A DNA stretch of 64,000 nt from Oscillospiraceae bacterium (GTDB lineage: Bacteria > Bacillota > Clostridia > Oscillospirales > Ruminococcaceae). Numbering within the stretch: the first letter of the stretch is position 1; each line of letters begins with the position of its first letter. Below, piece after piece: positions 1 to 64,000 of this stretch. The stretch is taken from contig WRMK01000002.1 in assembly GCA_009777155.1 (NCBI GenBank), positions 213 through 64,212 of the forward strand, in the 5' to 3' direction. Made by a program: the position numbers and the translations under genes. The notes beneath the pieces are model-generated. The model saw only the letters and a list, made by a program, of their open reading frames with translations, searched no databases and had not been told where the DNA came from.

Positions 1-52
1 ATCTTTCGGCGGCTCAGACACCGACCCCCTGCACTGCACCGCCCCCTGCCGA
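1..52. repeat. partial copy (one arm) of the long-arm hairpin element family
   Basis: ggctcagacaccgaccccctgc...gccccctgccgacccaccgc resembles the right arm of the copy at 41507-41792. Confidence 0.5.
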
Positions 53-68
53 CCCACCGCGGTCATCC

Positions 69-1163
69 CTACGACCCAAAATACCCCTTCGCCCGCAACA
101 ACTCCGCCACCAACACCGCGCCGCCCGCCGCGCCCCGCAAAGTATTATGCGACAAGCCGATGAACTTATAATCGTACTGGCTATCGGCGCGAAGCCGCCC
201 GAGCGAAAAGCCCATGCCGTTTTCGCGGTTGCGGTGAAGTCGGGTTTGGGGGAAATCTTCTTCTTCAAAATACTGCAAGGGCTGTATGGGGGCAGAGGGC
301 AGTTTCAGCTCTTGCGGTGCGGATTTGAAGCTGTTCCAGTCGGTGATAATCTGCTCCCTTGACGGCTTAGTGCCACCGGAAAATCTCATGAAAACCGCCG
401 CCATATGCCCGTCTGCAACAGGAACTCGGGAGCATTGCGCGGTTATGTTAACATTACTCGCATTGACGATTACGCCGGTTTGCGCGTTGATAGTACCCCA
501 AATTTTCAACGGCTCGTTCTCGGCTTTTTCTTCCTCGCCCACGCCCACGAAAGGTATAATATTGTCCACAATTTCGGGCCAAGTCTCGAAGGTCTTCCCC
601 GCGCCCGAAATCGCCTGATAGGTGCAAACCAAAACATCTTTCAAGCCGTACTTCAGCAACGGGCTTAACGCAGGTACATAGCTCTGAATAGTGCAATTCG
701 ACTTTGCGGCGATAAACCCGCGCTTAGTGCCGAGCCGCTGACGTTGCAGTGGTATAATCTCGGTGTGAACGTGATTCACTTCCGGAATCAGCATAGGCAC
801 ATCGGGGGTCGTGCGGTGGGCCGAATTATTCGACACAACAGGGCACTCCGCCCTCGCATAAGCTTCTTCCAAGGCGAAAATCTCGTCCTTTTTCATTTCC
901 ACAGCCGAGAACACAAAATCGACTTGACTTGCGACTGCATCTACGTCCGAAGCATCTATAACAAGCAGATTTTTCAGACTTTCCGGGAGCGGCGCACCCA
1001 TCATCCAGCGGTCTTTCATGACCTCGCCATAGGGCAGCCCCGCCGAACGCGGCGACGCCGCAAGCGCAGTGACCTCAAACCAAGGGTGATTGTGAAGCAA
1101 CAGCGCGAACCGCTGCCCGACCATACCTGTCGCCCCGATTATGCCTACTCTTAATTTCTCCAT
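69..1163 (-). CDS. asd: aspartate-semialdehyde dehydrogenase
   Basis: 364-aa ORF; N-terminal GxxGxxG (IIGATGMVGQR), SNNSAHR...IPEVN and KSNCTI active-site region typical of Asd. Confidence 0.9.
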   Translation of the reverse strand: MEKLRVGIIGATGMVGQRFALLLHNHPWFEVTALAASPRSAGLPYGEVMKDRWMMGAPLPESLKNLLVIDASDVDAVASQVDFVFSAVEMKKDEIFALEEAYARAECPVVSNNSAHRTTPDVPMLIPEVNHVHTEIIPLQRQRLGTKRGFIAAKSNCTIQSYVPALSPLLKYGLKDVLVCTYQAISGAGKTFETWPEIVDNIIPFVGVGEEEKAENEPLKIWGTINAQTGVIVNASNVNITAQCSRVPVADGHMAAVFMRFSGGTKPSREQIITDWNSFKSAPQELKLPSAPIQPLQYFEEEDFPQTRLHRNRENGMGFSLGRLRADSQYDYKFIGLSHNTLRGAAGGAVLVAELLRAKGYFGS

Positions 1164-1325
1164 TTATTTTTCCACCTTTGTATTTTTAGATTTTTGCGGT
1201 TTACTTTGAATTTTCTCGTCGCCGATAAACCCGCGCAACGACGCCTTAACTTTCTCAACATCGTTCGTATTGTCTGCGATGTCAAGCACCATCTTTAAGA
1301 TAGTTTTGAATTGATAATCAGTCAT
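1164..1325 (-). CDS. small hypothetical protein (53 aa) abutting asd
   Basis: ATG at 1325 preceded by GGAGG (spacer 5); its stop codon directly abuts the asd start codon. Confidence 0.45.
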   Translation of the reverse strand: MTDYQFKTILKMVLDIADNTNDVEKVKASLRGFIGDEKIQSKPQKSKNTKVEK

Positions 1326-1414
1326 TACGTCCTCCCTTTCTGTTGTTGCAAATGCGCTCATGTACAACACCTCCTAATACTATCACAAAACTGCACTATG
1401 TTTCTGTGAATTTG

Positions 1415-1439
1415 CGGACGGGCAATGCCCGCCCCTACA
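1415..1439. repeat. REP-like hairpin (GTAGGGGCGGGCATTGCCCGTCCG type) overlapping the eda stop codon
   Basis: cggacgggcaatgcccgcccctaca; the TAG of the GTAG head is the eda stop (1435-1437). Confidence 0.8.
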
Positions 1440-2055
1440 GACCGGTTGCCTGTCTTGCAATCCTTGTAATTTCTGCCCAGTTTTTATCCCTAATCAGCTC
1501 CTCGCCCGCCATCCAGCTCCCACCACAGGCAATCACCGACTTCAATGCGAGATACTCCGCTATATTCGCGGGGGTAATCCCGCCGGTCGGCATGAAACTT
1601 ACGCCGCCATACGGCGCGGACAAGGCTTTGAGCATTCTCACGCCGCCCGCCGCCTCGGCAGGGAAGAATTTCAGGGTGTTCAGCCCGTGCGACAAGCCCA
1701 TTTCGACCTCGCTCGGTGTGCAAACGCCCGGTATGACGAGAATGTTGTTTTGTGTGCAATAAGATACAACGGCAGGGTTAAACCCGGGGCTGACGATGAA
1801 ACCGGCACCCGCCGACACCGCCTTTTGCACAGTTTCAACGCTCAAAACCGTCCCCGCCCCAAGCAGAACATCGGGCAACTCGGCCGCCACCCGCCGCAAG
1901 GATTCCTCGGCCGCATCCGTGCGAAATGTAATCTCCGCCGCCGCCAAACCACCCTGCGACAACGCCCTGCAAAGCGGCACGGCGTCCGCAGAATCATGAA
2001 TCGTGATAACCGGAATTATACGTGCGGATTTAATTTTGTTGAGAATTTCGTTCAT
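1435..2055 (-). CDS. eda: 2-dehydro-3-deoxyphosphogluconate (KDPG) / KHG aldolase
   Basis: MNEILNKIKSARIIPVITI...FKFFPAE...MPTGGI motifs. Start trimmed to ATG 2055 because the upstream part of the tracked ORF runs into REP repeats. Confidence 0.88.
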   Translation of the reverse strand: MNEILNKIKSARIIPVITIHDSADAVPLCRALSQGGLAAAEITFRTDAAEESLRRVAAELPDVLLGAGTVLSVETVQKAVSAGAGFIVSPGFNPAVVSYCTQNNILVIPGVCTPSEVEMGLSHGLNTLKFFPAEAAGGVRMLKALSAPYGGVSFMPTGGITPANIAEYLALKSVIACGGSWMAGEELIRDKNWAEITRIARQATGL

Positions 2056-2113
2056 GTTGTTCTCCTTTATCTGTGCGGGCGTTCGCCCGTTTCCACATTT
2101 CATGATACCTATC

Positions 2114-2460
2114 GTAGGGACGACCGCCCTCGGTCGTCCGTAAATTTTCAACGATTGCGTGAATTTTTCTGTCGCCTGTAAATTTTTCGGTGTAGGGAAC
2201 GGTTCTTAACCGTTCCGCTTACAAAACCGCAGAAACTTTCGGAACGGTTAAGAACCGTTCCCTACACAACCCCGCGCCATGTTTCCGTGGACTTTACGGA
2301 CGACCGAGGGCGGTCGTCCCTACGGTTGAAAACACCGCGCAAATATGCGTAAATTACACAACCGCCGAAACTTTCGGAACGGTTAAGAACCGTTCCCTAC
2401 AGAACCCCGCGCCATGTTTCCGTGGACTTTACGGACGACCGAGGGCGGTCGTCCCTACGG
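2114..2460. repeat. REP-like hairpin cluster (about 8 units, includes a tandem duplication of about 135 nt)
   Basis: GTAGGGACGACCGCCCTCGGTCGTCCG and GTAGGGAACGGTTCTTAACCGTTCCG units in both orientations. Confidence 0.85.
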
Positions 2461-2558
2461 TTGAAAACCCCGCGCCAAGTTTCCGTGGGATTGCACCCGC
2501 GAAAAAACTTGTAGAGTTGTAAACTATTCAATCATAAAACCGTCGCGAAGCGACTCCA

Positions 2559-2594
2559 CAATTGTCCATTATCAATTGTCCATTATCAATTGTC
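2559..2594 (-). repeat. heptanucleotide array overlapping the uxuB-like stop codon
   Basis: Sense strand reads GACAAT TGATAAT GGACAAT TGATAAT GGACAAT; it encodes the last residues QLIMDN and the stop. Confidence 0.8.
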
Positions 2595-4404
2595 GCAAGA
2601 CACTCCTCACCGCCCCCGGCTCCAAAGTCATCTCCTCAAACACATCGACAACCTTCTCCGCCAAACCCGCCTCGTACAAATTCACGCCGAAGATTTTTTC
2701 GTCCTCCAACAGCGGGCGAATCCGCTCGCGCCAATGCGGGTTGTTGGGCGGCTCGGGCAGAATTATGGCTTCTGCGGTGGTCTCATTTTCGCAATCTTCG
2801 GAAGTATCGAGGTCATCTAAATCAATCGAATCATCGCGAGTTTCGGGCGTATTTACACCCGCACTTGTCGCCGAAATATCCGCGTTATCACCTGCTCCGC
2901 CGTCTTGTGAAACGCCGTCTTCGCCAATTTCCTCGGGCGGCGGCGCGGGGTGAAACTTGACATGCTTCAAGAACGAATTAAGGTGTAGGTAAAGCGGGTC
3001 GGGACTGAGTTCCATAAAGCCGCCGTTGTCGTCCAGCCCCAGCAAATACCTCAACCAACCCGACAAAACGAGCGGTATCGCCACCAATTTTTCGGGGTCT
3101 AAATCGGGTCGGGCGATATAGGTTTTCAGGGTCTCGCCAAAGCGAATCGCAAGCTTTTGCGATGTATCCGTGGCGATTCTCTGGGGCGAATCGGGCAGGA
3201 ACGGGTTCGGCAGCCGCACGTTAATCACCTCGTCCAAGAAGTCGCGCGGGCTGATAATCCCGGGGTCGGTCACAGCGGGCAGACCCTCCTCGTAGCCCAA
3301 TTTCTCCACAAGCCGCCGCAAATCCGGGTCGTTCATTTCCTCACTGATTTTGTTGTACCCAAGCAAGCATCCAAACACGGCAAGCGCGGTGTGAAGCGGG
3401 TTTAGGCAGGTGCAGACCTTCATTCTCTCGGCTTTTTCAACCGTCTCGCGGTCGGTGAAAATAATGTTTGCATTTTTCAATGTATCGAGCGGCGGGCGGC
3501 CGTTCGGGAAATTATTTTCGATAATCAGATACTCGGCTTGCTCGGCGTTGACGAAGGCGGCGGCGCAAGAATTTTTCGAGGTGACAATCGGCGCCATGCC
3601 CAAAATCCCGCCGCTCTCGAGCATTCTGCGGATTTCTTTGTGTGGGGCGGGGGTAATTTTGTCAATCATGCTCCACGGAAACGAGACTTTTTCGCTTTGG
3701 ATATATTTCACAAAGCCTTTCTTGACCAATCCCGCCGCTTCCCACGTTTCGGCAAAGGTCAAGATTGCACTTTTCAGCTTATCGCCGTTGTGGGAGCAGT
3801 TGTCCATGCTGACAAGCGCAATAGGTTTACACCCATTTGCGTATCGCTCGTGCAACAGCGCGGTGATTCTGCCCATGTAACTTCTCGGGGTTGACACCCC
3901 GTTTTCAAAATCATGCAGAATATCGGGCGGCGTTTCACGCGCAGGGCTTTGAAGCGAGTACCCTTTTTCGGTAATCGTAAAACTCGCCATTTGCAGTGAC
4001 GGGGCGCGGAAAATTTCTTTGAGCCGTGTGAAATCCTCGTACTTCGTCCCCGCCTTCAACGCCTCGGTAATCGAGGCCACAGCGCGTTTCTCGACCGTGC
4101 CGTCGCTTTTCAAAGTAACCAAGATGAACAGGTTATCGTACGGCGTGAACGCCATGTCGATAATCTCGTAATCGTAGCCCTCGGCGGCAATCACGCCCTT
4201 GTCGTAGCCGCCCGAGACAAGCTCCTGACACGCCCGCGCCAAGTAGGCACGGAAGATATTCCCCGCCCCGAAGTGAATCCAAGTAGGCGCGGTTTTTGTC
4301 GCTTCAATCAGTGTAAACCTATCGTAGTTTACAGGCTCAACCCCCGCGGCAAGCCACTTTTCTCTGTTTAGGGTCGAGAGTAGGGTTTGGTTGTTTAGGT
4401 GCAT
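2572..4404 (-). CDS. uxuB: mannitol dehydrogenase family oxidoreductase (fructuronate/tagaturonate reductase-like)
   Basis: WIHFGAGNIFRAY Rossmann start and ITEKGY motif; lies with uxuA/uxaC/eda; carries a 72-aa acidic insertion near the C-terminus. Confidence 0.75.
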   Translation of the reverse strand: MHLNNQTLLSTLNREKWLAAGVEPVNYDRFTLIEATKTAPTWIHFGAGNIFRAYLARACQELVSGGYDKGVIAAEGYDYEIIDMAFTPYDNLFILVTLKSDGTVEKRAVASITEALKAGTKYEDFTRLKEIFRAPSLQMASFTITEKGYSLQSPARETPPDILHDFENGVSTPRSYMGRITALLHERYANGCKPIALVSMDNCSHNGDKLKSAILTFAETWEAAGLVKKGFVKYIQSEKVSFPWSMIDKITPAPHKEIRRMLESGGILGMAPIVTSKNSCAAAFVNAEQAEYLIIENNFPNGRPPLDTLKNANIIFTDRETVEKAERMKVCTCLNPLHTALAVFGCLLGYNKISEEMNDPDLRRLVEKLGYEEGLPAVTDPGIISPRDFLDEVINVRLPNPFLPDSPQRIATDTSQKLAIRFGETLKTYIARPDLDPEKLVAIPLVLSGWLRYLLGLDDNGGFMELSPDPLYLHLNSFLKHVKFHPAPPPEEIGEDGVSQDGGAGDNADISATSAGVNTPETRDDSIDLDDLDTSEDCENETTAEAIILPEPPNNPHWRERIRPLLEDEKIFGVNLYEAGLAEKVVDVFEEMTLEPGAVRSVLRQLIMDN

Positions 4405-4460
4405 TGTAAGATTTGTTCCTTTCGAGGTTTGTGATAATATGTCTAATTTAATTATTATTT

Positions 4461-4730
4461 TTAGCCTTCCATAATCATTTTTATCTCACTTTTCAGAACA
4501 GGCTTACTTTCACCTATTCTTTTTACAGACGCTTCATAATATTCGGGGTCAATTTCTATGCCGATAAATTTTCTGTCAAGGCTTAATGCGGCTACGCCGG
4601 TGCTTCCTACGCCCATAAAAGGGTCAAACACAACATCGCCCACATTACTTGCTAAATTTATGATGTGCTTTAGTATTCTTACAGGTTTTTGGGTGGGGTG
4701 TTTAGCAATAATTTTCCAAAGAAATTCTAT
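4461..4730 (-). pseudogene. 5'-truncated N4/N6 DNA methyltransferase remnant
   Basis: In-frame reading gives HPTQKPVRILKHIINLASNVGDVVFDPFMGVGSTGVAA...FIGIEIDPEYY, the C-terminal half of a pfam01555-type MTase. No DPPY motif and no start codon; an upstream stop lies at 4731-4733. Confidence 0.7.
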
Positions 4731-5037
4731 TTATCGTTTCCCGCAAAGGTTCTTCAATTGATAACTCGTTATTCATCCATGCAGAATATATTTCACTAAG
4801 CGGGTCTTTAAAAGAGTTAAGCACTAACACATCTTTTTCGCTGTCTAAAAATCCGGTTAAATGCTCATAACCGTAAGAGCAAATTTGTTCAGTTATAATT
4901 TGCTTTATTGCGACTTCGTAAGATTTATCTACAATGTCGTTCGCGCTCAAGCCATTTAAGGTTTTTTTAAGGTTTTCAAACTCATTATAAACCTTTTTTG
5001 CAAGCACTTTGTATGCTGTTTGGGTGTTGTCACTCAT
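4702..5037 (-). CDS. hypothetical protein (111 aa) in the AT-rich islet
   Basis: ORF only; overlaps the MTase remnant in another frame. Confidence 0.4.
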   Translation of the reverse strand: MSDNTQTAYKVLAKKVYNEFENLKKTLNGLSANDIVDKSYEVAIKQIITEQICSYGYEHLTGFLDSEKDVLVLNSFKDPLSEIYSAWMNNELSIEEPLRETINRISLENYC

Positions 5038-5078
5038 AAAATACTCCTTACTTAAAGCGGGATTGTTTCTTCAAACAT

Positions 5079-5720
5079 TCAGCCTGTCAGGAAAATTTTT
5101 TCTCTATGAAAATCTAAATAATTTTCCCTTCCGCATATCGGCAAATTTTCATAAACTTTTTCTTTTATTTGAAGTTTTTCCGCCGTTTCTTTTTTTAATT
5201 TTGCGGATAGCACCAATTCTTTTTTGTTTGAAAAAGTAATTAAACCTTTATCAAACAGCACATCATACAAGGGGGACAAAATAAAACCATTGTTGGTATC
5301 GAGCTTTTCAAAGCTATCAGACAAACACCACGGTTTTATGTGGCTCGCATACAGCAATCTTTTGTCGGACACTAAAGTTATCGGACACATCTTTAAGTTT
5401 TTCAACAATTCTTTTCTAAATTGCTGTTGCAAAGTCCTAACCTTAACAATTACATTTTTTTCTGTAATGAGGTCGTTCTTATATTCCTCCGGCAACATAT
5501 TCGTTATGTCATAATCCACAAGTGCGTATACACCGTCATCTACTCGTTTTATAGTTCCTTTTTTCATTTCCCGATACAAAACGCCTCTCAGCCCCGCTTG
5601 CCAATTTGAGGATTTTTTTGCATCGGGATAATATTTTTCGATTTCGTTGTATATTATCTGCCAGTTTATAATGCCGTTATACGTGGTCATTAAAGTTTTG
5701 ATTGCTTCTATTTTTGTCAT
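5079..5720 (-). CDS. HNH endonuclease (HNH_2-type) with an N-terminal winged-helix-like domain
   Basis: ASHIKPW...NGFILSPLYDVLFDKGLITF is the HNH_2 signature as I recall it. Confidence 0.65.
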   Translation of the reverse strand: MTKIEAIKTLMTTYNGIINWQIIYNEIEKYYPDAKKSSNWQAGLRGVLYREMKKGTIKRVDDGVYALVDYDITNMLPEEYKNDLITEKNVIVKVRTLQQQFRKELLKNLKMCPITLVSDKRLLYASHIKPWCLSDSFEKLDTNNGFILSPLYDVLFDKGLITFSNKKELVLSAKLKKETAEKLQIKEKVYENLPICGRENYLDFHREKIFLTG

Positions 5721-5767
5721 TTTTGTTCCTCAATATTTTCCTTCTTGGGCGATTGCTTGCCTTTAAG

Positions 5768-5791
5768 CCAAAATCCCACTTAAATAACAAA
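5768..5791. repeat. direct repeat copy 1 (duplicate of the uxuA 3' end)
   Basis: ccaaaatcccacttaaataacaaa compared with 6372-6395 ccaaaatcccactcaaataacaaa (23/24 identical). Confidence 0.8.
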
Positions 5792-6250
5792 ATGCTCTTG
5801 TGTTGCGGGTTTGAAAAAGTGGTTGTCTACTTGATGAGTTGTTATATAACTTTCAATGTTTTTAGGCTTAAGACAAGTAAAATTCGTGTAATCTTCGGTT
5901 TTAGGCTTAACTCTACTATTATACTCTGTCATCAAGTAGTCTATATGTTGCGATTGTTGCGGAAGCAGATAAGAATCTATCTTGCTATAAACTTCATATG
6001 AATGTTTCGCTATAGCGTTGCCGATTTTTTCGAGTATATTTCCAAAGGAGCTGTCAAAACTACGCGCAAAAGCCGAATGAAACGTGAATTCATCGCCCAA
6101 CTCAGCGATAAAGCAATTGTTGCGTTTGGTGTTTATGTTTCCTGACGGGTTGTTTTTGTCTTTTTTATATCTTGCTTCAAGTCCATCGGCAAAGTTTTTT
6201 ATATTTTCGTCTACAATTTTTTCTATTGCTTTTCTCTTGTTAGTTTCCAT
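5780..6250 (-). CDS. putative type II restriction endonuclease fragment (TdeIII-like?), probably C-terminally truncated
   Basis: Start trimmed to ATG 6250 (METNKRK). The FARSFDSSFGNILEKIGNAIAK block resembles the RE_TdeIII core as I recall it. Ends before an E-x-K region. Confidence 0.35.
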   Translation of the reverse strand: METNKRKAIEKIVDENIKNFADGLEARYKKDKNNPSGNINTKRNNCFIAELGDEFTFHSAFARSFDSSFGNILEKIGNAIAKHSYEVYSKIDSYLLPQQSQHIDYLMTEYNSRVKPKTEDYTNFTCLKPKNIESYITTHQVDNHFFKPATQEHFVI

Positions 6251-6345
6251 GATTATTCTCCATGTCCTTCCTGCACAAAAGTGCATTTGAAAGTATCGTT
6301 CCCTCACAGTGAAATTCCCCTGATTTGCACCGGTTCTTTCAAACT

Positions 6346-7413
6346 TTAAACCTTCCCCTTCCTCACAGCCTCCAAAATCCCACTCAAATAACAAACCCCC
6401 ATAGCCCTATCATACAACCCATACCCCGGCATCGCCACCTCACCCCACACCATTCTGCCGTGGTCGGGGCGGAGCGGGCCGTTGAAGCCGATGTCGTGAA
6501 ACGCCTTGATAATCTCGTACATATCGAGCGAGCCGTCCTCGGACAAATGCGCCGACTCGTCAAATTTCCTGTAGCCGAGGTGCTTAATATTGCGGACGTG
6601 GGCGAAGTGAATTTTGCCCTTCAACGAACGGATTATGTCGGGCAAATCGTTGTCGGGATTAGACCCGAGCGACCCGGTACAAAGCGTAATTCCGTTGCAC
6701 GGCGAATCGACCAACCCCGCAATCTTATGCAAATCGTCCTTGTTTTTGACAATCCGCGGCAACCCGAACACGCTCCACGCGGGGTCGTCGGGGTGGATAG
6801 CCATTTTTATGTTATATTTTTCACAAGTGGGCATAATCGCCTTGAGAAAATAGCCGAGATTTTCGCGCAATTTGTCTTCATCAACGCCCTTGTAAATCCC
6901 GAAAAGCTCCTTGTTACGCGCCATACGCTCGGGTTCCCACCCCGGCAACACAAACTCACCGCGCTTACTTTCAAGGCTTTTGAGCATGTCTTCAAAGTCC
7001 ATGTTTTCGATAATGTCGCCGTCGTATGAAAGCACCGTCGCGCCGTCCGGGCGGGGCTTCGCCAAGTCCGAGCGGGTCCAGTCGAATACAGGCATGAAGT
7101 TGTAGCAAACCAAGTCTATGCCACATTCGCCAAGGCGTTCAAGGGTTTTTATGTAATTGGAAATGTACAGCTCACGGCTGTTCCCGCCCGCTTTAATATC
7201 GTCGTGAATATTCACACTCTCAATGCCCGACAACTCCAACCCCGCGCCTTCAACGCGGGCTTTGAGTGCCTTGATAGCCGAAGTCTCCCAAACCTCGCCC
7301 GGCATGGTGTCATAAAGGGTCGAAATCACGCCCTTAACAGCGGGGACTTGTCGGATTTGCTCGGGCGTAACGGCGTCAAAGCCGTCCCCGAACCAGCGGA
7401 AGGTCATCTTCAT
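6346..7413 (-). CDS. uxuA: mannonate dehydratase
   Basis: MKMTFRWFG... N-terminus and overall length typical of UxuA. Confidence 0.9.
   Translation of the reverse strand: MKMTFRWFGDGFDAVTPEQIRQVPAVKGVISTLYDTMPGEVWETSAIKALKARVEGAGLELSGIESVNIHDDIKAGGNSRELYISNYIKTLERLGECGIDLVCYNFMPVFDWTRSDLAKPRPDGATVLSYDGDIIENMDFEDMLKSLESKRGEFVLPGWEPERMARNKELFGIYKGVDEDKLRENLGYFLKAIMPTCEKYNIKMAIHPDDPAWSVFGLPRIVKNKDDLHKIAGLVDSPCNGITLCTGSLGSNPDNDLPDIIRSLKGKIHFAHVRNIKHLGYRKFDESAHLSEDGSLDMYEIIKAFHDIGFNGPLRPDHGRMVWGEVAMPGYGLYDRAMGVCYLSGILEAVRKGKV
6372..6395. repeat. direct repeat copy 2 (inside the uxuA 3' coding end)
   Basis: Encodes CYLSGIL of UxuA; duplicated at 5768-5791. Confidence 0.8.
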
Positions 7414-7453
7414 GTTTTCAGTTCCGTCCTTTCGGTCGTTGGTAAGGTTTGGT

Positions 7454-7716
7454 GTAGGGAACGGTTCTTAACCGTTCCGCAAAGTTTCAGCGGCTTTGTA
7501 ATCGTTCCGCAAAGTTTCAGCGAATTTATAAATTACGCGCAATTTCGCGCAGTTTCATCAACGGAACGGTTAAGAACCGTTCCCTACATTAAAATGCCAA
7601 TAAAAATTATTAACGGCAGGGAAATTTTTTCGGCGTAGGGGCGAACTGTGTTCGCCCGTGGATTTTTCGGCGGTTGTGCGGATTTGCGGACGCGCCATGG
7701 CGACCCCGTCCCTACA
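7454..7716. repeat. REP-like hairpin cluster
   Basis: GTAGGGAACGGTTCTTAACCGTTCCG and GTAGGGGCGAACTGTGTTCGCCCG, plus an inverted doublet with an AT-rich spacer. Confidence 0.85.
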
Positions 7717-7766
7717 CATAACACGCCCACCCCATACAACAAAGGCAAAAACCTTGCCCCCCGCAC

Positions 7767-7796
7767 CAATTGTCCATTGTCCACTATCAACTATTC
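7767..7796 (-). repeat. heptanucleotide array overlapping the uxaC stop codon
   Basis: Sense strand reads AAT AGT TGA TAG TGG ACA ATG GAC AAT TGG. Confidence 0.75.
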
Positions 7797-9220
7797 AAAA
7801 AATAACCCCTCGCATTATAATACGCAACACCCTTAACAATTTCCTCTAATTTCTCAAAATCCGCGGGATATTCGCCGTTTTCGACCCATGTCCCTATTAA
7901 ATTACACAGAATCCGCCTGAAATATTCATGCCGTGCGTAAGATAAATAGCTTCTCGAATCGGTCAGCATGCCCGCAAAGTGAGCCAATACGCCGTTGTTG
8001 GCAAAGGCGCGGAGTTGCAGTTCTATGCCGTCTTTGTGGTCGTTGAACCACCACGCCGGGCCGACTTGCACCTTGGCCTTGGCCGGCTTGTCGCTTTTGC
8101 GGCAATTCCCCTGAAAACAGCCCGCGATTACCGTCAACAGGTCGTTTTCCTTTGGGTTCAAGCCGAACAGGAAAGTCCGGGGCAGGCTCTCGGAAATTTC
8201 CAAGCGGTCCAAAATATGCGCGAGTGCGTCGGCATAATTCTCGTCGCCCATGCAGTCGTAGCCCTTATCCGCGCCGAGAATCGCCGTCATCGACGTATTC
8301 ACCTGCCGCGCCGCACCCATGTGCAACTGCATCGACCAACCCAGCTCGTTGTATTTTTTGGCAAGCGCAATCAGCATCTCGGTCTTGAAGCCGTTGATTT
8401 CGTCCGCAGTCAGCCGTTCGCCCGAGGTTGTGAAAGTGAGTGCTTTTGTGATAATTTTGTTCAATTTTTTCTCGTTCGCGCCTACATAAACAGGCGGGTC
8501 GAGCGCGTGGTCGGCCATGTTGCAATTGTGCGAATTAAAATAATCCACGCGATTCACCGCCGCCTCAATCAAGCTCTCCCAATCGTAGACCGTCACCCGC
8601 GAAATATCCGACAACTTGCCTATGTAGGCGGACCATTCGGGGTTTTCGACGTTCAGCAACGCCGACGGTCGGAAGGTCGGCTTTAGGTTCACAGTCCTCG
8701 AATTATCGGAGTTGTAGGCGATTGAGCGGTGAAACTCAAGCGTATCGCAAGGGTCGTCCGAGGTGCAAATCGCCTCAACATTGAACTTTTGCAGAATATC
8801 ACTGACTTTCAAGCCCTTTTTCAGCACGGTCTTGCAATGCTCCCAAATTTCTTTCGCGGTTTTTGCCGAAAGCGGGGTGTAGCAGTCGAAAACCCGTTGC
8901 AACTCGAGATGAGTCCAGTGGTAGAGCGGGTTGCCAATGCAATGCTCAATCGCCGCCGCCCATTTCTTGAACTTCTCGAAGTCGGATTTCGCGCCGGTTA
9001 TGTACTCCTCGTCAATCCCGCACGCACGCATCGCCCGCCATTTATAATGGTCGGTTTTGAGCCACAACTCGGTGAGATTTGTGTAGACCTTGTCCCGGGC
9101 GATGTCCTGCGGGTCAAGGTGGCAGTGCCAGTCGATAATCGGCAGGTTTTCCACGGCGGCGTAAAGCCGCTTCGCCGTTTCACTTTGCAAAAGAAAATCA
9201 ACGTCCATGAACTTCCTCAT
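7787..9220 (-). CDS. uxaC: glucuronate (uronate) isomerase
   Basis: LPIIDWHCHLDPQ and TDHYKWRAMR motifs; 477 aa. Confidence 0.93.
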   Translation of the reverse strand: MRKFMDVDFLLQSETAKRLYAAVENLPIIDWHCHLDPQDIARDKVYTNLTELWLKTDHYKWRAMRACGIDEEYITGAKSDFEKFKKWAAAIEHCIGNPLYHWTHLELQRVFDCYTPLSAKTAKEIWEHCKTVLKKGLKVSDILQKFNVEAICTSDDPCDTLEFHRSIAYNSDNSRTVNLKPTFRPSALLNVENPEWSAYIGKLSDISRVTVYDWESLIEAAVNRVDYFNSHNCNMADHALDPPVYVGANEKKLNKIITKALTFTTSGERLTADEINGFKTEMLIALAKKYNELGWSMQLHMGAARQVNTSMTAILGADKGYDCMGDENYADALAHILDRLEISESLPRTFLFGLNPKENDLLTVIAGCFQGNCRKSDKPAKAKVQVGPAWWFNDHKDGIELQLRAFANNGVLAHFAGMLTDSRSYLSYARHEYFRRILCNLIGTWVENGEYPADFEKLEEIVKGVAYYNARGYFLNS

Positions 9221-9427
9221 ACTTACAGCCCCTCTTTATAAGTCATTATTTTGTTTACAATATATATTTTACCATGCTTTTCAGAGAAATGCAAGGGGCA
9301 ATTTTTATATATTGTCATAAAATAATAAGAATGGCACGAGAATGCACTTTGTTTTAGAAAATAATTTTTAACAGGCGGCTGTAATCCACGGGCGCGCATT
9401 GCGCGCCCCTACATAGCGGGGGTTTTG

Positions 9428-10306
9428 ATGAACGACTTTTTATTTCTCGGGGGCGATATGCGGGCGGTTTACGCCGCGAAAAAGCTTAGTGAGTACGGCA
9501 AGGACTGCTTTATTCACGGCTTTGGGGCCGCCGATTTGCCCTTGTGCGAATCGCAGGCTATACCTATCTTTGACGTCATTGCAAACCTTGACAAAAAATT
9601 CAACAACCTTGTACTGCCCCTGCCCGCAAGCACCGACGGACTTAATATTAACGCGCCGTACTCCAAATGCACCCTGCCGTTATCGCTGATACCGCGTGTT
9701 ACGGCAACGGGTGGCAGGGTCTACTACGGCAAGGCTAACCCGCTCCTTACCGACATTTGCAGTCAAAATAATTTAACAGCTGTGAATTATTTTGAACGTG
9801 AGGAGTTGGCGATAATGAACGCCGTCCCGACCGCAGAGGGTTGCCTCGAAATTATCATGCGCGAAACTCCCGCAACTGTCTTCGGCGCGGCTGTTCTGCT
9901 AACCGGCTTTGGCAGAATCTCAAAGGTTTTGGCGAATTATCTGACCGCACTCGGCGCGTGCGTGACCGTATCGGCGCGTAAATATGCCGACCTCGCATGG
10001 GCAGAAGTCGCACGGTGTGACACCGTGCCAATCTCGCGGCTCGACGAAAGGCTCCCCGAGTTCGACATTATCATAAACACCGTCCCCGCCGAAATCCTAA
10101 GTGCGGCGCGGCTCGCCTTGCTGAAAAAGGACTGCCTTGTCGTGGATTTGGCGTCAAAAACGGGCATTGAGGACTTGGAGGCGGCAAAGCGGGCGGGCGT
10201 CAACGTGATTTGGGCGTTGTCGCTACCGGGGAAAACCGCGCCTGTAACAGCGGGGTACATCATCGCCGACACGATTATGAATATTATGGTGGAAAATTTA
10301 TTGTAG
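9428..10306 (+). CDS. dpaA: dipicolinate synthase subunit A
   Basis: FLGGDMR N-terminus and a Rossmann-like central GFGRISK; followed by dpaB. Confidence 0.85.
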   Translation: MNDFLFLGGDMRAVYAAKKLSEYGKDCFIHGFGAADLPLCESQAIPIFDVIANLDKKFNNLVLPLPASTDGLNINAPYSKCTLPLSLIPRVTATGGRVYYGKANPLLTDICSQNNLTAVNYFEREELAIMNAVPTAEGCLEIIMRETPATVFGAAVLLTGFGRISKVLANYLTALGACVTVSARKYADLAWAEVARCDTVPISRLDERLPEFDIIINTVPAEILSAARLALLKKDCLVVDLASKTGIEDLEAAKRAGVNVIWALSLPGKTAPVTAGYIIADTIMNIMVENLL

Positions 10307-10363
10307 GGACGCGATATATCGTGTTCGGGCATATTCGCGGACACCATATATGGTGTCCCTACA
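10303..10363. repeat. inverted REP-like doublet; the head overlaps the dpaA stop codon
   Basis: GTAGGGACGCGATATATCGTGTTC ... GGACACCATATATGGTGTCCCTACAG. Confidence 0.8.
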
Positions 10364-10391
10364 GTCGGCAAACATGAAAGGTAGGCAAACA

Positions 10392-10982
10392 ATGGCAGCT
10401 AAACACGATTTTTCGGGGGTCAAAATAGGCTTTGCGGTGACTGCATCCTTCTGCACATTCGGCACGGCGTTCAATCAGGCGCGGCTGCTGCGGGAGGCGG
10501 GCGCGGAGCTGTTCCCGATTATGTCCGAGAACAGTTTCACGATTGATACGCGGTTCGGCAAAGCGGCCGAGCGCGCCGCCGAGTTCGCGGAGATTTGCGG
10601 CAGAGAAATTATCAAAAGCATAATCGAAGCCGAGCCGATTGGCCCCGAAAACATGGTAGATATAATGTTGGTCTGCCCTTGCACCGGGAATACTTTGGCG
10701 AAACTCGCCAATTCCATCACCGACAACGCCGTCACGATGGCGGTCAAGTCGCATCTGCGAAATAATCTGCCGGTCGTCCTCTGCATTGCCACGAACGACG
10801 CACTTTCGGGTTCGGCAAAAAATATCGGCGGCTTGTTAAATTATCGCAATTATTATTTCGTGCCGTTCGGGCAGGATGATTACTTGAAAAAACCAACATC
10901 GCTCGTCGCGGATTTTAACTTGGTTTGCGATACGCTGAAAGCCGCCCTTGGCGGGCGGCAGGTGGAGCCGGTGGTGTTTTAG
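10392..10982 (+). CDS. dpaB: dipicolinate synthase subunit B (flavoprotein family)
   Basis: KIGFAVTASFCTF...CPCTGNTLAKLANSITDN motifs; start chosen at ATG 10392 behind AAGGTAGG. Confidence 0.85.
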   Translation: MAAKHDFSGVKIGFAVTASFCTFGTAFNQARLLREAGAELFPIMSENSFTIDTRFGKAAERAAEFAEICGREIIKSIIEAEPIGPENMVDIMLVCPCTGNTLAKLANSITDNAVTMAVKSHLRNNLPVVLCIATNDALSGSAKNIGGLLNYRNYYFVPFGQDDYLKKPTSLVADFNLVCDTLKAALGGRQVEPVVF

Positions 10983-11333
10983 GCGGGGGCGGAGCGGCGC
11001 AAAAATTTAATGGGGGCTTTGCCCCCATTCCCCTTTGTAATGGGGGTAAACCCCAAACCCCATGTCCCTTAATGGGGGCTTTGCCCCCAAACCCCACTTA
11101 CTTTTTGCTTGTGCAAAAAGTAAGCAAAAACACCCTCGCTCATGCGCCGCGAGTGGCTACATTGCACGCTGGCCGGTCGAGACCGTCCGGCGCACAATGG
11201 TGCGAATTAGCGAGTTTTGTGCTTACGGATTTGCAGTGCTGATTACCTGTGCATATGAGGTCTCGTTGAGTGCAGGGGTCGTGCTATTCTGAGTGGGCTA
11301 CGCGTTCACGTTGCCGTCTATAGGTGCATCTGT

Positions 11334-11862
11334 GTAGGGGCGAACTCCGTTCGCCCGCATGTCGCACACGCCCTGTTTGCGGACGACCGTGCGCGGTCGT
11401 CCGCATATGCGCGGCTCCGCCGCCCCGTCTGTTAAATTACCGCCTTGTTATGACGTTTTTTGTTGTTGAAAATGTTTGGTGTAGGGAACGGTTCGTAACC
11501 GTTCCGTATGTTTATGCGGGTTCGTAATCGTTCCGTATATTTATGCGGGTTCGTAATCGTTCCGTATATTTATGCGACTTCGTAACCGTTCCGTATATTT
11601 ATGCGGCTTCGTAACCATCCCGAAAATCCACACGATTTATAGGACGGAACGGTTACGAACCGTTCCCTACATAACACCGCGCCGTGTTTCGGGTAATTTT
11701 GCGGACGACCGAGGGCGGTCGTCCCTACGTTTGATAAAACCGTGCAAATTTGCGCCAATTTACAAAATCGCCGAAACATGCGGAACGGTTTAGAACCGTT
11801 CCCTACAATAAAATTTACGAACGGCAGAAAATACCCATGTAGGGGCGGGCATTGCCCGCCCG
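11334..11862. repeat. REP-like hairpin cluster
   Basis: Multiple GTAGGG-headed hairpins with different stems (GCGAAC.., AACGGTT.., ACGACCG.., GCGGGCA..). Confidence 0.85.
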
Positions 11863-11968
11863 TAAATCCGCAGTTGTGCGGGGGTGCGGGGGTGCGGGGG
11901 TGCACTGCGCGCCCCAACATTCAAGTTTCATGAAACAGAAAAACAAGTCGAAAACCCATAATCTCAAT

Positions 11969-11998
11969 CCAATTGTCCATTGTCAATTGTCAATTGAC
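11969..11998 (-). repeat. heptanucleotide array overlapping the GH43 stop codon
   Basis: Sense strand reads ATG TCA ATT GAC AAT TGA CAA TGG ACA ATT GG. Confidence 0.75.
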
Positions 11999-13383
11999 AT
12001 CCCCCCAAACCCCAACGAATTCATCCCCCAACTCTCCCCACCACAATAAACAAAATACAGGGCGTGAACGCCGTCCGGGATTGCTATGTCGCCCGAAAAC
12101 TCAGTCCACTGATTAGCACTGTCAATCTTAATACTCCCCAAAGTTTCGCCGGTCGGTGAAAGCCGCACGTCGAACGCGCCATGCCCGTAGCCGCGCGTTT
12201 TTACGGTGATTTTTTGCACGCCCTTGCAGTCGAAATACTTAAAACCAATCACCGCGCCGTTGTGAATATTAGTCACGTAGCCAAGCTCCTCGTCGCCGTC
12301 CTTGCCGTCCTGGGTCAATTTCGGGTGCTTTTCGCAATCGTCCAAGTAGAACAAATTGCAGGCAATATACGCGGGATACTCGCCTTTTCCGAGCAGTGGT
12401 GCACCGTTCGCGCCCTGCGATGTAGCCTCGACTTGCGCGATACTGCCGTCAGTTTCAATCGCGATTTTTTCCACACAAGCTTGTCGCGAAAACGGCGTGC
12501 CATTAGTATGGCGGTGATAAAAAATATAATAATTTTCACCGATTTTTTCAATACCGCCGTGATTATTATTCACTACGTTCGCGGGTTTATCGGCGGGTTT
12601 GTATGTGTCAATCCCGAGGTCGGCACAGCTGATTATCACCCCGCCATAGACGAAATCTTTCGTGGGGTGCTTGCTCGTCGCGTAGGACAAATTGGTCATT
12701 TTCACCGACGAATAAACCAAATAATATGTATCGCCAAATTTCCTAATCGACGGTGCTTCAAAAATTTCATTGCCCTCAAAGCCCGTGCCCGCGCTGTGTG
12801 TATCGCTCGGAATCACAAACACCGGCGGCTCTTTCACGGTCAGCATATCCGCCTCAAGAACCGTCGCCATACAGCCACTGCGCGACTTGTCGCCATGCCC
12901 GCAAAAGCCGGTGTACAAATAGGTTACGTCCCCCTCGGTCAACACACCGGGGTCAAATTGCGGCTCGTCACCGTCAGCTTTGCCGAGCAATGTCCCATCG
13001 GGATACTTAACGTAACCATGAAACTTATACTTGCCCGCGGGTGTATCACAAACCGCGACCGACACCACGCAATCCCTATCCAAGACGTAATAGAGGTAAT
13101 ACCGCCCGTCCGACCCGCGGGTCACATCGGGGGCATACAGGCACATCTTGCCGTCCTTGTTGAGCGGGTCGGCGTTTCGCTCATAGATGACGCCCTCATA
13201 TTTCCAGTCGCTCAAGTCATCAACAGGCGCGGAGTAGCAGATATAATCGTTGATACAAAACACCCAGCCATTAAACATATCATGCGAGCCGTAAATGTAG
13301 ACCCTGTCGCCGAAAACGTGCGGTTCGCCGTCCGGGATATACTCCCACGAGGGCAGGAACGGATTGAAGCATTGGTTTTTCAT
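11983..13383 (-). CDS. glycoside hydrolase family 43 (beta-xylosidase/arabinofuranosidase-like) with a C-terminal CBM-like domain
   Basis: NPFLPSWEYIPDGEPHVFGDRVYIYGSHD and LYAPDV motifs typical of GH43. Confidence 0.8.
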   Translation of the reverse strand: MKNQCFNPFLPSWEYIPDGEPHVFGDRVYIYGSHDMFNGWVFCINDYICYSAPVDDLSDWKYEGVIYERNADPLNKDGKMCLYAPDVTRGSDGRYYLYYVLDRDCVVSVAVCDTPAGKYKFHGYVKYPDGTLLGKADGDEPQFDPGVLTEGDVTYLYTGFCGHGDKSRSGCMATVLEADMLTVKEPPVFVIPSDTHSAGTGFEGNEIFEAPSIRKFGDTYYLVYSSVKMTNLSYATSKHPTKDFVYGGVIISCADLGIDTYKPADKPANVVNNNHGGIEKIGENYYIFYHRHTNGTPFSRQACVEKIAIETDGSIAQVEATSQGANGAPLLGKGEYPAYIACNLFYLDDCEKHPKLTQDGKDGDEELGYVTNIHNGAVIGFKYFDCKGVQKITVKTRGYGHGAFDVRLSPTGETLGSIKIDSANQWTEFSGDIAIPDGVHALYFVYCGGESWGMNSLGFGGMSIDN

Positions 13384-13437
13384 GGATATTTTCTCCTTGT
13401 TTTTTATTTTATCACGCTACGCAAATACCGCGCAAAT

Positions 13438-13585
13438 GTAGGGGCGCGCATTGCGCGTCCGTAATTTCACGCAAACCGCGTCCGTAATTTTACGCAAACG
13501 CGGGGTCTTTACGGACGGGCAATGCCCGCCCGCAAATCTACACAAACGCGGGGTCTTTGCGGACGCGCAATGCGCGCCCCTACAG
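13438..13585. repeat. REP-like hairpin cluster
   Basis: GTAGGGGCGCGCATTGCGCGTCCG and CGGACGGGCAATGCCCGCCCG units. Confidence 0.85.
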
Positions 13586-13621
13586 AATAATTTTACCACA
13601 ACCAAAAACAAATGTCAACAC

Positions 13622-13650
13622 TTGACATTTATAGATAACTGTGGTAAAAT
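13622..13650 (+). promoter_or_regulatory. sigma-A-type promoter of queA; predicts a leaderless mRNA
   Basis: TTGACA-17 nt-TGgTAAAAT; the queA ATG (13657) lies 7 nt after the -10 and there is no SD. Confidence 0.55.
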
Positions 13651-13656
13651 ATACTC

Positions 13657-14676
13657 ATGAAAAAATCCGATTTCTATTACGACCTCCCCGAAAATTTAAT
13701 CGCGCAAAGCCCCATAGAACCGCGGGATTCCTCGCGGTTGCTTGTCGCGGACAAGGCCACGGGTGAGTTTCGGCACGCGCATTTCTACGACCTGCCGAAT
13801 TACTTACAAAAAGGCGACCTGCTAATTTTGAACGACTCGAAAGTCTTCCCCGCGAGATTGAACCCGCTGAATTTCACAGGCGAAGTGTTGTTGCTCGAGC
13901 AGATAAATTCAACGACATGGGAGTGCATCGGAAAGGGCTTAAAGCAAGGCAGGGAGATAGTTTTCGCCGACTTTCTGAAAGGTAAAATCACCGAAATTCT
14001 CCCGAACGGCAACCGCTTAATTGAGTTTGATTTTACAGGCGACTTTTTTGCAATCCTCGAAAAAGTCGGCGAGACACCACTGCCGCATTACATCACCCAA
14101 AAACTCGACCAACCCGCGCGATATAACACGATTTACGCCGATGAGTGCAAGCGCGGTTCTGCCGCCGCCCCGACTGCGGGCCTGCACTTTACCGAGCGGA
14201 CTTTCGCCGACTTACAACTCAAAGGGGTTGACACCGCCCACGTCACATTACACGTGGGTTTGGGGACTTTCCGCCCCGTCAAAACCGACGACATCTCAGC
14301 CCACCAAATGCACAGCGAACGCTATTCACTCCCCCCCGACACCGCCGCAAAAATCAACGCTTGCCGAGCCCGCGGCGGCAGAATTATAGCCGCAGGAACG
14401 ACGAGCTGCCGCGTACTGGAGTCGGTTGCGAGAGAATTAATAAGCCCCAATTCGCCGATAACCGCCGCTTCCGGAACCACCGATATTTTCATCCACCCCG
14501 GCTACAATTTCAAATTAATTGATGCCCTGTTGACCAATTTCCACCTCCCCGAAAGCACGCTGATTATGTTGGTGAGCGGGTTTCTCGGCAGGGAGCGGAC
14601 GTTGGCGGCGTACAGCGCGGCGATTGACGCGGGGTATCGGTTTTTTAGTTTCGGGGATGCTATGTTGGTGGTTTGA
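13657..14676 (+). CDS. queA: S-adenosylmethionine:tRNA ribosyltransferase-isomerase
   Basis: FYYDLPENLIAQSPIEPRDSSRLLV N-terminus; 339 aa. Confidence 0.93.
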   Translation: MKKSDFYYDLPENLIAQSPIEPRDSSRLLVADKATGEFRHAHFYDLPNYLQKGDLLILNDSKVFPARLNPLNFTGEVLLLEQINSTTWECIGKGLKQGREIVFADFLKGKITEILPNGNRLIEFDFTGDFFAILEKVGETPLPHYITQKLDQPARYNTIYADECKRGSAAAPTAGLHFTERTFADLQLKGVDTAHVTLHVGLGTFRPVKTDDISAHQMHSERYSLPPDTAAKINACRARGGRIIAAGTTSCRVLESVARELISPNSPITAASGTTDIFIHPGYNFKLIDALLTNFHLPESTLIMLVSGFLGRERTLAAYSAAIDAGYRFFSFGDAMLVV

Positions 14677-14682
14677 GGTCGC

Positions 14683-14710
14683 AAAAAGCCCCCGTACAGG
14701 GGGCTTTTTC
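14683..14710. terminator. bidirectional intrinsic terminator (queA / LRR gene)
   Basis: aaaaagccccc gtaca gggggctttttc. Confidence 0.8.
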
Positions 14711-14755
14711 TATAATTTAAGGCTTCTTTCTTTTTTGTTCCTGCTGTTTGTCATG

Positions 14756-15994
14756 TTAGTCCCGTTCTAATTCCCCATTTATTATTAAATCCATCATAGC
14801 GTTTTCAAAATCTTCGCTACTTCCATATGTAATCCCTCTAAAAGTAATGCTTGTTAAATCAGGGCAAACGAAAAAAGCACGAGGATGAATTTTGGTTACG
14901 CCATCGGGAATAACAACACTTGTTAATGCCGTACGTTCAAACGCATAAACGCCGATTTTGGTTAGACCGTCCCCGAATGTAACGCTTGTCAGTTCTCTAC
15001 ACTCCTCAAAAGCCGAGTTACCGATTTCGGTTACACTATCGGGGATTACAACGCTTGTTAATGCCGTTTTCTTAAACGCATTTTCGCCGATTTCGGTTAC
15101 ACTATTTGGGATTACAATGCTTGTTAATGCCGTAAAGCTAAACGCACCATCGCCGATGCAAGTTACACTATCGGGAATAATAACGCTTGTCAGATTTTCG
15201 CACCACATAAACGCATCCCTCCCGATTTCGGTTACACTATTTGGGATTACAATGCTTGTTAATGCCGTAAAGCTAAACGCGCCGATGTAAGTTACACTGT
15301 TTGGGATTACAATGCTTGTCAATCCGGTTCCGTCAAACGCACCATCGCCGATGTAAGTTACACTATCGGGGATTATAACACTTGTCAATTCTTTGCAACT
15401 TTCAAACGCGGAGTTGCCAATTGAGGTTATACTATTTGGGATTACAATGCTTGTCAATCCGCTTCTGGCAAACGCGCGGTAGCCGATTTCGGTTACACTG
15501 CCGGGAATGACAACGCTTGTTAATGGAGTATTCCAAAACGCATAATCGCCGATGTAAGTTACACTGTTTGGAATATAGACATAGGTTATTCCGCTGTCTT
15601 CGAAAGCTTTCCCGCCGATGACCGTCACAGGCTCGTCGTCGATTTTTTCGGGTATGCGGACTTCTTCTGCTGTTCCTATATATTTCAGTATTTCAATGCC
15701 GTTTAACTCCTCGTTATATTCGTATTCAAAGTCATAAACAGGCGTTTCGTCCATATCGGGCGGGGGGTTGTTTCCCTGTGGGGTGAGGTCGGGGGTGGGG
15801 TCTTTTGCATTGTTGCACGGTGTGTCGCCTGCATTGCTGCCCGATGTGTCGCTTACGCTGTTGGTCGGTGTGTCGTCTGCATTGTTGCCCGGTCTGTCGT
15901 TTGCAAGGGTGTCCGCGTTAGAACCATCGCCGTCGCAAGCCGCCAAGCTTGCAAGCATGATAATCGCCATAAGTAATGCTAAAATCTTCCTCAT
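14756..15994 (-). CDS. BspA-type leucine-rich-repeat lipoprotein
   Basis: Lipobox LASLAAC; more than 10 repeats of LTSVVIPxSVTxIGxxAF. Confidence 0.8.
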   Translation of the reverse strand: MRKILALLMAIIMLASLAACDGDGSNADTLANDRPGNNADDTPTNSVSDTSGSNAGDTPCNNAKDPTPDLTPQGNNPPPDMDETPVYDFEYEYNEELNGIEILKYIGTAEEVRIPEKIDDEPVTVIGGKAFEDSGITYVYIPNSVTYIGDYAFWNTPLTSVVIPGSVTEIGYRAFARSGLTSIVIPNSITSIGNSAFESCKELTSVIIPDSVTYIGDGAFDGTGLTSIVIPNSVTYIGAFSFTALTSIVIPNSVTEIGRDAFMWCENLTSVIIPDSVTCIGDGAFSFTALTSIVIPNSVTEIGENAFKKTALTSVVIPDSVTEIGNSAFEECRELTSVTFGDGLTKIGVYAFERTALTSVVIPDGVTKIHPRAFFVCPDLTSITFRGITYGSSEDFENAMMDLIINGELERD

Positions 15995-16096
15995 AAAGTT
16001 TTACCCCCGTTTAATTATTTTTCTAACAACCAAATTATACCATATTTTCCCACACAATTCAAGCATTAAAATCCAATTTCGCTTAATCCCCCCAAC

Positions 16097-16124
16097 AAAA
16101 AAACGCCCCCAAAAGGGGCGTTTT
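16097..16124 (-). terminator. intrinsic terminator downstream of the flotillin gene
   Basis: Minus strand reads cgcccc tttt ggggcg followed by ttttttt. Confidence 0.65.
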
Positions 16125-16154
16125 CACAGTCAACCAAACAAGGTTGACACCATA

Positions 16155-16267
16155 AACTATCCGACAACCTACAATGGTTGTCACATTGCCTAATATCAAT
16201 TGTCAACTACACAAACGTCCGACAACCTACAATGGTTGTCACACTATCCACTGTCAACTATCAACCG
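16155..16267 (-). repeat. heptad-type array plus two copies of the hairpin GACAACCtacaatGGTTGTC, overlapping the flotillin stop codon
   Basis: Sense strand reads GTT GAT AGT TGA CAG TGG ATA GTG TGA... Confidence 0.7.
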
Positions 16268-17825
16268 ACTTTTCCCCAAGAAACTTCGGCAAATCCATCC
16301 CCGCCTGATTGAAGACCTCGCCGAGCGGCGGAACCGCCTTCATCAGCCCGCTCAAGAAGTCCGACGTCGCGGTTTTGCCGTCCGCGCCCGCGCTTGAACC
16401 CGAGTCCCAAACGGTGACTTTATCAATCTTAATATTCTTAATCGCCTCGACTTGAATACGTGTCAACTCCTCAAGCTTGTCAGCTATTAACAGCTTAACC
16501 GCGCTATCCGCGTTGCCGCCCGCCGCCGAAATCAGCTCGGCGATACCCTCGGCTTGCTTGACGAGAATCTCCTTTGCACCCCGCGCCTGCGCCTCGAGTT
16601 TGGCGTAAATCGCGTCGGCTTCGCCCTTCGCGTGCCGCCTTGTCACCTCGGCCTTGGCTTCGGCGTCGATTTCAAGCTGATTCTTCTGAATTTCGGCCTT
16701 GACAATGACGTCGGCCTGTTGGGTGGCGCGCTCGAGTTCGGCTCTCGCGGTCTCGGCGGCACGCTGTGCGGCGTAGGCTTCTTCCTTTGCCCGTGCGGCT
16801 TGAACCGCTTCGGCGGCCATCGCCAACTTCAACGCCTCGGCTTCACGTTCGCGCCGATTCGACTCGGATTTCGCTATCTCAATTTTGGCGTCGTTCTCGC
16901 CCTGAACCGCCGTGGCGTTTGCCGCCGCGACCTGAATCCGCTGTTCGCGCATTGCCTGTGCTTGCCCGATTTCTCCGTCACGGTCCCGCTCGGCAATCGC
17001 GATTTTTGCATCGTTCTGCGCCTTTGCGCGGGCCTCAGCTTCGCGTTGGTCGCGGCTTGCCTCCGAACGCGCAATCTCAACCTTCGAGTCGTTCTCCCCT
17101 TGAATCGCCTGTGCATCTGCCGCCGCAACCCCTACACGCTGTTCGCGGTGGGCGTGCGCCTGCCCGATTTCACCGTCGCGGTCCTTCTCCGCAACCGACT
17201 TTTTCGCGTCGTTAATCGCCTTCGCCGCGGCTTCCTTACCGAGCGCCTCGATGTACCCCGACTCGTCGTTAATGTCGGTCACGTTTACGTTTATCAGCCT
17301 CAGCCCGATTTTTTTCAGCTCAATCTCCACATTATTAGACACCGCAAGCAGGAATTTATCGCGGTCTGTGTTGATTTCCTCGATTTCCATCGTGGCGATT
17401 ACCAGACGCAACTGCCCTAAAATTATGTCCTTTGAAAGGTCTTGAATCTCGTTCAATTTCAAGCCCAAAAGCCGTTCCGCGGCGTTTTGCATAACGCCCG
17501 GCTCGGTGGAAATACCCACCATGAACCGCGACGGCACGTCAACGCGGATGTTCTGTTTGGACAAGGCACTCCGTAAATCTACATTGATTGACATGGGCGT
17601 CAAATCCAGATACTGATAGGATTGAATGACCGGGATAATCAGCGCACCGCCGCCGTGTATGCACTTTGCACTGCGCGCCTGCCCGGTCTTGTCCCTGCCG
17701 ACGTTGCCGTAAACGACCAAGATTTTGTCGGACGGGCATTTCTTATACCGCGACAAAATCGCCATTACAAGCGAGAATACGATAATCGCGACTACCGCAA
17801 TCAGAAAAATAATATTGGGGTCCAT
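16254..17825 (-). CDS. floT: flotillin (SPFH/band-7 family, FloT/YuaG-like)
   Basis: N-terminal TM helix, SPFH domain, long Ala/Glu-rich repeats (internal duplication ERDRDGEIGQA). Confidence 0.85.
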   Translation of the reverse strand: MDPNIIFLIAVVAIIVFSLVMAILSRYKKCPSDKILVVYGNVGRDKTGQARSAKCIHGGGALIIPVIQSYQYLDLTPMSINVDLRSALSKQNIRVDVPSRFMVGISTEPGVMQNAAERLLGLKLNEIQDLSKDIILGQLRLVIATMEIEEINTDRDKFLLAVSNNVEIELKKIGLRLINVNVTDINDESGYIEALGKEAAAKAINDAKKSVAEKDRDGEIGQAHAHREQRVGVAAADAQAIQGENDSKVEIARSEASRDQREAEARAKAQNDAKIAIAERDRDGEIGQAQAMREQRIQVAAANATAVQGENDAKIEIAKSESNRREREAEALKLAMAAEAVQAARAKEEAYAAQRAAETARAELERATQQADVIVKAEIQKNQLEIDAEAKAEVTRRHAKGEADAIYAKLEAQARGAKEILVKQAEGIAELISAAGGNADSAVKLLIADKLEELTRIQVEAIKNIKIDKVTVWDSGSSAGADGKTATSDFLSGLMKAVPPLGEVFNQAGMDLPKFLGEKSVDS

Positions 17826-17836
17826 AGTTTTCCTCC

Positions 17837-17948
17837 TGTAAATTTAATTAGGTTGACGGGGTTGGTTTTGGGTGGTTGGGTGTAAATTTGATTGGGTTTA
17901 CGGGGGGGTGGTCGGGGTTTGGGTGTAAATTTAGTTGGGTTTACAGGG
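17837..17948. repeat. TGTAAAT-N8-GGTTTACA palindrome family (3 units)
   Basis: gggtgtaaatttgattgggtttacggg and gggtgtaaatttagttgggtttacaggg. Confidence 0.7.
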
Positions 17949-17970
17949 CGTATTTGGTGGTGCGAATTGT

Positions 17971-18199
17971 GTAGGGACACCATATATGGTGTCCGCGGAA
18001 ATGCGCGGCTGTGGTGTTTTTCGGACGCCATATATGGCGTCCCTACGGTTGCTGACGTTTTGTGTGTAGGGGCGGGCTTCCACGCCCGACCGCAAGCCCT
18101 GCGCTACCAATGCGGGCGAACACAGTTCGCCCCTACCATGTTAAAATTATTAACCGTAGAAAAGATTTTTTCAATGTGGGGGCGAGCTGTGTTCGCCCG
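17971..18199. repeat. REP-like hairpin cluster
   Basis: GTAGGGACACCATATATGGTGTCCG, GGACGCCATATATGGCGTCCCTAC, GTAGGGGCGGGCTTCCACGCCCGACC, an inverted GCGAAC doublet. Confidence 0.85.
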
Positions 18200-18289
18200 T
18201 AAATTCTGGCGTTTCTGCGGATTGGCGAACGCGGGCGTGCGTTTTTACATGCGCCGAACACACCCCTACCGCCCCCTGCGCCCCCACAA

Positions 18290-18380
18290 GTATCAGCAAA
18301 TTACCACCAAAAGTATCAGCAAATTACCACCAAAAGCATCAGCAAATTACCACCAAAAGTATCAGCAAATTATCACCCAA
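18290..18380. repeat. 23-nt tandem repeat, about 3.9 copies, overlapping the nfeD stop codon
   Basis: GTATCAGCAAATTACCACCAAAA repeated. Confidence 0.85.
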
Positions 18381-18963
18381 TCCGCTCCACCACCAAAACA
18401 TTCCCGGCGATTATATCCGTGACCCGCACGGGCGTGTTGGCGGTCATCGCGCCGCTCTCGCTGACCGCGTCGCACTCGACCTGCCGCTCGGCAAGCTGAA
18501 CCGTGACCTTGCCGCGCTTGGTCTTGTCCTCGGGAATGGGTATGTATATTGTGCCGCTCTCCCCGATTAACAACTTCATGTTGAGGGTTCCGCTCTGTTG
18601 CAGCTTCGCCGAGGCGCGAATGACCTTCGTCACGCCGACCATTGCACCCACACCGAGCAAAAACGCCAGTAAAAACGCAATCGGAACGCTGCCGAGGGCG
18701 TTCATAAAGACGACGCCGCTCCACCCGAACACGCAGAAAAACGCCACAATACTTTTGAGCGAGAAGAAGCCCATAATCCCGTATTCGCTGATGCCGTCTG
18801 CATCGGGCAGGTCTGCATCGGGGACGTCAATGTCGTCTTCGCCGCCGATTCCGAAGATTAAAAGTATCGTCTGAATCAGCAGGATTACGGTCGCGGGGAT
18901 TGCGATGCAGTAAAAAATCTGCCACGGCAACCCCAGAGCCCATTGCTCCGCAAACCATTGCAT
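18373..18963 (-). CDS. NfeD-family membrane protein (YuaF-like)
   Basis: Several TM helices plus a C-terminal OB-like GKVTVQL...VRVTDI domain; lies upstream of the flotillin gene. Confidence 0.75.
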   Translation of the reverse strand: MQWFAEQWALGLPWQIFYCIAIPATVILLIQTILLIFGIGGEDDIDVPDADLPDADGISEYGIMGFFSLKSIVAFFCVFGWSGVVFMNALGSVPIAFLLAFLLGVGAMVGVTKVIRASAKLQQSGTLNMKLLIGESGTIYIPIPEDKTKRGKVTVQLAERQVECDAVSESGAMTANTPVRVTDIIAGNVLVVERIG

Positions 18964-18986
18964 AAAATCACCCTTTCTTTCATACT

Positions 18987-19040
18987 CTGCAAATCCTTGC
19001 GGATTTGCTTCGCGGGGCAGGGAGACCCTGCCTCCTTGAC
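18987..19040 (-). promoter_or_regulatory. conserved two-hairpin 5' leader motif (copy 1, upstream of nfeD)
   Basis: Minus strand reads GGCAGGG-TCTC-CCTGCC then GCAAATCC-GCAA-GGATTTGC; a paralogue lies at 63886-63938. Confidence 0.55.
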
Positions 19041-19159
19041 ATAATTTTGTGCCAAAATTTGTAAATAGAATTTACCTATACTTATATTATAGTGCTTTTT
19101 CAACACAATGTCAAGGTTTTCGGCAAAAAAATTTTTGCTAAATTATTTGCGAAAAACTA

Positions 19160-19188
19160 TTGCATTTTTAATTGATTAATGTTACAAT
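19160..19188 (+). promoter_or_regulatory. sigma-A-type promoter of the XRE regulator gene
   Basis: TTGCAT-17 nt-TACAAT. Confidence 0.5.
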
Positions 19189-19230
19189 ATATGTAAATCA
19201 AATTTACTTAATTCTTGTAGCAGGTGATTT

Positions 19231-19761
19231 ATGAACAACACACTTCTCGGTAAGAAGCTGAAAGAAGCCCGCCTTGCCAAAAAGATGACCCAGACCGACG
19301 TCGTGGGCGGGTACATCACCCGCAATATGTTGAGCCAAATCGAGAGCGGGTGCGCCTTTCCGTCGATTCGCACACTGGAGTATCTTTCGGGCGTGCTTGA
19401 AATCCCCATGTCCGAATTGGTGTCCGAGAGCGAGACGATTATGTCCGCGACAAGCTCGTTGGCCATGTCGCCGAATATGGCGCAAACCCTGCTCGACGAC
19501 CTCGTCAAAGCCAAGCAGGGCCTGCTTTCGGGCGATTTTGAGGTCACAATTCAGCTACTCTCGCCTTATCTAAAGGAGGACTGTGCGATTTACGACGAGA
19601 GCGCGGCGTTGGTCTGCCGCGCCCGCACCGCGCTTGCAAAGAAGTACGCACTCGAGGGGGACGCCGCCGCGGCAAAGCGTGAGAGGAAGGCGGCGGCGGA
19701 GTGGAAATCTAAAGGGGTTTACAGTGCCGATTGGAAGAAAGATGATGCCTTGCGGGTTTGA
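19231..19761 (+). CDS. XRE-family HTH transcriptional regulator with a helical C-terminal domain
   Basis: LGKKLKEARLAKKMTQTDV...LSQIESG HTH_3 signature. Confidence 0.85.
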   Translation: MNNTLLGKKLKEARLAKKMTQTDVVGGYITRNMLSQIESGCAFPSIRTLEYLSGVLEIPMSELVSESETIMSATSSLAMSPNMAQTLLDDLVKAKQGLLSGDFEVTIQLLSPYLKEDCAIYDESAALVCRARTALAKKYALEGDAAAAKRERKAAAEWKSKGVYSADWKKDDALRV

Positions 19762-19764
19762 GGG

Positions 19765-19990
19765 TGGTGTAAATTGGTTTGGGTTTACATGGGGGCTGTA
19801 CGAATATCGGTACTTCGCGGGTTAAATTTTGCTGTAAATCAATGTAGGTTTACACATGAGTAGTAAGCATGGCGGTGACTTGTGTGTCTGATGTTGCTGT
19901 AAATCATTGTGGGTTTACACGAGGGTTGTACGAACGGCGGTGCTTTGCGGGTTTGACGTCACTGTAAACCAGACACGATTTACACCCAAA
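19765..19990. repeat. four regularly spaced TGTAAA-N9/10-TTTACA palindromes (period about 64 nt)
   Basis: Units start at about 19768, 19833, 19897 and 19963; alternate spacers are related to each other. Confidence 0.75.
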
Positions 19991-20005
19991 ATCTCGCGAA
20001 AACTA

Positions 20006-20034
20006 TTGACAAACCCCCAATTTAATGCTATAAT
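20006..20034 (+). promoter_or_regulatory. perfect consensus promoter in front of cassette 1
   Basis: TTGACA-17 nt-TGcTATAAT. Confidence 0.7.
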
Positions 20035-20203
20035 AAGCAGGTGATACTATCAACACCCCCATCGAAATAAAGCACCCCGCAGAAATCTCATTCGGCGCGA
20101 AAGCCTTAAACCCAAAGCAACAGCGGCTTTTAAGTAGACTCCGGACTATGGTTCCCGCGCAATCGTCAACAAACGCGACCTCTCCCTGCTCGACTTAGCG
20201 GCG

Positions 20204-20482
20204 TTGACCGCCGAAACGGGCGATGAATTCGCGGTGTTCACGCGCAAGGGCAGGCGGCTGGTAATCAGGGGAAACAAAACCCAAGTCCCCCTGTATCAAA
20301 GCCAAGCCTCAGAATTAAAAGCCGCGGGCTACAAATGGAGCGGACACACCCACCCCGGTTTTGGCGACAACAGCCTGATAGCTTCCGATGGTGACAGAAA
20401 AATGTTGGAAAAATTCGCTCAAACCCGCAGCGTTATATACAACGCCGTCGGTAAGCGGGTTGTATTCGGAAAGGATTTTTAG
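20204..20482 (+). CDS. JAB/MPN-like (RadC-like HxH...SxxD) small protein, cassette 1; the upstream part of the gene is frameshifted
   Basis: ETGDEF...GYKWSGHTHPG...ASDGD; paralogue of 20898-21305; conserved coding-like sequence extends back to 20040 in another frame. Confidence 0.5.
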   Translation: MTAETGDEFAVFTRKGRRLVIRGNKTQVPLYQSQASELKAAGYKWSGHTHPGFGDNSLIASDGDRKMLEKFAQTRSVIYNAVGKRVVFGKDF

Positions 20483-20483
20483 T

Positions 20484-20720
20484 ATGAAAAGCCCGAAAGA
20501 AGACCAAGAACTGATGCGTTCTTTGCAGAATTATTTGAAAACGAATAACCTTTATTTAGAGCCGCACGCCTTGTTTGAGTGGGGTATAGATTGCGTTGGG
20601 GTCTTCGTTAACGGCAATGTTGTCTTGAATATCGGCTTGCCCCCCGTCTCGAACTACCTAATAGAAGAAACCGAGTACACCGGCCGATACATGCGGCAGA
20701 GAGAACAACCGGCGGTCTGA
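20484..20720 (+). CDS. 78-aa partner protein of cassette 1 (putative immunity/antitoxin)
   Basis: ATG 1 nt after the upstream stop (TAG 20480-20482, one spacer nt, ATG at 20484), AAAGGA SD; paralogue of 21286-21522 (shared IGLPPVS block). Confidence 0.65.
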   Translation: MKSPKEDQELMRSLQNYLKTNNLYLEPHALFEWGIDCVGVFVNGNVVLNIGLPPVSNYLIEETEYTGRYMRQREQPAV

Positions 20721-20846
20721 AATTAACACCTAAGAGGTGATACTATCAACGCCCCCATTGAAATAAAACACCCCGCAGAAATCTCATTCGGCGCGAAAGC
20801 CTTGAACCCAAAGCAACAGCGGCTCTTGAGCAAGCTCCCCGACTAT

Positions 20847-20948
20847 AGCAATTCCGCTTAGAAATTGCCCGATAGACGAGCACAAAAGCTTTGATATATG
20901 CGGTTTTGTGCTCGGATTGCGGTGCAATTTCAAGCGGAATTGCTAAAC
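20847..20948. mobile_element. 102-nt palindromic insertion (MITE-like) splitting cassette 2
   Basis: AGCAATTCCGCTT...AAGCGGAATTGCT outer stem, GAGCACAAAA...TTTTGTGCTC inner stem; absent from the paralogous position in cassette 1. Confidence 0.75.
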
Positions 20949-21305
20949 GGCTCCCGCGCAATCGTCAACAAGCGCGACCTCTCCCTGCTCGACTTAGCGG
21001 CGTTGACCACCGAAACAGGCGATGAATTCGCAGTGTTCACGCGCAAGGGCAGGCGGTTGGTTGTGAGGGGCGGCTTTATGCGCGTACCCATAACCCCCGA
21101 TGATGCCGCCGCATTGAATGCGGCGGGCTACAAATGGAGCGGACACACCCACCCGGGCATTTCGGATTCCGTGCTAACCCCATCAAAAGGAGATGTAACA
21201 ATTTTAGACATTTTCAAACAAAACAGAACTGTAATATATAATTCTATCGGCAAATACATAGTTATTAACAAGGAGGTGCAACAATATGTGGAAGCCCGAA
21301 AATGA
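20898..21305 (+). CDS. JAB/MPN-like small protein, cassette 2 (its ATG is supplied by the palindromic insertion)
   Basis: ETGDEF...GYKWSGHTHPG...TPSKGD. Confidence 0.6.
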   Translation: MRFCARIAVQFQAELLNGSRAIVNKRDLSLLDLAALTTETGDEFAVFTRKGRRLVVRGGFMRVPITPDDAAALNAAGYKWSGHTHPGISDSVLTPSKGDVTILDIFKQNRTVIYNSIGKYIVINKEVQQYVEARK

Positions 21306-21522
21306 TTTGCAAGTGCAAAAAGCAGTGCAAAATTTCATGAGTGAAAATAAATACACATTCAGCAGACCTGTCGAATACAAGCCCCTAATCGACGGCGTAG
21401 ATGTCTGCATAGACGACCTCCCCGTGCTGATGATTGGACTGCCCCCCGTGTCCGATTATAGCGTCATGGAGACAAAGCATACCTATAAATACTTGAAATC
21501 GGAACACCGAGCGACTATGTAA
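21286..21522 (+). CDS. 78-aa partner protein of cassette 2
   Basis: AAGGAGG SD 9 nt upstream; overlaps the upstream gene by 20 nt. Confidence 0.7.
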   Translation: MWKPENDLQVQKAVQNFMSENKYTFSRPVEYKPLIDGVDVCIDDLPVLMIGLPPVSDYSVMETKHTYKYLKSEHRATM

Positions 21523-21549
21523 TTAAAAACCACAATAAAACCGCTCAAT

Positions 21550-21600
21550 ACCCGCCTTTCTGTTTGAACAACAACGAACAGCAAGGGCGGGTTTGTAAAT
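21550..21600 (+). terminator. putative intrinsic terminator after cassette 2
   Basis: acccgcc...gggcggg stem followed by tttgtaaattt. Confidence 0.45.
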
Positions 21601-21635
21601 TTCCGGAAAAACTTCCACATATTTTCAAAAAACCA

Positions 21636-21664
21636 TTTACAAGCCGTCCAAAATATGGTATAAT
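21636..21664 (+). promoter_or_regulatory. sigma-A-type promoter of nifJ
   Basis: TTTACA-17 nt-TGgTATAAT; AAGGAGG SD at about 21700. Confidence 0.6.
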
Positions 21665-21715
21665 ACTTTATAAGTGAAAAATTTTATCAAATAAATCTCA
21701 AGGAGGCAAAAATCA

Positions 21716-24700
21716 ATGGCAAGAAAAAAAGTCAGCATGAAAGGCAACACCGCCGCGGCGCATGTTTCATATGCGTTTACCGAAGTGGCGGGCATCTACC
21801 CAATCACCCCCTCGTCCGATATGGCGGAAATCACCGACGAATGGTCGGCGGCGGGCAAGAAGAACCTGTTCGGGGACACCGTGCGAGTTGCGGAAATGCA
21901 GTCGGAGGCAGGTGCGGCGGCGACCGTTCACGGTTCGTTGCAAGCGGGCGCGCTCACGACTACCTACACCGCTTCACAAGGGCTACTGCTCATGATTCCG
22001 ACAATGTACAAAATCGCGGGCGAGCTGCTCCCGAGCGTTATCCACGTCTCCGCACGTGCAGTCGCGGCGCATGCACTGTCGATTTTCGGCGACCACAGCG
22101 ACATCAACGCCTGCCGTGCAACCGGCTACGCGATGTTGGCGTCCACCAACGTGCAAGAAGTCATGGACTTAGGCGCGGTTGCACACTTGTCCACACTCAA
22201 AGGCAGAGTGCCGTTCCTGCACTTCTTTGACGGGTTCAGAACCTCCCACGAAATGCAGAAAGTCGAAGAATGGGACTACGCCGACTTGGCTGAATTAGCC
22301 GATTGGGACGCAATCGAGGCCCACCGCAGACGCGCATTGAACCCCGAAAAGCCGGTACTGCGCGGAACTGCACAAAACCCCGACATCTTCTTCCAAGCCA
22401 AGGAAGCCAGCAACAAATACTACGAGGCAATTCCCCAAATAGTGCAAGGCGAAATGGACAAGGTCAACGCTAAAATCGGCACAGATTACAAGCTTTTCAA
22501 CTACTACGGCGCGGTTGACGCAGAGCAAGTTATAGTCTCGATGGGCTCGTCCTGCGATGCCATTGAGGAAACGATTGACTACTTAGCGGCAAAAGGCGAG
22601 AAGGTCGGCTTGGTGAAAGTACGGCTCTACATGCCTTTCGCGGTGGATTCATTTGTGGGCGCAATTCCCGCGACCTGCAAAAAAATCAGCGTGCTTGACC
22701 GTACCAAAGAACCCGGTTCAATCGGCGAACCGCTGTATTTAAGCGTTGTTGCCGCGTTGAAACAAACCGGAAAATTCGCGGACGTGCCTGTGTTCGCGGG
22801 CAGATACGGCTTGGGTTCAAAGGACTTCAACCCCGCATGCGTGCTTGCAATCTACCGCAATACCGCAAAAACCCGCTTCACAGTCGGCATTGACGACGAC
22901 GTTACAAATTTATCATTACCGCTTGATGAATACCCGAACACTGTTCCCGAGGGTACAACCTCCTGCAAATTCTGGGGCATAGGCGGGGACGGAACGGTCA
23001 GTGCGAACGAGAACTCCACCAAGATTATCGGGCAAGACACCGACATGAACGTGCAGGCGTACTTCGCATACGACAGCAAGAAGGCGGGCGGCGTGACGAT
23101 TTCGCACCTGCGTTTCGGTAAAGCACCTATAAAATCGACATATTTTATCACACAAGCGAATTTTGTCGCATGTCATAATCCCTCGTATGTGACAAAATAC
23201 GACATGGTGAAAGACATCATGCCGGGCGGTACGTTCCTTCTCAACTGCCAATGGACTCCCGCAGAGCTTGAAGAACACCTCCCCAATCGAATCAAGTCGC
23301 ACATTGCCAAAAATAACATCAACTTTTATATCATCAACGGCATCAAAATCGCGGGCGAAGTCGGTCTTGGCAACAGAATCAGCACGGTTCTGCAAGCCGC
23401 ATTCTTTGCACTCGCCGACATTATCCCGATTGACGAAGCAATCGACCACATGAAAAAGCAAATCCACAAGCAATTCATTTCAAAAGGCGACAAGATTGTC
23501 GAGATGAATTACGCGGCGGTCGAAAAGGGCGCGGTGTCCTTTGAGAAAGTGGAAATCCCTGCGGCATGGGCCAATGCGGGCGATGATTTTACACTCCCGA
23601 AAGCCGATTCCACAGGCAAACGCGCAGAAGTCGCCGACTTCATCAATGACGTGCTGATTCCGATTAACGCCTATCGCGGCGCAGATTTGCCCGTGTCTAC
23701 CTTCGCCAACAGCCCCGACGGCACTTTCCCGCAAGGTACGGCCGCCTACGAAAAACGCGGCGTTGCAGTGGACGTTCCCGAGTGGATTCCCGAAAACTGC
23801 ATACAGTGCAACCAGTGTTCGTTGGTCTGCCCGCATGCAATTTTGCGGCCGTATATACTCACCGACGACGAAGTCGCAAACGCGCCCGACGGCTTACAAG
23901 TCAAGGACGCAACAGGCCTCCCCGGCATGAAATACACCATGGCATGCTCACCGCTCGACTGCTACGGTTGCTTGGTCTGCGTGAATATCTGCCCGGCGGG
24001 TGCAAAGGACAAGGCGAAAAATGCACTCGTCATGAAGCCGCTCGAAAGCCAGTTGCAACAACAAAACGTATTCGCATACTGCTACGACCTGCCCGAAAAA
24101 CCCGAAACACTTGAGAAATTCAAGGAAACATCGGTCAAAGGCTCGCAGTTCAAACAGCCCCTGCTCGAATTCTCGGGTGCATGCGCGGGTTGCGGCGAAA
24201 CGCCGTATGCTAAGTTGGTGACACAGCTCTTTGGCGACAGAATGTATATCGCAAACGCCACAGGCTGTTCGTCAATCTGGGGCGGTTCTGCCCCCGCAAT
24301 GCCCTACACCGTCAACAAAGAGGGCAAAGGCCCGTCATGGGCGAACTCGCTGTTCGAGGACAACGCCGAATTCAGCTACGGCTTGTATCTCGGCCAAAAG
24401 GCAATCCGCGACCGTTTAGCCCGCAAAACCGAGGCGATACTTGCAAGCGATTGCACAGACGAGGTCAAGGCATCGGGGCAAAAGTGGCTTGACACTTATA
24501 ACAACGGCAAGGAAAACGCTTGTGCAACCAAGTGCTACGTCAAGGCGCTCGAAGCTTGCGGCTGTGACCTTGCAAAAGAAATCCTCACCGACAAGAACTA
24601 CTTGGCGAAGAAATCGGTCTGGGCGTTCGGCGGCGACGGTTGGGCGTATGACATCGGCTACGGCGGCTTAGACCACGTGCTTGCGGCGGGCGACGACGTG

Positions 24701-25270
24701 AATCTCTTGGTATTCGACACCGAGGTTTATTCCAACACAGGCGGCCAAGCCTCAAAGTCTACACCCGTAGGCGCGATTGCGAAATTCGCGGCAAGCGGCA
24801 TGAATACTAAGAAAAAAGACTTAGCCGGCATCGCCATGAAGTATGACTACGTCTACGTAGCGCAAGTGGCAATGGGCGCGGACATGAACCAGTGCATCAA
24901 GGCAATGAGCGAGGCCGAGGCGCACCCCGGCCCTTCGATAGTAATCTGCTACGCCCCCTGCCGCGACCACGGTATCAAGGGCGGCCTTGCAAACATGATT
25001 GAAATCGAGAAGAAGGCGGTCGAGTCGGGCTACTGGCACCTGTTCAGGTTCAACCCCGGTTTAGTCGCAGAGGGCAAATCCCCCTACATTCTCGACAGCA
25101 AAGCCCCCACAGGCAACTACCGCGACTTCATGATGAACGAAGTCCGCTACAGCTCTTTAGCACGCTTTAACCCCGAACGCGCAGAAGTCCTGTTCACAAG
25201 GGCAGAAAAGGACGCTAAGAAGAAGTATGATGATTTGGTGGGGTTGGTTGAGTATTATAAAGTGAAATAG
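21716..25270 (+). CDS. nifJ: pyruvate:ferredoxin (flavodoxin) oxidoreductase
   Basis: 1184 aa; two CxxCxxCxxxCP ferredoxin motifs; GGDGWAYDIG TPP motif. Confidence 0.95.
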   Translation: MARKKVSMKGNTAAAHVSYAFTEVAGIYPITPSSDMAEITDEWSAAGKKNLFGDTVRVAEMQSEAGAAATVHGSLQAGALTTTYTASQGLLLMIPTMYKIAGELLPSVIHVSARAVAAHALSIFGDHSDINACRATGYAMLASTNVQEVMDLGAVAHLSTLKGRVPFLHFFDGFRTSHEMQKVEEWDYADLAELADWDAIEAHRRRALNPEKPVLRGTAQNPDIFFQAKEASNKYYEAIPQIVQGEMDKVNAKIGTDYKLFNYYGAVDAEQVIVSMGSSCDAIEETIDYLAAKGEKVGLVKVRLYMPFAVDSFVGAIPATCKKISVLDRTKEPGSIGEPLYLSVVAALKQTGKFADVPVFAGRYGLGSKDFNPACVLAIYRNTAKTRFTVGIDDDVTNLSLPLDEYPNTVPEGTTSCKFWGIGGDGTVSANENSTKIIGQDTDMNVQAYFAYDSKKAGGVTISHLRFGKAPIKSTYFITQANFVACHNPSYVTKYDMVKDIMPGGTFLLNCQWTPAELEEHLPNRIKSHIAKNNINFYIINGIKIAGEVGLGNRISTVLQAAFFALADIIPIDEAIDHMKKQIHKQFISKGDKIVEMNYAAVEKGAVSFEKVEIPAAWANAGDDFTLPKADSTGKRAEVADFINDVLIPINAYRGADLPVSTFANSPDGTFPQGTAAYEKRGVAVDVPEWIPENCIQCNQCSLVCPHAILRPYILTDDEVANAPDGLQVKDATGLPGMKYTMACSPLDCYGCLVCVNICPAGAKDKAKNALVMKPLESQLQQQNVFAYCYDLPEKPETLEKFKETSVKGSQFKQPLLEFSGACAGCGETPYAKLVTQLFGDRMYIANATGCSSIWGGSAPAMPYTVNKEGKGPSWANSLFEDNAEFSYGLYLGQKAIRDRLARKTEAILASDCTDEVKASGQKWLDTYNNGKENACATKCYVKALEACGCDLAKEILTDKNYLAKKSVWAFGGDGWAYDIGYGGLDHVLAAGDDVNLLVFDTEVYSNTGGQASKSTPVGAIAKFAASGMNTKKKDLAGIAMKYDYVYVAQVAMGADMNQCIKAMSEAEAHPGPSIVICYAPCRDHGIKGGLANMIEIEKKAVESGYWHLFRFNPGLVAEGKSPYILDSKAPTGNYRDFMMNEVRYSSLARFNPERAEVLFTRAEKDAKKKYDDLVGLVEYYKVK

Positions 25271-25283
25271 TTTAATCGAATAG

Positions 25284-25311
25284 AAAAACCCACTGTTGAA
25301 GTGGGTTTTTC
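25284..25311 (+). terminator. intrinsic terminator of nifJ
   Basis: aaaaacccac tgttgaa gtgggtttttc. Confidence 0.8.
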
Positions 25312-25358
25312 TGTTGCATAAATTACGGCTTTTTTGGTACACTAATCTAAAAAAGGAC

Positions 25359-25530
25359 GAGCCTGTTTGGTGTCTCGGCGCGAGTGGGATTTTGCGGCAA
25401 ATTCGATGCGCCGCGAGGAAAAACCCGCAGAAATAATTTGTTTATTCTCAGCTTTAGCTGACGGAGTTCTTGACGAAGTGGGGCGCGAATTTGACCAAAA
25501 TGCCGCCGTGTCGAGACACCAAACAGGCTC
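25359..25530 (+). promoter_or_regulatory. candidate structured leader (or 172-bp inverted-repeat element) closed by a perfect 19-bp helix
   Basis: gagcctgtttggtgtctcg (25359-25377) is the exact reverse complement of 25512-25530; an AAGGTGA SD follows immediately. Confidence 0.45.
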
Positions 25531-25543
25531 CAAGGTGAATTTT

Positions 25544-25747
25544 ATGCAAGACAAAAACCGTATCGTGGACGGCAACAGCACCCGCATTGACCCCAAACGC
25601 AAGGTCACGCCGCTGTTTGAGAACCACGTCAGCAATAACTATCTCGCCGAACGGCAACGCTTCGCCAAGTCGTGGGCCGCCTCGAACCGGCGGCTCGAAG
25701 ACGAGGCCGAATTCAGCAAGCAGGAAGTGGATATTATTCAGACGTAG
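25544..25747 (+). CDS. small basic hypothetical protein (67 aa)
   Basis: ATG with AAGGTGA SD 5 nt upstream; a terminator follows. Confidence 0.45.
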   Translation: MQDKNRIVDGNSTRIDPKRKVTPLFENHVSNNYLAERQRFAKSWAASNRRLEDEAEFSKQEVDIIQT

Positions 25748-25751
25748 AAAA

Positions 25752-25795
25752 GGCGGTGGGCGAGGTGTAAAACCTCGCCCACCGCAAATATTTTT
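25752..25795 (+). terminator. intrinsic terminator
   Basis: ggcggtgggcgagg tgtaaaa cctcgcccaccgc followed by aaatattttt. Confidence 0.7.
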
Positions 25796-25847
25796 GGTAT
25801 TTTTGAAAAATGCCTTGTTTTTTTTGGTGGTTTGTAGTATTATTAAT

Positions 25848-26288
25848 GTAGGGACGACCGCCCCCGGTCGTCCGCAAATACCCGAAACATGGCGCGGTGT
25901 TCTGTAGGGGCGCGCATTGCGCGTCCGCAAATACCCGAAACGCGGCGCGGTGTTCTGTAGGGGCGCGCATTGCGCGTCCGCAAATTCCCGAAACGCGGCG
26001 CGGTGTTGTGTAGGGAACGGTTCTTAACCGTTCCGCAAACTCGCACGACCTTATAAACGGAACGGTTAAGAACCGTTCCCCGCATTAAAATGCCAATAAA
26101 AATTTTCACGACAGGAAAAATATCATGTACGTAGGGGCGAACTGCGTTCGCCCGTGAATCCACACACCTGCCGAACCCCACACAAACGGTCGGGCATGGA
26201 AGCCCGACCCTACGTTGAAAAACCCCACAAACAACCGAAAACCCACGCAACCGCATAAACCCACGGGCGGGCAATGCCCGCCCCTACA
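25848..26288. repeat. REP-like hairpin cluster (includes three tandem 54-nt units)
   Basis: GTAGGGGCGCGCATTGCGCGTCCGCAAATACCCGAAACGCGGCGCGGTGTTCT repeated, plus other stem types. Confidence 0.85.
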
Positions 26289-26309
26289 ACCAAACAAAGG
26301 AGAACCCCC

Positions 26310-28265
26310 ATGAAAGCTCGCCTACCGCAAACCAAATCCCTATCCTACGACTTCGACCAGAACATCACCCTCTCAATCGGCATGATTGTGAAAAACGAGG
26401 AGAAGATGCTCGAGACCTGCCTTGCCCGCATTAAGCCCTTGTTGGACGCAGTGCCGAGCGAACTCGTCATCATCGACACCGGCTCGACGGACAAAACCGT
26501 CGAGATTGCCAAACGCTACACCTCCAAAGTCTATCACTTTGACTGGATTAATGACTTCGGAGCGGCGCGGAACTTCAGCCTGCAAAAGTGCAAGGGGCAG
26601 TGGTTCATGTTCCTTGATGCCGACGACCATTTCACCGATGTCAGCGAGATGATAAAATTCTTCAATACCCAAGATATTCACAAGAATTACAACACCGCCT
26701 ACTATATAACCCGCAATTTCTTCGACATAACCTACACCGATTACTCGGTTTTTTACGTACAGCGAATCGCCCGCAGAACCAACGACCTTCATTTTGAGGG
26801 GGCAATTCATGAGGCGTTCACGCCGATTTACACCCCGTCCTACTACTTCAATTCATATGCCTATCACTACGGCTACGCCTTTGAGACCGAGGAAATCAAG
26901 GAGACCAAGCGGGAGCGGAACTTGAGCCTGCTCTGGAAAGAATACGAGCAGACCCCCGACGATTTGCGTACCCTGCACCATTTGGTATCTTGCATGAAAG
27001 ACGCCGACCCGCAAAAACCCGCAATCGCCGAAAGGGCAATGAGCTTGGCAGACGCCGCCGATAATTCCACCACGCCGATTTTGTACACAGCTTATTTTAA
27101 CGCCTTTGACATGTACAAAAACCAAGGCGAACCCGACAAAGCCCTTGCCGCCTTGACACGTGCCGAAAAAAAGGCGACCCCGGATAACGCCGCCCGCATT
27201 GAACTCCACGCCGCCCGCGCCGTGTTGCTGTTGGAACTAAAAAAGTATGCGGAGGCCGAGCAGTCTTTGCGGGAATACTTCGCGTTGTTCGAGCGGCAAG
27301 ATTCCTTAGACAAGAGCGTGTTGGCGTTTTTGGTGTCACGGTATATTGCCCCCGAAAAATACATCGAACTCAAAAACCGCCACGCCCTCTGCATAGCCTT
27401 GCAAGGCCGCCCCGAAGCGGCTTTCACGGCTTACGACGGCCTAAATTTCAATACTCTCGATTCCGCGCTATACAAGGCGGTAATCAACGCGGCGGCAGTC
27501 ATTGCAAAGGAATACCCGCCCTCACAAGGCGGCCTCGCAAAGCTTTACGAGACGGTTGCGACGACTTGTGATAGCGACAAAACCTCCTACTTCGAGCGGA
27601 AGGCGGAGGAACTCTATCTCACCGACAAGACTTTAGCCGAGAATTTCAAAGGCACGGGCAAATTCGCCGAGCTGATGAAAATCTGCCTTGATTGCAACAC
27701 GGCAGACTTAGCAAAATTCATAGGCAGTCAAAAGCTGTCTGCGGGCTATTCCGAGGCGGCTTACCTCGCCCTCAAAAATAACATCGACCTCTCCCCCGCA
27801 TTGTCCCGCATGAACTTTGAGGACATACTGGTGCATTTGTCGATGATTGCGCGGTACAAAGCCGATGAAGTCGCCGCACTTGCGCTAAATTACCGTCCTG
27901 CAAGCGACGATTTTTACTTTACAAGTATCAAGCACCTGCTCTTTGCAACACTGCTCTTTGAGACGGCAATCGGCGGCGCGGACAAGCTTGAAAAAGCGGA
28001 CAAGTCGCAAGTTTACAACAACTACGCGAAATACTCCGCGCTGTTCGTAGCCAACGCCTACAACCCCGCCCTGCTCAACGAATCCGACATCGCCGCCCTC
28101 CCCGAGACCCACCGCTTCGGCTACTACCTCGGCACGGCGCAGAAACTTTTAGACACAGGCGACAAACTCGGGTACATCAAGGAACTCAAAAAGGCCCTCA
28201 CCGCCTGCAATTCCATGCAGACTGTGGTGCAGTTTTTGTTGGAAGAACTTACGGCTACGTTGTAG
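26310..28265 (+). CDS. family-2 glycosyltransferase fused to a TPR-like helical domain
   Basis: LSIGMIVKNEE...IIDTGSTD...FLDADD GT2 motifs; start ATG 26310 behind AAGGAG. Confidence 0.8.
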   Translation: MKARLPQTKSLSYDFDQNITLSIGMIVKNEEKMLETCLARIKPLLDAVPSELVIIDTGSTDKTVEIAKRYTSKVYHFDWINDFGAARNFSLQKCKGQWFMFLDADDHFTDVSEMIKFFNTQDIHKNYNTAYYITRNFFDITYTDYSVFYVQRIARRTNDLHFEGAIHEAFTPIYTPSYYFNSYAYHYGYAFETEEIKETKRERNLSLLWKEYEQTPDDLRTLHHLVSCMKDADPQKPAIAERAMSLADAADNSTTPILYTAYFNAFDMYKNQGEPDKALAALTRAEKKATPDNAARIELHAARAVLLLELKKYAEAEQSLREYFALFERQDSLDKSVLAFLVSRYIAPEKYIELKNRHALCIALQGRPEAAFTAYDGLNFNTLDSALYKAVINAAAVIAKEYPPSQGGLAKLYETVATTCDSDKTSYFERKAEELYLTDKTLAENFKGTGKFAELMKICLDCNTADLAKFIGSQKLSAGYSEAAYLALKNNIDLSPALSRMNFEDILVHLSMIARYKADEVAALALNYRPASDDFYFTSIKHLLFATLLFETAIGGADKLEKADKSQVYNNYAKYSALFVANAYNPALLNESDIAALPETHRFGYYLGTAQKLLDTGDKLGYIKELKKALTACNSMQTVVQFLLEELTATL

Positions 28266-28266
28266 C

Positions 28267-28455
28267 TAATGCAGAAATAAGAATGCAGAATGCAGAAATT
28301 ATTTCTAATGCAGAAATGAGAATGCAGAATGCAGAAATGAAATCACTTTGCAATTGACAATGATTTTATTTTGTGCTATAATTAAATAACGCAGAAATAA
28401 ATAAAATTACAACTACTTGAATACTTAATTATTTCTGCATTCTGCATTCTGCATT
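28267..28455. repeat. AATGCAG-armed hairpin cassette whose loop carries a consensus promoter
   Basis: Left arms (AATGCAG)n AAAT at 28267-28339; right arm ATTTCTGCATTCTGCATTCTGCATT at 28429-28455. Confidence 0.75.
28354..28382 (+). promoter_or_regulatory. perfect consensus promoter of the GH13-PurC gene
   Basis: TTGACA-17 nt-TGcTATAAT. Confidence 0.7.
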
Positions 28456-28478
28456 ATTATTTACTTATGAGGTGAACT

Positions 28479-30623
28479 ATGTCCTACTGGTTTGAAAACG
28501 CTGTAATCTATCACATCTACCCGCTTGGCTACTGCGGTTGCCCCAAAGATAATCCTTACTTGGAAAAGCCGGGTAAACCCGCGGGCGAAAGTCCTATTCT
28601 GAAAGTCTTAGAGCATATCCCGACTATTAAGAAACTCGGATTCAACGCCCTCTACATAGGCCCGGTGTTTGAATCCACCCGCCACGGGTACGACACCGCC
28701 GACTTCTTGAAAATCGACTCGCGACTTGGCACAAACGCAGACTTCGCGCGTGTTTGCAAGGAGTTGCACAAGAACGGTATTCGGGTAATTCTCGATGCCG
28801 TGTTCAATCATGTCGGGCGGGATTTCTTCGCCTTCAAAGACCTGCGCCAAAATCGGGGCGGCGGCAAATACGCAGGCTGGTTCCACACTCGCGGCGGCAA
28901 TTCCAATTACAACGACGGCTTTTTTTACGAGGGTTGGGAGGGGCATTACGAGTTGGTAAAGCTGAATTTGCAGAACCCCGAGGTGAAAAACCACTTGAAA
29001 GAGGCGGTGACGACTTGGTACAAGGAATACGGCATTGACGGCTTGCGGCTTGACGTCGCATACAGCTTGGACTTGGGCTTTCTGCGGGAACTCCGTAGCC
29101 ACTGCAAAAGCTTAGAACCCGACTTTTGGCTGATGGGCGAGACTTTGCATGGCGATTACAACGTATGGATGAACCCCGAAATGTGCGACAGTGTCACAAA
29201 TTATCAGTGCTACAAGGGGCTGTATTCGAGCTTCAACGACCTCAATATGTTCGAGATTGCACATTCTTTCAACGACCACTTTATGAACAAATACAGGGGC
29301 AAAAAACTCTATTGTTTTGTGGATAATCACGATGTTGGGCGAATTGCGTCGGTCTTGAAGAACCCCGCGCATTTGTTGCCGCTGTATGCTTTAATGTTCA
29401 CCATGCCGGGCATACCGGGGGTTTATTATGGCAGCGAATACGGCTTCAAAGCCGCCAAGAGCCAAGGCGACGACGCCCTGCGCCCCGAATTTTCTTTGAA
29501 GACCGTCAAGGACACTGAACTCACCCGCGCAATTGCGAAATTGGCGCATGCTCATGCAGGCTTAAAGCCGCTTTGGGACGGCGATTATCGGCAAGTCGTG
29601 TTGAATAATCAGTACTTTGCTTTTGCACGTTCGGCGGGCGGCGAGACGGTCTACACGCTGATTAATGCGAGTGCGGCGCCTGTCGGGTTTAACTTGGGCG
29701 GCGCGGGGAATTATGCTGATGTGCTGACGGGAGAAGTGTTTAATATAAGTCGCGAGGTGAAAGTTGCGGCGTGTAGTGCTATGATACTGGCAGTCACTGA
29801 TGCGCCTGTGAAAGTTTCTGCGCCGATTCAAAAGGTAGCGAAAACTCCCGAACCTGCAAAAGTTTCTGCTCCTGTGCAAGAAGTACCGAAAACTCCCGCG
29901 CCCGCAAAAGTTTCCGAACCCGCGAAAACCGCGCCTGTTCTGATTGCGCGCGGTAAGACCAAGGACGTATTCGACCTCGGCGACGGAACTTTCCTGTTCA
30001 AGTTCAAGGACAACGCCACGGTCAACGACGATGGGCAATTCGACCCGGGCGGTAACACCGTGGGCCTTACAATCGGCGGCTTGGGCGAGGCGAATTTGAA
30101 GCTTACCAAGCACCTTTTCGAGAAAATCAACGCCGCCGGATACCCCACTCACTTTGTCAGCGCGAATCTCGAGAAAGCCGAGATGACCGTTCGCCCCGCT
30201 GTGGTGTTCGGCAAGGACGGCAAGGGCTTGGAGGCCGTCTGCCGTTTCCGCGCAACCGGCAGTTTCATTCGGCGTTACGGGCAGTATGCCAAGGAGGGCG
30301 ATGCGCTGAACGGCTTGGTGGAAATTACCCTGAAAGACGACCAACGCGGCGACCCGCCGATTACCCAAGACACCCTCGTGACACTCGGCATTTTAACCAA
30401 TGACGAGTACCGAATTTTGTCGGAACTCACAAAGGGTATTTCGCACTTGTTGAAATTTATCTTCGCCGAAAAGGGCTTGGATTTGTATGATTTGAAGTTG
30501 GAATTTGGCAAGGTTGACGGTAAAATCGTGCTGATTGACGAGATTGCGGGCGGCAGTATGCGGGTCTACAGGGACGGCAAGGGGCTGACGCCGTTTGAGC
30601 TTACGGAAATAATTACACGATAA
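28479..30623 (+). CDS. GH13 alpha-amylase-family enzyme fused via a Pro/Ala/Lys linker to a SAICAR-synthetase (PurC)-like domain
   Basis: GH13 regions DAVFNHVG, GLRLDVA, MGETLH and VDNHD. C-terminal GKTKDVF...FKFKDNAT...PTHFV...GSFIRRYG...LKDDQRGDP...KLEFG...LIDEI matches the PurC layout. Confidence 0.8.
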   Translation: MSYWFENAVIYHIYPLGYCGCPKDNPYLEKPGKPAGESPILKVLEHIPTIKKLGFNALYIGPVFESTRHGYDTADFLKIDSRLGTNADFARVCKELHKNGIRVILDAVFNHVGRDFFAFKDLRQNRGGGKYAGWFHTRGGNSNYNDGFFYEGWEGHYELVKLNLQNPEVKNHLKEAVTTWYKEYGIDGLRLDVAYSLDLGFLRELRSHCKSLEPDFWLMGETLHGDYNVWMNPEMCDSVTNYQCYKGLYSSFNDLNMFEIAHSFNDHFMNKYRGKKLYCFVDNHDVGRIASVLKNPAHLLPLYALMFTMPGIPGVYYGSEYGFKAAKSQGDDALRPEFSLKTVKDTELTRAIAKLAHAHAGLKPLWDGDYRQVVLNNQYFAFARSAGGETVYTLINASAAPVGFNLGGAGNYADVLTGEVFNISREVKVAACSAMILAVTDAPVKVSAPIQKVAKTPEPAKVSAPVQEVPKTPAPAKVSEPAKTAPVLIARGKTKDVFDLGDGTFLFKFKDNATVNDDGQFDPGGNTVGLTIGGLGEANLKLTKHLFEKINAAGYPTHFVSANLEKAEMTVRPAVVFGKDGKGLEAVCRFRATGSFIRRYGQYAKEGDALNGLVEITLKDDQRGDPPITQDTLVTLGILTNDEYRILSELTKGISHLLKFIFAEKGLDLYDLKLEFGKVDGKIVLIDEIAGGSMRVYRDGKGLTPFELTEIITR

Positions 30624-30740
30624 TGCAGAAATAAAAATGCAGAATGCAGAAATGTCTTTAATTATAGGCGGTGCGCCGTGCGAGACCCGCTTAAAAATTA
30701 AATTATTTCTGCATTCTGCATTTTGCATTTTTATTTACTT
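30621..30740. repeat. AATGCAG-armed hairpin element
   Basis: aatgcagaatgcagaaat...atttctgcattctgcat arms around a loop of about 50 nt. Confidence 0.8.
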
Positions 30741-30859
30741 TGTCCGCATTCGCACGGCTTTTCCTCGGTGCATTTGCAGTCGGGCGCGCATAGGCAGACC
30801 GGCTCGCAGAAGCAATGCGGGTTGTCGCAGCCGTTGTCGGGTTTTGTGCGTTTTTCCAT
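30731..30859 (-). CDS. 42-aa cysteine-rich (metallothionein-like) peptide, not in the ORF track
   Basis: GGAGGTG SD then ATG; MEKRTKPDNGCDNPHCFCEPVCLCAPDCKCTEEKPCECGQSK (9 Cys, 1 His). Confidence 0.6.
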   Translation of the reverse strand: MEKRTKPDNGCDNPHCFCEPVCLCAPDCKCTEEKPCECGQSK

Positions 30860-30945
30860 GGTTTCACCTCCTTTCGGTTAATGTAGAAATGATAATGCAG
30901 AATGCAGAAATGGCGTGGGGTTTGCGGTTGTGGGGAATTTTTGTT

Positions 30946-31740
30946 GTAGGGGCGCGCATTGCGCGTCCGTGATTTTACGCAGAACGTGGGGGTTGCGGTT
31001 GATGTTGTTTTGTCTGTAGGGGCGCGCATTGCGCGTCCGTGGTTTTATGCGCCGTGTATTTTCCTGTTGTGAAAATTTTTTGTTGTAGGGAACGGTTCTT
31101 AACCGTTCCGATGATGAAACCGTGTAAAATTTCGCAAAATATAAATCCGCGCAAACCTACGCAAATTACAGGCTTGCGGAAACTTGGCGGAACGGTTAAG
31201 AACCGTTCCCTACATAACACCGCGCTGTGTTTCGGGGGGTGCGGCGTTTCCGTGGGATTTACGGGCGAACGCAGTTCGCCCCTACGTTCATGACGTTTTT
31301 TATGTGGTTGAAAATTTTTATTGTAGGGAACGGTTCGTAACCGTTCCGAAAGTTTCAACGACCCCATAAACGGAACGGTTATGAACCGTTCCCTACATAA
31401 CACCGCGCTGTGTTTCGGGGGGCTTGCGGCGTTTCCGTGGGATTTGTGGGCGTGTGGATTGCATGTTTGTGTGGGTTTGCGGTCGTGTGGATTGCGCGTT
31501 TGTGTGGATTTGCGGGCGTGTGGGATTTGCGGGCGAACGCAGTTCGCCCCTACATTCATGACGTTTTTTATGTGGTTGAAAATTTTTGCAGTGCGGACGC
31601 GCAATGCGCGCCCCTACAATAGGTGGGATTTGCGGCGTTTCCGTGGGATTTTGCGAACGACCGGGGGCGGTCGCCCCTACAATCGGTGGGTTTTGCGGCG
31701 TTTCCGTGGGATTTACGGACGCGCAATGCGCGCCCCTACA
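30946..31740. repeat. largest REP-like hairpin cluster (about 15 units)
   Basis: GTAGGG-headed hairpins with GCGCGCA, AACGGTT, GCGAAC and ACGACCG stems in both orientations. Confidence 0.9.
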
Positions 31741-32602
31741 ATCGTCGAACCTCAATCGTCGCATGACCTATCCCCTCGTGTTCCAGTACCCCCCGCATTT
31801 CCCCCCGCACACGCGCCTCCTCCCCGGGCGGCAAATCCCCCGCGACATCCACCGTAACCGTCAGCACGTTGTATTCCTCGTCCAACGCCCAGATTCGCAG
31901 GTCGCTTATGCCGATTACGCCCTCGACGGCGTTCAGCTTGTCGGCGATTGCGCCGCGCTCGATTCCGACGGGTGCGGCTTGCAGAATTATCGGCATAATC
32001 TGCTTGATATTTTTTGCCACATTGTACAATACGAAAAATGCAATCCCGATTGAAAGCAGCGGGTCGATAATCGTCAGCCCGGTGAAGTACATCACGCCTG
32101 AGCCGACCAGCACCGCCGCCCACCCCAGCACGTCTTCGAGCAGGTGCAGTGAGACGACTCGCTCGTTAATCGAGCTTGCCTTGCGGGTTTTCAGCACGCC
32201 TATGCCGTTTGCGATTATGCCGATTATTGCAAGAAAAAACATACCCGCCGCGTTAGTTTCCTGCGGTGTAATCAAGCGCGGGATTGCCTCCGACAAAATA
32301 TACACGCTCCCGATAATCAGCACGATTGACGTAATAACCGCGCCCATCAGCGAGAATCGCCGGTAGCCGTATGTATATTTGTCGGTCGCGGCTTTTTTGG
32401 ATTTGCGCTGAAAATACCACGCGAGGGCGAGCGATAAACTGTCCCCGAAATCGTGGACTGCGTCCGACATTATCGCCACGCTGTTGGTTAAAATGCCGCC
32501 GATTATTTCGATGAGGGTGAATGATAGGTTTAGGAAAAATGCTGTGCTGATGTTGTCGGTGGGGTTACTGTGGGTGTGGTTGTGATTGTGATTGTGTGCC
32601 AT
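31736..32602 (-). CDS. czcD: cation diffusion facilitator family metal efflux transporter
   Basis: His-rich N-terminus (HNHNHNHTH), SDAVHDFGD and HLLEDVLGW motifs. Confidence 0.88.
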   Translation of the reverse strand: MAHNHNHNHTHSNPTDNISTAFFLNLSFTLIEIIGGILTNSVAIMSDAVHDFGDSLSLALAWYFQRKSKKAATDKYTYGYRRFSLMGAVITSIVLIIGSVYILSEAIPRLITPQETNAAGMFFLAIIGIIANGIGVLKTRKASSINERVVSLHLLEDVLGWAAVLVGSGVMYFTGLTIIDPLLSIGIAFFVLYNVAKNIKQIMPIILQAAPVGIERGAIADKLNAVEGVIGISDLRIWALDEEYNVLTVTVDVAGDLPPGEEARVRGEMRGVLEHEGIGHATIEVRRL

Positions 32603-32735
32603 TTTTTACCTCCGATTTTTATAATGCAGAATGCAGAATGCAAAATGCAGAAATAATTTAATTTTCAGGTGGTTTTCCAACGGATATGTACGTAATATTT
32701 TTATTTATTTCTGCATTCTGCATTATTATTTCTGC
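32603..32735. repeat. AATGCAG-armed hairpin element (55-nt conserved loop)
   Basis: Near-identical to 33455-33590. Confidence 0.85.
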
Positions 32736-33454
32736 ATTCTTTTGCGTATTTCATTGACATTCCAATTCATCAAATGCCGCACCATGTACCTGAAACAAAA
32801 CTGCTTAAACCGCCCGCCTTTTTGCCTATGCGCCGAAAAGAGCTCGTCGGGGGTGTCGTAGATGCCGAGGTCTTGTATAATGCCCTCGTTTTGAATGTAG
32901 GTGCTGTTTTCGTTCCATTCGATAGTCGGGTTCTTGAAATCGGCGGTCGCTACGCCGTACCCGCAGAACGCGCCTTCGCAGGCCTTGAATTTATTCTGCA
33001 ACGCCCCGAGATAGGCCTTGTCCAAAATAAATCCTTCCAGGTTCAGCCACTCGCCGTTGTAGTTGATTTCAACCCATGAGTGCAGAATTTCCCGCGGTGA
33101 CAAGGCGTAATAAAACCCTTTCATTGCGCCCTTTTGCAGGGTTTTGTCGATGTAAAACCCATGTATTCGGCACTCGACACCAACAGCACGCAGCAGTGCC
33201 ATAAACAGCGTGCCTTTGGTGTTGCACTGGCCGTAATTGTCCGCAAGCACGCTCGACGCCGCGATATTATCGCTTATGTTGTACCCGAAAATTATTTCAT
33301 CGCGGACATAGTTATATATGCCGAGGATTTTTTCCTTGTCGGTTTGATTGCGCCAATCGCGCTCTGTGACTAAGTTTTGTATGGCGGGGTGGTTGTAATT
33401 CAGCATGGTGGTTGGGGATAGTAGGGGGGTGTGTGGCATGTTTTGTTCCTCCAT
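32726..33454 (-). CDS. transglutaminase-like (Cys-His-Asp) domain protein
   Basis: GQCNTKGTLFMALLRAVGV...HSWVE...LEGFILD. Confidence 0.75.
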   Translation of the reverse strand: MEEQNMPHTPLLSPTTMLNYNHPAIQNLVTERDWRNQTDKEKILGIYNYVRDEIIFGYNISDNIAASSVLADNYGQCNTKGTLFMALLRAVGVECRIHGFYIDKTLQKGAMKGFYYALSPREILHSWVEINYNGEWLNLEGFILDKAYLGALQNKFKACEGAFCGYGVATADFKNPTIEWNENSTYIQNEGIIQDLGIYDTPDELFSAHRQKGGRFKQFCFRYMVRHLMNWNVNEIRKRMQK

Positions 33455-33590
33455 TTTTTAATGCAGAATGCAGAATGCAAAATGCAGAAATAATTTAATT
33501 TTCAGGTGGTTTTCCAACGGATTTGTACATAATATTTCAATTTATTTCTGCATTCTGCATTCTGCATTCTGCATTTCTTTTTGGTTTTCA
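33455..33590. repeat. AATGCAG-armed hairpin element (55-nt conserved loop)
   Basis: (AATGCAG)n AAATAATTTAATTTTCAGGTGGTTTTCCAACGG...TTATTTCTGCATTCTGCATT. Confidence 0.85.
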
Positions 33591-33907
33591 CAGCAGATAC
33601 AACTGCAATTCCGCCCCGTCTCGGTGACACCCCGCAGAAATCCCAGAAACTCGTCGATTACCGCGCGATTGAGGGTGTAGTAAGTACGCTTGCCGACTTT
33701 GCGCGGGATTGTCAAGCCGCAGTCGGTGAGGATTCGCATGTGGTGAGACAAGGTCGGCTGTGTAATCCCGAGGTTCTCGAGCAATCGGCAGGCGCAATAT
33801 TCGTCGCAGGTGCAATTCTCGTCCCGCGCCAATGTGTCGATAATCAGCAGGCGGTTGGGGTCGGCGAAAGCCTTTAGTAGTGCGATGTTGGGGGTGTATT
33901 GTTCCAT
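33542..33907 (-). CDS. ArsR/SmtB-family metalloregulator
   Basis: FADPNRLLIIDTL...CTCD...ITQPTLSHHMRIL HTH; Cys-rich C-terminus; start trimmed to ATG 33907. Confidence 0.85.
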   Translation of the reverse strand: MEQYTPNIALLKAFADPNRLLIIDTLARDENCTCDEYCACRLLENLGITQPTLSHHMRILTDCGLTIPRKVGKRTYYTLNRAVIDEFLGFLRGVTETGRNCSCICCENQKEMQNAECRMQK

Positions 33908-34030
33908 TTTTCGATACCGTGCCGCCCTCGGTCGCAATAATTACAAAAACTGTTGCGGCACGGGGCAGACCTTCCTGTATTATTCTCAAAATGCACGCCC
34001 AATACGAGCGATACATTGATGACTATCTAT

Positions 34031-34059
34031 ATTATACACCATACATTGACGCTTGTCAA
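34031..34059 (-). promoter_or_regulatory. perfect consensus promoter (minus strand) for the arsR operon, overlapped by the ATTGAC-GCTT-GTCAAT palindrome
   Basis: Minus strand reads TTGACA-17 nt-TGgTATAAT. Confidence 0.55.
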
Positions 34060-34097
34060 TATGTTTTTGAAAAAATTTTTTCGCCGAAAAATTTTTG

Positions 34098-34126
34098 TTG
34101 ACAAACCCGAAATGGTGTGGTATAAT
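34098..34126 (+). promoter_or_regulatory. perfect consensus promoter of tRNA-Leu
   Basis: TTGACA-17 nt-TGgTATAAT. Confidence 0.7.
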
Positions 34127-34144
34127 GTATGATGTGGCAAAAAA

Positions 34145-34227
34145 GGCGCTGTGTCGGAATGGCAGACGAGGTAGACTCAAAATCTTCTGTAGGTAACTAC
34201 GTGTGGGTTCAAGTCCCACCAGCGCCA
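34145..34227 (+). tRNA. tRNA-Leu (anticodon CAA), class II with a long variable arm
   Basis: 7-bp acceptor GGCGCTG/CAGCGCC, anticodon loop CTCAAAA, T-arm GTGGGTTCAAGTCCCAC; CCA not encoded. Confidence 0.9.
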
Positions 34228-34230
34228 TAG

Positions 34231-34267
34231 AAATACCCGACCCTTTAGGGGTCGGGTATTTCTTTTT
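34231..34267 (+). terminator. intrinsic terminator of tRNA-Leu
   Basis: aaatacccgaccc tttag gggtcgggtattt followed by cttttt. Confidence 0.8.
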
Positions 34268-34355
34268 GGCGGTTGGACACTTGGACCCACCGGGTTCTAA
34301 GTCCCGCCATTGCAAACCTATTTTGAAGTTAATCGGCTATATATTCTTTTTCAAC

Positions 34356-34379
34356 GTAGGGGCGAACTGCGTTCGCCCG
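34356..34379. repeat. single REP-like hairpin
   Basis: GTAGGGGCGAACTGCGTTCGCCCG. Confidence 0.85.
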
Positions 34380-34470
34380 TGGGTTTTTATCGGTTGCGGG
34401 CGGGCATGGAAACACCGCAACCACGGCGTTATTCACGAACAACCGATGGCAGTCCTCCCTACAACACGCC

Positions 34471-35985
34471 TCACTTCAAAACAGGCGCAGCAGCATTCTC
34501 CCGTATCCCCCGATAAACCGCATAAAGCTTATCCCAAGTCGCGGCATTAACCGTCCCCGTCTGCGACAAGCCAAACGTACTTTGAAACGCGATTACCGCG
34601 TTCCTGTCGATACTGCCGAAGACGCCGTCAATCAGCACCGGCGGCACGCTCGGGTAGAACATCGAAACGACCTGCAAAATAAACTGCATTTCCATGACCG
34701 CATCCCCGCGTGAACCCTGCGACAATACGATGTTGGGCGGGGCCTCGCCGATTGTGTACCTTATGCCCTCGCCGTCCAACTCCGCAAGCCGCGACACTGC
34801 AACGAATATGCGCGAAATTGCGTTCCATGTAGTGCGGTCAACAACGCCGTCGGCGGGCAGATTAAACACCCGTTGGAAAGTTATGACCGCGTTCTGAGTT
34901 TCGGGGCCGAAATAGCCGTTCGGATTGGGAATTGCCGGGATTAACGGGTAGTTAATTTTTATGCGATTGAGGTCGTTTTGCATACGGCGAACCTTCTCGC
35001 TCTCGTCCCCCAAAGTCAGCGGTGTGCCGGGGAAGGACTCGGTTATACCGCGAACGGTCTCGGCGACTGATAATTGCAAATCGCGCGGGTAATAACTGCG
35101 GAGGATTTCAAGGGCGTTCAAGCCGCGGTTGGCAAGCGTCACCGTCCCCCACTGCGACATACCGGGGCAGGTCGAGGTCGTGCCGTTGCAATACTGTGTA
35201 AAATACGGATTGCGAAAGCCGAATCGATGTGCGTAGACGTTGAAATACTCGTCAACCACTTGGGCAATGCTCTCGTAAATCGGGCCGCCGTATCTGTAGT
35301 ATTGGTCGTAGCTTGTGCTATTCGTGATGTCGAAATTGTAGCCTCTTGAGGGGTACCACTCGGTGTAAATTCTATTAAGCGCGAAAGTAACAATCGCATG
35401 CACATTCGCCTTGAGCGACTCAAGCGGCCAAGTCGAATAAATCTCACTCGACGTCACATTTTTTATGTAGTCAATGAACGGTACGCGGACGTTCTGCGCC
35501 GTGGTGTCAAGCGGTCTGCCGAGGTGGACGGTTATGTAATCGGGGATAAAGACTTCCTTTGAGGCTCGCGCAATCGGCGGCGGAAATTTGCAGTTACCCT
35601 CACAAAATTCAAGGCTGACGGGTGCAATTTCGATTGTCACATCGGTCACAGGGCGGGCCTCACTCGCGAGCGGAAACATATTCACAGGCAGAATCGCCGT
35701 CTGTGTCTCGACTATCTCGACCCCGTCAATGTGCATTGTAACAAAGCCGTCCGCGGCTATATCGACGTCGCAAAACCCGTAAATCGGCGGCTTACACCCC
35801 GGTGTCAACGTGCAATTCACCGACACCCCCGGCATTGGCACGTCTTCGGTTTTGCCGTCGAGGTCGGTGTGGGTTTTATAGCTGTAAACGCCATCGGCGC
35901 GCCTTTGTTTTATGGTCACTTCGGCGTCGCTAATCGGCAGCGCGCCCCCCGCCGAAGCCTGTACCCTTAAATATCCTACTCCCAT
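34471..35985 (-). CDS. sleC: SleC-like spore cortex-lytic enzyme (two C-terminal PG_binding_1 domains)
   Basis: YITVHLG...IDYIKNVTSSEIYSTWP...ALNRIYTEWY...YNFDIT...YCNG core plus 2 x PG-binding repeats; start ATG 35985 behind AAGGAG. Confidence 0.7.
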   Translation of the reverse strand: MGVGYLRVQASAGGALPISDAEVTIKQRRADGVYSYKTHTDLDGKTEDVPMPGVSVNCTLTPGCKPPIYGFCDVDIAADGFVTMHIDGVEIVETQTAILPVNMFPLASEARPVTDVTIEIAPVSLEFCEGNCKFPPPIARASKEVFIPDYITVHLGRPLDTTAQNVRVPFIDYIKNVTSSEIYSTWPLESLKANVHAIVTFALNRIYTEWYPSRGYNFDITNSTSYDQYYRYGGPIYESIAQVVDEYFNVYAHRFGFRNPYFTQYCNGTTSTCPGMSQWGTVTLANRGLNALEILRSYYPRDLQLSVAETVRGITESFPGTPLTLGDESEKVRRMQNDLNRIKINYPLIPAIPNPNGYFGPETQNAVITFQRVFNLPADGVVDRTTWNAISRIFVAVSRLAELDGEGIRYTIGEAPPNIVLSQGSRGDAVMEMQFILQVVSMFYPSVPPVLIDGVFGSIDRNAVIAFQSTFGLSQTGTVNAATWDKLYAVYRGIRENAAAPVLK

Positions 35986-36093
35986 AATAAGTTTCTCCTT
36001 GTAGATGAATTTATTTATTATATGCAAAGAGGTGCAGTAACGTCCTAAGTCGCATATAATAAACAAATTCAATCAACAAGGAGCTGATTTTAT

Positions 36094-37044
36094 ATGAGAC
36101 CGGTACTCTCGGGTTACTGGCAGAGTTGGAATTTGCCCGGCCGTGACCGCGTGCCGATTACCTCGGTTCCAACCCTTTACAACGAAGTCATAATCGCCTT
36201 TGTCGCGCCGGACAGCCAAGGCGTTGTTAAGTTTGCTGGCCCTGATGTGCCGCTTCGCGACAACGTGCGGTATTTGCAGAGCCGCGGACAAAAAGTCCTG
36301 TTGTCAATCGGCGGCGGCGGGGTCACGGTGACACTCGATACCCCCGATAAAGTGCGGCGTTTCGGCGAAAGTTTGTATCAACTTTGCGTCAATCTCGGGG
36401 TTGACGGTATCGACATCGACGTCGAGGAAGGCATGGCAGTCTCGGGCAGTCCGTGGCACCCGACGGGCACTGTAAAAGGCGTGATAGACGGCGTTGACGC
36501 GGTTATGCACTCCTTCCCGCAAGGCTTCATGCTGACAATGGCGCCGGAAACGCTGAATCTTGTGGGGGCGATTGCGCGGTACGGCGGTGCGTGGGGCAAT
36601 TACCTCCCGATAATCCTCCACTTCGGCAACCGTATCACGCGGGTACACATGCAGTATTACAACAGCGGCTCGATGTTCGGGGTTGACAGGCGGCCGCACA
36701 ACGTAGGCACAATCGACTTCATCGTCTACCTAACCGAGGCGATTATCAAAGGTTTTCCCATAGCCGACACAGGCGTGGTTTTCCCCGGTCTGCCGCCTAA
36801 TAAAGTCAGCGTGGGCCTGCCCGCGACCCCACGCGCCGCCTACAACGGCTACTTAACAAACGCCGAAATCAACGAGGCATTTCGCCGCTTAGTGACGGGC
36901 TTCAGGGGTAATGACGTAATGTGCTCCACCCCATACAACTGCCTCGGCGGCTTGATGACGTGGTCTGTGCAGTGGGACGCGACTAATAACTACGACTTCG
37001 CGAGGAACGCGCAGTATAATGTTTTGCCGATGTTGAGCAGATAA
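36094..37044 (+). CDS. glycoside hydrolase family 18 (chitinase/SleL-like) protein
   Basis: DGIDIDVE matches the GH18 DxxDxDxE motif. Confidence 0.75.
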   Translation: MRPVLSGYWQSWNLPGRDRVPITSVPTLYNEVIIAFVAPDSQGVVKFAGPDVPLRDNVRYLQSRGQKVLLSIGGGGVTVTLDTPDKVRRFGESLYQLCVNLGVDGIDIDVEEGMAVSGSPWHPTGTVKGVIDGVDAVMHSFPQGFMLTMAPETLNLVGAIARYGGAWGNYLPIILHFGNRITRVHMQYYNSGSMFGVDRRPHNVGTIDFIVYLTEAIIKGFPIADTGVVFPGLPPNKVSVGLPATPRAAYNGYLTNAEINEAFRRLVTGFRGNDVMCSTPYNCLGGLMTWSVQWDATNNYDFARNAQYNVLPMLSR

Positions 37045-37051
37045 CAAAACT

Positions 37052-37080
37052 GTTGACAAAACAAGAAAACTATGATATAA
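37052..37080 (+). promoter_or_regulatory. perfect consensus promoter of vapBC
   Basis: TTGACA-17 nt-TGaTATAAT. Confidence 0.65.
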
Positions 37081-37132
37081 TACATGTATTGCCATGAGTG
37101 ATACATGTATTTTTTATAAAGGGGGTTGCAAC

Positions 37133-37441
37133 ATGGACTTGATGTGCAGGACGACTGTTTCGCAATTCGGAAACTCGTGGGCGGTTATTATCCCGAAAAC
37201 CGTTTCGGATTTACCGCCGAAATCGGAAATCGACTTGTTCAAAACCGACGAGGGGATTCTGATTAAACCGGTCGGCGAATGGTCGCTTGAAAAGCAACAA
37301 AAAGTAATAAACGACTTGCTTTTATTCGTGAATTCACCGGAAAACGACGAAGAACCCATTCCCGACAACTTCATCGAATTATATTGCACCGACGACAACA
37401 AGGACGACTTGGACTTCTCGGGATTGGAGGACGACGACTAA
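37133..37441 (+). CDS. vapB: AbrB/SpoVT-fold antitoxin (VapB-like) with an acidic tail
   Basis: GNSWAVIIPK swapped-hairpin motif; its TAA overlaps the vapC ATG (TAATG). Confidence 0.75.
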   Translation: MDLMCRTTVSQFGNSWAVIIPKTVSDLPPKSEIDLFKTDEGILIKPVGEWSLEKQQKVINDLLLFVNSPENDEEPIPDNFIELYCTDDNKDDLDFSGLEDDD

Positions 37442-37845
37442 TGTTTTATTCTCTTGACGCTTGTACCCTGATTTTATCGTTACGCAGTAACCCTAACGTC
37501 TATCAGAATATGAAAAGGGCAAATGAAAACAAAGATGTCGTTTTAATATCCCCAATGGCTTATTATGAGGTTTTGAGGGGTCTTTCAGACGTGAACGCCT
37601 ATGCAAAAATCGAGCGAATCCGAGCTATTTATGATGTTTCACAGCATTACCTCACACTCTCGGAAAAGCTCGTAATGGAAACGGCGGCGGGAATTTACAT
37701 CGACCTAAAGAAAAAAGGCTTCACCGTCGGCAGCAACGACATCATTATCGCGGCATGGACTATATTAGCGGGGGCAACCCTCGTGACCGACAACACCAAA
37801 GACTTCGAGAACATCAGCGGGCTTTCTATCGAGAACTGGCGATAA
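37441..37845 (+). CDS. vapC: PIN-domain toxin (VapC)
   Basis: Acidic residues at LD(5), YYE, SNDIIIAA and TDNTKDF. Confidence 0.75.
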   Translation: MFYSLDACTLILSLRSNPNVYQNMKRANENKDVVLISPMAYYEVLRGLSDVNAYAKIERIRAIYDVSQHYLTLSEKLVMETAAGIYIDLKKKGFTVGSNDIIIAAWTILAGATLVTDNTKDFENISGLSIENWR

Positions 37846-37852
37846 CTTTCTA

Positions 37853-37881
37853 TTGCATTCCCCCAAAAACTATGCTATACT
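37853..37881 (+). promoter_or_regulatory. sigma-A-type promoter of the large surface protein gene
   Basis: TTGCAT-17 nt-TGcTATACT. Confidence 0.5.
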
Positions 37882-37916
37882 ATAATAATAGTACAAAAAA
37901 ATCACGGAGGTATCCC

Positions 37917-40900
37917 ATGAAAAAGCGATTAATTTCCCTACTTACAGCCTTTGCAGTCATACTAAGCTTAGGCGGCATGCCCGCAATACACGCCCAAAGC
38001 GGCGATGCCTACTGGCGCGACTACTTCCCCGACACCTTTGGCGAAGCCGACTTTACTTACGGCAGCGAGGACTACATTACATGGCGATGGGACAACATAG
38101 ATTTAGTTGACGACATTATCGACTTCTTGTTAAGCGAAGGGTACGCTGAACACTCAGACCGTTTTTCTGACGGCTCAAACCAAACGGAGGAGTATACCGA
38201 GGTGACTAAGTACCCTATTATCCCGGATTACGACATTTCTTTCTCTATTGACTACTACGACGGCGACGGTAATTGGCGAATGGCAGTCTGCTATTACGAT
38301 GCCGAGTATGCAGAATGGTTCAAATACTTCACCGACACCGTCGGCAAAGCCCCCGACGACTTCACTTTCAACAGCGAAGGCAATCATAGGTGGGAATGGA
38401 ACAATGTAGATTTTCGCACACAGCTTCATAGCTTTTTCCTTTCGGATGGGCTGACTAAATTAACTGAAAATACTCTGACCTATGATAACGTCTACCCCCA
38501 AAAAACTATCGTGACTAAAGACAATGACGAGTTTCGGCTTACATATCAAGTCGGAGACCAAGACGGCACCACCGTATACACCTACATATACGGCGAGGGC
38601 GGCGAGAACTACTGGCGTTATTACTTCTCCCCCGTCGCAGACAACGACCCCTCCCCCTTTATTTACACCAACGAAGACGATATCCGCTGGGCATGGGACA
38701 ATGCAAACTATGTCGCTGAGATTGCATGGTTTCTGTCAATGCAAGGGTATTATCTCGTAGGCAAGGATTTCTATGAAACCGGAGGGACTGATGTCTATAC
38801 CGATGTATTCAAAGACGGCGACACTTTCAAGATTTATTACAACAACGGCAACGGCTATGAAGATATCTACATATATGAATACGGCAGGGCGGCCGAATGG
38901 AAAGGCTATTTCCTTTCAGCCACATACAGCGCACCCGACTTTTTCGTGTACGTAGACGAGAACAATATTTGTTGGGAGTGGGAAGATAAAAATTGGGTTT
39001 CGGACCTTGGAACGTTTTTACAACTCCAAGGCTATCGGCAAATTGATTTCGGGAGTAATCCCTTTGGTTCCTCTTATGAAGTAACTCAAGTAGATAAATA
39101 CTACGACACCTTTAGAATTACATACCACCCCGGCAACGATACTCGAGAATGGTTCACGTTCGGGTGGTACTGCCAACCATGTTTGGGCGGCGACCATGAG
39201 GATTGCGTGATTGACGGCTGTTGGTGCGGTTGCGGTGGCGGTGGCGGCGGTGACGACATCTGCGATGCTTGTTACTTCGGTCAGCATGCTTGGTGTTCGT
39301 TATATGAGGGTACTTCCTGCGCTTGCGGGTGCTTCATCTGCCAACCGTGTCGGGACGAAGAACACGAGGTTTGCGAATTCAAACTCTATGAAGCTCGCTG
39401 CGACTGTTGGTGCAACGACAACCCCGTCTACTTCCGACCCCCCTACCTACGCTCGGGCATGGATTACTATCTTTTGGATATTAAACAACTTCTTGACGAC
39501 GACGACGATGTATTCAAAATTTACGGGGTAGGCTTGACCCTGCTTGCAACCGATATTGATTCGTTTGATGGTAGTTTTAAGTTTATGGGTCTCGATGACA
39601 AAGATGACGTTACATTCGAGTTGGAAATTGATTTTGACGACTGTGATGTTACAGCACTTGAGGAGGGCATGTACCAGATAGAGTACACCCAAGACGAGCG
39701 GATTTTCTCCCTCGAGGACTGGTGTTACCGGCGCGACCTCATCATCAACTGCGATTCGGGCAGTTTCATGGTGCTTGCGGTGTGGTTCTTAGACGAAGAC
39801 GGCGATTTTATAGGCTCACCACTCTTTGTTGAAGACCCATGCGGCGGCAATGGCGGCTCAACCTGTCTCTGCGACGGTATAATGTCCTCATTTATGGAGA
39901 CGTTTGCGACTCTTTCGGGGGACTTTGTGGACTTGGGCTATGCGCTGTATACCTTAGACTTCATTTTCGGCTATTATTTAGACTGGGCTGTATACATGGC
40001 TGACTATTTATTTGAAGAATACGCCGAGGCTATCGTAGACCTATTCGGCGAGGATTGCATTTTTTACGACCCCTGCTTAGACCTCATCAACTGCGTACAG
40101 TGCAAGTACTTAGTGCTGTATTTTATGTATGATGACATCGGCGAGTTATCCCTGTTTGATTACTTTGTGCTAATGGAAGGTATCGCCGTCCCGCTTTTCG
40201 AGGCGATTGAGGGGGTCAACGCCGGGTATGCCTGCGAGTTTTGCGAGAGATTCCCCTGCATGTGTCAGGGGTTAATGAATGCTTTAGGCGCGATAATATC
40301 CGATGTCACGAGCGAACCGGTGCCACTGGTATCTCTTTGGGGAAACTTGGGTAGTCTTACTTGGCTTTTGGGTCAATGGATATTTATCCCGGACTACATG
40401 ACTTATGCCTATGGGTTGGAGATTGCGACTTTGATTGGGGGCTGTGAATGGGATTACGATGATGTTGAACAAAAAATGGTCGTCATTAATAACCCTTGCG
40501 ACCCGCATACCTGCATAGCTTGCGATTATTACGCAGTTGTAGATGAAATCTCTGTTTGGGAACCGGTGCCTTCTATAGGTTGGGCGTGGGTTTTGGAAAT
40601 GAACGCAGATGCGTACGCGAAATTGCAAGAGTTTGTACTCGAGCCGATTCTGAACGCAATCGACAACGTCAACGCCAACTTTGACGATGATAACTTCAGC
40701 TTAGACTTTATCCGCGGCAGTTTCGAGTATTTCATATCGGAAGAAATGTTCATGAGCAATTTTTACGACATAAACCCCGCCGAAATCGAGGCGGCGTTCA
40801 CAGTACTGCACGAAGCGGTTGACAGCGAGTGGGCGGTAAAACACTCTGAATTTTACACCGATTATGGTGCTAATAACTTCATATCTCTTATCGTGGCCTT

Positions 40901-41231
40901 TGAAGATTCCGAAGAATACGAGTTGTCCATCTTGTTTGAATGGAACGACACCAAAGACCCCGGAGAACTGCTCCTCATGCGGGTTAACGCTTACGTTTCA
41001 CTCGAAGATGAAACAGGGAATTGGATAGTGCAACCGGGCGTAAACCCCGGGCTTGACTGGAGCGAATTAAAGGCGATACTGAAATCCAACGGCGGCAAAT
41101 TCTACAGCACGTTCAGCGAGCCCGTCCCGACCGGCCTTGCCGACATGCGCGGCTTCACCGTAATCGCAATCACGCTAATCGCAGTCTCGGCGGGGCTGTT
41201 CATAAGCACTCGCCGCAGGCGAGTTAAATGA
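37917..41231 (+). CDS. 1104-aa secreted, highly acidic, aromatic- and Cys-rich cell-wall-anchored orphan protein
   Basis: Signal peptide MKKRLISLLTAFAVILSL; four N-terminal repeats of about 95 aa (W-x-W-D/E-N); CxC/CxxC-rich module; C-terminal PVPTG + TM + RRRRVK sorting signal. Confidence 0.8.
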   Translation: MKKRLISLLTAFAVILSLGGMPAIHAQSGDAYWRDYFPDTFGEADFTYGSEDYITWRWDNIDLVDDIIDFLLSEGYAEHSDRFSDGSNQTEEYTEVTKYPIIPDYDISFSIDYYDGDGNWRMAVCYYDAEYAEWFKYFTDTVGKAPDDFTFNSEGNHRWEWNNVDFRTQLHSFFLSDGLTKLTENTLTYDNVYPQKTIVTKDNDEFRLTYQVGDQDGTTVYTYIYGEGGENYWRYYFSPVADNDPSPFIYTNEDDIRWAWDNANYVAEIAWFLSMQGYYLVGKDFYETGGTDVYTDVFKDGDTFKIYYNNGNGYEDIYIYEYGRAAEWKGYFLSATYSAPDFFVYVDENNICWEWEDKNWVSDLGTFLQLQGYRQIDFGSNPFGSSYEVTQVDKYYDTFRITYHPGNDTREWFTFGWYCQPCLGGDHEDCVIDGCWCGCGGGGGGDDICDACYFGQHAWCSLYEGTSCACGCFICQPCRDEEHEVCEFKLYEARCDCWCNDNPVYFRPPYLRSGMDYYLLDIKQLLDDDDDVFKIYGVGLTLLATDIDSFDGSFKFMGLDDKDDVTFELEIDFDDCDVTALEEGMYQIEYTQDERIFSLEDWCYRRDLIINCDSGSFMVLAVWFLDEDGDFIGSPLFVEDPCGGNGGSTCLCDGIMSSFMETFATLSGDFVDLGYALYTLDFIFGYYLDWAVYMADYLFEEYAEAIVDLFGEDCIFYDPCLDLINCVQCKYLVLYFMYDDIGELSLFDYFVLMEGIAVPLFEAIEGVNAGYACEFCERFPCMCQGLMNALGAIISDVTSEPVPLVSLWGNLGSLTWLLGQWIFIPDYMTYAYGLEIATLIGGCEWDYDDVEQKMVVINNPCDPHTCIACDYYAVVDEISVWEPVPSIGWAWVLEMNADAYAKLQEFVLEPILNAIDNVNANFDDDNFSLDFIRGSFEYFISEEMFMSNFYDINPAEIEAAFTVLHEAVDSEWAVKHSEFYTDYGANNFISLIVAFEDSEEYELSILFEWNDTKDPGELLLMRVNAYVSLEDETGNWIVQPGVNPGLDWSELKAILKSNGGKFYSTFSEPVPTGLADMRGFTVIAITLIAVSAGLFISTRRRRVK

Positions 41232-41280
41232 GAATGCAGAATGCAAAATGCAGAAATAAGCGGCATACAAAGTTTATTTC

Positions 41281-41487
41281 CGACGGAGTTCGCCCCGCAC
41301 GCACAAATCCCACGGGCGGAATTCGCCCCGCACGCACAAATCCCACGGGCGAACGCAGTTCGCCCCTACAACATTAAAAATTATTAACGACATAAAAATT
41401 TTTTCAGCGTAGGGGCGGGTCACCACGGTTCGCCCGCAAGGCCCGCAAGACTTGGGCAGACGGACGCGCAATGCGCGCCCCTACATA
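41281..41487. repeat. REP-like hairpin cluster / inverted doublet
   Basis: cgggcgaacgcagttcgcccctaca - AT-rich spacer - gtaggggcg...; block repeated at 42470-42582. Confidence 0.85.
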
Positions 41488-41506
41488 GGGTTTCATGGAC
41501 TTAGTG

Positions 41507-41792
41507 GGGGCGGTGGGTCGGCATGGGGCAGGGGGTCTGTGTCTGCTCTACCTCAAAGAGCCACCAGCCCGCCACACAAGCTGTTCAGACTCCACTTTCT
41601 CGACATGAAACTTATCTCCTCACGACTTAATAAGTTTCATCTACATAAAAAGTCTGCACTCGCAAATGGGTATCTGCTACGTGATAACGGTTCGGCTCGA
41701 GAAGGTTAGACTTTATCAAGCGCAAAAGCGGGCGTGTGGCTCTTTGCGGTAGAGCAGACACAGACCCCCTGCCCCCTGCCGACCCACCGCCC
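41507..41792. mobile_element. long-arm hairpin element, copy A (about 286 nt)
   Basis: Self-complementary arms of about 60 nt around a core shared with copies at 49941-50275 and 52714-53034. Confidence 0.7.
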
Positions 41793-41844
41793 GACTACCA
41801 CCTCACATATTCACTTAATTAAATAGTAGAAAGGATTTAGAAAC

Positions 41845-42387
41845 ATGGCAGAATTAAAAGGCACAAAAACCGAGCAAAACTTAATGGAGGCGTTCGCGGG
41901 GGAGAGCCAAGCCCGCAACAAGTACACATACTACGCCTCAAAGGCTAAGAAAGAAGGCTATGAGCAGATTGCGGCGTTGTTCGAGGAGACCGCGCTGAAC
42001 GAAAAAGAGCACGCGAAAATCTGGTTCAAGTTACTTTCGGGCGGCGAAATACCCACAACTGCCGAGAACTTAAAAGCCGCCGCGTCGGGCGAGAACGCCG
42101 AGTGGACCGACATGTATAAGCGCATGGCACAGGAGGCCCGCGACGAGGGCTTTGCCGACATTGCGGCACTGTTCGACAAGGTCGGCGGCATCGAAAAAGA
42201 ACACGAGGAACGCTATCTGAAGCTACTCGCGAACCTCGAAAATGGCGAAGTCTTCACCAAAAAAGAAAAGGTCTACTGGATTTGCCGCAACTGCGGATAC
42301 ATCGTAAACAACGAGAGCGCGTTTGAAAAATGCGCCGTCTGCACCCACCCGAAAGCTTATTTTGAAATGCGGGCGACGAATTATTAA
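41845..42387 (+). CDS. rbr: rubrerythrin
   Basis: ExxH di-iron motifs and a C-terminal CxxC...CxxC rubredoxin-like domain. Confidence 0.92.
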   Translation: MAELKGTKTEQNLMEAFAGESQARNKYTYYASKAKKEGYEQIAALFEETALNEKEHAKIWFKLLSGGEIPTTAENLKAAASGENAEWTDMYKRMAQEARDEGFADIAALFDKVGGIEKEHEERYLKLLANLENGEVFTKKEKVYWICRNCGYIVNNESAFEKCAVCTHPKAYFEMRATNY

Positions 42388-42409
42388 TTGCATTGTTGCA
42401 ATGTGCAAT

Positions 42410-42582
42410 GTAGGGGCGGGCATTGCCCGCCCGAAATTTTTATGCGGCGTAATGCGATTGCGTGCATTGCACCGCACGCACACACATAAATCCCACGGGC
42501 GAACGCAGTTCGCCCCTACAACATTAAAAATTATTAACGACAGTAAAATTTTTTCAGCGTAGGGGCGAACTGTGTTCGCCCG
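42410..42582. repeat. REP-like hairpin cluster
   Basis: GTAGGGGCGGGCATTGCCCGCCCG plus an inverted GCGAAC doublet. Confidence 0.85.
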
Positions 42583-42597
42583 TAAGGCACGCAGGAC

Positions 42598-42652
42598 TTG
42601 GGCGTGCGATTCCTTTGCAGTGGCGCAGACATAGACCCCCACCCCCGCCTAC
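42598..42652. repeat. solo arm of the long-arm element family
   Basis: ggcgtgcgattcctttgc...gcgcagacatagaccccc resembles the right arms of copies B and C. Confidence 0.5.
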
Positions 42653-42691
42653 AGGTACTTCTAATTTATTTTCTCGCCCACAGGTATTTCT

Positions 42692-42740
42692 CATTATTCA
42701 CTATTCACTATTCACTATTCACTATTCATTATTCACTCAC
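42692..42740 (-). repeat. heptanucleotide array (7 units) overlapping the stop codon of the glucan-synthase-like gene
   Basis: Sense strand reads GGT GAG TGA ATA ATG AAT AGT GAA TAG TGA ATA GTG... Confidence 0.8.
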
Positions 42741-45700
42741 CCCCCCCAAAAACCTCCCCAAGCACCCAAAAATACCATCCCGCGCTCCCAGTATAAATAC
42801 TCCACCCCCCGCGCCCATAAGCGCGGCTGTTAGTATAAATATCCGCCGCCATATAATACGGCTCGGTCTTGTACTCCCCGCCCCTGCCGAAAGGCGCGAG
42901 AAGTCGCAGAAGCTCGGCGGCTTTTGCCTTATTACAAGCCTTATTATCGTTGGGACAATTTTCGCGGGAACTCCCAGCGGTTTTTGCTTTATAACAAGTC
43001 TTGTTGTCGTGAGGACAAGTTTCGCGAGAACTCTCGGCGGCTTTAAGATAAGCCATCGCCAACCAAACCGCCGCATGAGTATACTGCCCCCCATTCTCGC
43101 GAACCCCCTCGGGGTAACTCTCGACATACCCCGGCTCCTGCCACGACCTACCCCGCGCAAACGGCGGCGTGAACAGCTTTACCAACCTATTCCGCGTATC
43201 GCATAACTGCTCCTCCGCGCTCCTCAAAGCCGCGGATTTTCTGTGTTCATCGGGCATTTCGGCAAGCGTAGCGAACGCTTGCGGCAGTAGGTCAATTTTG
43301 CAACGGTCGTTTTTCGCCGCGCCCATTTCCTTGCCATTGTCGTAAAACGCCCGCAAATAATGCCCGCCGTCCCACGCCGAGGCGTCAATCGCCGCGGTAA
43401 TTTCGGCACTGCGCCGCTTCAAGTCCGCGCTGTACTCGGTATCGCCCATCATCATCGCAGTCTTGGCAAAATTCTTGCACAACATTACATAAAACATCGA
43501 CAGCCAAACGCTCTCGCCGCGCCCCTTCAAGCCGACATTGTTATACCCGTCGCACCAGTCCCCGCCGCCCATTAACAACAGCCCGTGCGAGCCCTTCGCG
43601 TACGCCTTGTCAATGGCGCGTTTGCAGTGCAAATACACGCTCTCTTTGAAGTCGGTAATGCCGACCTCGATATACTTTTCTTTCTCACCGTCAGCTAATA
43701 ACGGCCCGTCTGCGTAATGAATTTTGGTCTCAAGTATATCGTAATCTTTCGTGAAATCAACGTACTCCGCCGTCACAAACGGCAACCACAGCAAGTCGTC
43801 CGAATACCGCGTGCGAACGCCTTTGTTGTGCGTCTCCATATCGTGCCACCAGTGCAGAACGTCACCCTCAACAAACTGCGCCGTACACGCCCGCAAAATC
43901 TGCCGCTTGGCAATTTCCGGCCGCAAAAGCATTGCCGCAAGGCAGTCCTGCAACTGGTCTCGATAGCCGTACGCCCCGCTGTTCTGGTAGAAACCGGTCC
44001 GCGCCCACAGCCGCCCGCCAATCACCTGCCACGGCAACCAATAGCTGTACAGCGCGTTCAGCCGCTCATCGCCCGTATCAATAGGCACTGCCTCAATCAG
44101 CGGCGCAGAGCGTTTATTCCTCAACGCCTCTTTCATGGTCAGCGGCCTTTTGGTATTCTTTGTGAACGCCAAAATGAACCTAATCTTATCGGTGTGTTTC
44201 GGGGGCAACTCGATTTTAATTACCACTGCGCCGATTATATCATGCGCGGGATTTACCGACTTCTCCGCGTTCCAGTCACCCTCAAAAAACGCCTGCCTAC
44301 CCGTCATGAAACTGCAATCCGAATTATCGGAATACATCATCATCGCCCCCGAAAAGACACCGTTCGCAGGGTTCTTGAAAATCAAAGTATTGTCTTTAAC
44401 TTGCAGTGTAGGAATAATCAGCCGCGCATTTTCCCGAGTAACCCCCAAAACAGGCTCGACATAATAAGCCACCTCAAAGCATTTCGGCTTTTTACTGCGG
44501 TTTTCCAACTCCAAAACAATCTCCTTACCCATGCCCTTTTCAAAGACATTCACGGTGGTTTTTGCATGAAGATTTCCGACAATTCCATGATAAACTGCAC
44601 GGTTCGGCGCAAATGTCGCCCTGCTCCCGTCAATCAAGTCGTAAATAGCCCTGCCCTCGAATTTCAACAGCAACATCTCCCCCTTATTATCGGCGCGCAG
44701 GTCGTTGTTCCACGGGCTGAGTTTATTCTCGCGGCTGTTCAACGCCCACGAGAACCCTAAAGCTCTATCCGACAGCAAAGTCCCGAATCGGCTCGACGCC
44801 AAAATATTACACCACGGCAAATCGGGGCTGTTCTCGATAATAAATTTCTCGCCCTCGAATCGGTTTTCAAGCTTGCCGGATTCGGGTTTACCGCACGGCA
44901 GTATCGGCAGAAATTCACGCGATTTAACCTTAGCCTTACTCTTAGGCAACAGCTCGTCCGACCGCTGTGTGTAACAAGCGGCGGCACGAATTAAATTAAT
45001 CAGCGCGGGGTTAGTCGAAGTCCCGCATACCACGAAAATTTCCGTCCCGATTTCCTTTTGCAACGACCTTACTAAATTTATCTGCGCCTCATTCTCGCAC
45101 AACATTACAAGGTCAAATTCCACCCCGCAAAGCCACAACGCCTTTTTCATCTCGACAATAGCATCCGCGCCGCTCGCCGACACCACGCCGCCTTTTATAC
45201 CATCCTTAAACTCAAACAAGACAATCGGGTAATCGCCCGAAATGCCAAGCTCCCACAAGGCGTTCAACCCCAAGTTATTTTTCATGACCGCCTTTTTATT
45301 CTCGCTCTGAACAGCGGAAGTTTTCGCTACAGGCGCGTAGACTACAGCAGGCAAAATCCGCGCCGCAAACCTGCCATACATCGTCTCTCGGACGAGCGGC
45401 GAAATAATCTCCTCGCACGGCTTTTCGGCCTCACCACGCCGTATATCGGCGGCAAGCGCAAGCACTTCACGCTCACTTGCGCCGTAGCAAATCATCAAAT
45501 CAGTATCGCTTTTACCGTAAGCATCAAGCGGAAAATCGACCTTGATAAACACGCACGGACAAGGTACAGAAGTCGTATTAGTTTCAAGGGCGGCGGCTTT
45601 TTCAAGCGACGAAATAATCCCGCCGTTGCGGCTTATAACTTCCTCGCGATTGAAGCTGAAAGTAAATTCGCGCTTATCCCTAAAGCCGATTGCCATTACT

Positions 45701-48700
45701 GTTTCGGCATCACTCGTGCGCTCCTTGCGTTTGGCGATAATCAGGCAATTTTCTGCATCATAGTGCAGTTTCAAAAACAAATCCATGAACGCGGGGTGCG
45801 CCGCAATATCCCTGAACCGCGCCAACGCAGGTTCAAGGTAGACCGCCAAATTCAACTGCCGCTTTTTGTTACCGAGATTCTCGGCGGCAAAGCGGCGAAT
45901 CTCAACCGCCTTATCGCAGTGCAAATAAGTCTGCAACCCCAACCGCAAATTCCTGCAATTGAGATAATGCTCGGTGCTGTTCTGGAAGAAGACTGCGGAT
46001 TTTTCGACCTTGTCCGACTTATCGGATTTTTCGGGAGCAACTACACACGGGTGATTCAAAAACGGCATAATATTCTCGCCCTCAACAAACCCAAACAGCG
46101 TACCTCGCGGATTCAACAAGTCCACGGTTTTATAAAACCCGCTCTTTTTACCATACAGGCTCATGCTTAGTCCTATATTGCTCGTCAAGACTGTGAGCAA
46201 TCCGTTCGACAGCGGGTTTACCTGTATGTCGGCACAGGAAAATTCGGTGAACTCGGTGGAATTCATGCGGTAGGACTGTTCCTCTTGCCATTCGGGAGTT
46301 GCCAAAACAGGCTCACCCGCCATAATTTTTTCCTCAAGCAATTCCTCCGCACGTTTCATGTCGGGGTCGCTTAGGAAAAGCTTCTGCAACTTGCCGCCAT
46401 GCAACGCATTGCAGACCCCCGCCATCGACATACCGACGTGATGCGCCATATGGCTTTTCACCACCGCATACCCCGAACCGACCCTGTGCTTGGTGAAATC
46501 CGCCGCCTCATAAAAGCCGTATTTAGAGTGGCTCACGCCGAGCTTTTCAAGTTTCACCAAATTATTATAAGATGCAATCGGGTCAATTCCGAGCGACAAG
46601 AAACTCGAATAAGGCGAGATTACCCGCTCCTTGTTCAACCCGCCTTTCAAGCCCACGGTCTGGACACCGTGCGCCTTGTACTGGTAATTCAACGCCTCAT
46701 CAAACGCATAATACCCGCTCTCGGACATGCCGAACGGCAGGCCGGTCTCCCGCCCGCGTTTCTGCTGGCAATGCAGGGAAAACCGCAACGCCTCATACTC
46801 CATACTGCCCTCCTTTGAACCCAACAGCAACTCCGGCATATAGTACTCGAACATCGTCCCCGTCCACGCTACAGGCGCGGCGTACGACCCGCTCCTGCCC
46901 ATCACCCGCCCCAAACTCCGCCAATGCTTTTTGTCGGCCTGCCCCGTGGCGATTGCATAGTATGACAACATTCGCGCCTCGGACATAATCAGGTCGTAAC
47001 TATGCCGCGACAAGCTCTGACTATCAAGGTCAAAGCCGATACTGAACAGGTTCCGCGCCTTGTTGAAGAACGGCTTTAAGTTCGTTTCGGCGGCAATTTT
47101 TTCAATACGCGCTATCAATTCCTCGCTTGAATTACACTCGCGCAAGGCCTGTTTCACCGCGATTAAACAGCAGACAAAATTCCCGCTGTCAACCGAAGAC
47201 ACAAACGGCGAAATAACTTTCAACTCGTGAGTTTCATACCAATTCATCAAGTTTCCATGCCACTTTTCGAGCCGCTCAACAGTCCCCACAGTCTTTTCAA
47301 CCCGCGACACAAACTCGTCTTTAGTGATAAACCCAAACGTCCGCGCCGCCGCACACGAAAGCAGATACATGCCGATGTTAGTCGGCGAAGTCCGCGCCGA
47401 AACGCGGTATACAGGGCTGTACTGGACATTATCGGGCGGCAGAAAATTATGCTCGGCTGTGACATAATCGGTGTAAAACGCCCACATCTTCCGCGCATTT
47501 TGAAGCAATTCTGCACGCATAGCCTTTGTGAATTTGGGGGTAGTCTTGCCGCTCGTCCTGTCGATATACAGCGTAAGCGGCAAAAGGCACATGAATATTA
47601 CGCCGAGCAAAACCACAAGCATGTTCCCATTCACTAACGCCGCCATTAACAAAGCCGCCGAAACAATTTCTGCAAGCAAAATATGCGAAACTCCGCTTTT
47701 CAAACCCTCTAAGGACGAGGCGGTGTTCCAATCTAACAAGTGCTTTTTGGTAATCAGCATACGCCACAAAGTCCGCACAAGCGCGTCCGCGCTAATCAGC
47801 GCGTTTTTCACAGCGAACATGATTTCCATTAAACACTGGCGTAACAATTGCTTTGTCTGCGAGATTACAGGCGAGTAGAACCTGCGATAAAACGCGAAAC
47901 GCCGCCCGCGTATCACCGACGGAAAGAACCCCATTAAAAACGGCATGGTAATCGCGAGCAACCCGACTAAAGCAAGCAGGTCAAGTCGTGCGGGATTCGG
48001 CCGCACAGCTGCAATTGCAAAGCACAGGAAAATAAACAGCGGCGTAACCGCCCGCCTTACGTTGTCAAGCAGTTTCCAGCGGGTGAGCGGCGAGAAGTTT
48101 CTGCGGAAAATATAGCGGAAATTCTGCAAGTCCCCGCGAAGCCAACGGTGCTGGCGTTTGAAGTAGGCCGCCGAGGTATCGGGGAAGCTATCATTAAATT
48201 CAATATCCCCCGCATAAACCACCCCGAGGCAACCGCCCTCAAGTATATCGTGCGAAAGAATCCGCTCCTCCCTGAATCCACTGCACTTGTCAAGGAGCAT
48301 ATCCACGTTAATCAGCCCCTTACCGGTGAAAATCCCCTCACCAAAGCAATCCTGATACATCTCCCCCGAAAAGCAGTCGTAACTCGACGCCCCCGCACAG
48401 CCGCCGTTGCCCGCCATTGCCCGCGAGAACCCGGTTTTGAGGTAGCTGTCAAGAGTAGTGGTAATTCGGGGGGCGATTATGCCCTTGTGCTTATGGAGCG
48501 GGTGCAGGGCAATCCCGACAAGCTCCGAAACGCTGTCCATGAGCGGGACTGTGTCATAGTCGAGTGCCATTATATACGCAATATCATGCAAGGCCGAGCG
48601 GCTCCCGTAAACAGCGCGGAATCCGCATTTGCGTGCCTCGCTAACGCCGCCCCGAAGCAATTCAGCAAACGCCAAAATCGCCCCCCGCTTACGCTCGTGC

Positions 48701-49905
48701 CCCTGCCACGCGTTCTGAGTCTTGCAAAACTTCCGCTCCCTTATGAGTATTACAAAGTCGCCCGCCCCCGAAAACGTCTTCTCTGCAATTGCCAAAAGCC
48801 GCTCGTCATCGGGATTTTCAGCGTTATCGGCGGGTTTAAGGTCACATAGCAGGGCGAATTTTATGTTGTCTGAATTATTTTTAAGTCGTGCCTCCCGTAA
48901 TTTTCCAAACCCGCTGACAACGTCCTTTTCGGAGGCAATCAGGGTCGAGATTACGCAGATAGTCTTGGCGCGGGGGGGAACTTTGCCCTTGAGGGCAAGC
49001 CGCGGAATCAGCCCGTCGCGCTTGACGGATTTTATGGCAATATAATCCACAAGCGGCTTGAGTATAGCAAGGCAGGGTACGAACAACAACGCCGCCCAAG
49101 CCCAGCTCGAAACATCCGCGTAACACCACGCCAGTACCGCCGTAAGCAGGGCGGTAGGCAGAAACAACGCCGTCAAGTACGCCCGCACCCGCACAAACGG
49201 GAACACGCGGCGGTAGTCTTTCGCGATGATTTCACCTACATGCAGGTTCTCCGCCCTGCTCCGATTCATGTACTCGTTGGACAACCGCGCCTCATCAATC
49301 CCGGTCGCAATCGCAATCTCAGAGGTTTTGCGGCGATAATCGGCGCGGGTCTCCTCGGTCAATTTGGGATACAAAGTATCCGCCGAATACAACAGTTCCA
49401 CAGGGTTCAACGCCGCGCAAATCCGCTCAGGCTCTAAGTCGGTCAAGGCACTGAGTTTCTCCCCGAAGTTATCGCCATTTCCGACACCATTAATCGCATC
49501 GGAAATCACGCAGTACTTCGCCTGCCATATCAGGCTATCAATATCCATCGACGTCAGCGGCTTGACCGCCGCCAATCGCGACACCACATTCACAATCATC
49601 TCGGCGGAAATCTCCCGCATTGAGCCTACAACCCCGCCCAAGACGGGGGTTTTAACGCCGTTTGCAGAAAGGTACATATTTATATAAAAACCTTTGTGGG
49701 CGCGGATAAGCATGCCGAGTTCCTTCTCAAGCATGCGTTTCTCGCCCGGCAAAGGCGCGGCCTCGCGGGATTTATTCGCCGATTGCGCCGATTGCGCTAA
49801 TTTGCGCCGCAACTTCCTAAGCGGCGAGTACAACCCACTCACAGGCAGTACCTTCCACTGCATAGCGGCAATCTCGGTAATTTTTTCTGTGTTATCTTTT
49901 AACAA
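42733..49905 (-). CDS. cyclic beta-1,2-glucan synthase-like protein (GT84 + membrane region + GH94-like phosphorylase domain)
   Basis: 2390 aa; ALDYDTVP GT motif, multiple TM helices, C-terminal GGDWCDGYN...GGQYTHAAVW GH94-type motifs; TTG start behind AAGGAG. Confidence 0.8.
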   Translation of the reverse strand: MLKDNTEKITEIAAMQWKVLPVSGLYSPLRKLRRKLAQSAQSANKSREAAPLPGEKRMLEKELGMLIRAHKGFYINMYLSANGVKTPVLGGVVGSMREISAEMIVNVVSRLAAVKPLTSMDIDSLIWQAKYCVISDAINGVGNGDNFGEKLSALTDLEPERICAALNPVELLYSADTLYPKLTEETRADYRRKTSEIAIATGIDEARLSNEYMNRSRAENLHVGEIIAKDYRRVFPFVRVRAYLTALFLPTALLTAVLAWCYADVSSWAWAALLFVPCLAILKPLVDYIAIKSVKRDGLIPRLALKGKVPPRAKTICVISTLIASEKDVVSGFGKLREARLKNNSDNIKFALLCDLKPADNAENPDDERLLAIAEKTFSGAGDFVILIRERKFCKTQNAWQGHERKRGAILAFAELLRGGVSEARKCGFRAVYGSRSALHDIAYIMALDYDTVPLMDSVSELVGIALHPLHKHKGIIAPRITTTLDSYLKTGFSRAMAGNGGCAGASSYDCFSGEMYQDCFGEGIFTGKGLINVDMLLDKCSGFREERILSHDILEGGCLGVVYAGDIEFNDSFPDTSAAYFKRQHRWLRGDLQNFRYIFRRNFSPLTRWKLLDNVRRAVTPLFIFLCFAIAAVRPNPARLDLLALVGLLAITMPFLMGFFPSVIRGRRFAFYRRFYSPVISQTKQLLRQCLMEIMFAVKNALISADALVRTLWRMLITKKHLLDWNTASSLEGLKSGVSHILLAEIVSAALLMAALVNGNMLVVLLGVIFMCLLPLTLYIDRTSGKTTPKFTKAMRAELLQNARKMWAFYTDYVTAEHNFLPPDNVQYSPVYRVSARTSPTNIGMYLLSCAAARTFGFITKDEFVSRVEKTVGTVERLEKWHGNLMNWYETHELKVISPFVSSVDSGNFVCCLIAVKQALRECNSSEELIARIEKIAAETNLKPFFNKARNLFSIGFDLDSQSLSRHSYDLIMSEARMLSYYAIATGQADKKHWRSLGRVMGRSGSYAAPVAWTGTMFEYYMPELLLGSKEGSMEYEALRFSLHCQQKRGRETGLPFGMSESGYYAFDEALNYQYKAHGVQTVGLKGGLNKERVISPYSSFLSLGIDPIASYNNLVKLEKLGVSHSKYGFYEAADFTKHRVGSGYAVVKSHMAHHVGMSMAGVCNALHGGKLQKLFLSDPDMKRAEELLEEKIMAGEPVLATPEWQEEQSYRMNSTEFTEFSCADIQVNPLSNGLLTVLTSNIGLSMSLYGKKSGFYKTVDLLNPRGTLFGFVEGENIMPFLNHPCVVAPEKSDKSDKVEKSAVFFQNSTEHYLNCRNLRLGLQTYLHCDKAVEIRRFAAENLGNKKRQLNLAVYLEPALARFRDIAAHPAFMDLFLKLHYDAENCLIIAKRKERTSDAETVMAIGFRDKREFTFSFNREEVISRNGGIISSLEKAAALETNTTSVPCPCVFIKVDFPLDAYGKSDTDLMICYGASEREVLALAADIRRGEAEKPCEEIISPLVRETMYGRFAARILPAVVYAPVAKTSAVQSENKKAVMKNNLGLNALWELGISGDYPIVLFEFKDGIKGGVVSASGADAIVEMKKALWLCGVEFDLVMLCENEAQINLVRSLQKEIGTEIFVVCGTSTNPALINLIRAAACYTQRSDELLPKSKAKVKSREFLPILPCGKPESGKLENRFEGEKFIIENSPDLPWCNILASSRFGTLLSDRALGFSWALNSRENKLSPWNNDLRADNKGEMLLLKFEGRAIYDLIDGSRATFAPNRAVYHGIVGNLHAKTTVNVFEKGMGKEIVLELENRSKKPKCFEVAYYVEPVLGVTRENARLIIPTLQVKDNTLIFKNPANGVFSGAMMMYSDNSDCSFMTGRQAFFEGDWNAEKSVNPAHDIIGAVVIKIELPPKHTDKIRFILAFTKNTKRPLTMKEALRNKRSAPLIEAVPIDTGDERLNALYSYWLPWQVIGGRLWARTGFYQNSGAYGYRDQLQDCLAAMLLRPEIAKRQILRACTAQFVEGDVLHWWHDMETHNKGVRTRYSDDLLWLPFVTAEYVDFTKDYDILETKIHYADGPLLADGEKEKYIEVGITDFKESVYLHCKRAIDKAYAKGSHGLLLMGGGDWCDGYNNVGLKGRGESVWLSMFYVMLCKNFAKTAMMMGDTEYSADLKRRSAEITAAIDASAWDGGHYLRAFYDNGKEMGAAKNDRCKIDLLPQAFATLAEMPDEHRKSAALRSAEEQLCDTRNRLVKLFTPPFARGRSWQEPGYVESYPEGVRENGGQYTHAAVWLAMAYLKAAESSRETCPHDNKTCYKAKTAGSSRENCPNDNKACNKAKAAELLRLLAPFGRGGEYKTEPYYMAADIYTNSRAYGRGGWSIYTGSAGWYFWVLGEVFGGGE

Positions 49906-49940
49906 AGCAAGTCTCCTTGAGCAATATTATCTTATGAACC

Positions 49941-50275
49941 CACTACATACAGCAAAATTTTTGCAAATGTGAAGTGGCAGTCGGGGCAGAGGGGGGTAGT
50001 AGGGGTCTATGTCTGCGCCGCCGCTTTGAAACGCACGCCCGCCGCACAAACCGTTCAATCCCCGCAACATCGACAGCGAGTTTTCCCCTTGGCGACCTAT
50101 GGGTTCGCTATACATTAAAAGTCCGCCCCCATAAGGGGTTCTTCCATCTACAAAGTCTTTGGCACGAGAGAGTTAAGTTTTAGCAAGTGTAAACGCGGGT
50201 TCGTGCAGTTTCAAAGCGGCGGCGCAGACATAGACCCCTACTACCCCCCTCTGCCCCCCCCTCAAGTCCATGAAG
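49941..50275. mobile_element. long-arm hairpin element, copy B (outer flanks inverted relative to the core)
   Basis: See findings. Confidence 0.7.
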
Positions 50276-50350
50276 TCCCCTATATTAACTATATTCTACC
50301 CATTATTTGGATTTAATTTCAAAAAAATTAAAATTTTTTTCAATAAAGGG

Positions 50351-50379
50351 TTGAAATAGTGTTAAAAATGTTGTATAAT
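50351..50379 (+). promoter_or_regulatory. sigma-A-type promoter ahead of the 216-aa gene and the atp operon
   Basis: TTGAAA-17 nt-TATAAT. Confidence 0.6.
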
Positions 50380-50415
50380 AACCTTATGTGATTTATCGAA
50401 AGGACTAAAAAATTC

Positions 50416-51066
50416 ATGACCGGTAGTAAATCTGCACTCGTGGCGACTGTTGTGGTGTTTATTTTGGCTGTTGCGGCGGCCGTCTTTGCGTTTTGGTACA
50501 TCGGGGGGGACTCGCAGTCGGGCGGCGACATCGCGAGTATACCCGACGACGATGTTTTTGAACCCACGGCTGACGAGCGGGCCGAAATGACCGACGCCGC
50601 CGATAGGTTAATCAAAAATAATCACAGAGTGGTACAATTATTCCTCACCCAAGGCCTCCCCGCCCTGCCCGAACCCTACGGCAACCGCCCCGAAAACGAT
50701 ATTTATTATGTAGACAGCGACGAGTATTTAACCCTCAACGATATATCCACCTTGGTTTTCGATACCTTCTCGGGGGCAGAGGCCGAGCGGATTATGGACG
50801 GCACCACCAATTTCGGCAACCCGTTCTTCCGTGGCGCGGTCTATTACGATAAGGACGGCAGTCTCGGCATACACATGAACTTTCAACCGTATGAGGACTA
50901 CCCCGTCAACTGGACCAACCCCTCGTATCAGTTAAGCCCGGTGTCCGCAGATGAATGTCTGTTGACCCTCGAGTTGTCAATCGACAACCAACGGGCGACT
51001 TTCGTCCGTACTATGTCCAAGCGCGGCAACCACTGGGAGCTCGACCGCATTATCCTCAATGAATAA
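50416..51066 (+). CDS. membrane-anchored hypothetical protein (216 aa)
   Basis: N-terminal TM helix; overlaps the atpZ start by 8 nt. Confidence 0.6.
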   Translation: MTGSKSALVATVVVFILAVAAAVFAFWYIGGDSQSGGDIASIPDDDVFEPTADERAEMTDAADRLIKNNHRVVQLFLTQGLPALPEPYGNRPENDIYYVDSDEYLTLNDISTLVFDTFSGAEAERIMDGTTNFGNPFFRGAVYYDKDGSLGIHMNFQPYEDYPVNWTNPSYQLSPVSADECLLTLELSIDNQRATFVRTMSKRGNHWELDRIILNE

Positions 51067-51361
51067 ACGCGACAACCCGATGTCGGCGTACATTGTGGCA
51101 AGTCACATTGCATTCGTTGTGATTACGCCGCTCCTGCTGTTCATAGGCGGCGGGGCGTGGCTCTGCGACAAGTTGAGCCTGCCCGACTGGACTAAACTGC
51201 TGATGGTACTTGTCGGCGTGGCGGTGATGATATTGTCGCTGATTTCGTACTTGATGAGACTGATTAAGATGTACGACGGCGATTCAAAGGGTGTTGAAAA
51301 ACAAAAACCTGCCTTTAAGGGCGAGAGTGACTACTACTATGAAAACGATATCGAACCGTAG
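51059..51361 (+). CDS. atpZ: AtpZ/ATPase_gene1-like small membrane protein
   Basis: Two TM helices with a GGGAWLCDKLSLPDW motif; sits at the head of the atp operon. Confidence 0.6.
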   Translation: MNKRDNPMSAYIVASHIAFVVITPLLLFIGGGAWLCDKLSLPDWTKLLMVLVGVAVMILSLISYLMRLIKMYDGDSKGVEKQKPAFKGESDYYYENDIEP

Positions 51362-51761
51362 AGTTAAATCCGAAGCGGAAATAATCGCACTTGAAGAACT
51401 GAAACAGATGACCCCCTTCTTCCTGATTGCAAACGGCGCAGTGCTACTAATCAGCGGAATCCTCGGCTTATTTATAAAGGTAGACTGGGGCGTTTTCACG
51501 GGGTTGCTTATCGGCAACATAGCGGCGGCGGTAAACTTCTACCTAATCGGCTTCACCACAGGCCGCGCAATCAGGCGCAGGGACACAAAGCGGGCGCGGA
51601 GCTACTTCGCATTCAGCTACGGCATGCGTATGCTGGGGATTTTCGGAGTGTTTGCAGTATTGATTACGTTCGGGCTAATCAACCCGATAACGGCGATAGC
51701 CCCACTGCTCTACCCGAGTGTGTATTATAAGATTCGGGCGGTGTTTAATAAGTCGGTTTGA
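51339..51761 (+). CDS. atpI: ATP synthase protein I
   Basis: Four hydrophobic helices, position before atpB; start trimmed to ATG 51339. Confidence 0.6.
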   Translation: MKTISNRRVKSEAEIIALEELKQMTPFFLIANGAVLLISGILGLFIKVDWGVFTGLLIGNIAAAVNFYLIGFTTGRAIRRRDTKRARSYFAFSYGMRMLGIFGVFAVLITFGLINPITAIAPLLYPSVYYKIRAVFNKSV

Positions 51762-51791
51762 CAACATTTAACAATGTCCGTTTAATTTATA

Positions 51792-51882
51792 CGGGCGAAC
51801 GCAGTTCGCCCCTACATGGCGCAAGTCTACTGTGTTGTGTAAAATTCCTGAGCGTAGGGGCGGGATTTCCACGGTCCGCCCG
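51792..51882. repeat. REP-like hairpins
   Basis: cgggcgaacgcagttcgcccctaca; gtaggggcgggatttccacggtccgcccg. Confidence 0.8.
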
Positions 51883-51918
51883 CACCTCAAAGTCGCTCGA
51901 CCGTGAAAGGTATTAACC

Positions 51919-52680
51919 ATGAGAAAATTTACAACGATTATCACCCTCTGCCTCGTGCTGACCTTGGCGGCGTGTGGGTTTGAACCCACAGGCGTCGTTT
52001 CGGAGGGTGGCGAGACCCTGCCGCTCCCCGAACCTCGTGACGTCTCGGACGCTCCCGAAACTCCCGATGAACCCATTGAACCCGACGAACCCATTGAACC
52101 CAACGAACCCGATGAACCCACTGAACCCGCAACCACAGGTGCAGTCGCAATCGCAACATACGAGCGCGGTATCCTAACCGACACATCCTTTGAAAGCGAC
52201 TACCTCGGGCTTAGATTCACCCTGCCCCCCGGATTCGTAATGGCGACACCGGAGGAAATCCTCGACATGATGGATTTGGGCGCGGCCGCCTTCGATTTAG
52301 ACCAAGATATAGTGGATTACGCGGCACTCACAGCGACTTACGACATGGTGGCGTTCAGCCCCGCCGGCTTCCCGAACGTCATTGTCCTAACCGAGCTTAT
52401 GCCGATTAGCGACATAACGGTAGAGCAGTATTTTGACAACGTCAAGGTTATGTTTGCATCAACCGGCCCGGATTTCCGGTTTGGCGACTTAGGAACGATA
52501 GAAGTCGCAGGCGAGACCTACACAAAACTCCCCGCAAGCCTTGAAATGCTCGGCGAAACGGTTTTGCAGGATTATATCATGAGGAAACATGGCGACAGAA
52601 TGGTCGGATTCATACTTTCATACACAGACGAGACCGCAGACGAAGCCGAATTATTAATGGCGGCGTTTGAGAAATATTAA
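51919..52680 (+). CDS. lipoprotein with a PExP-rich linker, inserted between atpI and atpB
   Basis: Lipobox LTLAAC; (PDEPIE)n low-complexity linker. Confidence 0.7.
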   Translation: MRKFTTIITLCLVLTLAACGFEPTGVVSEGGETLPLPEPRDVSDAPETPDEPIEPDEPIEPNEPDEPTEPATTGAVAIATYERGILTDTSFESDYLGLRFTLPPGFVMATPEEILDMMDLGAAAFDLDQDIVDYAALTATYDMVAFSPAGFPNVIVLTELMPISDITVEQYFDNVKVMFASTGPDFRFGDLGTIEVAGETYTKLPASLEMLGETVLQDYIMRKHGDRMVGFILSYTDETADEAELLMAAFEKY

Positions 52681-52713
52681 CAATAGACGATTGCGAAACT
52701 CGCCGTTTAGAGG

Positions 52714-53034
52714 TCATGGACTTGAGTGGGGGCAGAGGGGGGTAGTAGGGGTACGGCGGCACAAGGAATTGCCGGCCCGCCACACAAACTCATCTAATTC
52801 CACTTCCTCGATTGCGACCTTACAAGTTCACGACTTGACAAGTTTCATCTATTTGAAAAGTCTGCACTCGCAAATAGGCTCGTGCTACGTGATAACGGTT
52901 CGGCTCGAGAAGGTTAAGCTCTATCAAGCGTAGAACGCGGGCGTGCGATTCCTTGTGCCGCCGTACCCCTACTACCCCCCTCTGCCCCGACTGCCACCTC
53001 ACATTTGCAAAAATTTTGCGGTATGTAGTGAGTT
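52714..53034. mobile_element. long-arm hairpin element, copy C
   Basis: Arms ggggcagaggggggtagtaggggtacggcggcacaagg / ccttgtgccgccgtacccctactacccccctctgcccc; core about 90% identical to copy A. Confidence 0.7.
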
Positions 53035-53081
53035 TCGCAATCTCTTAAAATATTAAAAATTAAAGGAGGATTCCTATTCGC

Positions 53082-53804
53082 ATGTATAATTTTACAATAA
53101 TCGCGGCGGCTGAAAAAGCCCCGTTCGACATGAGCCTGCCGTACATAGCAACCTCCTTTGAGCTTTTCGGCATAACCTTCAACCTCACCTCGTCCGTAGT
53201 CACACAGTGGATTGTCATGGTCTTTTTAGGCATACTGTTCTTTGTCTTAGGGCGCAATCTCAAGGTAAAACCGACCGGCAAAAGGCAGATGATTGCCGAG
53301 GCGATTGTCACCTTTTTCAGAGACATGGTAATAGACGGCATGGGCGAAAAATACGTAGCCTACACGCCCTACATTGCGACCGTTCTGATTTCGTCGCTGA
53401 GTTTCAGCTTGTCGGGGCTTTTCGGGTATCGCCCGCCGACCGCGGACATAATGGTGCTCGGCTCGTGGGGGATTATCACCTTTATTTTGACACAGCGCAA
53501 CAAGTTCAAGACCGGCGGCGTGAAAGGCTTTTTCAAAAGCTTCATCGACCCTACTCCGGTAATGCTCCCGATGAACCTTGTCGGCGAGTTGACGAATCCC
53601 TTGTCACAAGTCTTCCGTCACTTCGGGAATATCTTAGGCGGCATGCTGATTATGGGCATTGTCTACTGGGCTTTGGGAAGTTTCGCGGTAGTAGTCCCCG
53701 CAGTGCTGTCGCTCTATTTCGACCTGTTCTCCGCGACGATACAGGCGTATATCTTCGCAATGCTGACGATGGTTTATGTGTCGAGCGCGGACTGCAGTGA
53801 GTAG
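53082..53804 (+). CDS. atpB: F0F1 ATP synthase subunit a
   Basis: Conserved Arg region LSQVFRHFGNILGG. Confidence 0.9.
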   Translation: MYNFTIIAAAEKAPFDMSLPYIATSFELFGITFNLTSSVVTQWIVMVFLGILFFVLGRNLKVKPTGKRQMIAEAIVTFFRDMVIDGMGEKYVAYTPYIATVLISSLSFSLSGLFGYRPPTADIMVLGSWGIITFILTQRNKFKTGGVKGFFKSFIDPTPVMLPMNLVGELTNPLSQVFRHFGNILGGMLIMGIVYWALGSFAVVVPAVLSLYFDLFSATIQAYIFAMLTMVYVSSADCSE

Positions 53805-53826
53805 TGGGTAGTGGGTAGTGGATAGC
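53796..53826 (+). repeat. heptanucleotide array overlapping the atpB stop codon
   Basis: AGT GAG TAG TGG GTA GTG GGT AGT GGA TAG C. Confidence 0.75.
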
Positions 53827-53861
53827 TATATATCCGGACGATTGCAAAACCTACTGTTTTG

Positions 53862-53960
53862 CGGACGGGCAATGCCCGCCCCTACAATATGTAGATGAAA
53901 AATAAAGCCGAGCCTCCCCATGTAGGGGCGCAGCATTACTTCGCAAGCGATGCGCGTCCG
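53862..53960. repeat. REP-like hairpins (composite block also at 60763-60846)
   Basis: cggacgggcaatgcccgcccctacaatatgtagatg is shared by both loci. Confidence 0.85.
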
Positions 53961-54005
53961 TGAGTTTCGCAATCGGCTATACATATATCGCAAAGGAGGA
54001 GTACT

Positions 54006-54149
54006 GTGGAAACGACTTTACAGCTTGCTTCGTGGGGCGGTTCGCCCGCGATGACGATACAAGAGCGTTTTGCAAAGTACCCCGGAAACTATTTTGAAGA
54101 AAAAGAGTGCGATTGGGGAGACGATGTCGGCGAGGAAATTCTCGTGTGA
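54006..54149 (+). CDS. 47-aa ORF resembling a collapsed MazE/AbrB-type antitoxin
   Basis: AAGGAGG SD + GTG; SWGGSPAMTI (like KWGNSLAVRI) and a C-terminal DWGDDVGEEI (like DWGxPVGxEVW). Confidence 0.3.
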   Translation: METTLQLASWGGSPAMTIQERFAKYPGNYFEEKECDWGDDVGEEILV

Positions 54150-54379
54150 ACGCGAAGCCCACTCAGGGTACAGCGCACCGAGATACCCCGCAAACCTTTC
54201 AGGCGCAGGTAATCCCCGCAAACCCCAAAACAAGCAAAACACTTTCGTAAACTAACCCTTGTCGGGTAAAAATAAAACAAAAATAAAACTTGGAGGTTAA
54301 AGTTTTCAAGACCCGGTGCAAATCGGGGAAAACGAAACTTTCAAATGCACGTTTGTGCAGAAAGGACATGGTGAATTAC

Positions 54380-54658
54380 ATGGAAATGGAAATGGCTACA
54401 ATATCGGCGAAGTCGGTTGTATTGGGCTTTGAAGCCCTCGGCGCGGGGATTGCCCTGCTTGCGAATATCGGTACCGGTATCGGGCAAGGTATCTGCGGAA
54501 GCAAAGGTGTCGAAGCGGTCGGCAGACAGCCCGAAGCGGCGGGCATTATCACCCGCACAATGATAGTAGGCGACGCAATCGCGGAAACCGGCGGTATCTA
54601 CGGCTTCGTGTTCGCGCTGATGGTCATGTTCATGCGCCCGTTCTCGAGCAATCTGTAG
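54380..54658 (+). CDS. atpE: F0F1 ATP synthase subunit c
   Basis: GIGQG...RQPEA...AIAETGGIYGFV; start uncertain (ATG 54368/54380/54386/54392). Confidence 0.85.
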   Translation: MEMEMATISAKSVVLGFEALGAGIALLANIGTGIGQGICGSKGVEAVGRQPEAAGIITRTMIVGDAIAETGGIYGFVFALMVMFMRPFSSNL

Positions 54659-54699
54659 TATACAGTTTGTACAAATAACAGAAAGGGCTTAGTGAAAAC

Positions 54700-55194
54700 A
54701 TGGATAAATACTTAGATATTATCAGTATTGACCCCGGTACAATCCTGTTTACCTTGATTAACACCTTGGTAATTATGCTGATGTACAGGTTTTTCCTGCA
54801 CGCAAAAGTGGTCGTAATCCTTGACAAGCGCAAAGCCGCCGTCTCGGCAGAGCTTGACGCCGCCGAGGCCGCGAAAGTGGCCGCACTCGAGAAAGAGGCC
54901 GAGTATAAACTCTTGCTCGAGAATTCAAAAGCCGAAGCCGAGAAAATCCTCAACGCGGCTAATTCTCGCGCACTCGCAAAGGAGCGCGAAATTCTCGCCG
55001 AAGCGAACATCAACGCCCTGCACATTCGTGAAAAGGCGGAGGAAGGCATTGCGCTCGAGAAAAAGCGGGTCATGAACGAAATCAAGAACCAAATTTCCGA
55101 GCTTGTCATAATGACGGCGTCTGCCGTGGCGGAAAAAGAAATAGGCGAAAAAGACAACGAAACGCTGATTAACAGCTTTCTTGTCAATGTTTAG
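54700..55194 (+). CDS. atpF: F0F1 ATP synthase subunit b
   Basis: N-terminal TM helix plus a long Ala/Glu/Lys helix. Confidence 0.85.
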   Translation: MDKYLDIISIDPGTILFTLINTLVIMLMYRFFLHAKVVVILDKRKAAVSAELDAAEAAKVAALEKEAEYKLLLENSKAEAEKILNAANSRALAKEREILAEANINALHIREKAEEGIALEKKRVMNEIKNQISELVIMTASAVAEKEIGEKDNETLINSFLVNV

Positions 55195-55202
55195 GTGATA
55201 CT

Positions 55203-55766
55203 ATGAAATCGGTTGAGAACGTATATTCAACGGCACTGTTGGATTTGTTGTCGGACGAACACGGCGACAACCAAGCGGGCTACGCGCAGATTCTAAGCGA
55301 GCTTGCCGCTGTAAATGGTGTGTTCAATACGAACCCGGAGCTTGCGAAACTCTCGCTCATCCCCACAATTTCGCGCGGGGATAAGCTTCGTGTAATCGAA
55401 AATATTTTCGGGCGTTCGGGCATGGGTGTGTCAAGGTACACCTTGAATTTTCTGTTGGTGCTTTGCCGCGAGGGCAGACTGCCGCGGTTCGGCGCGGTCT
55501 ACCGCGAATTCATGGCGCGGTACTACGAGAAATTCGGCATCGTCCCCGTGACGGTGACTTCTGCCTTTGTGCTAAACGCAAAACAGCGCGAGAAACTTAC
55601 CGAAAAAATGCAGAGCATCACCGGTAAGAAAGTGCAATTGACCGAAAAGACCGACAAAAGCCTTATCGGCGGCGTGGTAGTCAGCTACAGCGGCGTCCGG
55701 CTCGACGGCAGTGTCAAAAACCGCCTTGAAACTATGAAGCGAGAAATCGCGGACGTTGTTTTATGA
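55203..55766 (+). CDS. atpH: F0F1 ATP synthase subunit delta
   Basis: OSCP-like; LIGGVVVSYSGVRLDGSV motif. Confidence 0.85.
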   Translation: MKSVENVYSTALLDLLSDEHGDNQAGYAQILSELAAVNGVFNTNPELAKLSLIPTISRGDKLRVIENIFGRSGMGVSRYTLNFLLVLCREGRLPRFGAVYREFMARYYEKFGIVPVTVTSAFVLNAKQREKLTEKMQSITGKKVQLTEKTDKSLIGGVVVSYSGVRLDGSVKNRLETMKREIADVVL

Positions 55767-56212
55767 GCACTGTGAGTATTATGACGCGAATCTACATTAT
55801 CAAAGCCGACTTTTCAAGTATCACCGAAAAGTCCGAGCGCAAAACCTACAAAAAACATATCAAGATTACCGAGAAATTCAACGCCCGCCTAAAGAAACAC
55901 AAGTATCGGGTACTCTATATCGGCGAGAGCGATTTCCCCGAAAGCGGCTACGCGGCTATCCGCCAAAGAATAGCCTCTTGCAAGTGCGTGTTGGCGTTCA
56001 CGGACGGTAAAACCTTTGAGACCAATCACCGTACCGAAGAATTAACCCACGCAATTATGGACGCAGGGATTCAAGTTTTCCTCTACACCGCACTCGACTC
56101 CAACTACGAGAAAAGCGCGTGGCTGGGCGGTCTAATCGACCTGCCACACGTCCATGTCCTGCCCGCCGACGTCAAAGGCGCGGTAAAACTAATAGATAAT
56201 ATTCTACAATAA
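55763..56212 (+). CDS. 149-aa hypothetical protein embedded between atpH and atpA
   Basis: ATGA start/stop overlap with atpH; no recognisable ATP synthase subunit motif. Confidence 0.65.
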   Translation: MSTVSIMTRIYIIKADFSSITEKSERKTYKKHIKITEKFNARLKKHKYRVLYIGESDFPESGYAAIRQRIASCKCVLAFTDGKTFETNHRTEELTHAIMDAGIQVFLYTALDSNYEKSAWLGGLIDLPHVHVLPADVKGAVKLIDNILQ

Positions 56213-56241
56213 AACCCCTCAACAAAAGGAGAAATTAAACT

Positions 56242-57762
56242 ATGAGTATGCAGTTACGCCCTGATGAAATTACCGCTCTTATAAAGGAGCAGATTAAGAA
56301 CTTCGGCGCGAAGGTCAGCCTTGCCGATACCGGTACGGTCGTCACCGTGGGGGACGGAATTGTCCGCTTGCATGGGCTTGAAAAGTGTATGCTCGGGGAG
56401 CTTTTGGCGTTCGATAACGGTGAGCAGTGCATGGCTCTGAACTTAGAGCAGGACTTCATCGGCGCAGTTATGCTCGGGAGTGACGCCGAAATCAGAGAGG
56501 GCGACACAGTCAAACGCACCGGAAACATCGTGTCGGTGCCGGTCGGCGACGCGCTACTGGGGCGGGTTGTCAACCCATTGGGATTACCTGTTGACGGCAA
56601 AGGCCCAATCTCGGCGGCAGAGAACCGCCCTGTTGAAAAGATTGCGCCCGGTGTAATCACGCGGCAATCGGTCAACGTGCCGCTTCAAACAGGCATAAAA
56701 GCCATTGACTCGATGATACCGATAGGCAGGGGTCAACGCGAGTTGATTATAGGCGACCGCCAAACAGGGAAGACTGCAATCGCAATTGACACCATTATCA
56801 ATCAGAAAAAAACCGATGTAATCTGCATATACGTCGCAATCGGACAAAAAAGCTCAACAGTCGCAACTGTAGTTGAGGAACTGAAAAAAGCGGGCGCAAT
56901 GGACTATACTATAGTAGTCTCTGCGGGCGCGTCCGAGCTTGCGCCTATCCAATATATCGCGCCATACGCGGGTTGCGCCATGGGTGAATACTTCATGGAG
57001 CAGGGTAAAGATGTGCTTATAGTCTACGATGATTTGTCCAAGCACGCCGTTGCATACCGCGCACTGTCGCTGTTGCTGAAACGCCCGCCGGGCCGTGAAG
57101 CGTATCCCGGGGACGTGTTTTACTTGCACTCAAGACTGCTCGAACGCGCCGCTCGCCTCAACAAAGACTACGGCGGCGGCTCAATCACCGCGCTCCCGAT
57201 TATCGAAACACAAGCGGGGGACATTTCCGCGTACATTCCAACCAACGTAATCTCAATCACAGACGGGCAAATCTTCCTTGAAACAGAACTGTTCAACGCG
57301 GGTATTCGCCCTGCGGTAAACCCGGGCGTATCGGTCTCGCGGGTTGGCGGTAACGCGCAAATTAAAGCAATGAAGCGGGTCTCGGGTACACTCAAATTGG
57401 AGTACTCGCAGTACAAAGAGTTGCAGGCGTTCTCGCAATTCGGCTCCGACTTAGACCAAGATACCAAGGATAGGCTCGCAAAAGGTGAGCGGATTGTGGA
57501 GGTTTTGAAACAGCCGAAAAACTCACCCGTGTCGGTCGAGAATCAGATTATAATTATCTATGCAGTAATCAACAATTTCCTAAAAGAGGTCGAACCCGCC
57601 AAAGTCGCCGACTACGAGGCCCAATTATCGAAATATTTCGACACACAGCACAGCGAAATCCTCGGCGACATCAAGGAGCGGCGCGAGTTGACCCCCGACA
57701 ACGAGAAGGCACTGCGGGCGGCATTGACGAAGTTTACTGAGGATTTTTTGAAGGGGAATTAA
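56242..57762 (+). CDS. atpA: F0F1 ATP synthase subunit alpha
   Basis: Walker A GDRQTGKT. Confidence 0.95.
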
Positions 57763-57873
57763 GCAGTCGGTTTTGACCTACACGGGCGAACCGAGTTCGC
57801 CCCTACAGACAGCACGCCCACAATGTTACAGGAGGGCGACAAAAACCGCCCGCAAATTAGGAGGTAACGAAAT

Positions 57874-57990
57874 ATGGCTAAAGCATCTTTGGTTTTGGGA
57901 ATAGTTTCATTGGTTTTTTCCGCCGCCGCATTGGCGTTGGTGGCGTTGTCGTTTTTTATTAAGAAGGTGTCCTATTTTGATGCGTATTAA
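57874..57990 (+). CDS. 38-aa single-TM peptide between atpA and atpG (not in the ORF track)
   Basis: AGGAGG SD 9 nt upstream; MAKASLVLGIVSLVFSAAALALVALSFFIKKVSYFDAY. Confidence 0.45.
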   Translation: MAKASLVLGIVSLVFSAAALALVALSFFIKKVSYFDAY

Positions 57991-58061
57991 ACCGTTAACA
58001 ACGGACGCGCAATGCGCGCCCCTACAGACGGCACGCGATAAAACGGAAAGGTACTGAAAAC

Positions 58062-58934
58062 ATGGCAAAAGGTAATATGAAGTCTATCAAACGGCGCATT
58101 AAAGTCGTCGGTTCCACCTTGCAGATTACCAAAGCAATGGAGATGGTGGCGTCGTCGAAACTTCGCCGTGCAAAGGCGCAGACCGAGCGTATGCGGCCTT
58201 ATTTCCACGCGCTCGACAAGCTTTTGTCGGGCATTGCCACTGAAAAAAAAGACTTCGCAACCATTTTCACCACCAAACGCAAAACCGTGAAAAACCGGCT
58301 GTTTATAGTAATCGCAGGTGACAGAGGGCTTGCCGGCGGGTACAATTCCAACATTTTGAAATTAGTCGCCGCCCATAAAAACAACGCTCCTGATACCGGC
58401 ACGAAAATAATCGCGGTCGGGAAAACTACGGTCGATTATTTCAAGAAAAATAAATACGACATCTCGGCTGAATTTCCGCACTTTTGCGACGACATCAAAG
58501 CCAGCCGCTGTGCCGATATAGCCCAGATTGCAATAAATCAATTCCGCTCCGGCGAGGTTGACGAGGTCTGGATTTTTTACACCGCGTTTATTTCCGCACT
58601 GCAACAGCAAACGACAGCGGTACAGCTACTGCCGTTCGTGGTATCGGAAACTGAAAACAGTGACGAATCGGCACAAGGCTTTACAAGCTACGACCCCTCC
58701 CCCGAAGCCGTTTTCGACCGCATAATCCCGAAAATGCTCATGAGCATGATTAGCTGTGCCTGTGTCGAGGCCTACGCCTCCGAGCAGAGCGCGCGCCGAA
58801 ACGCCATGGAGAGCGCGTCCGACAACGCCGAGGAGATGATTGAGAGCTTGTCACTGCAATACAATAGGCTAAGGCAGGAGAAGATTACGAACGAGATTAA
58901 TGAGATTGTCGGCGGGGCGAATGCGATTTCGTAA
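58062..58934 (+). CDS. atpG: F0F1 ATP synthase subunit gamma
   Basis: IKRRIKVVGSTLQITKAMEMVA N-terminus; ITNEINEIVGGA C-terminus. Confidence 0.92.
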   Translation: MAKGNMKSIKRRIKVVGSTLQITKAMEMVASSKLRRAKAQTERMRPYFHALDKLLSGIATEKKDFATIFTTKRKTVKNRLFIVIAGDRGLAGGYNSNILKLVAAHKNNAPDTGTKIIAVGKTTVDYFKKNKYDISAEFPHFCDDIKASRCADIAQIAINQFRSGEVDEVWIFYTAFISALQQQTTAVQLLPFVVSETENSDESAQGFTSYDPSPEAVFDRIIPKMLMSMISCACVEAYASEQSARRNAMESASDNAEEMIESLSLQYNRLRQEKITNEINEIVGGANAIS

Positions 58935-58942
58935 GGTTAAAC

Positions 58943-59081
58943 GTAGGGACGACCGCCCCCGGTCGTCCGCAATAAACGCCTTGTTTCCGATATTTAACGG
59001 ACGACCCGAGGGTTGCCCCGGACGTCCGCAATAAACGCCTTGTTTCCGATATTTAACGGACGACCGGGGCGGTCGTCCCTA
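58943..59081. repeat. REP-like hairpins with a tandem 59-nt duplication
   Basis: GTAGGGACGACCGCCCCCGGTCGTCCGCAATAAACGCCTTGTTTCCGATATTTAACGG repeated. Confidence 0.85.
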
Positions 59082-59107
59082 CAAAAATTATCAACGAGGA
59101 CAAAATT

Positions 59108-59275
59108 ATGCAGAAAGACTTGACTACAGCCTTACAAAAACCCTCATACGACTACACCCAATGGCGGCAGGAATATTTTGAGAATAATTATAAGTCCGAA
59201 AACAAATCGCGGCTCGAATGTTTCCTTAACGCCGCCGCAAATAACGACCCTAAAGGCATTTCGTTTGGATTGTAA
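59108..59275 (+). CDS. 55-aa hypothetical ORF between atpG and atpD (not in the ORF track)
   Basis: GAGGA SD 7 nt upstream of the ATG; MQKDLTTALQKPSYDYTQWRQEYFENNYKSENKSRLECFLNAAANNDPKGISFGL. Confidence 0.4.
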   Translation: MQKDLTTALQKPSYDYTQWRQEYFENNYKSENKSRLECFLNAAANNDPKGISFGL

Positions 59276-59287
59276 AAAAACAAATAA

Positions 59288-60715
<1,428 letters not shown>

Positions 60716-60762
60716 GGGTTAATACTGTTTTATTATAGGAGATTGCGAAACTCGTCGTCTAA

Positions 60763-60846
60763 CGGACGGGCAATGCCCGCCCCTACAATATGTAGATGGA
60801 CGGCAAAACCAAATCGCCATATGTAGGGGCGCGCATTGCGCGTCCG
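60763..60846. repeat. REP-like hairpins
   Basis: cggacgggcaatgcccgcccctaca; gtaggggcgcgcattgcgcgtccg. Confidence 0.85.
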
Positions 60847-61035
60847 TGGGATTTTGACCTTGCAATAAGCCACGCTTTTGAAGACATAAAAGAGGGCAGA
60901 ACCTATCCGGCAGATGAAGCCCTTAACGAGATACGCAGAGAACTTAACCTTAAACACATTGATACAGAGCAGTTAGTTTAAGCTATTGAAAACATAATTC
61001 CGCACACCCGTGCAGAAAGGGATTGCTGAAATATT

Positions 61036-61437
61036 ATGACCACTTTCAATCTCGAAATAATAACCCCCCACGGTCTATTCTTCCAAGGCGAGACCGAGGG
61101 CGTAGTCGTCCGTACTACAGTCGGCGACAAGGGCATTTTAGCCCGCCACGAGAACTACGCCGCCGCTCTCGGTACGGGGAAAATCCGCGTAATGCAGGAC
61201 GGCGAATACCGCACTGCGGCTTTGTCGTCGGGCATCGTAAAGGTAGACCGCGAGAAGACTTTAATTTTGGCGCAAAGCTGTGAATGGGGCGACGAGATTA
61301 ACATCGAACGCGCCGAAAAAGCCCGCAAAGCCGCCGAAGACCGCCTATCGGACAGCGCGCTCGGCGCGAACGAGCACGCAATCGCGGAGTTTAAGCTTAA
61401 ACGCGCCTTGAACCGCCTTGAGACGGCGGGGAGATGA
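61036..61437 (+). CDS. atpC: F0F1 ATP synthase subunit epsilon
   Basis: 133 aa; beta-sandwich plus helical hairpin layout; last gene of the operon. Confidence 0.9.
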   Translation: MTTFNLEIITPHGLFFQGETEGVVVRTTVGDKGILARHENYAAALGTGKIRVMQDGEYRTAALSSGIVKVDREKTLILAQSCEWGDEINIERAEKARKAAEDRLSDSALGANEHAIAEFKLKRALNRLETAGR

Positions 61438-61511
61438 TAGTGGGCAGTGGATAGTGGATAGTGGATAGTTGACAATGGGCAATTGGCAGTTGATAATGGA
61501 CAGTAAATAGT
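61435..61511 (+). repeat. heptanucleotide array (11 units) starting on the atpC stop codon
   Basis: TGATAGT GGGCAGT GGATAGT GGATAGT GGATAGT TGACAAT GGGCAAT TGGCAGT TGATAAT GGACAGT AAATAGT. Confidence 0.85.
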
Positions 61512-61512
61512 T

Positions 61513-61544
61513 ACGGACGACCGGGGGCGGTCGTCCGTTTTTTG
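61513..61544 (+). terminator. REP-type hairpin acting as the atp operon terminator
   Basis: acggacgaccg gggg cggtcgtccgt followed by ttttttg. Confidence 0.75.
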
Positions 61545-61573
61545 TGTCTTTGTGACTATCAAAAGGTAGCCCC

Positions 61574-63853
61574 CTACCTCACCAACTTAACCGCAATAAC
61601 CGAAATATCATCCTCCCTCTCCTTATCACTCGAATACTTCGCGGCGTTCGCGATTGTTTGTGCGAAATGATTCATGTCCTGCTTGCCCCACTCGCTTTTG
61701 CCCAGCTCGTGTTCGAGCCATCTTTCTGATAATTCTGCGCCGTCGCTTGCCATAATTATCAGGTCGGAATTGCCGATTGTGAAACTCTGGCGTTCATAGA
61801 CAGGACGGTGATTTATACCCACGGGTAAACCCTTGCCGCCCGCCTTGACGACCTGCTTGTTGCAACTGATATAAGTCGGTGCGCTCCCCGCTTTGAACAG
61901 TTCGACGTCGCCGCTGTAGAGGTCGATTCTGCACACGTCCAAAGTCGCGAAACTTTCGTCTGCGGACTTGACGAGCAGCGAGTTATTTATTATCTCAATC
62001 GCCGCACTTATGTCCACTCCCGCACGCAAAAGTTTTATCAGCATGCCGCATGCGAACGCCGAGTCAATCCGCGCCCTGCCGCCGCTGCCCATGCCGTCCG
62101 AAAGTATGATATACGCGAACCCTTTTTTGTCGATAAAACTATCTATGTAATCGCCGCAATTTTTTTCGTTACTTCGGCTCACTTGATAGACGCCATATTC
62201 AATCGAAAACGACGCACGCTCGAACATTGTCAGCATAAAATCGTTGTTACTGTTGATGATTTCGGGTAGGTCAAATTCTCTCCTTAATGCCGACGAAATC
62301 AGCCCGCAAAGTTTCTCGGGGCTACACTTGAGGCGGCCTTTTCCGTAGGCTTCGATTGCGGCTTTGTCGTCTTCAAGAGTCACTGCCGCTTTGGGTTCAA
62401 AGATGCCGTTTTCAAACAGCAAATTTTCAACGGCGGCGGCAAGCGGCTTGTCGAAATCGGAGGACGAGCCGAACTCGCCCGACATCTTCAGCATCATCGT
62501 CTGTGTCGCGGAAATTTGTGACAGCAGAATCGTCCGCATTTGGGTAATTTTTCGATTGGCAGTATTGATTGCAGTAAATTCGCGGTACTGATTATTCAGC
62601 GCGGCCGCCAACTGCTCACGCTTGCCGCAACGATATGCAAGCGGGCCGTATAAATGCTCGGTTTTGATTACCTTGCCCTTGCGTAACAGGCCCGTCAAGT
62701 CGCTCATAATCCGCACTGTGTCATTATATTCGGTACCCCAACAGACCATGTTGTGACGGCAACGGCGGCAGACTTCCCCGCACGCCGTGTTGTAAACCCA
62801 CGCGACATCTTTGCTTGCGGCGCGGTCCAAAATCTCGGCGGTTTTTTCAATCGCAGTACGCACATCGCCCATCGCCTCGCCCGTGAGTTTCAAGCGGCGT
62901 GCGAAAATTTCCGAAACGTCCGCGCCGCCGCCCTTGGACGCAACCGTCTCGCGCCGAAATCGCCGGGTTAAATCATCGACGGGTATAAACATGAACATGA
63001 TTCCGCCCGCAATAATCGAGTTAATTTCGGCAAAACTATAGAGGTCAATCCCCGTGAACGCCGCGAAAATCCCGGTCGCCAAAATATACCCCGCCATTTG
63101 GGTGTACTTGCCGAGCCGTGCGAACAAGGCGGCGGCAGTGGCGGCGACTGCGATTGCCAACCCGCCCGCCATGTACTCGGGGTGAATCAAAACAATCCCG
63201 AACCCGCTCAAAACCCCGCAGATTGCACCCCCTGCATAACGGAATTTGTAGGAAAAGGCAACCGCGATTAGCGACCCCGCGAAAATCCCGAAATTCAGCA
63301 TACTTATGTCGAAATTCGCCAGCACCGCAATCAGCAGTATGTAACTTAGGCCCACCGATGCGTACCCGCCCGGCCGCATGATTGAGAGGTTTTTGCCGGT
63401 TAGAATATTGTCGCGAGTGACCCCTGCCGCATACGAGCCGAACCCGCTAATCAGCCCGAGCGCAGGTGCAACGAAGACAATATTCGCGCCGCTTTTCAGA
63501 ATCACGGTAGTCGCGAAAATCCCGATACCGGTGAGCAATGCGGTCGCGGAATTGCTCCATTTTGCGGTTTTTTTGGCGACAAAAAACCGAAACGCCGCCA
63601 CCGCCACCAACACGGCGATAATGTTTATGCTATCAATAAACCGCCCGCTGATGAAGAAGCCGATAAGCGCGCCCGACAGCGCGTAGAGCGCGTTCATGCC
63701 CGACAGCACGCTGATGAATATTGCCGCAAAAGGCGCGGTCCCGCCGAACAGCGAGGTCAGCCCCAGAAGCAGCCCCGCCGCCGCCATAATCGGCACGCGG
63801 GTGATGTTTTCCCTCAAGTCCAAGTTGGAGTTGAAATCTAAATCGGGTTTCAT
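61574..63853 (-). CDS. spoIIE: stage II sporulation protein E (PP2C phosphatase with a 10-TM N-terminal domain)
   Basis: Polytopic N-terminus; C-terminal ILSDGMGSGGRA...MASDG PP2C motifs. Confidence 0.9.
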   Translation of the reverse strand: MKPDLDFNSNLDLRENITRVPIMAAAGLLLGLTSLFGGTAPFAAIFISVLSGMNALYALSGALIGFFISGRFIDSINIIAVLVAVAAFRFFVAKKTAKWSNSATALLTGIGIFATTVILKSGANIVFVAPALGLISGFGSYAAGVTRDNILTGKNLSIMRPGGYASVGLSYILLIAVLANFDISMLNFGIFAGSLIAVAFSYKFRYAGGAICGVLSGFGIVLIHPEYMAGGLAIAVAATAAALFARLGKYTQMAGYILATGIFAAFTGIDLYSFAEINSIIAGGIMFMFIPVDDLTRRFRRETVASKGGGADVSEIFARRLKLTGEAMGDVRTAIEKTAEILDRAASKDVAWVYNTACGEVCRRCRHNMVCWGTEYNDTVRIMSDLTGLLRKGKVIKTEHLYGPLAYRCGKREQLAAALNNQYREFTAINTANRKITQMRTILLSQISATQTMMLKMSGEFGSSSDFDKPLAAAVENLLFENGIFEPKAAVTLEDDKAAIEAYGKGRLKCSPEKLCGLISSALRREFDLPEIINSNNDFMLTMFERASFSIEYGVYQVSRSNEKNCGDYIDSFIDKKGFAYIILSDGMGSGGRARIDSAFACGMLIKLLRAGVDISAAIEIINNSLLVKSADESFATLDVCRIDLYSGDVELFKAGSAPTYISCNKQVVKAGGKGLPVGINHRPVYERQSFTIGNSDLIIMASDGAELSERWLEHELGKSEWGKQDMNHFAQTIANAAKYSSDKEREDDISVIAVKLVR

Positions 63854-63885
63854 GTTTTTTATTCCTTTCGTTTTGGGTTACGACT

Positions 63886-63938
63886 CCGCAAACCCTCGCG
63901 GATTTGCTTCGCGGGGCGGGGAGACCCCGCCCCTTGAC
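63886..63938 (-). promoter_or_regulatory. conserved two-hairpin 5' leader motif (copy 2, upstream of spoIIE)
   Basis: Minus strand reads GGCGGGG-TCTC-CCCGCC then GCAAATCC-GCGA-GGGTTTGC. Confidence 0.55.
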
Positions 63939-64000
63939 AGTACAACATATAGTGTCTAATTCCATTATAAAGGACAATACTTGCGAAATTTGTTGAAGTT

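Follow-up and report, generated by a model that had tools for sequence, protein, structure and literature searches.

Bacteria have been known to carry heptanucleotide repeats since 1990; to our knowledge, neither a function nor a mechanism has yet been established. The cyanobacterial STRR, with the units CCCCAGT, TTGGTCA, and CAACAGT, were reportedly described by Mazel and colleagues in 1990. STRR were defined in heterocystous cyanobacteria. Their inverted copies can pair into hairpins, and involvement in the stability of transcripts or in translational coupling has been suggested. Two other systems are relevant to repeats at gene ends. HutP of the Bacillus subtilis hut operon binds UAG-N4-UAG-N4-UAG, a single site that overlaps a terminator, and REP/BIME sequences are imperfect palindromes that fold to hairpins in 3' untranslated regions.

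More recent surveys have described heptamers with a preferred position. [quoted passage not shown] 2015, PMC4692102). They keep near the 5' neighboring ORF whatever its orientation, at a mean of 28 nt as against 160 nt to the downstream ORF, and their length and sequence differ between close relatives (PMC4692102). TAACTGA direct repeats are found in Beggiatoaceae, Cyanobacteria, and Bacteroidetes, with 7-nt indels between strains and with close relatives that have shorter, repeat-free intergenic regions (MacGregor 2015, PMC4679880). Neither of these studies found a mechanism of transfer.

The current work concerns one 64-kb stretch of a single contig from an Oscillospiraceae-like genome, the whole of which is called the window. 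It contains eight arrays of the heptamer KGRYART, each 3-11 units long, at seven unrelated genes, whose identities were confirmed by Pfam. An array was called where at least 3 units followed one another, each matching KGRYART in at least 6 of 7 positions. The arrays and the hairpins beside them are the following.

61435..61511, + strand: atpC array, 11 units (TGATAGT GGGCAGT GGATAGT x3 TGACAAT GGGCAAT TGGCAGT TGATAAT GGACAGT AAATAGT); the TGA stop 61435-61437 is its first triplet
61513..61544, + strand: intrinsic terminator hairpin, REP-like, GGACGACC-N6-GGTCGTCC plus T-run, directly 3' of the atpC array
53799..53826, + strand: atpB array, 4 units (GAGTAGT GGGTAGT GGGTAGT GGATAGC); TAG stop 53802-53804; within the atp operon
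42693..42734, - strand: array of the GH94 gene for a 2390-aa protein, 6 units (GAATAAT GAATAGT x4 GAATAAT); TGA stop 42733-42735
16243..16263, - strand: proximal array of a Band-7/flotillin-like gene, 3 units; TGA stop 16254-16256; array-encoded tail ...VDS
16185..16212, - strand: second array of the flotillin-like 3' region, 4 units; between two GACAACC-ATTGTA-GGTTGTC hairpins
11972..11999, - strand: GH43 array, 4 units; TGA stop 11983-11985; array-encoded tail ...SIDN
7769..7796, - strand: UxaC array, 4 units; TGA stop 7787-7789; array-encoded tail LNS
2561..2595, - strand: array of a mannitol-dehydrogenase-family gene, 5 units; TGA stop 2572-2574; array-encoded tail RQLIMDN
3' of the mannitol-dehydrogenase array: small hairpin GTCGCTTCGCGAC plus T-run

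All arrays named in the original prediction are present, at or no more than 3 nt from the coordinates it gave, and it was right that arrays encode the tails ...SIDN, ...QLIMDN, and ...VDS. Its claim of at least seven unrelated genes with sense arrays on the stop codon also holds, with eight of eight arrays at seven loci. Its range of 4-11 units had to be extended down to 3, and the single floT array that it placed at 16155-16267 proved to be two short arrays. They lie at 16243-16263 and at 16185-16212, and after each of them comes one copy of the GACAACC-ATTGTA-GGTTGTC hairpin. The terminator after the atpC array has an 11-pair stem followed by UUUUUU, with a convergent gene beyond.

Every one of the eight arrays in the window is in sense orientation and overlaps a stop codon or lies just 3' of it. 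Arrays of at least 3 KGRYART units were expected 0.23 times by chance. A scan for two units with one mismatch allowed returned 29 matches, 26 of them inside the eight arrays; the 3 outside compare with 2.55 by chance, so that no antisense arrays, no start-codon arrays, and no arrays away from stops are present in the 64-kb window. As to the strand bias, for which the original prediction had called for a statistical test, the state "sense, on stop codon" covers about 1.25% of the position-and-orientation pairs of the window, and its occurrence at 7/7 loci corresponds to P ~5e-14. Head-to-tail copying of a 7-nt unit was confirmed by TRF and by a periodicity scan of the window, in which period-7 runs numbered 10, the other periods from 4 to 12 gave 0-2 runs, and shuffled sequences gave 0. 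The distance from the array start to the first in-frame stop at the seven loci is 21, 7, 14, 7, -1, 3, and 0 nt. The arrays are dispersed and mostly noncoding, with a coding overlap of only the last 0-6 codons. The next gene begins 63 to ~990 nt past the array end and is convergent in three cases.

The units share a nearly fixed core. Over 41 units, position 5 is A in 41/41, position 4 is a pyrimidine in 41/41, position 6 is a purine in 40/41, and position 7 is T in 40/41. GGG occurs only in the units GGGCAGT, GGGTAGT, and GGGCAAT, and 33/41 units have at most 2 adjacent G. UAG recurs every 7 nt at 5/7 loci, with at least three UAG spaced by 4 nt at atpC, atpB, and GH94 and two UAG each in the UxaC and flotillin arrays. 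The UAG-N4-UAG spacing is absent at the GH43 and mannitol-dehydrogenase arrays, which have CAA or UAA cores and no UAG. Stop triplets in all three frames, as predicted, follow from period 7 together with the unit sequence. The prediction that the arrays have no inverted partner and form no hairpin was likewise upheld: no inverted partner or common flanking sequence for the KGRYART arrays was detected in the window, and the RNA of neither strand folds more stably than shuffled sequence (z = +0.4 to +0.7), with z = -1.7 for the short mannitol-dehydrogenase array. An Rfam scan of the whole window returned one tRNA and nothing else.

A second heptamer family, AATGCAG, is also present in the window. 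It has an array-loop-inverted-array form with a conserved core and is able to fold. Its members are the following.

28266..28455, + strand: AATGCAG element; the (AATGCAG)n arm begins at a GT2 gene stop and is followed by a loop and an inverted (TTCTGCA)n arm, which lies just 5' of the next gene's ribosome-binding site
30624..30731, + strand: AATGCAG hairpin element; first unit overlapped by the TAA stop 30621-30623 of an amylase/SAICAR ORF
32623..32740, - strand: AATGCAG hairpin element; begins on the stop 32726-32728 of a transglutaminase-like gene
33460..33575, - strand: AATGCAG hairpin element; 3' of the stop 33588-33590 of a 142-aa ORF
41227..41255, + strand: AATGCAG-type solo array; overlaps the TGA stop 41229-41231 of a 1158-aa ORF

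Comparison with the described systems places the KGRYART arrays in the known bacterial class of heptanucleotide repeats, which includes the STRR, TAACTGA, and the G-rich units known from Xanthomonas and Nostoc; they are not a new type of element, and their gene-end placement had already been published (Rehm et al. 2015, PMC4692102). The original prediction knew of no described element with these properties, a statement that does not stand, given that overlap of such repeats with stop codons is also in print (PMC4692102, PMC4679880). Like the window arrays, the Rehm heptamers are tandem 7-nt units at many unrelated genes, mostly intergenic and hugging the 5' ORF. They contain tracts of three to four G, form G-quadruplexes in vitro, and have a preferred size of four units, whereas most window units lack such tracts; units such as TGACAAT, TGATAAT, GGATAGT, and GAATAGT would, judging from their sequence, be unable to form quadruplexes. 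The Rehm units also have no stop triplet, whereas the KGRYART units of the window carry stops, and two Xanthomonas species mostly carry the Rehm repeats between the same genes, whereas the window arrays are absent from the relatives compared.

TAACTGA is close in sequence, since its rotated form TGATAAC matches the window unit TGATAAT in 6/7 positions; the exact TGATAAC unit does not occur among the 41 window units. Forward TAACTGA repeats place stops in all three frames and some sets overlap an upstream stop, as the window arrays do. However, in the BOGUAY genome they are forward repeats a few nucleotides before a start codon, whereas the window arrays are anchored on the upstream stop, and the TAACTGA hosts belong to another phylum than the Oscillospiraceae-like genome of the window.

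The STRR resemble the window arrays in being intergenic tandem heptanucleotides with several unit families per genome, and two of the classical STRR units end in CAGT, similar to the YART core. The units are otherwise different, and the window, in contrast to the cyanobacterial hosts, encodes SpoIIE and SpoIID and has its closest homologues in Oscillospiraceae. No statement that STRR are anchored on stop codons was found in the papers searched. The HutP site shares with the window arrays a UAG at 7-nt period, single-stranded RNA beside a terminator, and a Firmicute host, but it serves one operon, whereas the arrays occur at seven unrelated genes, two of them without UAG. REP/BIME sequences are dispersed and gather just 3' of stops, as the arrays do, but the KGRYART arrays are unstructured direct repeats. 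A search of papers available in full text found none on KGRYART units in Clostridia and no established function for them.

The length of the arrays is hypermutable and changes by 7-nt steps. An independent assembly, L001, has 0 mismatches to the window over 11,184 nt, and the sole difference is one GGATAGT unit in the atpC array, of which L001 has one fewer; the atpB array is identical. The atpC difference lies 3' of the stop and leaves the protein identical, and the arrays sit at housekeeping and sugar-catabolism genes; these two points do not agree with a phase-variation (contingency) SSR, in which unit number would turn a gene on or off by way of frame or promoter spacing. An assembly artefact was rejected because the arrays are present in two independent assemblies.

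Relatives of the window do not have the arrays. None was found in ~73 kb of relatives with proteins 61-79% identical, including ~52 kb around five atpC homologues without period-7 arrays and 21 kb surrounding the UxaC relative of highest identity (72%), likewise without arrays. The five atpC homologues (61-79% identity) have a plain TAA end followed by a terminator. In the closest UxaC relative, the uxaC, uxuA, and mannitol-dehydrogenase genes overlap by 4 nt, and the uxaC-uxuA spacer in the window is 373 nt. The orthologous 3' ends, which the original prediction had proposed to compare, also show what the arrays have done to the genes. The arrays have overwritten each native stop together with the 0-6 codons before it, with a change in protein length of at most 2 residues. 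AtpC has the same length as in relatives. In an alignment of 11 UxaC sequences, the C-terminus of the window protein is YF-LNS, and the ten homologues have YF plus one to three residues. The GH43 protein ends in MSIDN where its ortholog has FKLE, and the mannitol dehydrogenase ends in RQLIMDN where its ortholog has QKYLGE. At the ends of the orthologous genes the stop contexts are TAA-AAG, TAA-AAA, TAG-GCT, and TGA-AAA, with C-terminal residues that diverge exactly at the array start. Birth of the arrays from pre-existing array-like stop contexts is not supported by these ends, and a conserved role of the arrays in regulating the atp or uronate genes was rejected because the homologous loci are without arrays.

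Similar arrays turn up patchily in bacteria, in scattered lineages that belong to many phyla. A pattern scan of species-representative genomes yielded at least 120 loci, with per-phylum counts that are not frequencies; the matches listed come from Cyanobacteria, Bacteroidota, Planctomycetota, Oscillospiraceae, Acidobacteriota, Verrucomicrobiota, and others, and include the cultured strains Pseudoflavonifractor sp. MSJ-30, Xylanibacter ruminicola KHT3, and Bacteroides stercorirosoris DSM 26884. Period 7 dominates the matches listed, with 281 arrays, 124 of them of non-KGRYART units, against at most 19 for any other period. An array was counted as stop-anchored if the sense stop of an ORF of at least 100 codons lay from -10 to +25 nt of the array start. 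Among the matches listed, 55/119 arrays (46%) are stop-anchored in sense, compared with 9/119 (7.6%) in antisense and 3.7% of random positions. The same-strand upstream gene lies at a median gap of 2.5 nt and the downstream gene at ~100 nt, and in other genomes 49/68 arrays lie near the 5' ORF, with the copies downstream of a gene placed at its stop or across it and on its coding strand (both among the matches listed). The all-sense, all-stop placement in the window is a stronger bias than that of the pan-bacterial sample.

The orientation of these arrays shows a polarity across phyla. Among the matches listed, array orientation between co-directional genes is about even (60:50), and the two classes of position differ: at stop-anchored arrays the G-rich strand is sense in 71:19, and at start-abutting arrays the C-rich strand is sense in 25:15. 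Inverted pairs have the G-arm followed by the C-arm in 51 cases and the reverse in 6, and the arms of the pairs adjoin both flanking ORFs regardless of ORF orientation (among the matches listed). Antisense arrays occur just upstream of ribosome-binding sites, and arrays also occur after terminators, in other genomes including Oscillospiraceae metagenome-assembled genomes (MAGs). The latter contain composites of array, small hairpin, and inverted array, in which the hairpin GTCGCTTCGCGAC is common to the window and locus L119. A polar-deletion mechanism would predict a sharp 5' edge and a decaying 3' edge; in an edge test both array edges decay, the first unit outside the 5' end being slightly more array-like (4.9 vs 4.1 of 7). 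The antisense start-abutting arrays and the 51:6 inverted pairs mean that the cross-genome pattern points to a polarity at the DNA level rather than to a stop-codon function, and a function specific to stop codons is not needed to explain it.

Four things were observed here, namely hypermutable length, lack of the arrays in relatives, overwritten C-termini, and a cross-phylum polarity. The arrays may best be regarded as a lineage-specific, slippage-prone family of dispersed heptanucleotide tandem repeats, a reading in which our confidence is about even. Array length would change in 7-nt steps by replication slippage, and the family would have multiplied in the intergenic DNA of an Oscillospiraceae-like genome beside other repeat families, such as the AATGCAG elements and the REP-like palindromes in which the window abounds. 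The 5' end of the G-rich strand would come to press on the neighboring coding sequence, as in other heptamer arrays, and, where that neighbor is a same-strand gene, its native stop would be replaced, along with a few dispensable codons at its end. Such replacement would do no harm, as the unit (TGA-YAR-T and variants) brings stop triplets of its own. With 7 and 3 being coprime, these triplets reach every frame within three units, and translation would therefore end within 0-7 codons of the natural end. The RNA would then have an unstructured, G-rich, C-poor stretch from the stop codon to the next hairpin or terminator. We infer that the arrays have no dedicated function. Local slippage alone cannot create them, because one unit family is present at seven loci whose orthologous ends are not array-like; a spreading mechanism or convergent selection is therefore needed, and an insertion or overwriting process at gene ends is possible. 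The near-invariant YART looks like constraint, which would fit recognition by a protein; this and the all-sense, all-stop placement in the window count against a neutral reading.

The original prediction offered three functional ideas, namely a platform for an RNA-binding protein, the footprint of an insertion process, and a three-frame translational backstop. None gained support, given the absence from relatives, the variable unit number, and the antisense start-abutting arrays and inverted pairs elsewhere. The first idea is unlikely, if not strikingly so. Here the arrays would be functional single-stranded sites of the 3' UTR in 7-nt register, at which a multimeric or cooperative RNA-binding protein (a HutP-like hexamer, a cold-shock or S1-type OB-fold protein, or an RRM protein) modulates the adjacent terminator or mRNA stability. 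The sense placement in the transcribed stretch between stop and hairpin or terminator, the lack of RNA structure, and the nearly invariant YART core among variable positions would all agree with it, and a passage of MacGregor (PMC4679880) cites the binding of CspB to heptamer repeats with one protein per heptamer. The UAG every 7 nt at five of the seven loci is also expected on this account, but the other two have only CAA or UAA cores. Moreover, the same genes in relatives are without arrays, and unit number varies between otherwise identical strains. Other genomes have antisense arrays just 5' of ribosome-binding sites and arrays after terminators, with an orientation between co-directional genes that is about even among the matches listed, and no gene for such a protein was recognized among the window genes compared with Pfam.

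Heptamer arrays of different phyla might follow one rule, by which the G-rich 5' end abuts the neighboring ORF and pairs always run from G-arm to C-arm, and which would reflect a single unrecognized mechanism; this we consider unlikely. The mechanism could be an active process on DNA that is polar and writes 7-nt repeats outward as far as coding boundaries, or a widespread nucleic-acid-binding protein with a 7-nt footprint acting at gene ends. If so, the Oscillospiraceae arrays would be a recent, still active instance in which the mechanism could be caught, and if a single cause lies behind the polarity, its discovery would account for a feature that is common in the intergenic DNA of bacteria.

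Distinctly unlikely is the idea that small non-autonomous mobile elements, with heptamer binding sites as terminal inverted repeats, insert at gene boundaries or survive only there, and that the arrays are their ends or solo ends. One unit family at seven loci with ancestral gene ends that are not array-like would suit such elements, as would the dispersed array-loop-inverted-array form and conserved core of the AATGCAG family, the fixed architecture of the inverted pairs (51:6 among the matches listed), and the Oscillospiraceae composites with a hairpin in common between the window and L119. However, no transposase and no target-site duplication was seen, arm length ranges from 3 to more than 40 units with a unit content that differs by locus, and the KGRYART arrays of the window are without partner or common flanks. 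The two published studies also found no transfer mechanism (PMC4692102, PMC4679880).

A translational backstop, selected to halt readthrough or frameshifted ribosomes in all three frames, is very improbable. Every unit carries a sense TGA, TAG, or TAA, reaching all frames through period 7, with none in antisense, and at KGRYART stop-anchored arrays of other genomes the stop-bearing strand is sense in 45:6 (among the matches listed). Yet three units would suffice, and there are 11 here and more than 40 elsewhere, and relatives do without arrays. Outside KGRYART, the stop-bearing strand of stop-anchored arrays is sense in 8 and antisense in 8, and 9 arrays have no stop triplet on either strand (among the matches listed); stop triplets as the general cause of anchoring are not supported outside the KGRYART family by these counts. 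AATGCAG in the window and GGGAATC in Xanthomonas have the same placement without a stop triplet, and one published survey (PMC6764699) reports that no selection for fail-safe additional stops was found in bacteria.

Promoter-like or protein-binding arrays that act on DNA to drive or insulate downstream transcription are scarcely credible: the repeat itself generates TTGACA-17 nt-GAYAAT, and a consensus scan found sigma-70-like sites inside the GH43, mannitol-dehydrogenase, and distal flotillin arrays, but TTGACA is absent from the GGATAGT and GAATAGT arrays, the atpC array runs into a terminator and a convergent gene, the downstream neighbor is on the same strand in 53 and on the opposite strand in 69 cases (among the matches listed), and similar arrays occur in Bacteroidota and Cyanobacteria, whose promoters differ. 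Orientation set by the direction of replication was also rejected for the window, the arrays on both strands following the local gene strand where strands are interleaved along the 64 kb.

The window makes three additions to what was known. It supplies an example from Clostridia, in an Oscillospiraceae-like genome, with direct evidence of very fast 7-nt length change, and evidence that native stops and C-terminal codons are replaced by arrays. The stop anchoring and the 71:19 and 51:6 counts show the polarity, previously published for two families of G-rich units, in a different unit family and in many more lineages. In practice, such arrays shift annotated stops and C-termini and are hot spots of assembly difference and of strain-level variation. 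Apart from the heptamers, the window contains REP-like palindromes, 9 plus 19 in number, in intergenic positions.

The heptanucleotide arrays of the window are real and are strictly confined to stop codons in sense orientation. When 7-nt units were scored against the consensus KGRYART, with at least three consecutive units of at least 6/7 matches required, 8 arrays were found where 0.23 were expected. A periodicity scan recovered 10 strong period-7 runs, 0-2 runs for each of the other periods between 4 and 12, and 0 in shuffled sequence. The arrays are located at the following genes, whose identities are backed by Pfam:

2561-2595, minus strand, array at a mannitol-dehydrogenase family gene
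7769-7796, minus strand, array at UxaC
11972-11999, minus strand, array at GH43
16243-16263 and 16185-16212, minus strand, two arrays at a Band-7/flotillin-like gene
42693-42734, minus strand, array at a 2390-aa GH94 protein
53799-53826, plus strand, array at atpB
61435-61511, plus strand, array at atpC

Each of the 8 arrays covers or follows a stop codon and is sense relative to the gene that ends there. The offset of the first in-frame stop from the array start is 21, 7, 14, 7, -1, 3 and 0 nt at the seven loci; the chance of all seven being both sense and on a stop is P ~5e-14. Reading of the sequence confirmed all seven sites of the original prediction, and its always-sense placement at stop codons holds for every array. 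Its array size of 4-11 units was corrected to 3-11, and the floT stretch does carry arrays, in the form of two short ones with a repeated hairpin between them rather than one. A looser scan of the window gave 29 two-unit hits, 26 of them within arrays and 3 elsewhere, against 2.55 by chance; thus no KGRYART array was found antisense or away from stop codons in the window.

Among 41 units counted in the window arrays, position 5 is A and position 4 is C or T in 41/41, position 7 is T in 40/41, and positions 3 and 6 are purines in 40/41. Position 2 is G in 31/41 and A in 9/41, and position 1 is G in 24/41 and T in 14/41. Therefore, the variation consists almost entirely of transitions around a fixed YART core. 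The array RNA is unstructured in both orientations, in agreement with the earlier statement that the arrays are not hairpins, and the Rfam scan of the window found no family matching them; its sole match was a single tRNA gene (34145-34227, plus strand). A strong terminator hairpin with a U-tract directly follows the atpC array, small hairpins follow the mannitol-dehydrogenase and flotillin arrays, and the atpB array is located within the atp operon. Between an array and the following gene there are 63 to ~990 nt; the arrays therefore sit close against the upstream gene and not the downstream one.

The arrays are absent from the relatives examined. Five metagenome atpC homologues (61-79% identity) end in TAA with a terminator within ~10-25 nt; no array was found at the atpC end in any of the five, nor any period-7 array in ~52 kb of their loci. 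The window, which is essentially the entire 64.6-kb contig, encodes a UxaC with no relative above 72% identity, the named matches being Oscillospiraceae MAGs. No arrays were found in the compact 21-kb locus around the closest UxaC, in which 4-nt overlaps connect uxaC, uxuA and the mannitol-dehydrogenase gene (uxaC-uxuA at 11368-11371 of that locus), compared with a uxaC-uxuA spacer of 373 nt in the window (7414-7786). Repeats have swollen the intergenic regions of this genome. Four gene ends were compared:

AtpC: in the window the same length, with the array beginning exactly at the stop; in relatives a plain TAA
UxaC: in the window ...YF-LNS; in ten homologues ...YF plus one to three residues
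GH43: in the window ...GFGGMSIDN; in relatives ...EFGAFKLE
Mannitol dehydrogenase: in the window ...VLRQLIMDN; in relatives ...TLQKYLGE

At all four, similarity to relatives ceases where the array starts and length differs by 0 to +2 residues, showing that the arrays took the place of the native stop and of as many as six codons before it; native gene ends have been overwritten. This comparison of orthologous 3' ends was a check proposed with the original prediction; relatives have no arrays, and the ends differ where the array starts. The ancestral ends, as judged from relatives, were not array-like, and local duplication of an existing stop context does not account for the origin of the arrays.

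Only one other contig among public assemblies encodes an identical AtpC. Aligned to the window over 11,184 nt, it shows 0 mismatches, and the sole difference is a 7-nt gap corresponding to one GGATAGT unit of the atpC array; the atpB array is the same in both. Thus, unit number changes far faster than point substitution, and array length is hypermutable. Assembly artefact was ruled out as the source of the arrays because the second contig carries both.

A pattern scan for ART plus four KGRYART units, with one genome per species, gave at least 120 loci (840 kb) from Cyanobacteria, Bacteroidota (many from rumen or gut), Planctomycetota, Oscillospiraceae and other Clostridia, Acidobacteriota, Verrucomicrobiota, Chloroflexota and a few Proteobacteria. 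Among the matches listed, period 7 accounts for 281 arrays, 124 of them of other unit families, against at most 19 for any other period. For 55/119 KGRYART arrays (46%), a sense ORF of 100 codons or more has its stop -10 to +25 nt from the array start, compared with 9/119 (7.6%) in the mirrored antisense geometry and 3.7% at random positions, again among the matches listed. Of arrays there with a called same-strand upstream gene, 49/68 are anchored on its stop; sense stop anchoring is therefore general. The median gap, in the same matches, is 2.5 nt to the same-strand upstream gene and ~100 nt to the downstream gene.

Sense stop anchoring is only half of the positional pattern. Among the matches listed, array orientation between co-directional genes is about even (60 vs 50); the G-rich strand is sense at stop sites (71:19), and the C-rich strand is sense beside starts (25:15), as in (ATTACCA)n-ATG or (ATTGTCA)n, ~10 nt, GGAGG, ATG, the latter with several examples in Oscillospiraceae MAGs. 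Inverted pairs at these loci run G-arm then C-arm in 51 listed cases and the reverse in 6, and their outer ends adjoin both flanking ORFs, whether convergent, co-directional or divergent. The arrays follow one rule: their G-rich strand has its 5' end against the adjacent ORF.

The original prediction knew of no described element of this kind; this did not hold, as the arrays belong to a widespread class of heptanucleotide repeats with published positional polarity. Rehm et al. 2015 (PMC4692102) reported the same polarity in two G-rich heptamers, GGGAATC of Xanthomonas and GGGGA(C/T)T of Nostoc. Those repeats lie at a mean distance of 28 nt from the 5' ORF and of 160 nt from the one downstream, whatever the ORF orientation; upstream repeats sit on the non-coding strand, and no function was found. 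The TAACTGA repeats of MacGregor 2015 (PMC4679880), a rotation of TGATAAC, give stops in all three frames, sometimes overlap upstream stop codons, differ by 7-nt indels between strains and are missing from relatives; ideas of a binding protein were speculative only. Further heptamer families occur in Geobacter metallireducens, and cyanobacterial STRR heptamers are mentioned without an assigned function, with a possible effect on transcript stability or coupling. The literature search returned nothing on heptamer arrays in Clostridia and no established mechanism. The window is a new Oscillospiraceae-like case of this known, unexplained class; the underlying question is an old one, and the scan matches include several cultured carriers, so that experiments are possible.

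Because arrays abut starts in antisense and pairs keep a fixed architecture regardless of gene direction, the cause of polarity more likely acts on DNA than on the mRNA or the stop codon, and is joined by purifying selection where coding sequence begins or ends. Stop triplets in the units would let a sense array replace a stop codon harmlessly; they account for that replacement, not for the array being there. A platform for a binding protein is an unlikely alternative, and a process inserting arrays at gene ends slightly more doubtful still; both are kept alive by the constant YART core, the spread of one unit family to many gene ends and the stop-and-sense-only window. A translational backstop is weak and quite improbable: non-KGRYART stop-anchored arrays among the matches listed carry stops on the sense strand in 8, antisense in 8, both in 14 and neither in 9, with no excess of stop-bearing sense strands. 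A promoter reading is weaker again and very improbable.

A second family in the window is built of AATGCAG, a unit free of stop triplets in all frames. Its units start on or beside the stop codons of genes ending at 28265, 30623, 32726, 33588 and 41231; therefore, stop-codon placement is not tied to stop-carrying units. At 4/5 of these sites an inverted (TTCTGCA)n arm follows at a distance of 60-100 nt, and the two arms enclose a conserved core (...CCGTTGGAAAACCACCTGAAAATTAAATTA...). Such paired arrays are dispersed hairpin elements filling whole intergenic regions. Several intergenic repeat families have invaded this lineage:

28266-28455, 30624-30731, 32623-32740, 33460-33575, 41227-41255, 30894-30909: AATGCAG sites
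2118, 2298, 2433, 11381, 11703, 25852, 31655, 58947, 61515: 22-nt palindrome GGACGACC-N6-GGTCGTCC
1416, 9390, 13442-13579, 25908-25979, 30950-31038, 53863, 60764-60845: examples of palindrome GGRCGSGCAWTGCSCGYCC
2219-2475, 11490-11616, 15021-15565, 18284-18377, 25869-26015, 52063-52128: longer tandem repeats

The first palindrome has 9 copies against 0.01 expected, one of which forms the atpC terminator stem. The second, also GC-rich and REP-like, has 19 intergenic copies, often with GTAG or CTAC just before. The longer tandem repeats comprise 135 bp x1.9, 29 bp x4.4, 66 bp x8.3, 23 bp x4.1 and 53 bp x2.8, and a 9/18/27-bp coding repeat within a 253-aa ORF. A small hairpin GTCGCTTCGCGAC follows the heptamer array both in the window (2542-2554, minus strand) and in L119 (~953-965), a locus of an Oscillospiraceae MAG from water deer. 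Similar short GC hairpins stand behind arrays of other Oscillospiraceae MAGs, some with an inverted array further on (loci L026, L087, L093).

Short dispersed repeats of 87-96% identity (41620-41736 and 49937-50006 vs 52810-53040) overlap a pair of similar small ORFs (41452-41709 and 52667-52933), which may be mobile-element fragments. A 714-aa ORF (28479-30623, plus strand) joins an alpha-amylase catalytic domain (43-426) to a SAICAR synthetase (PurC) domain (489-699); this reflects an unusual fusion, or else the loss of a stop codon between two genes.
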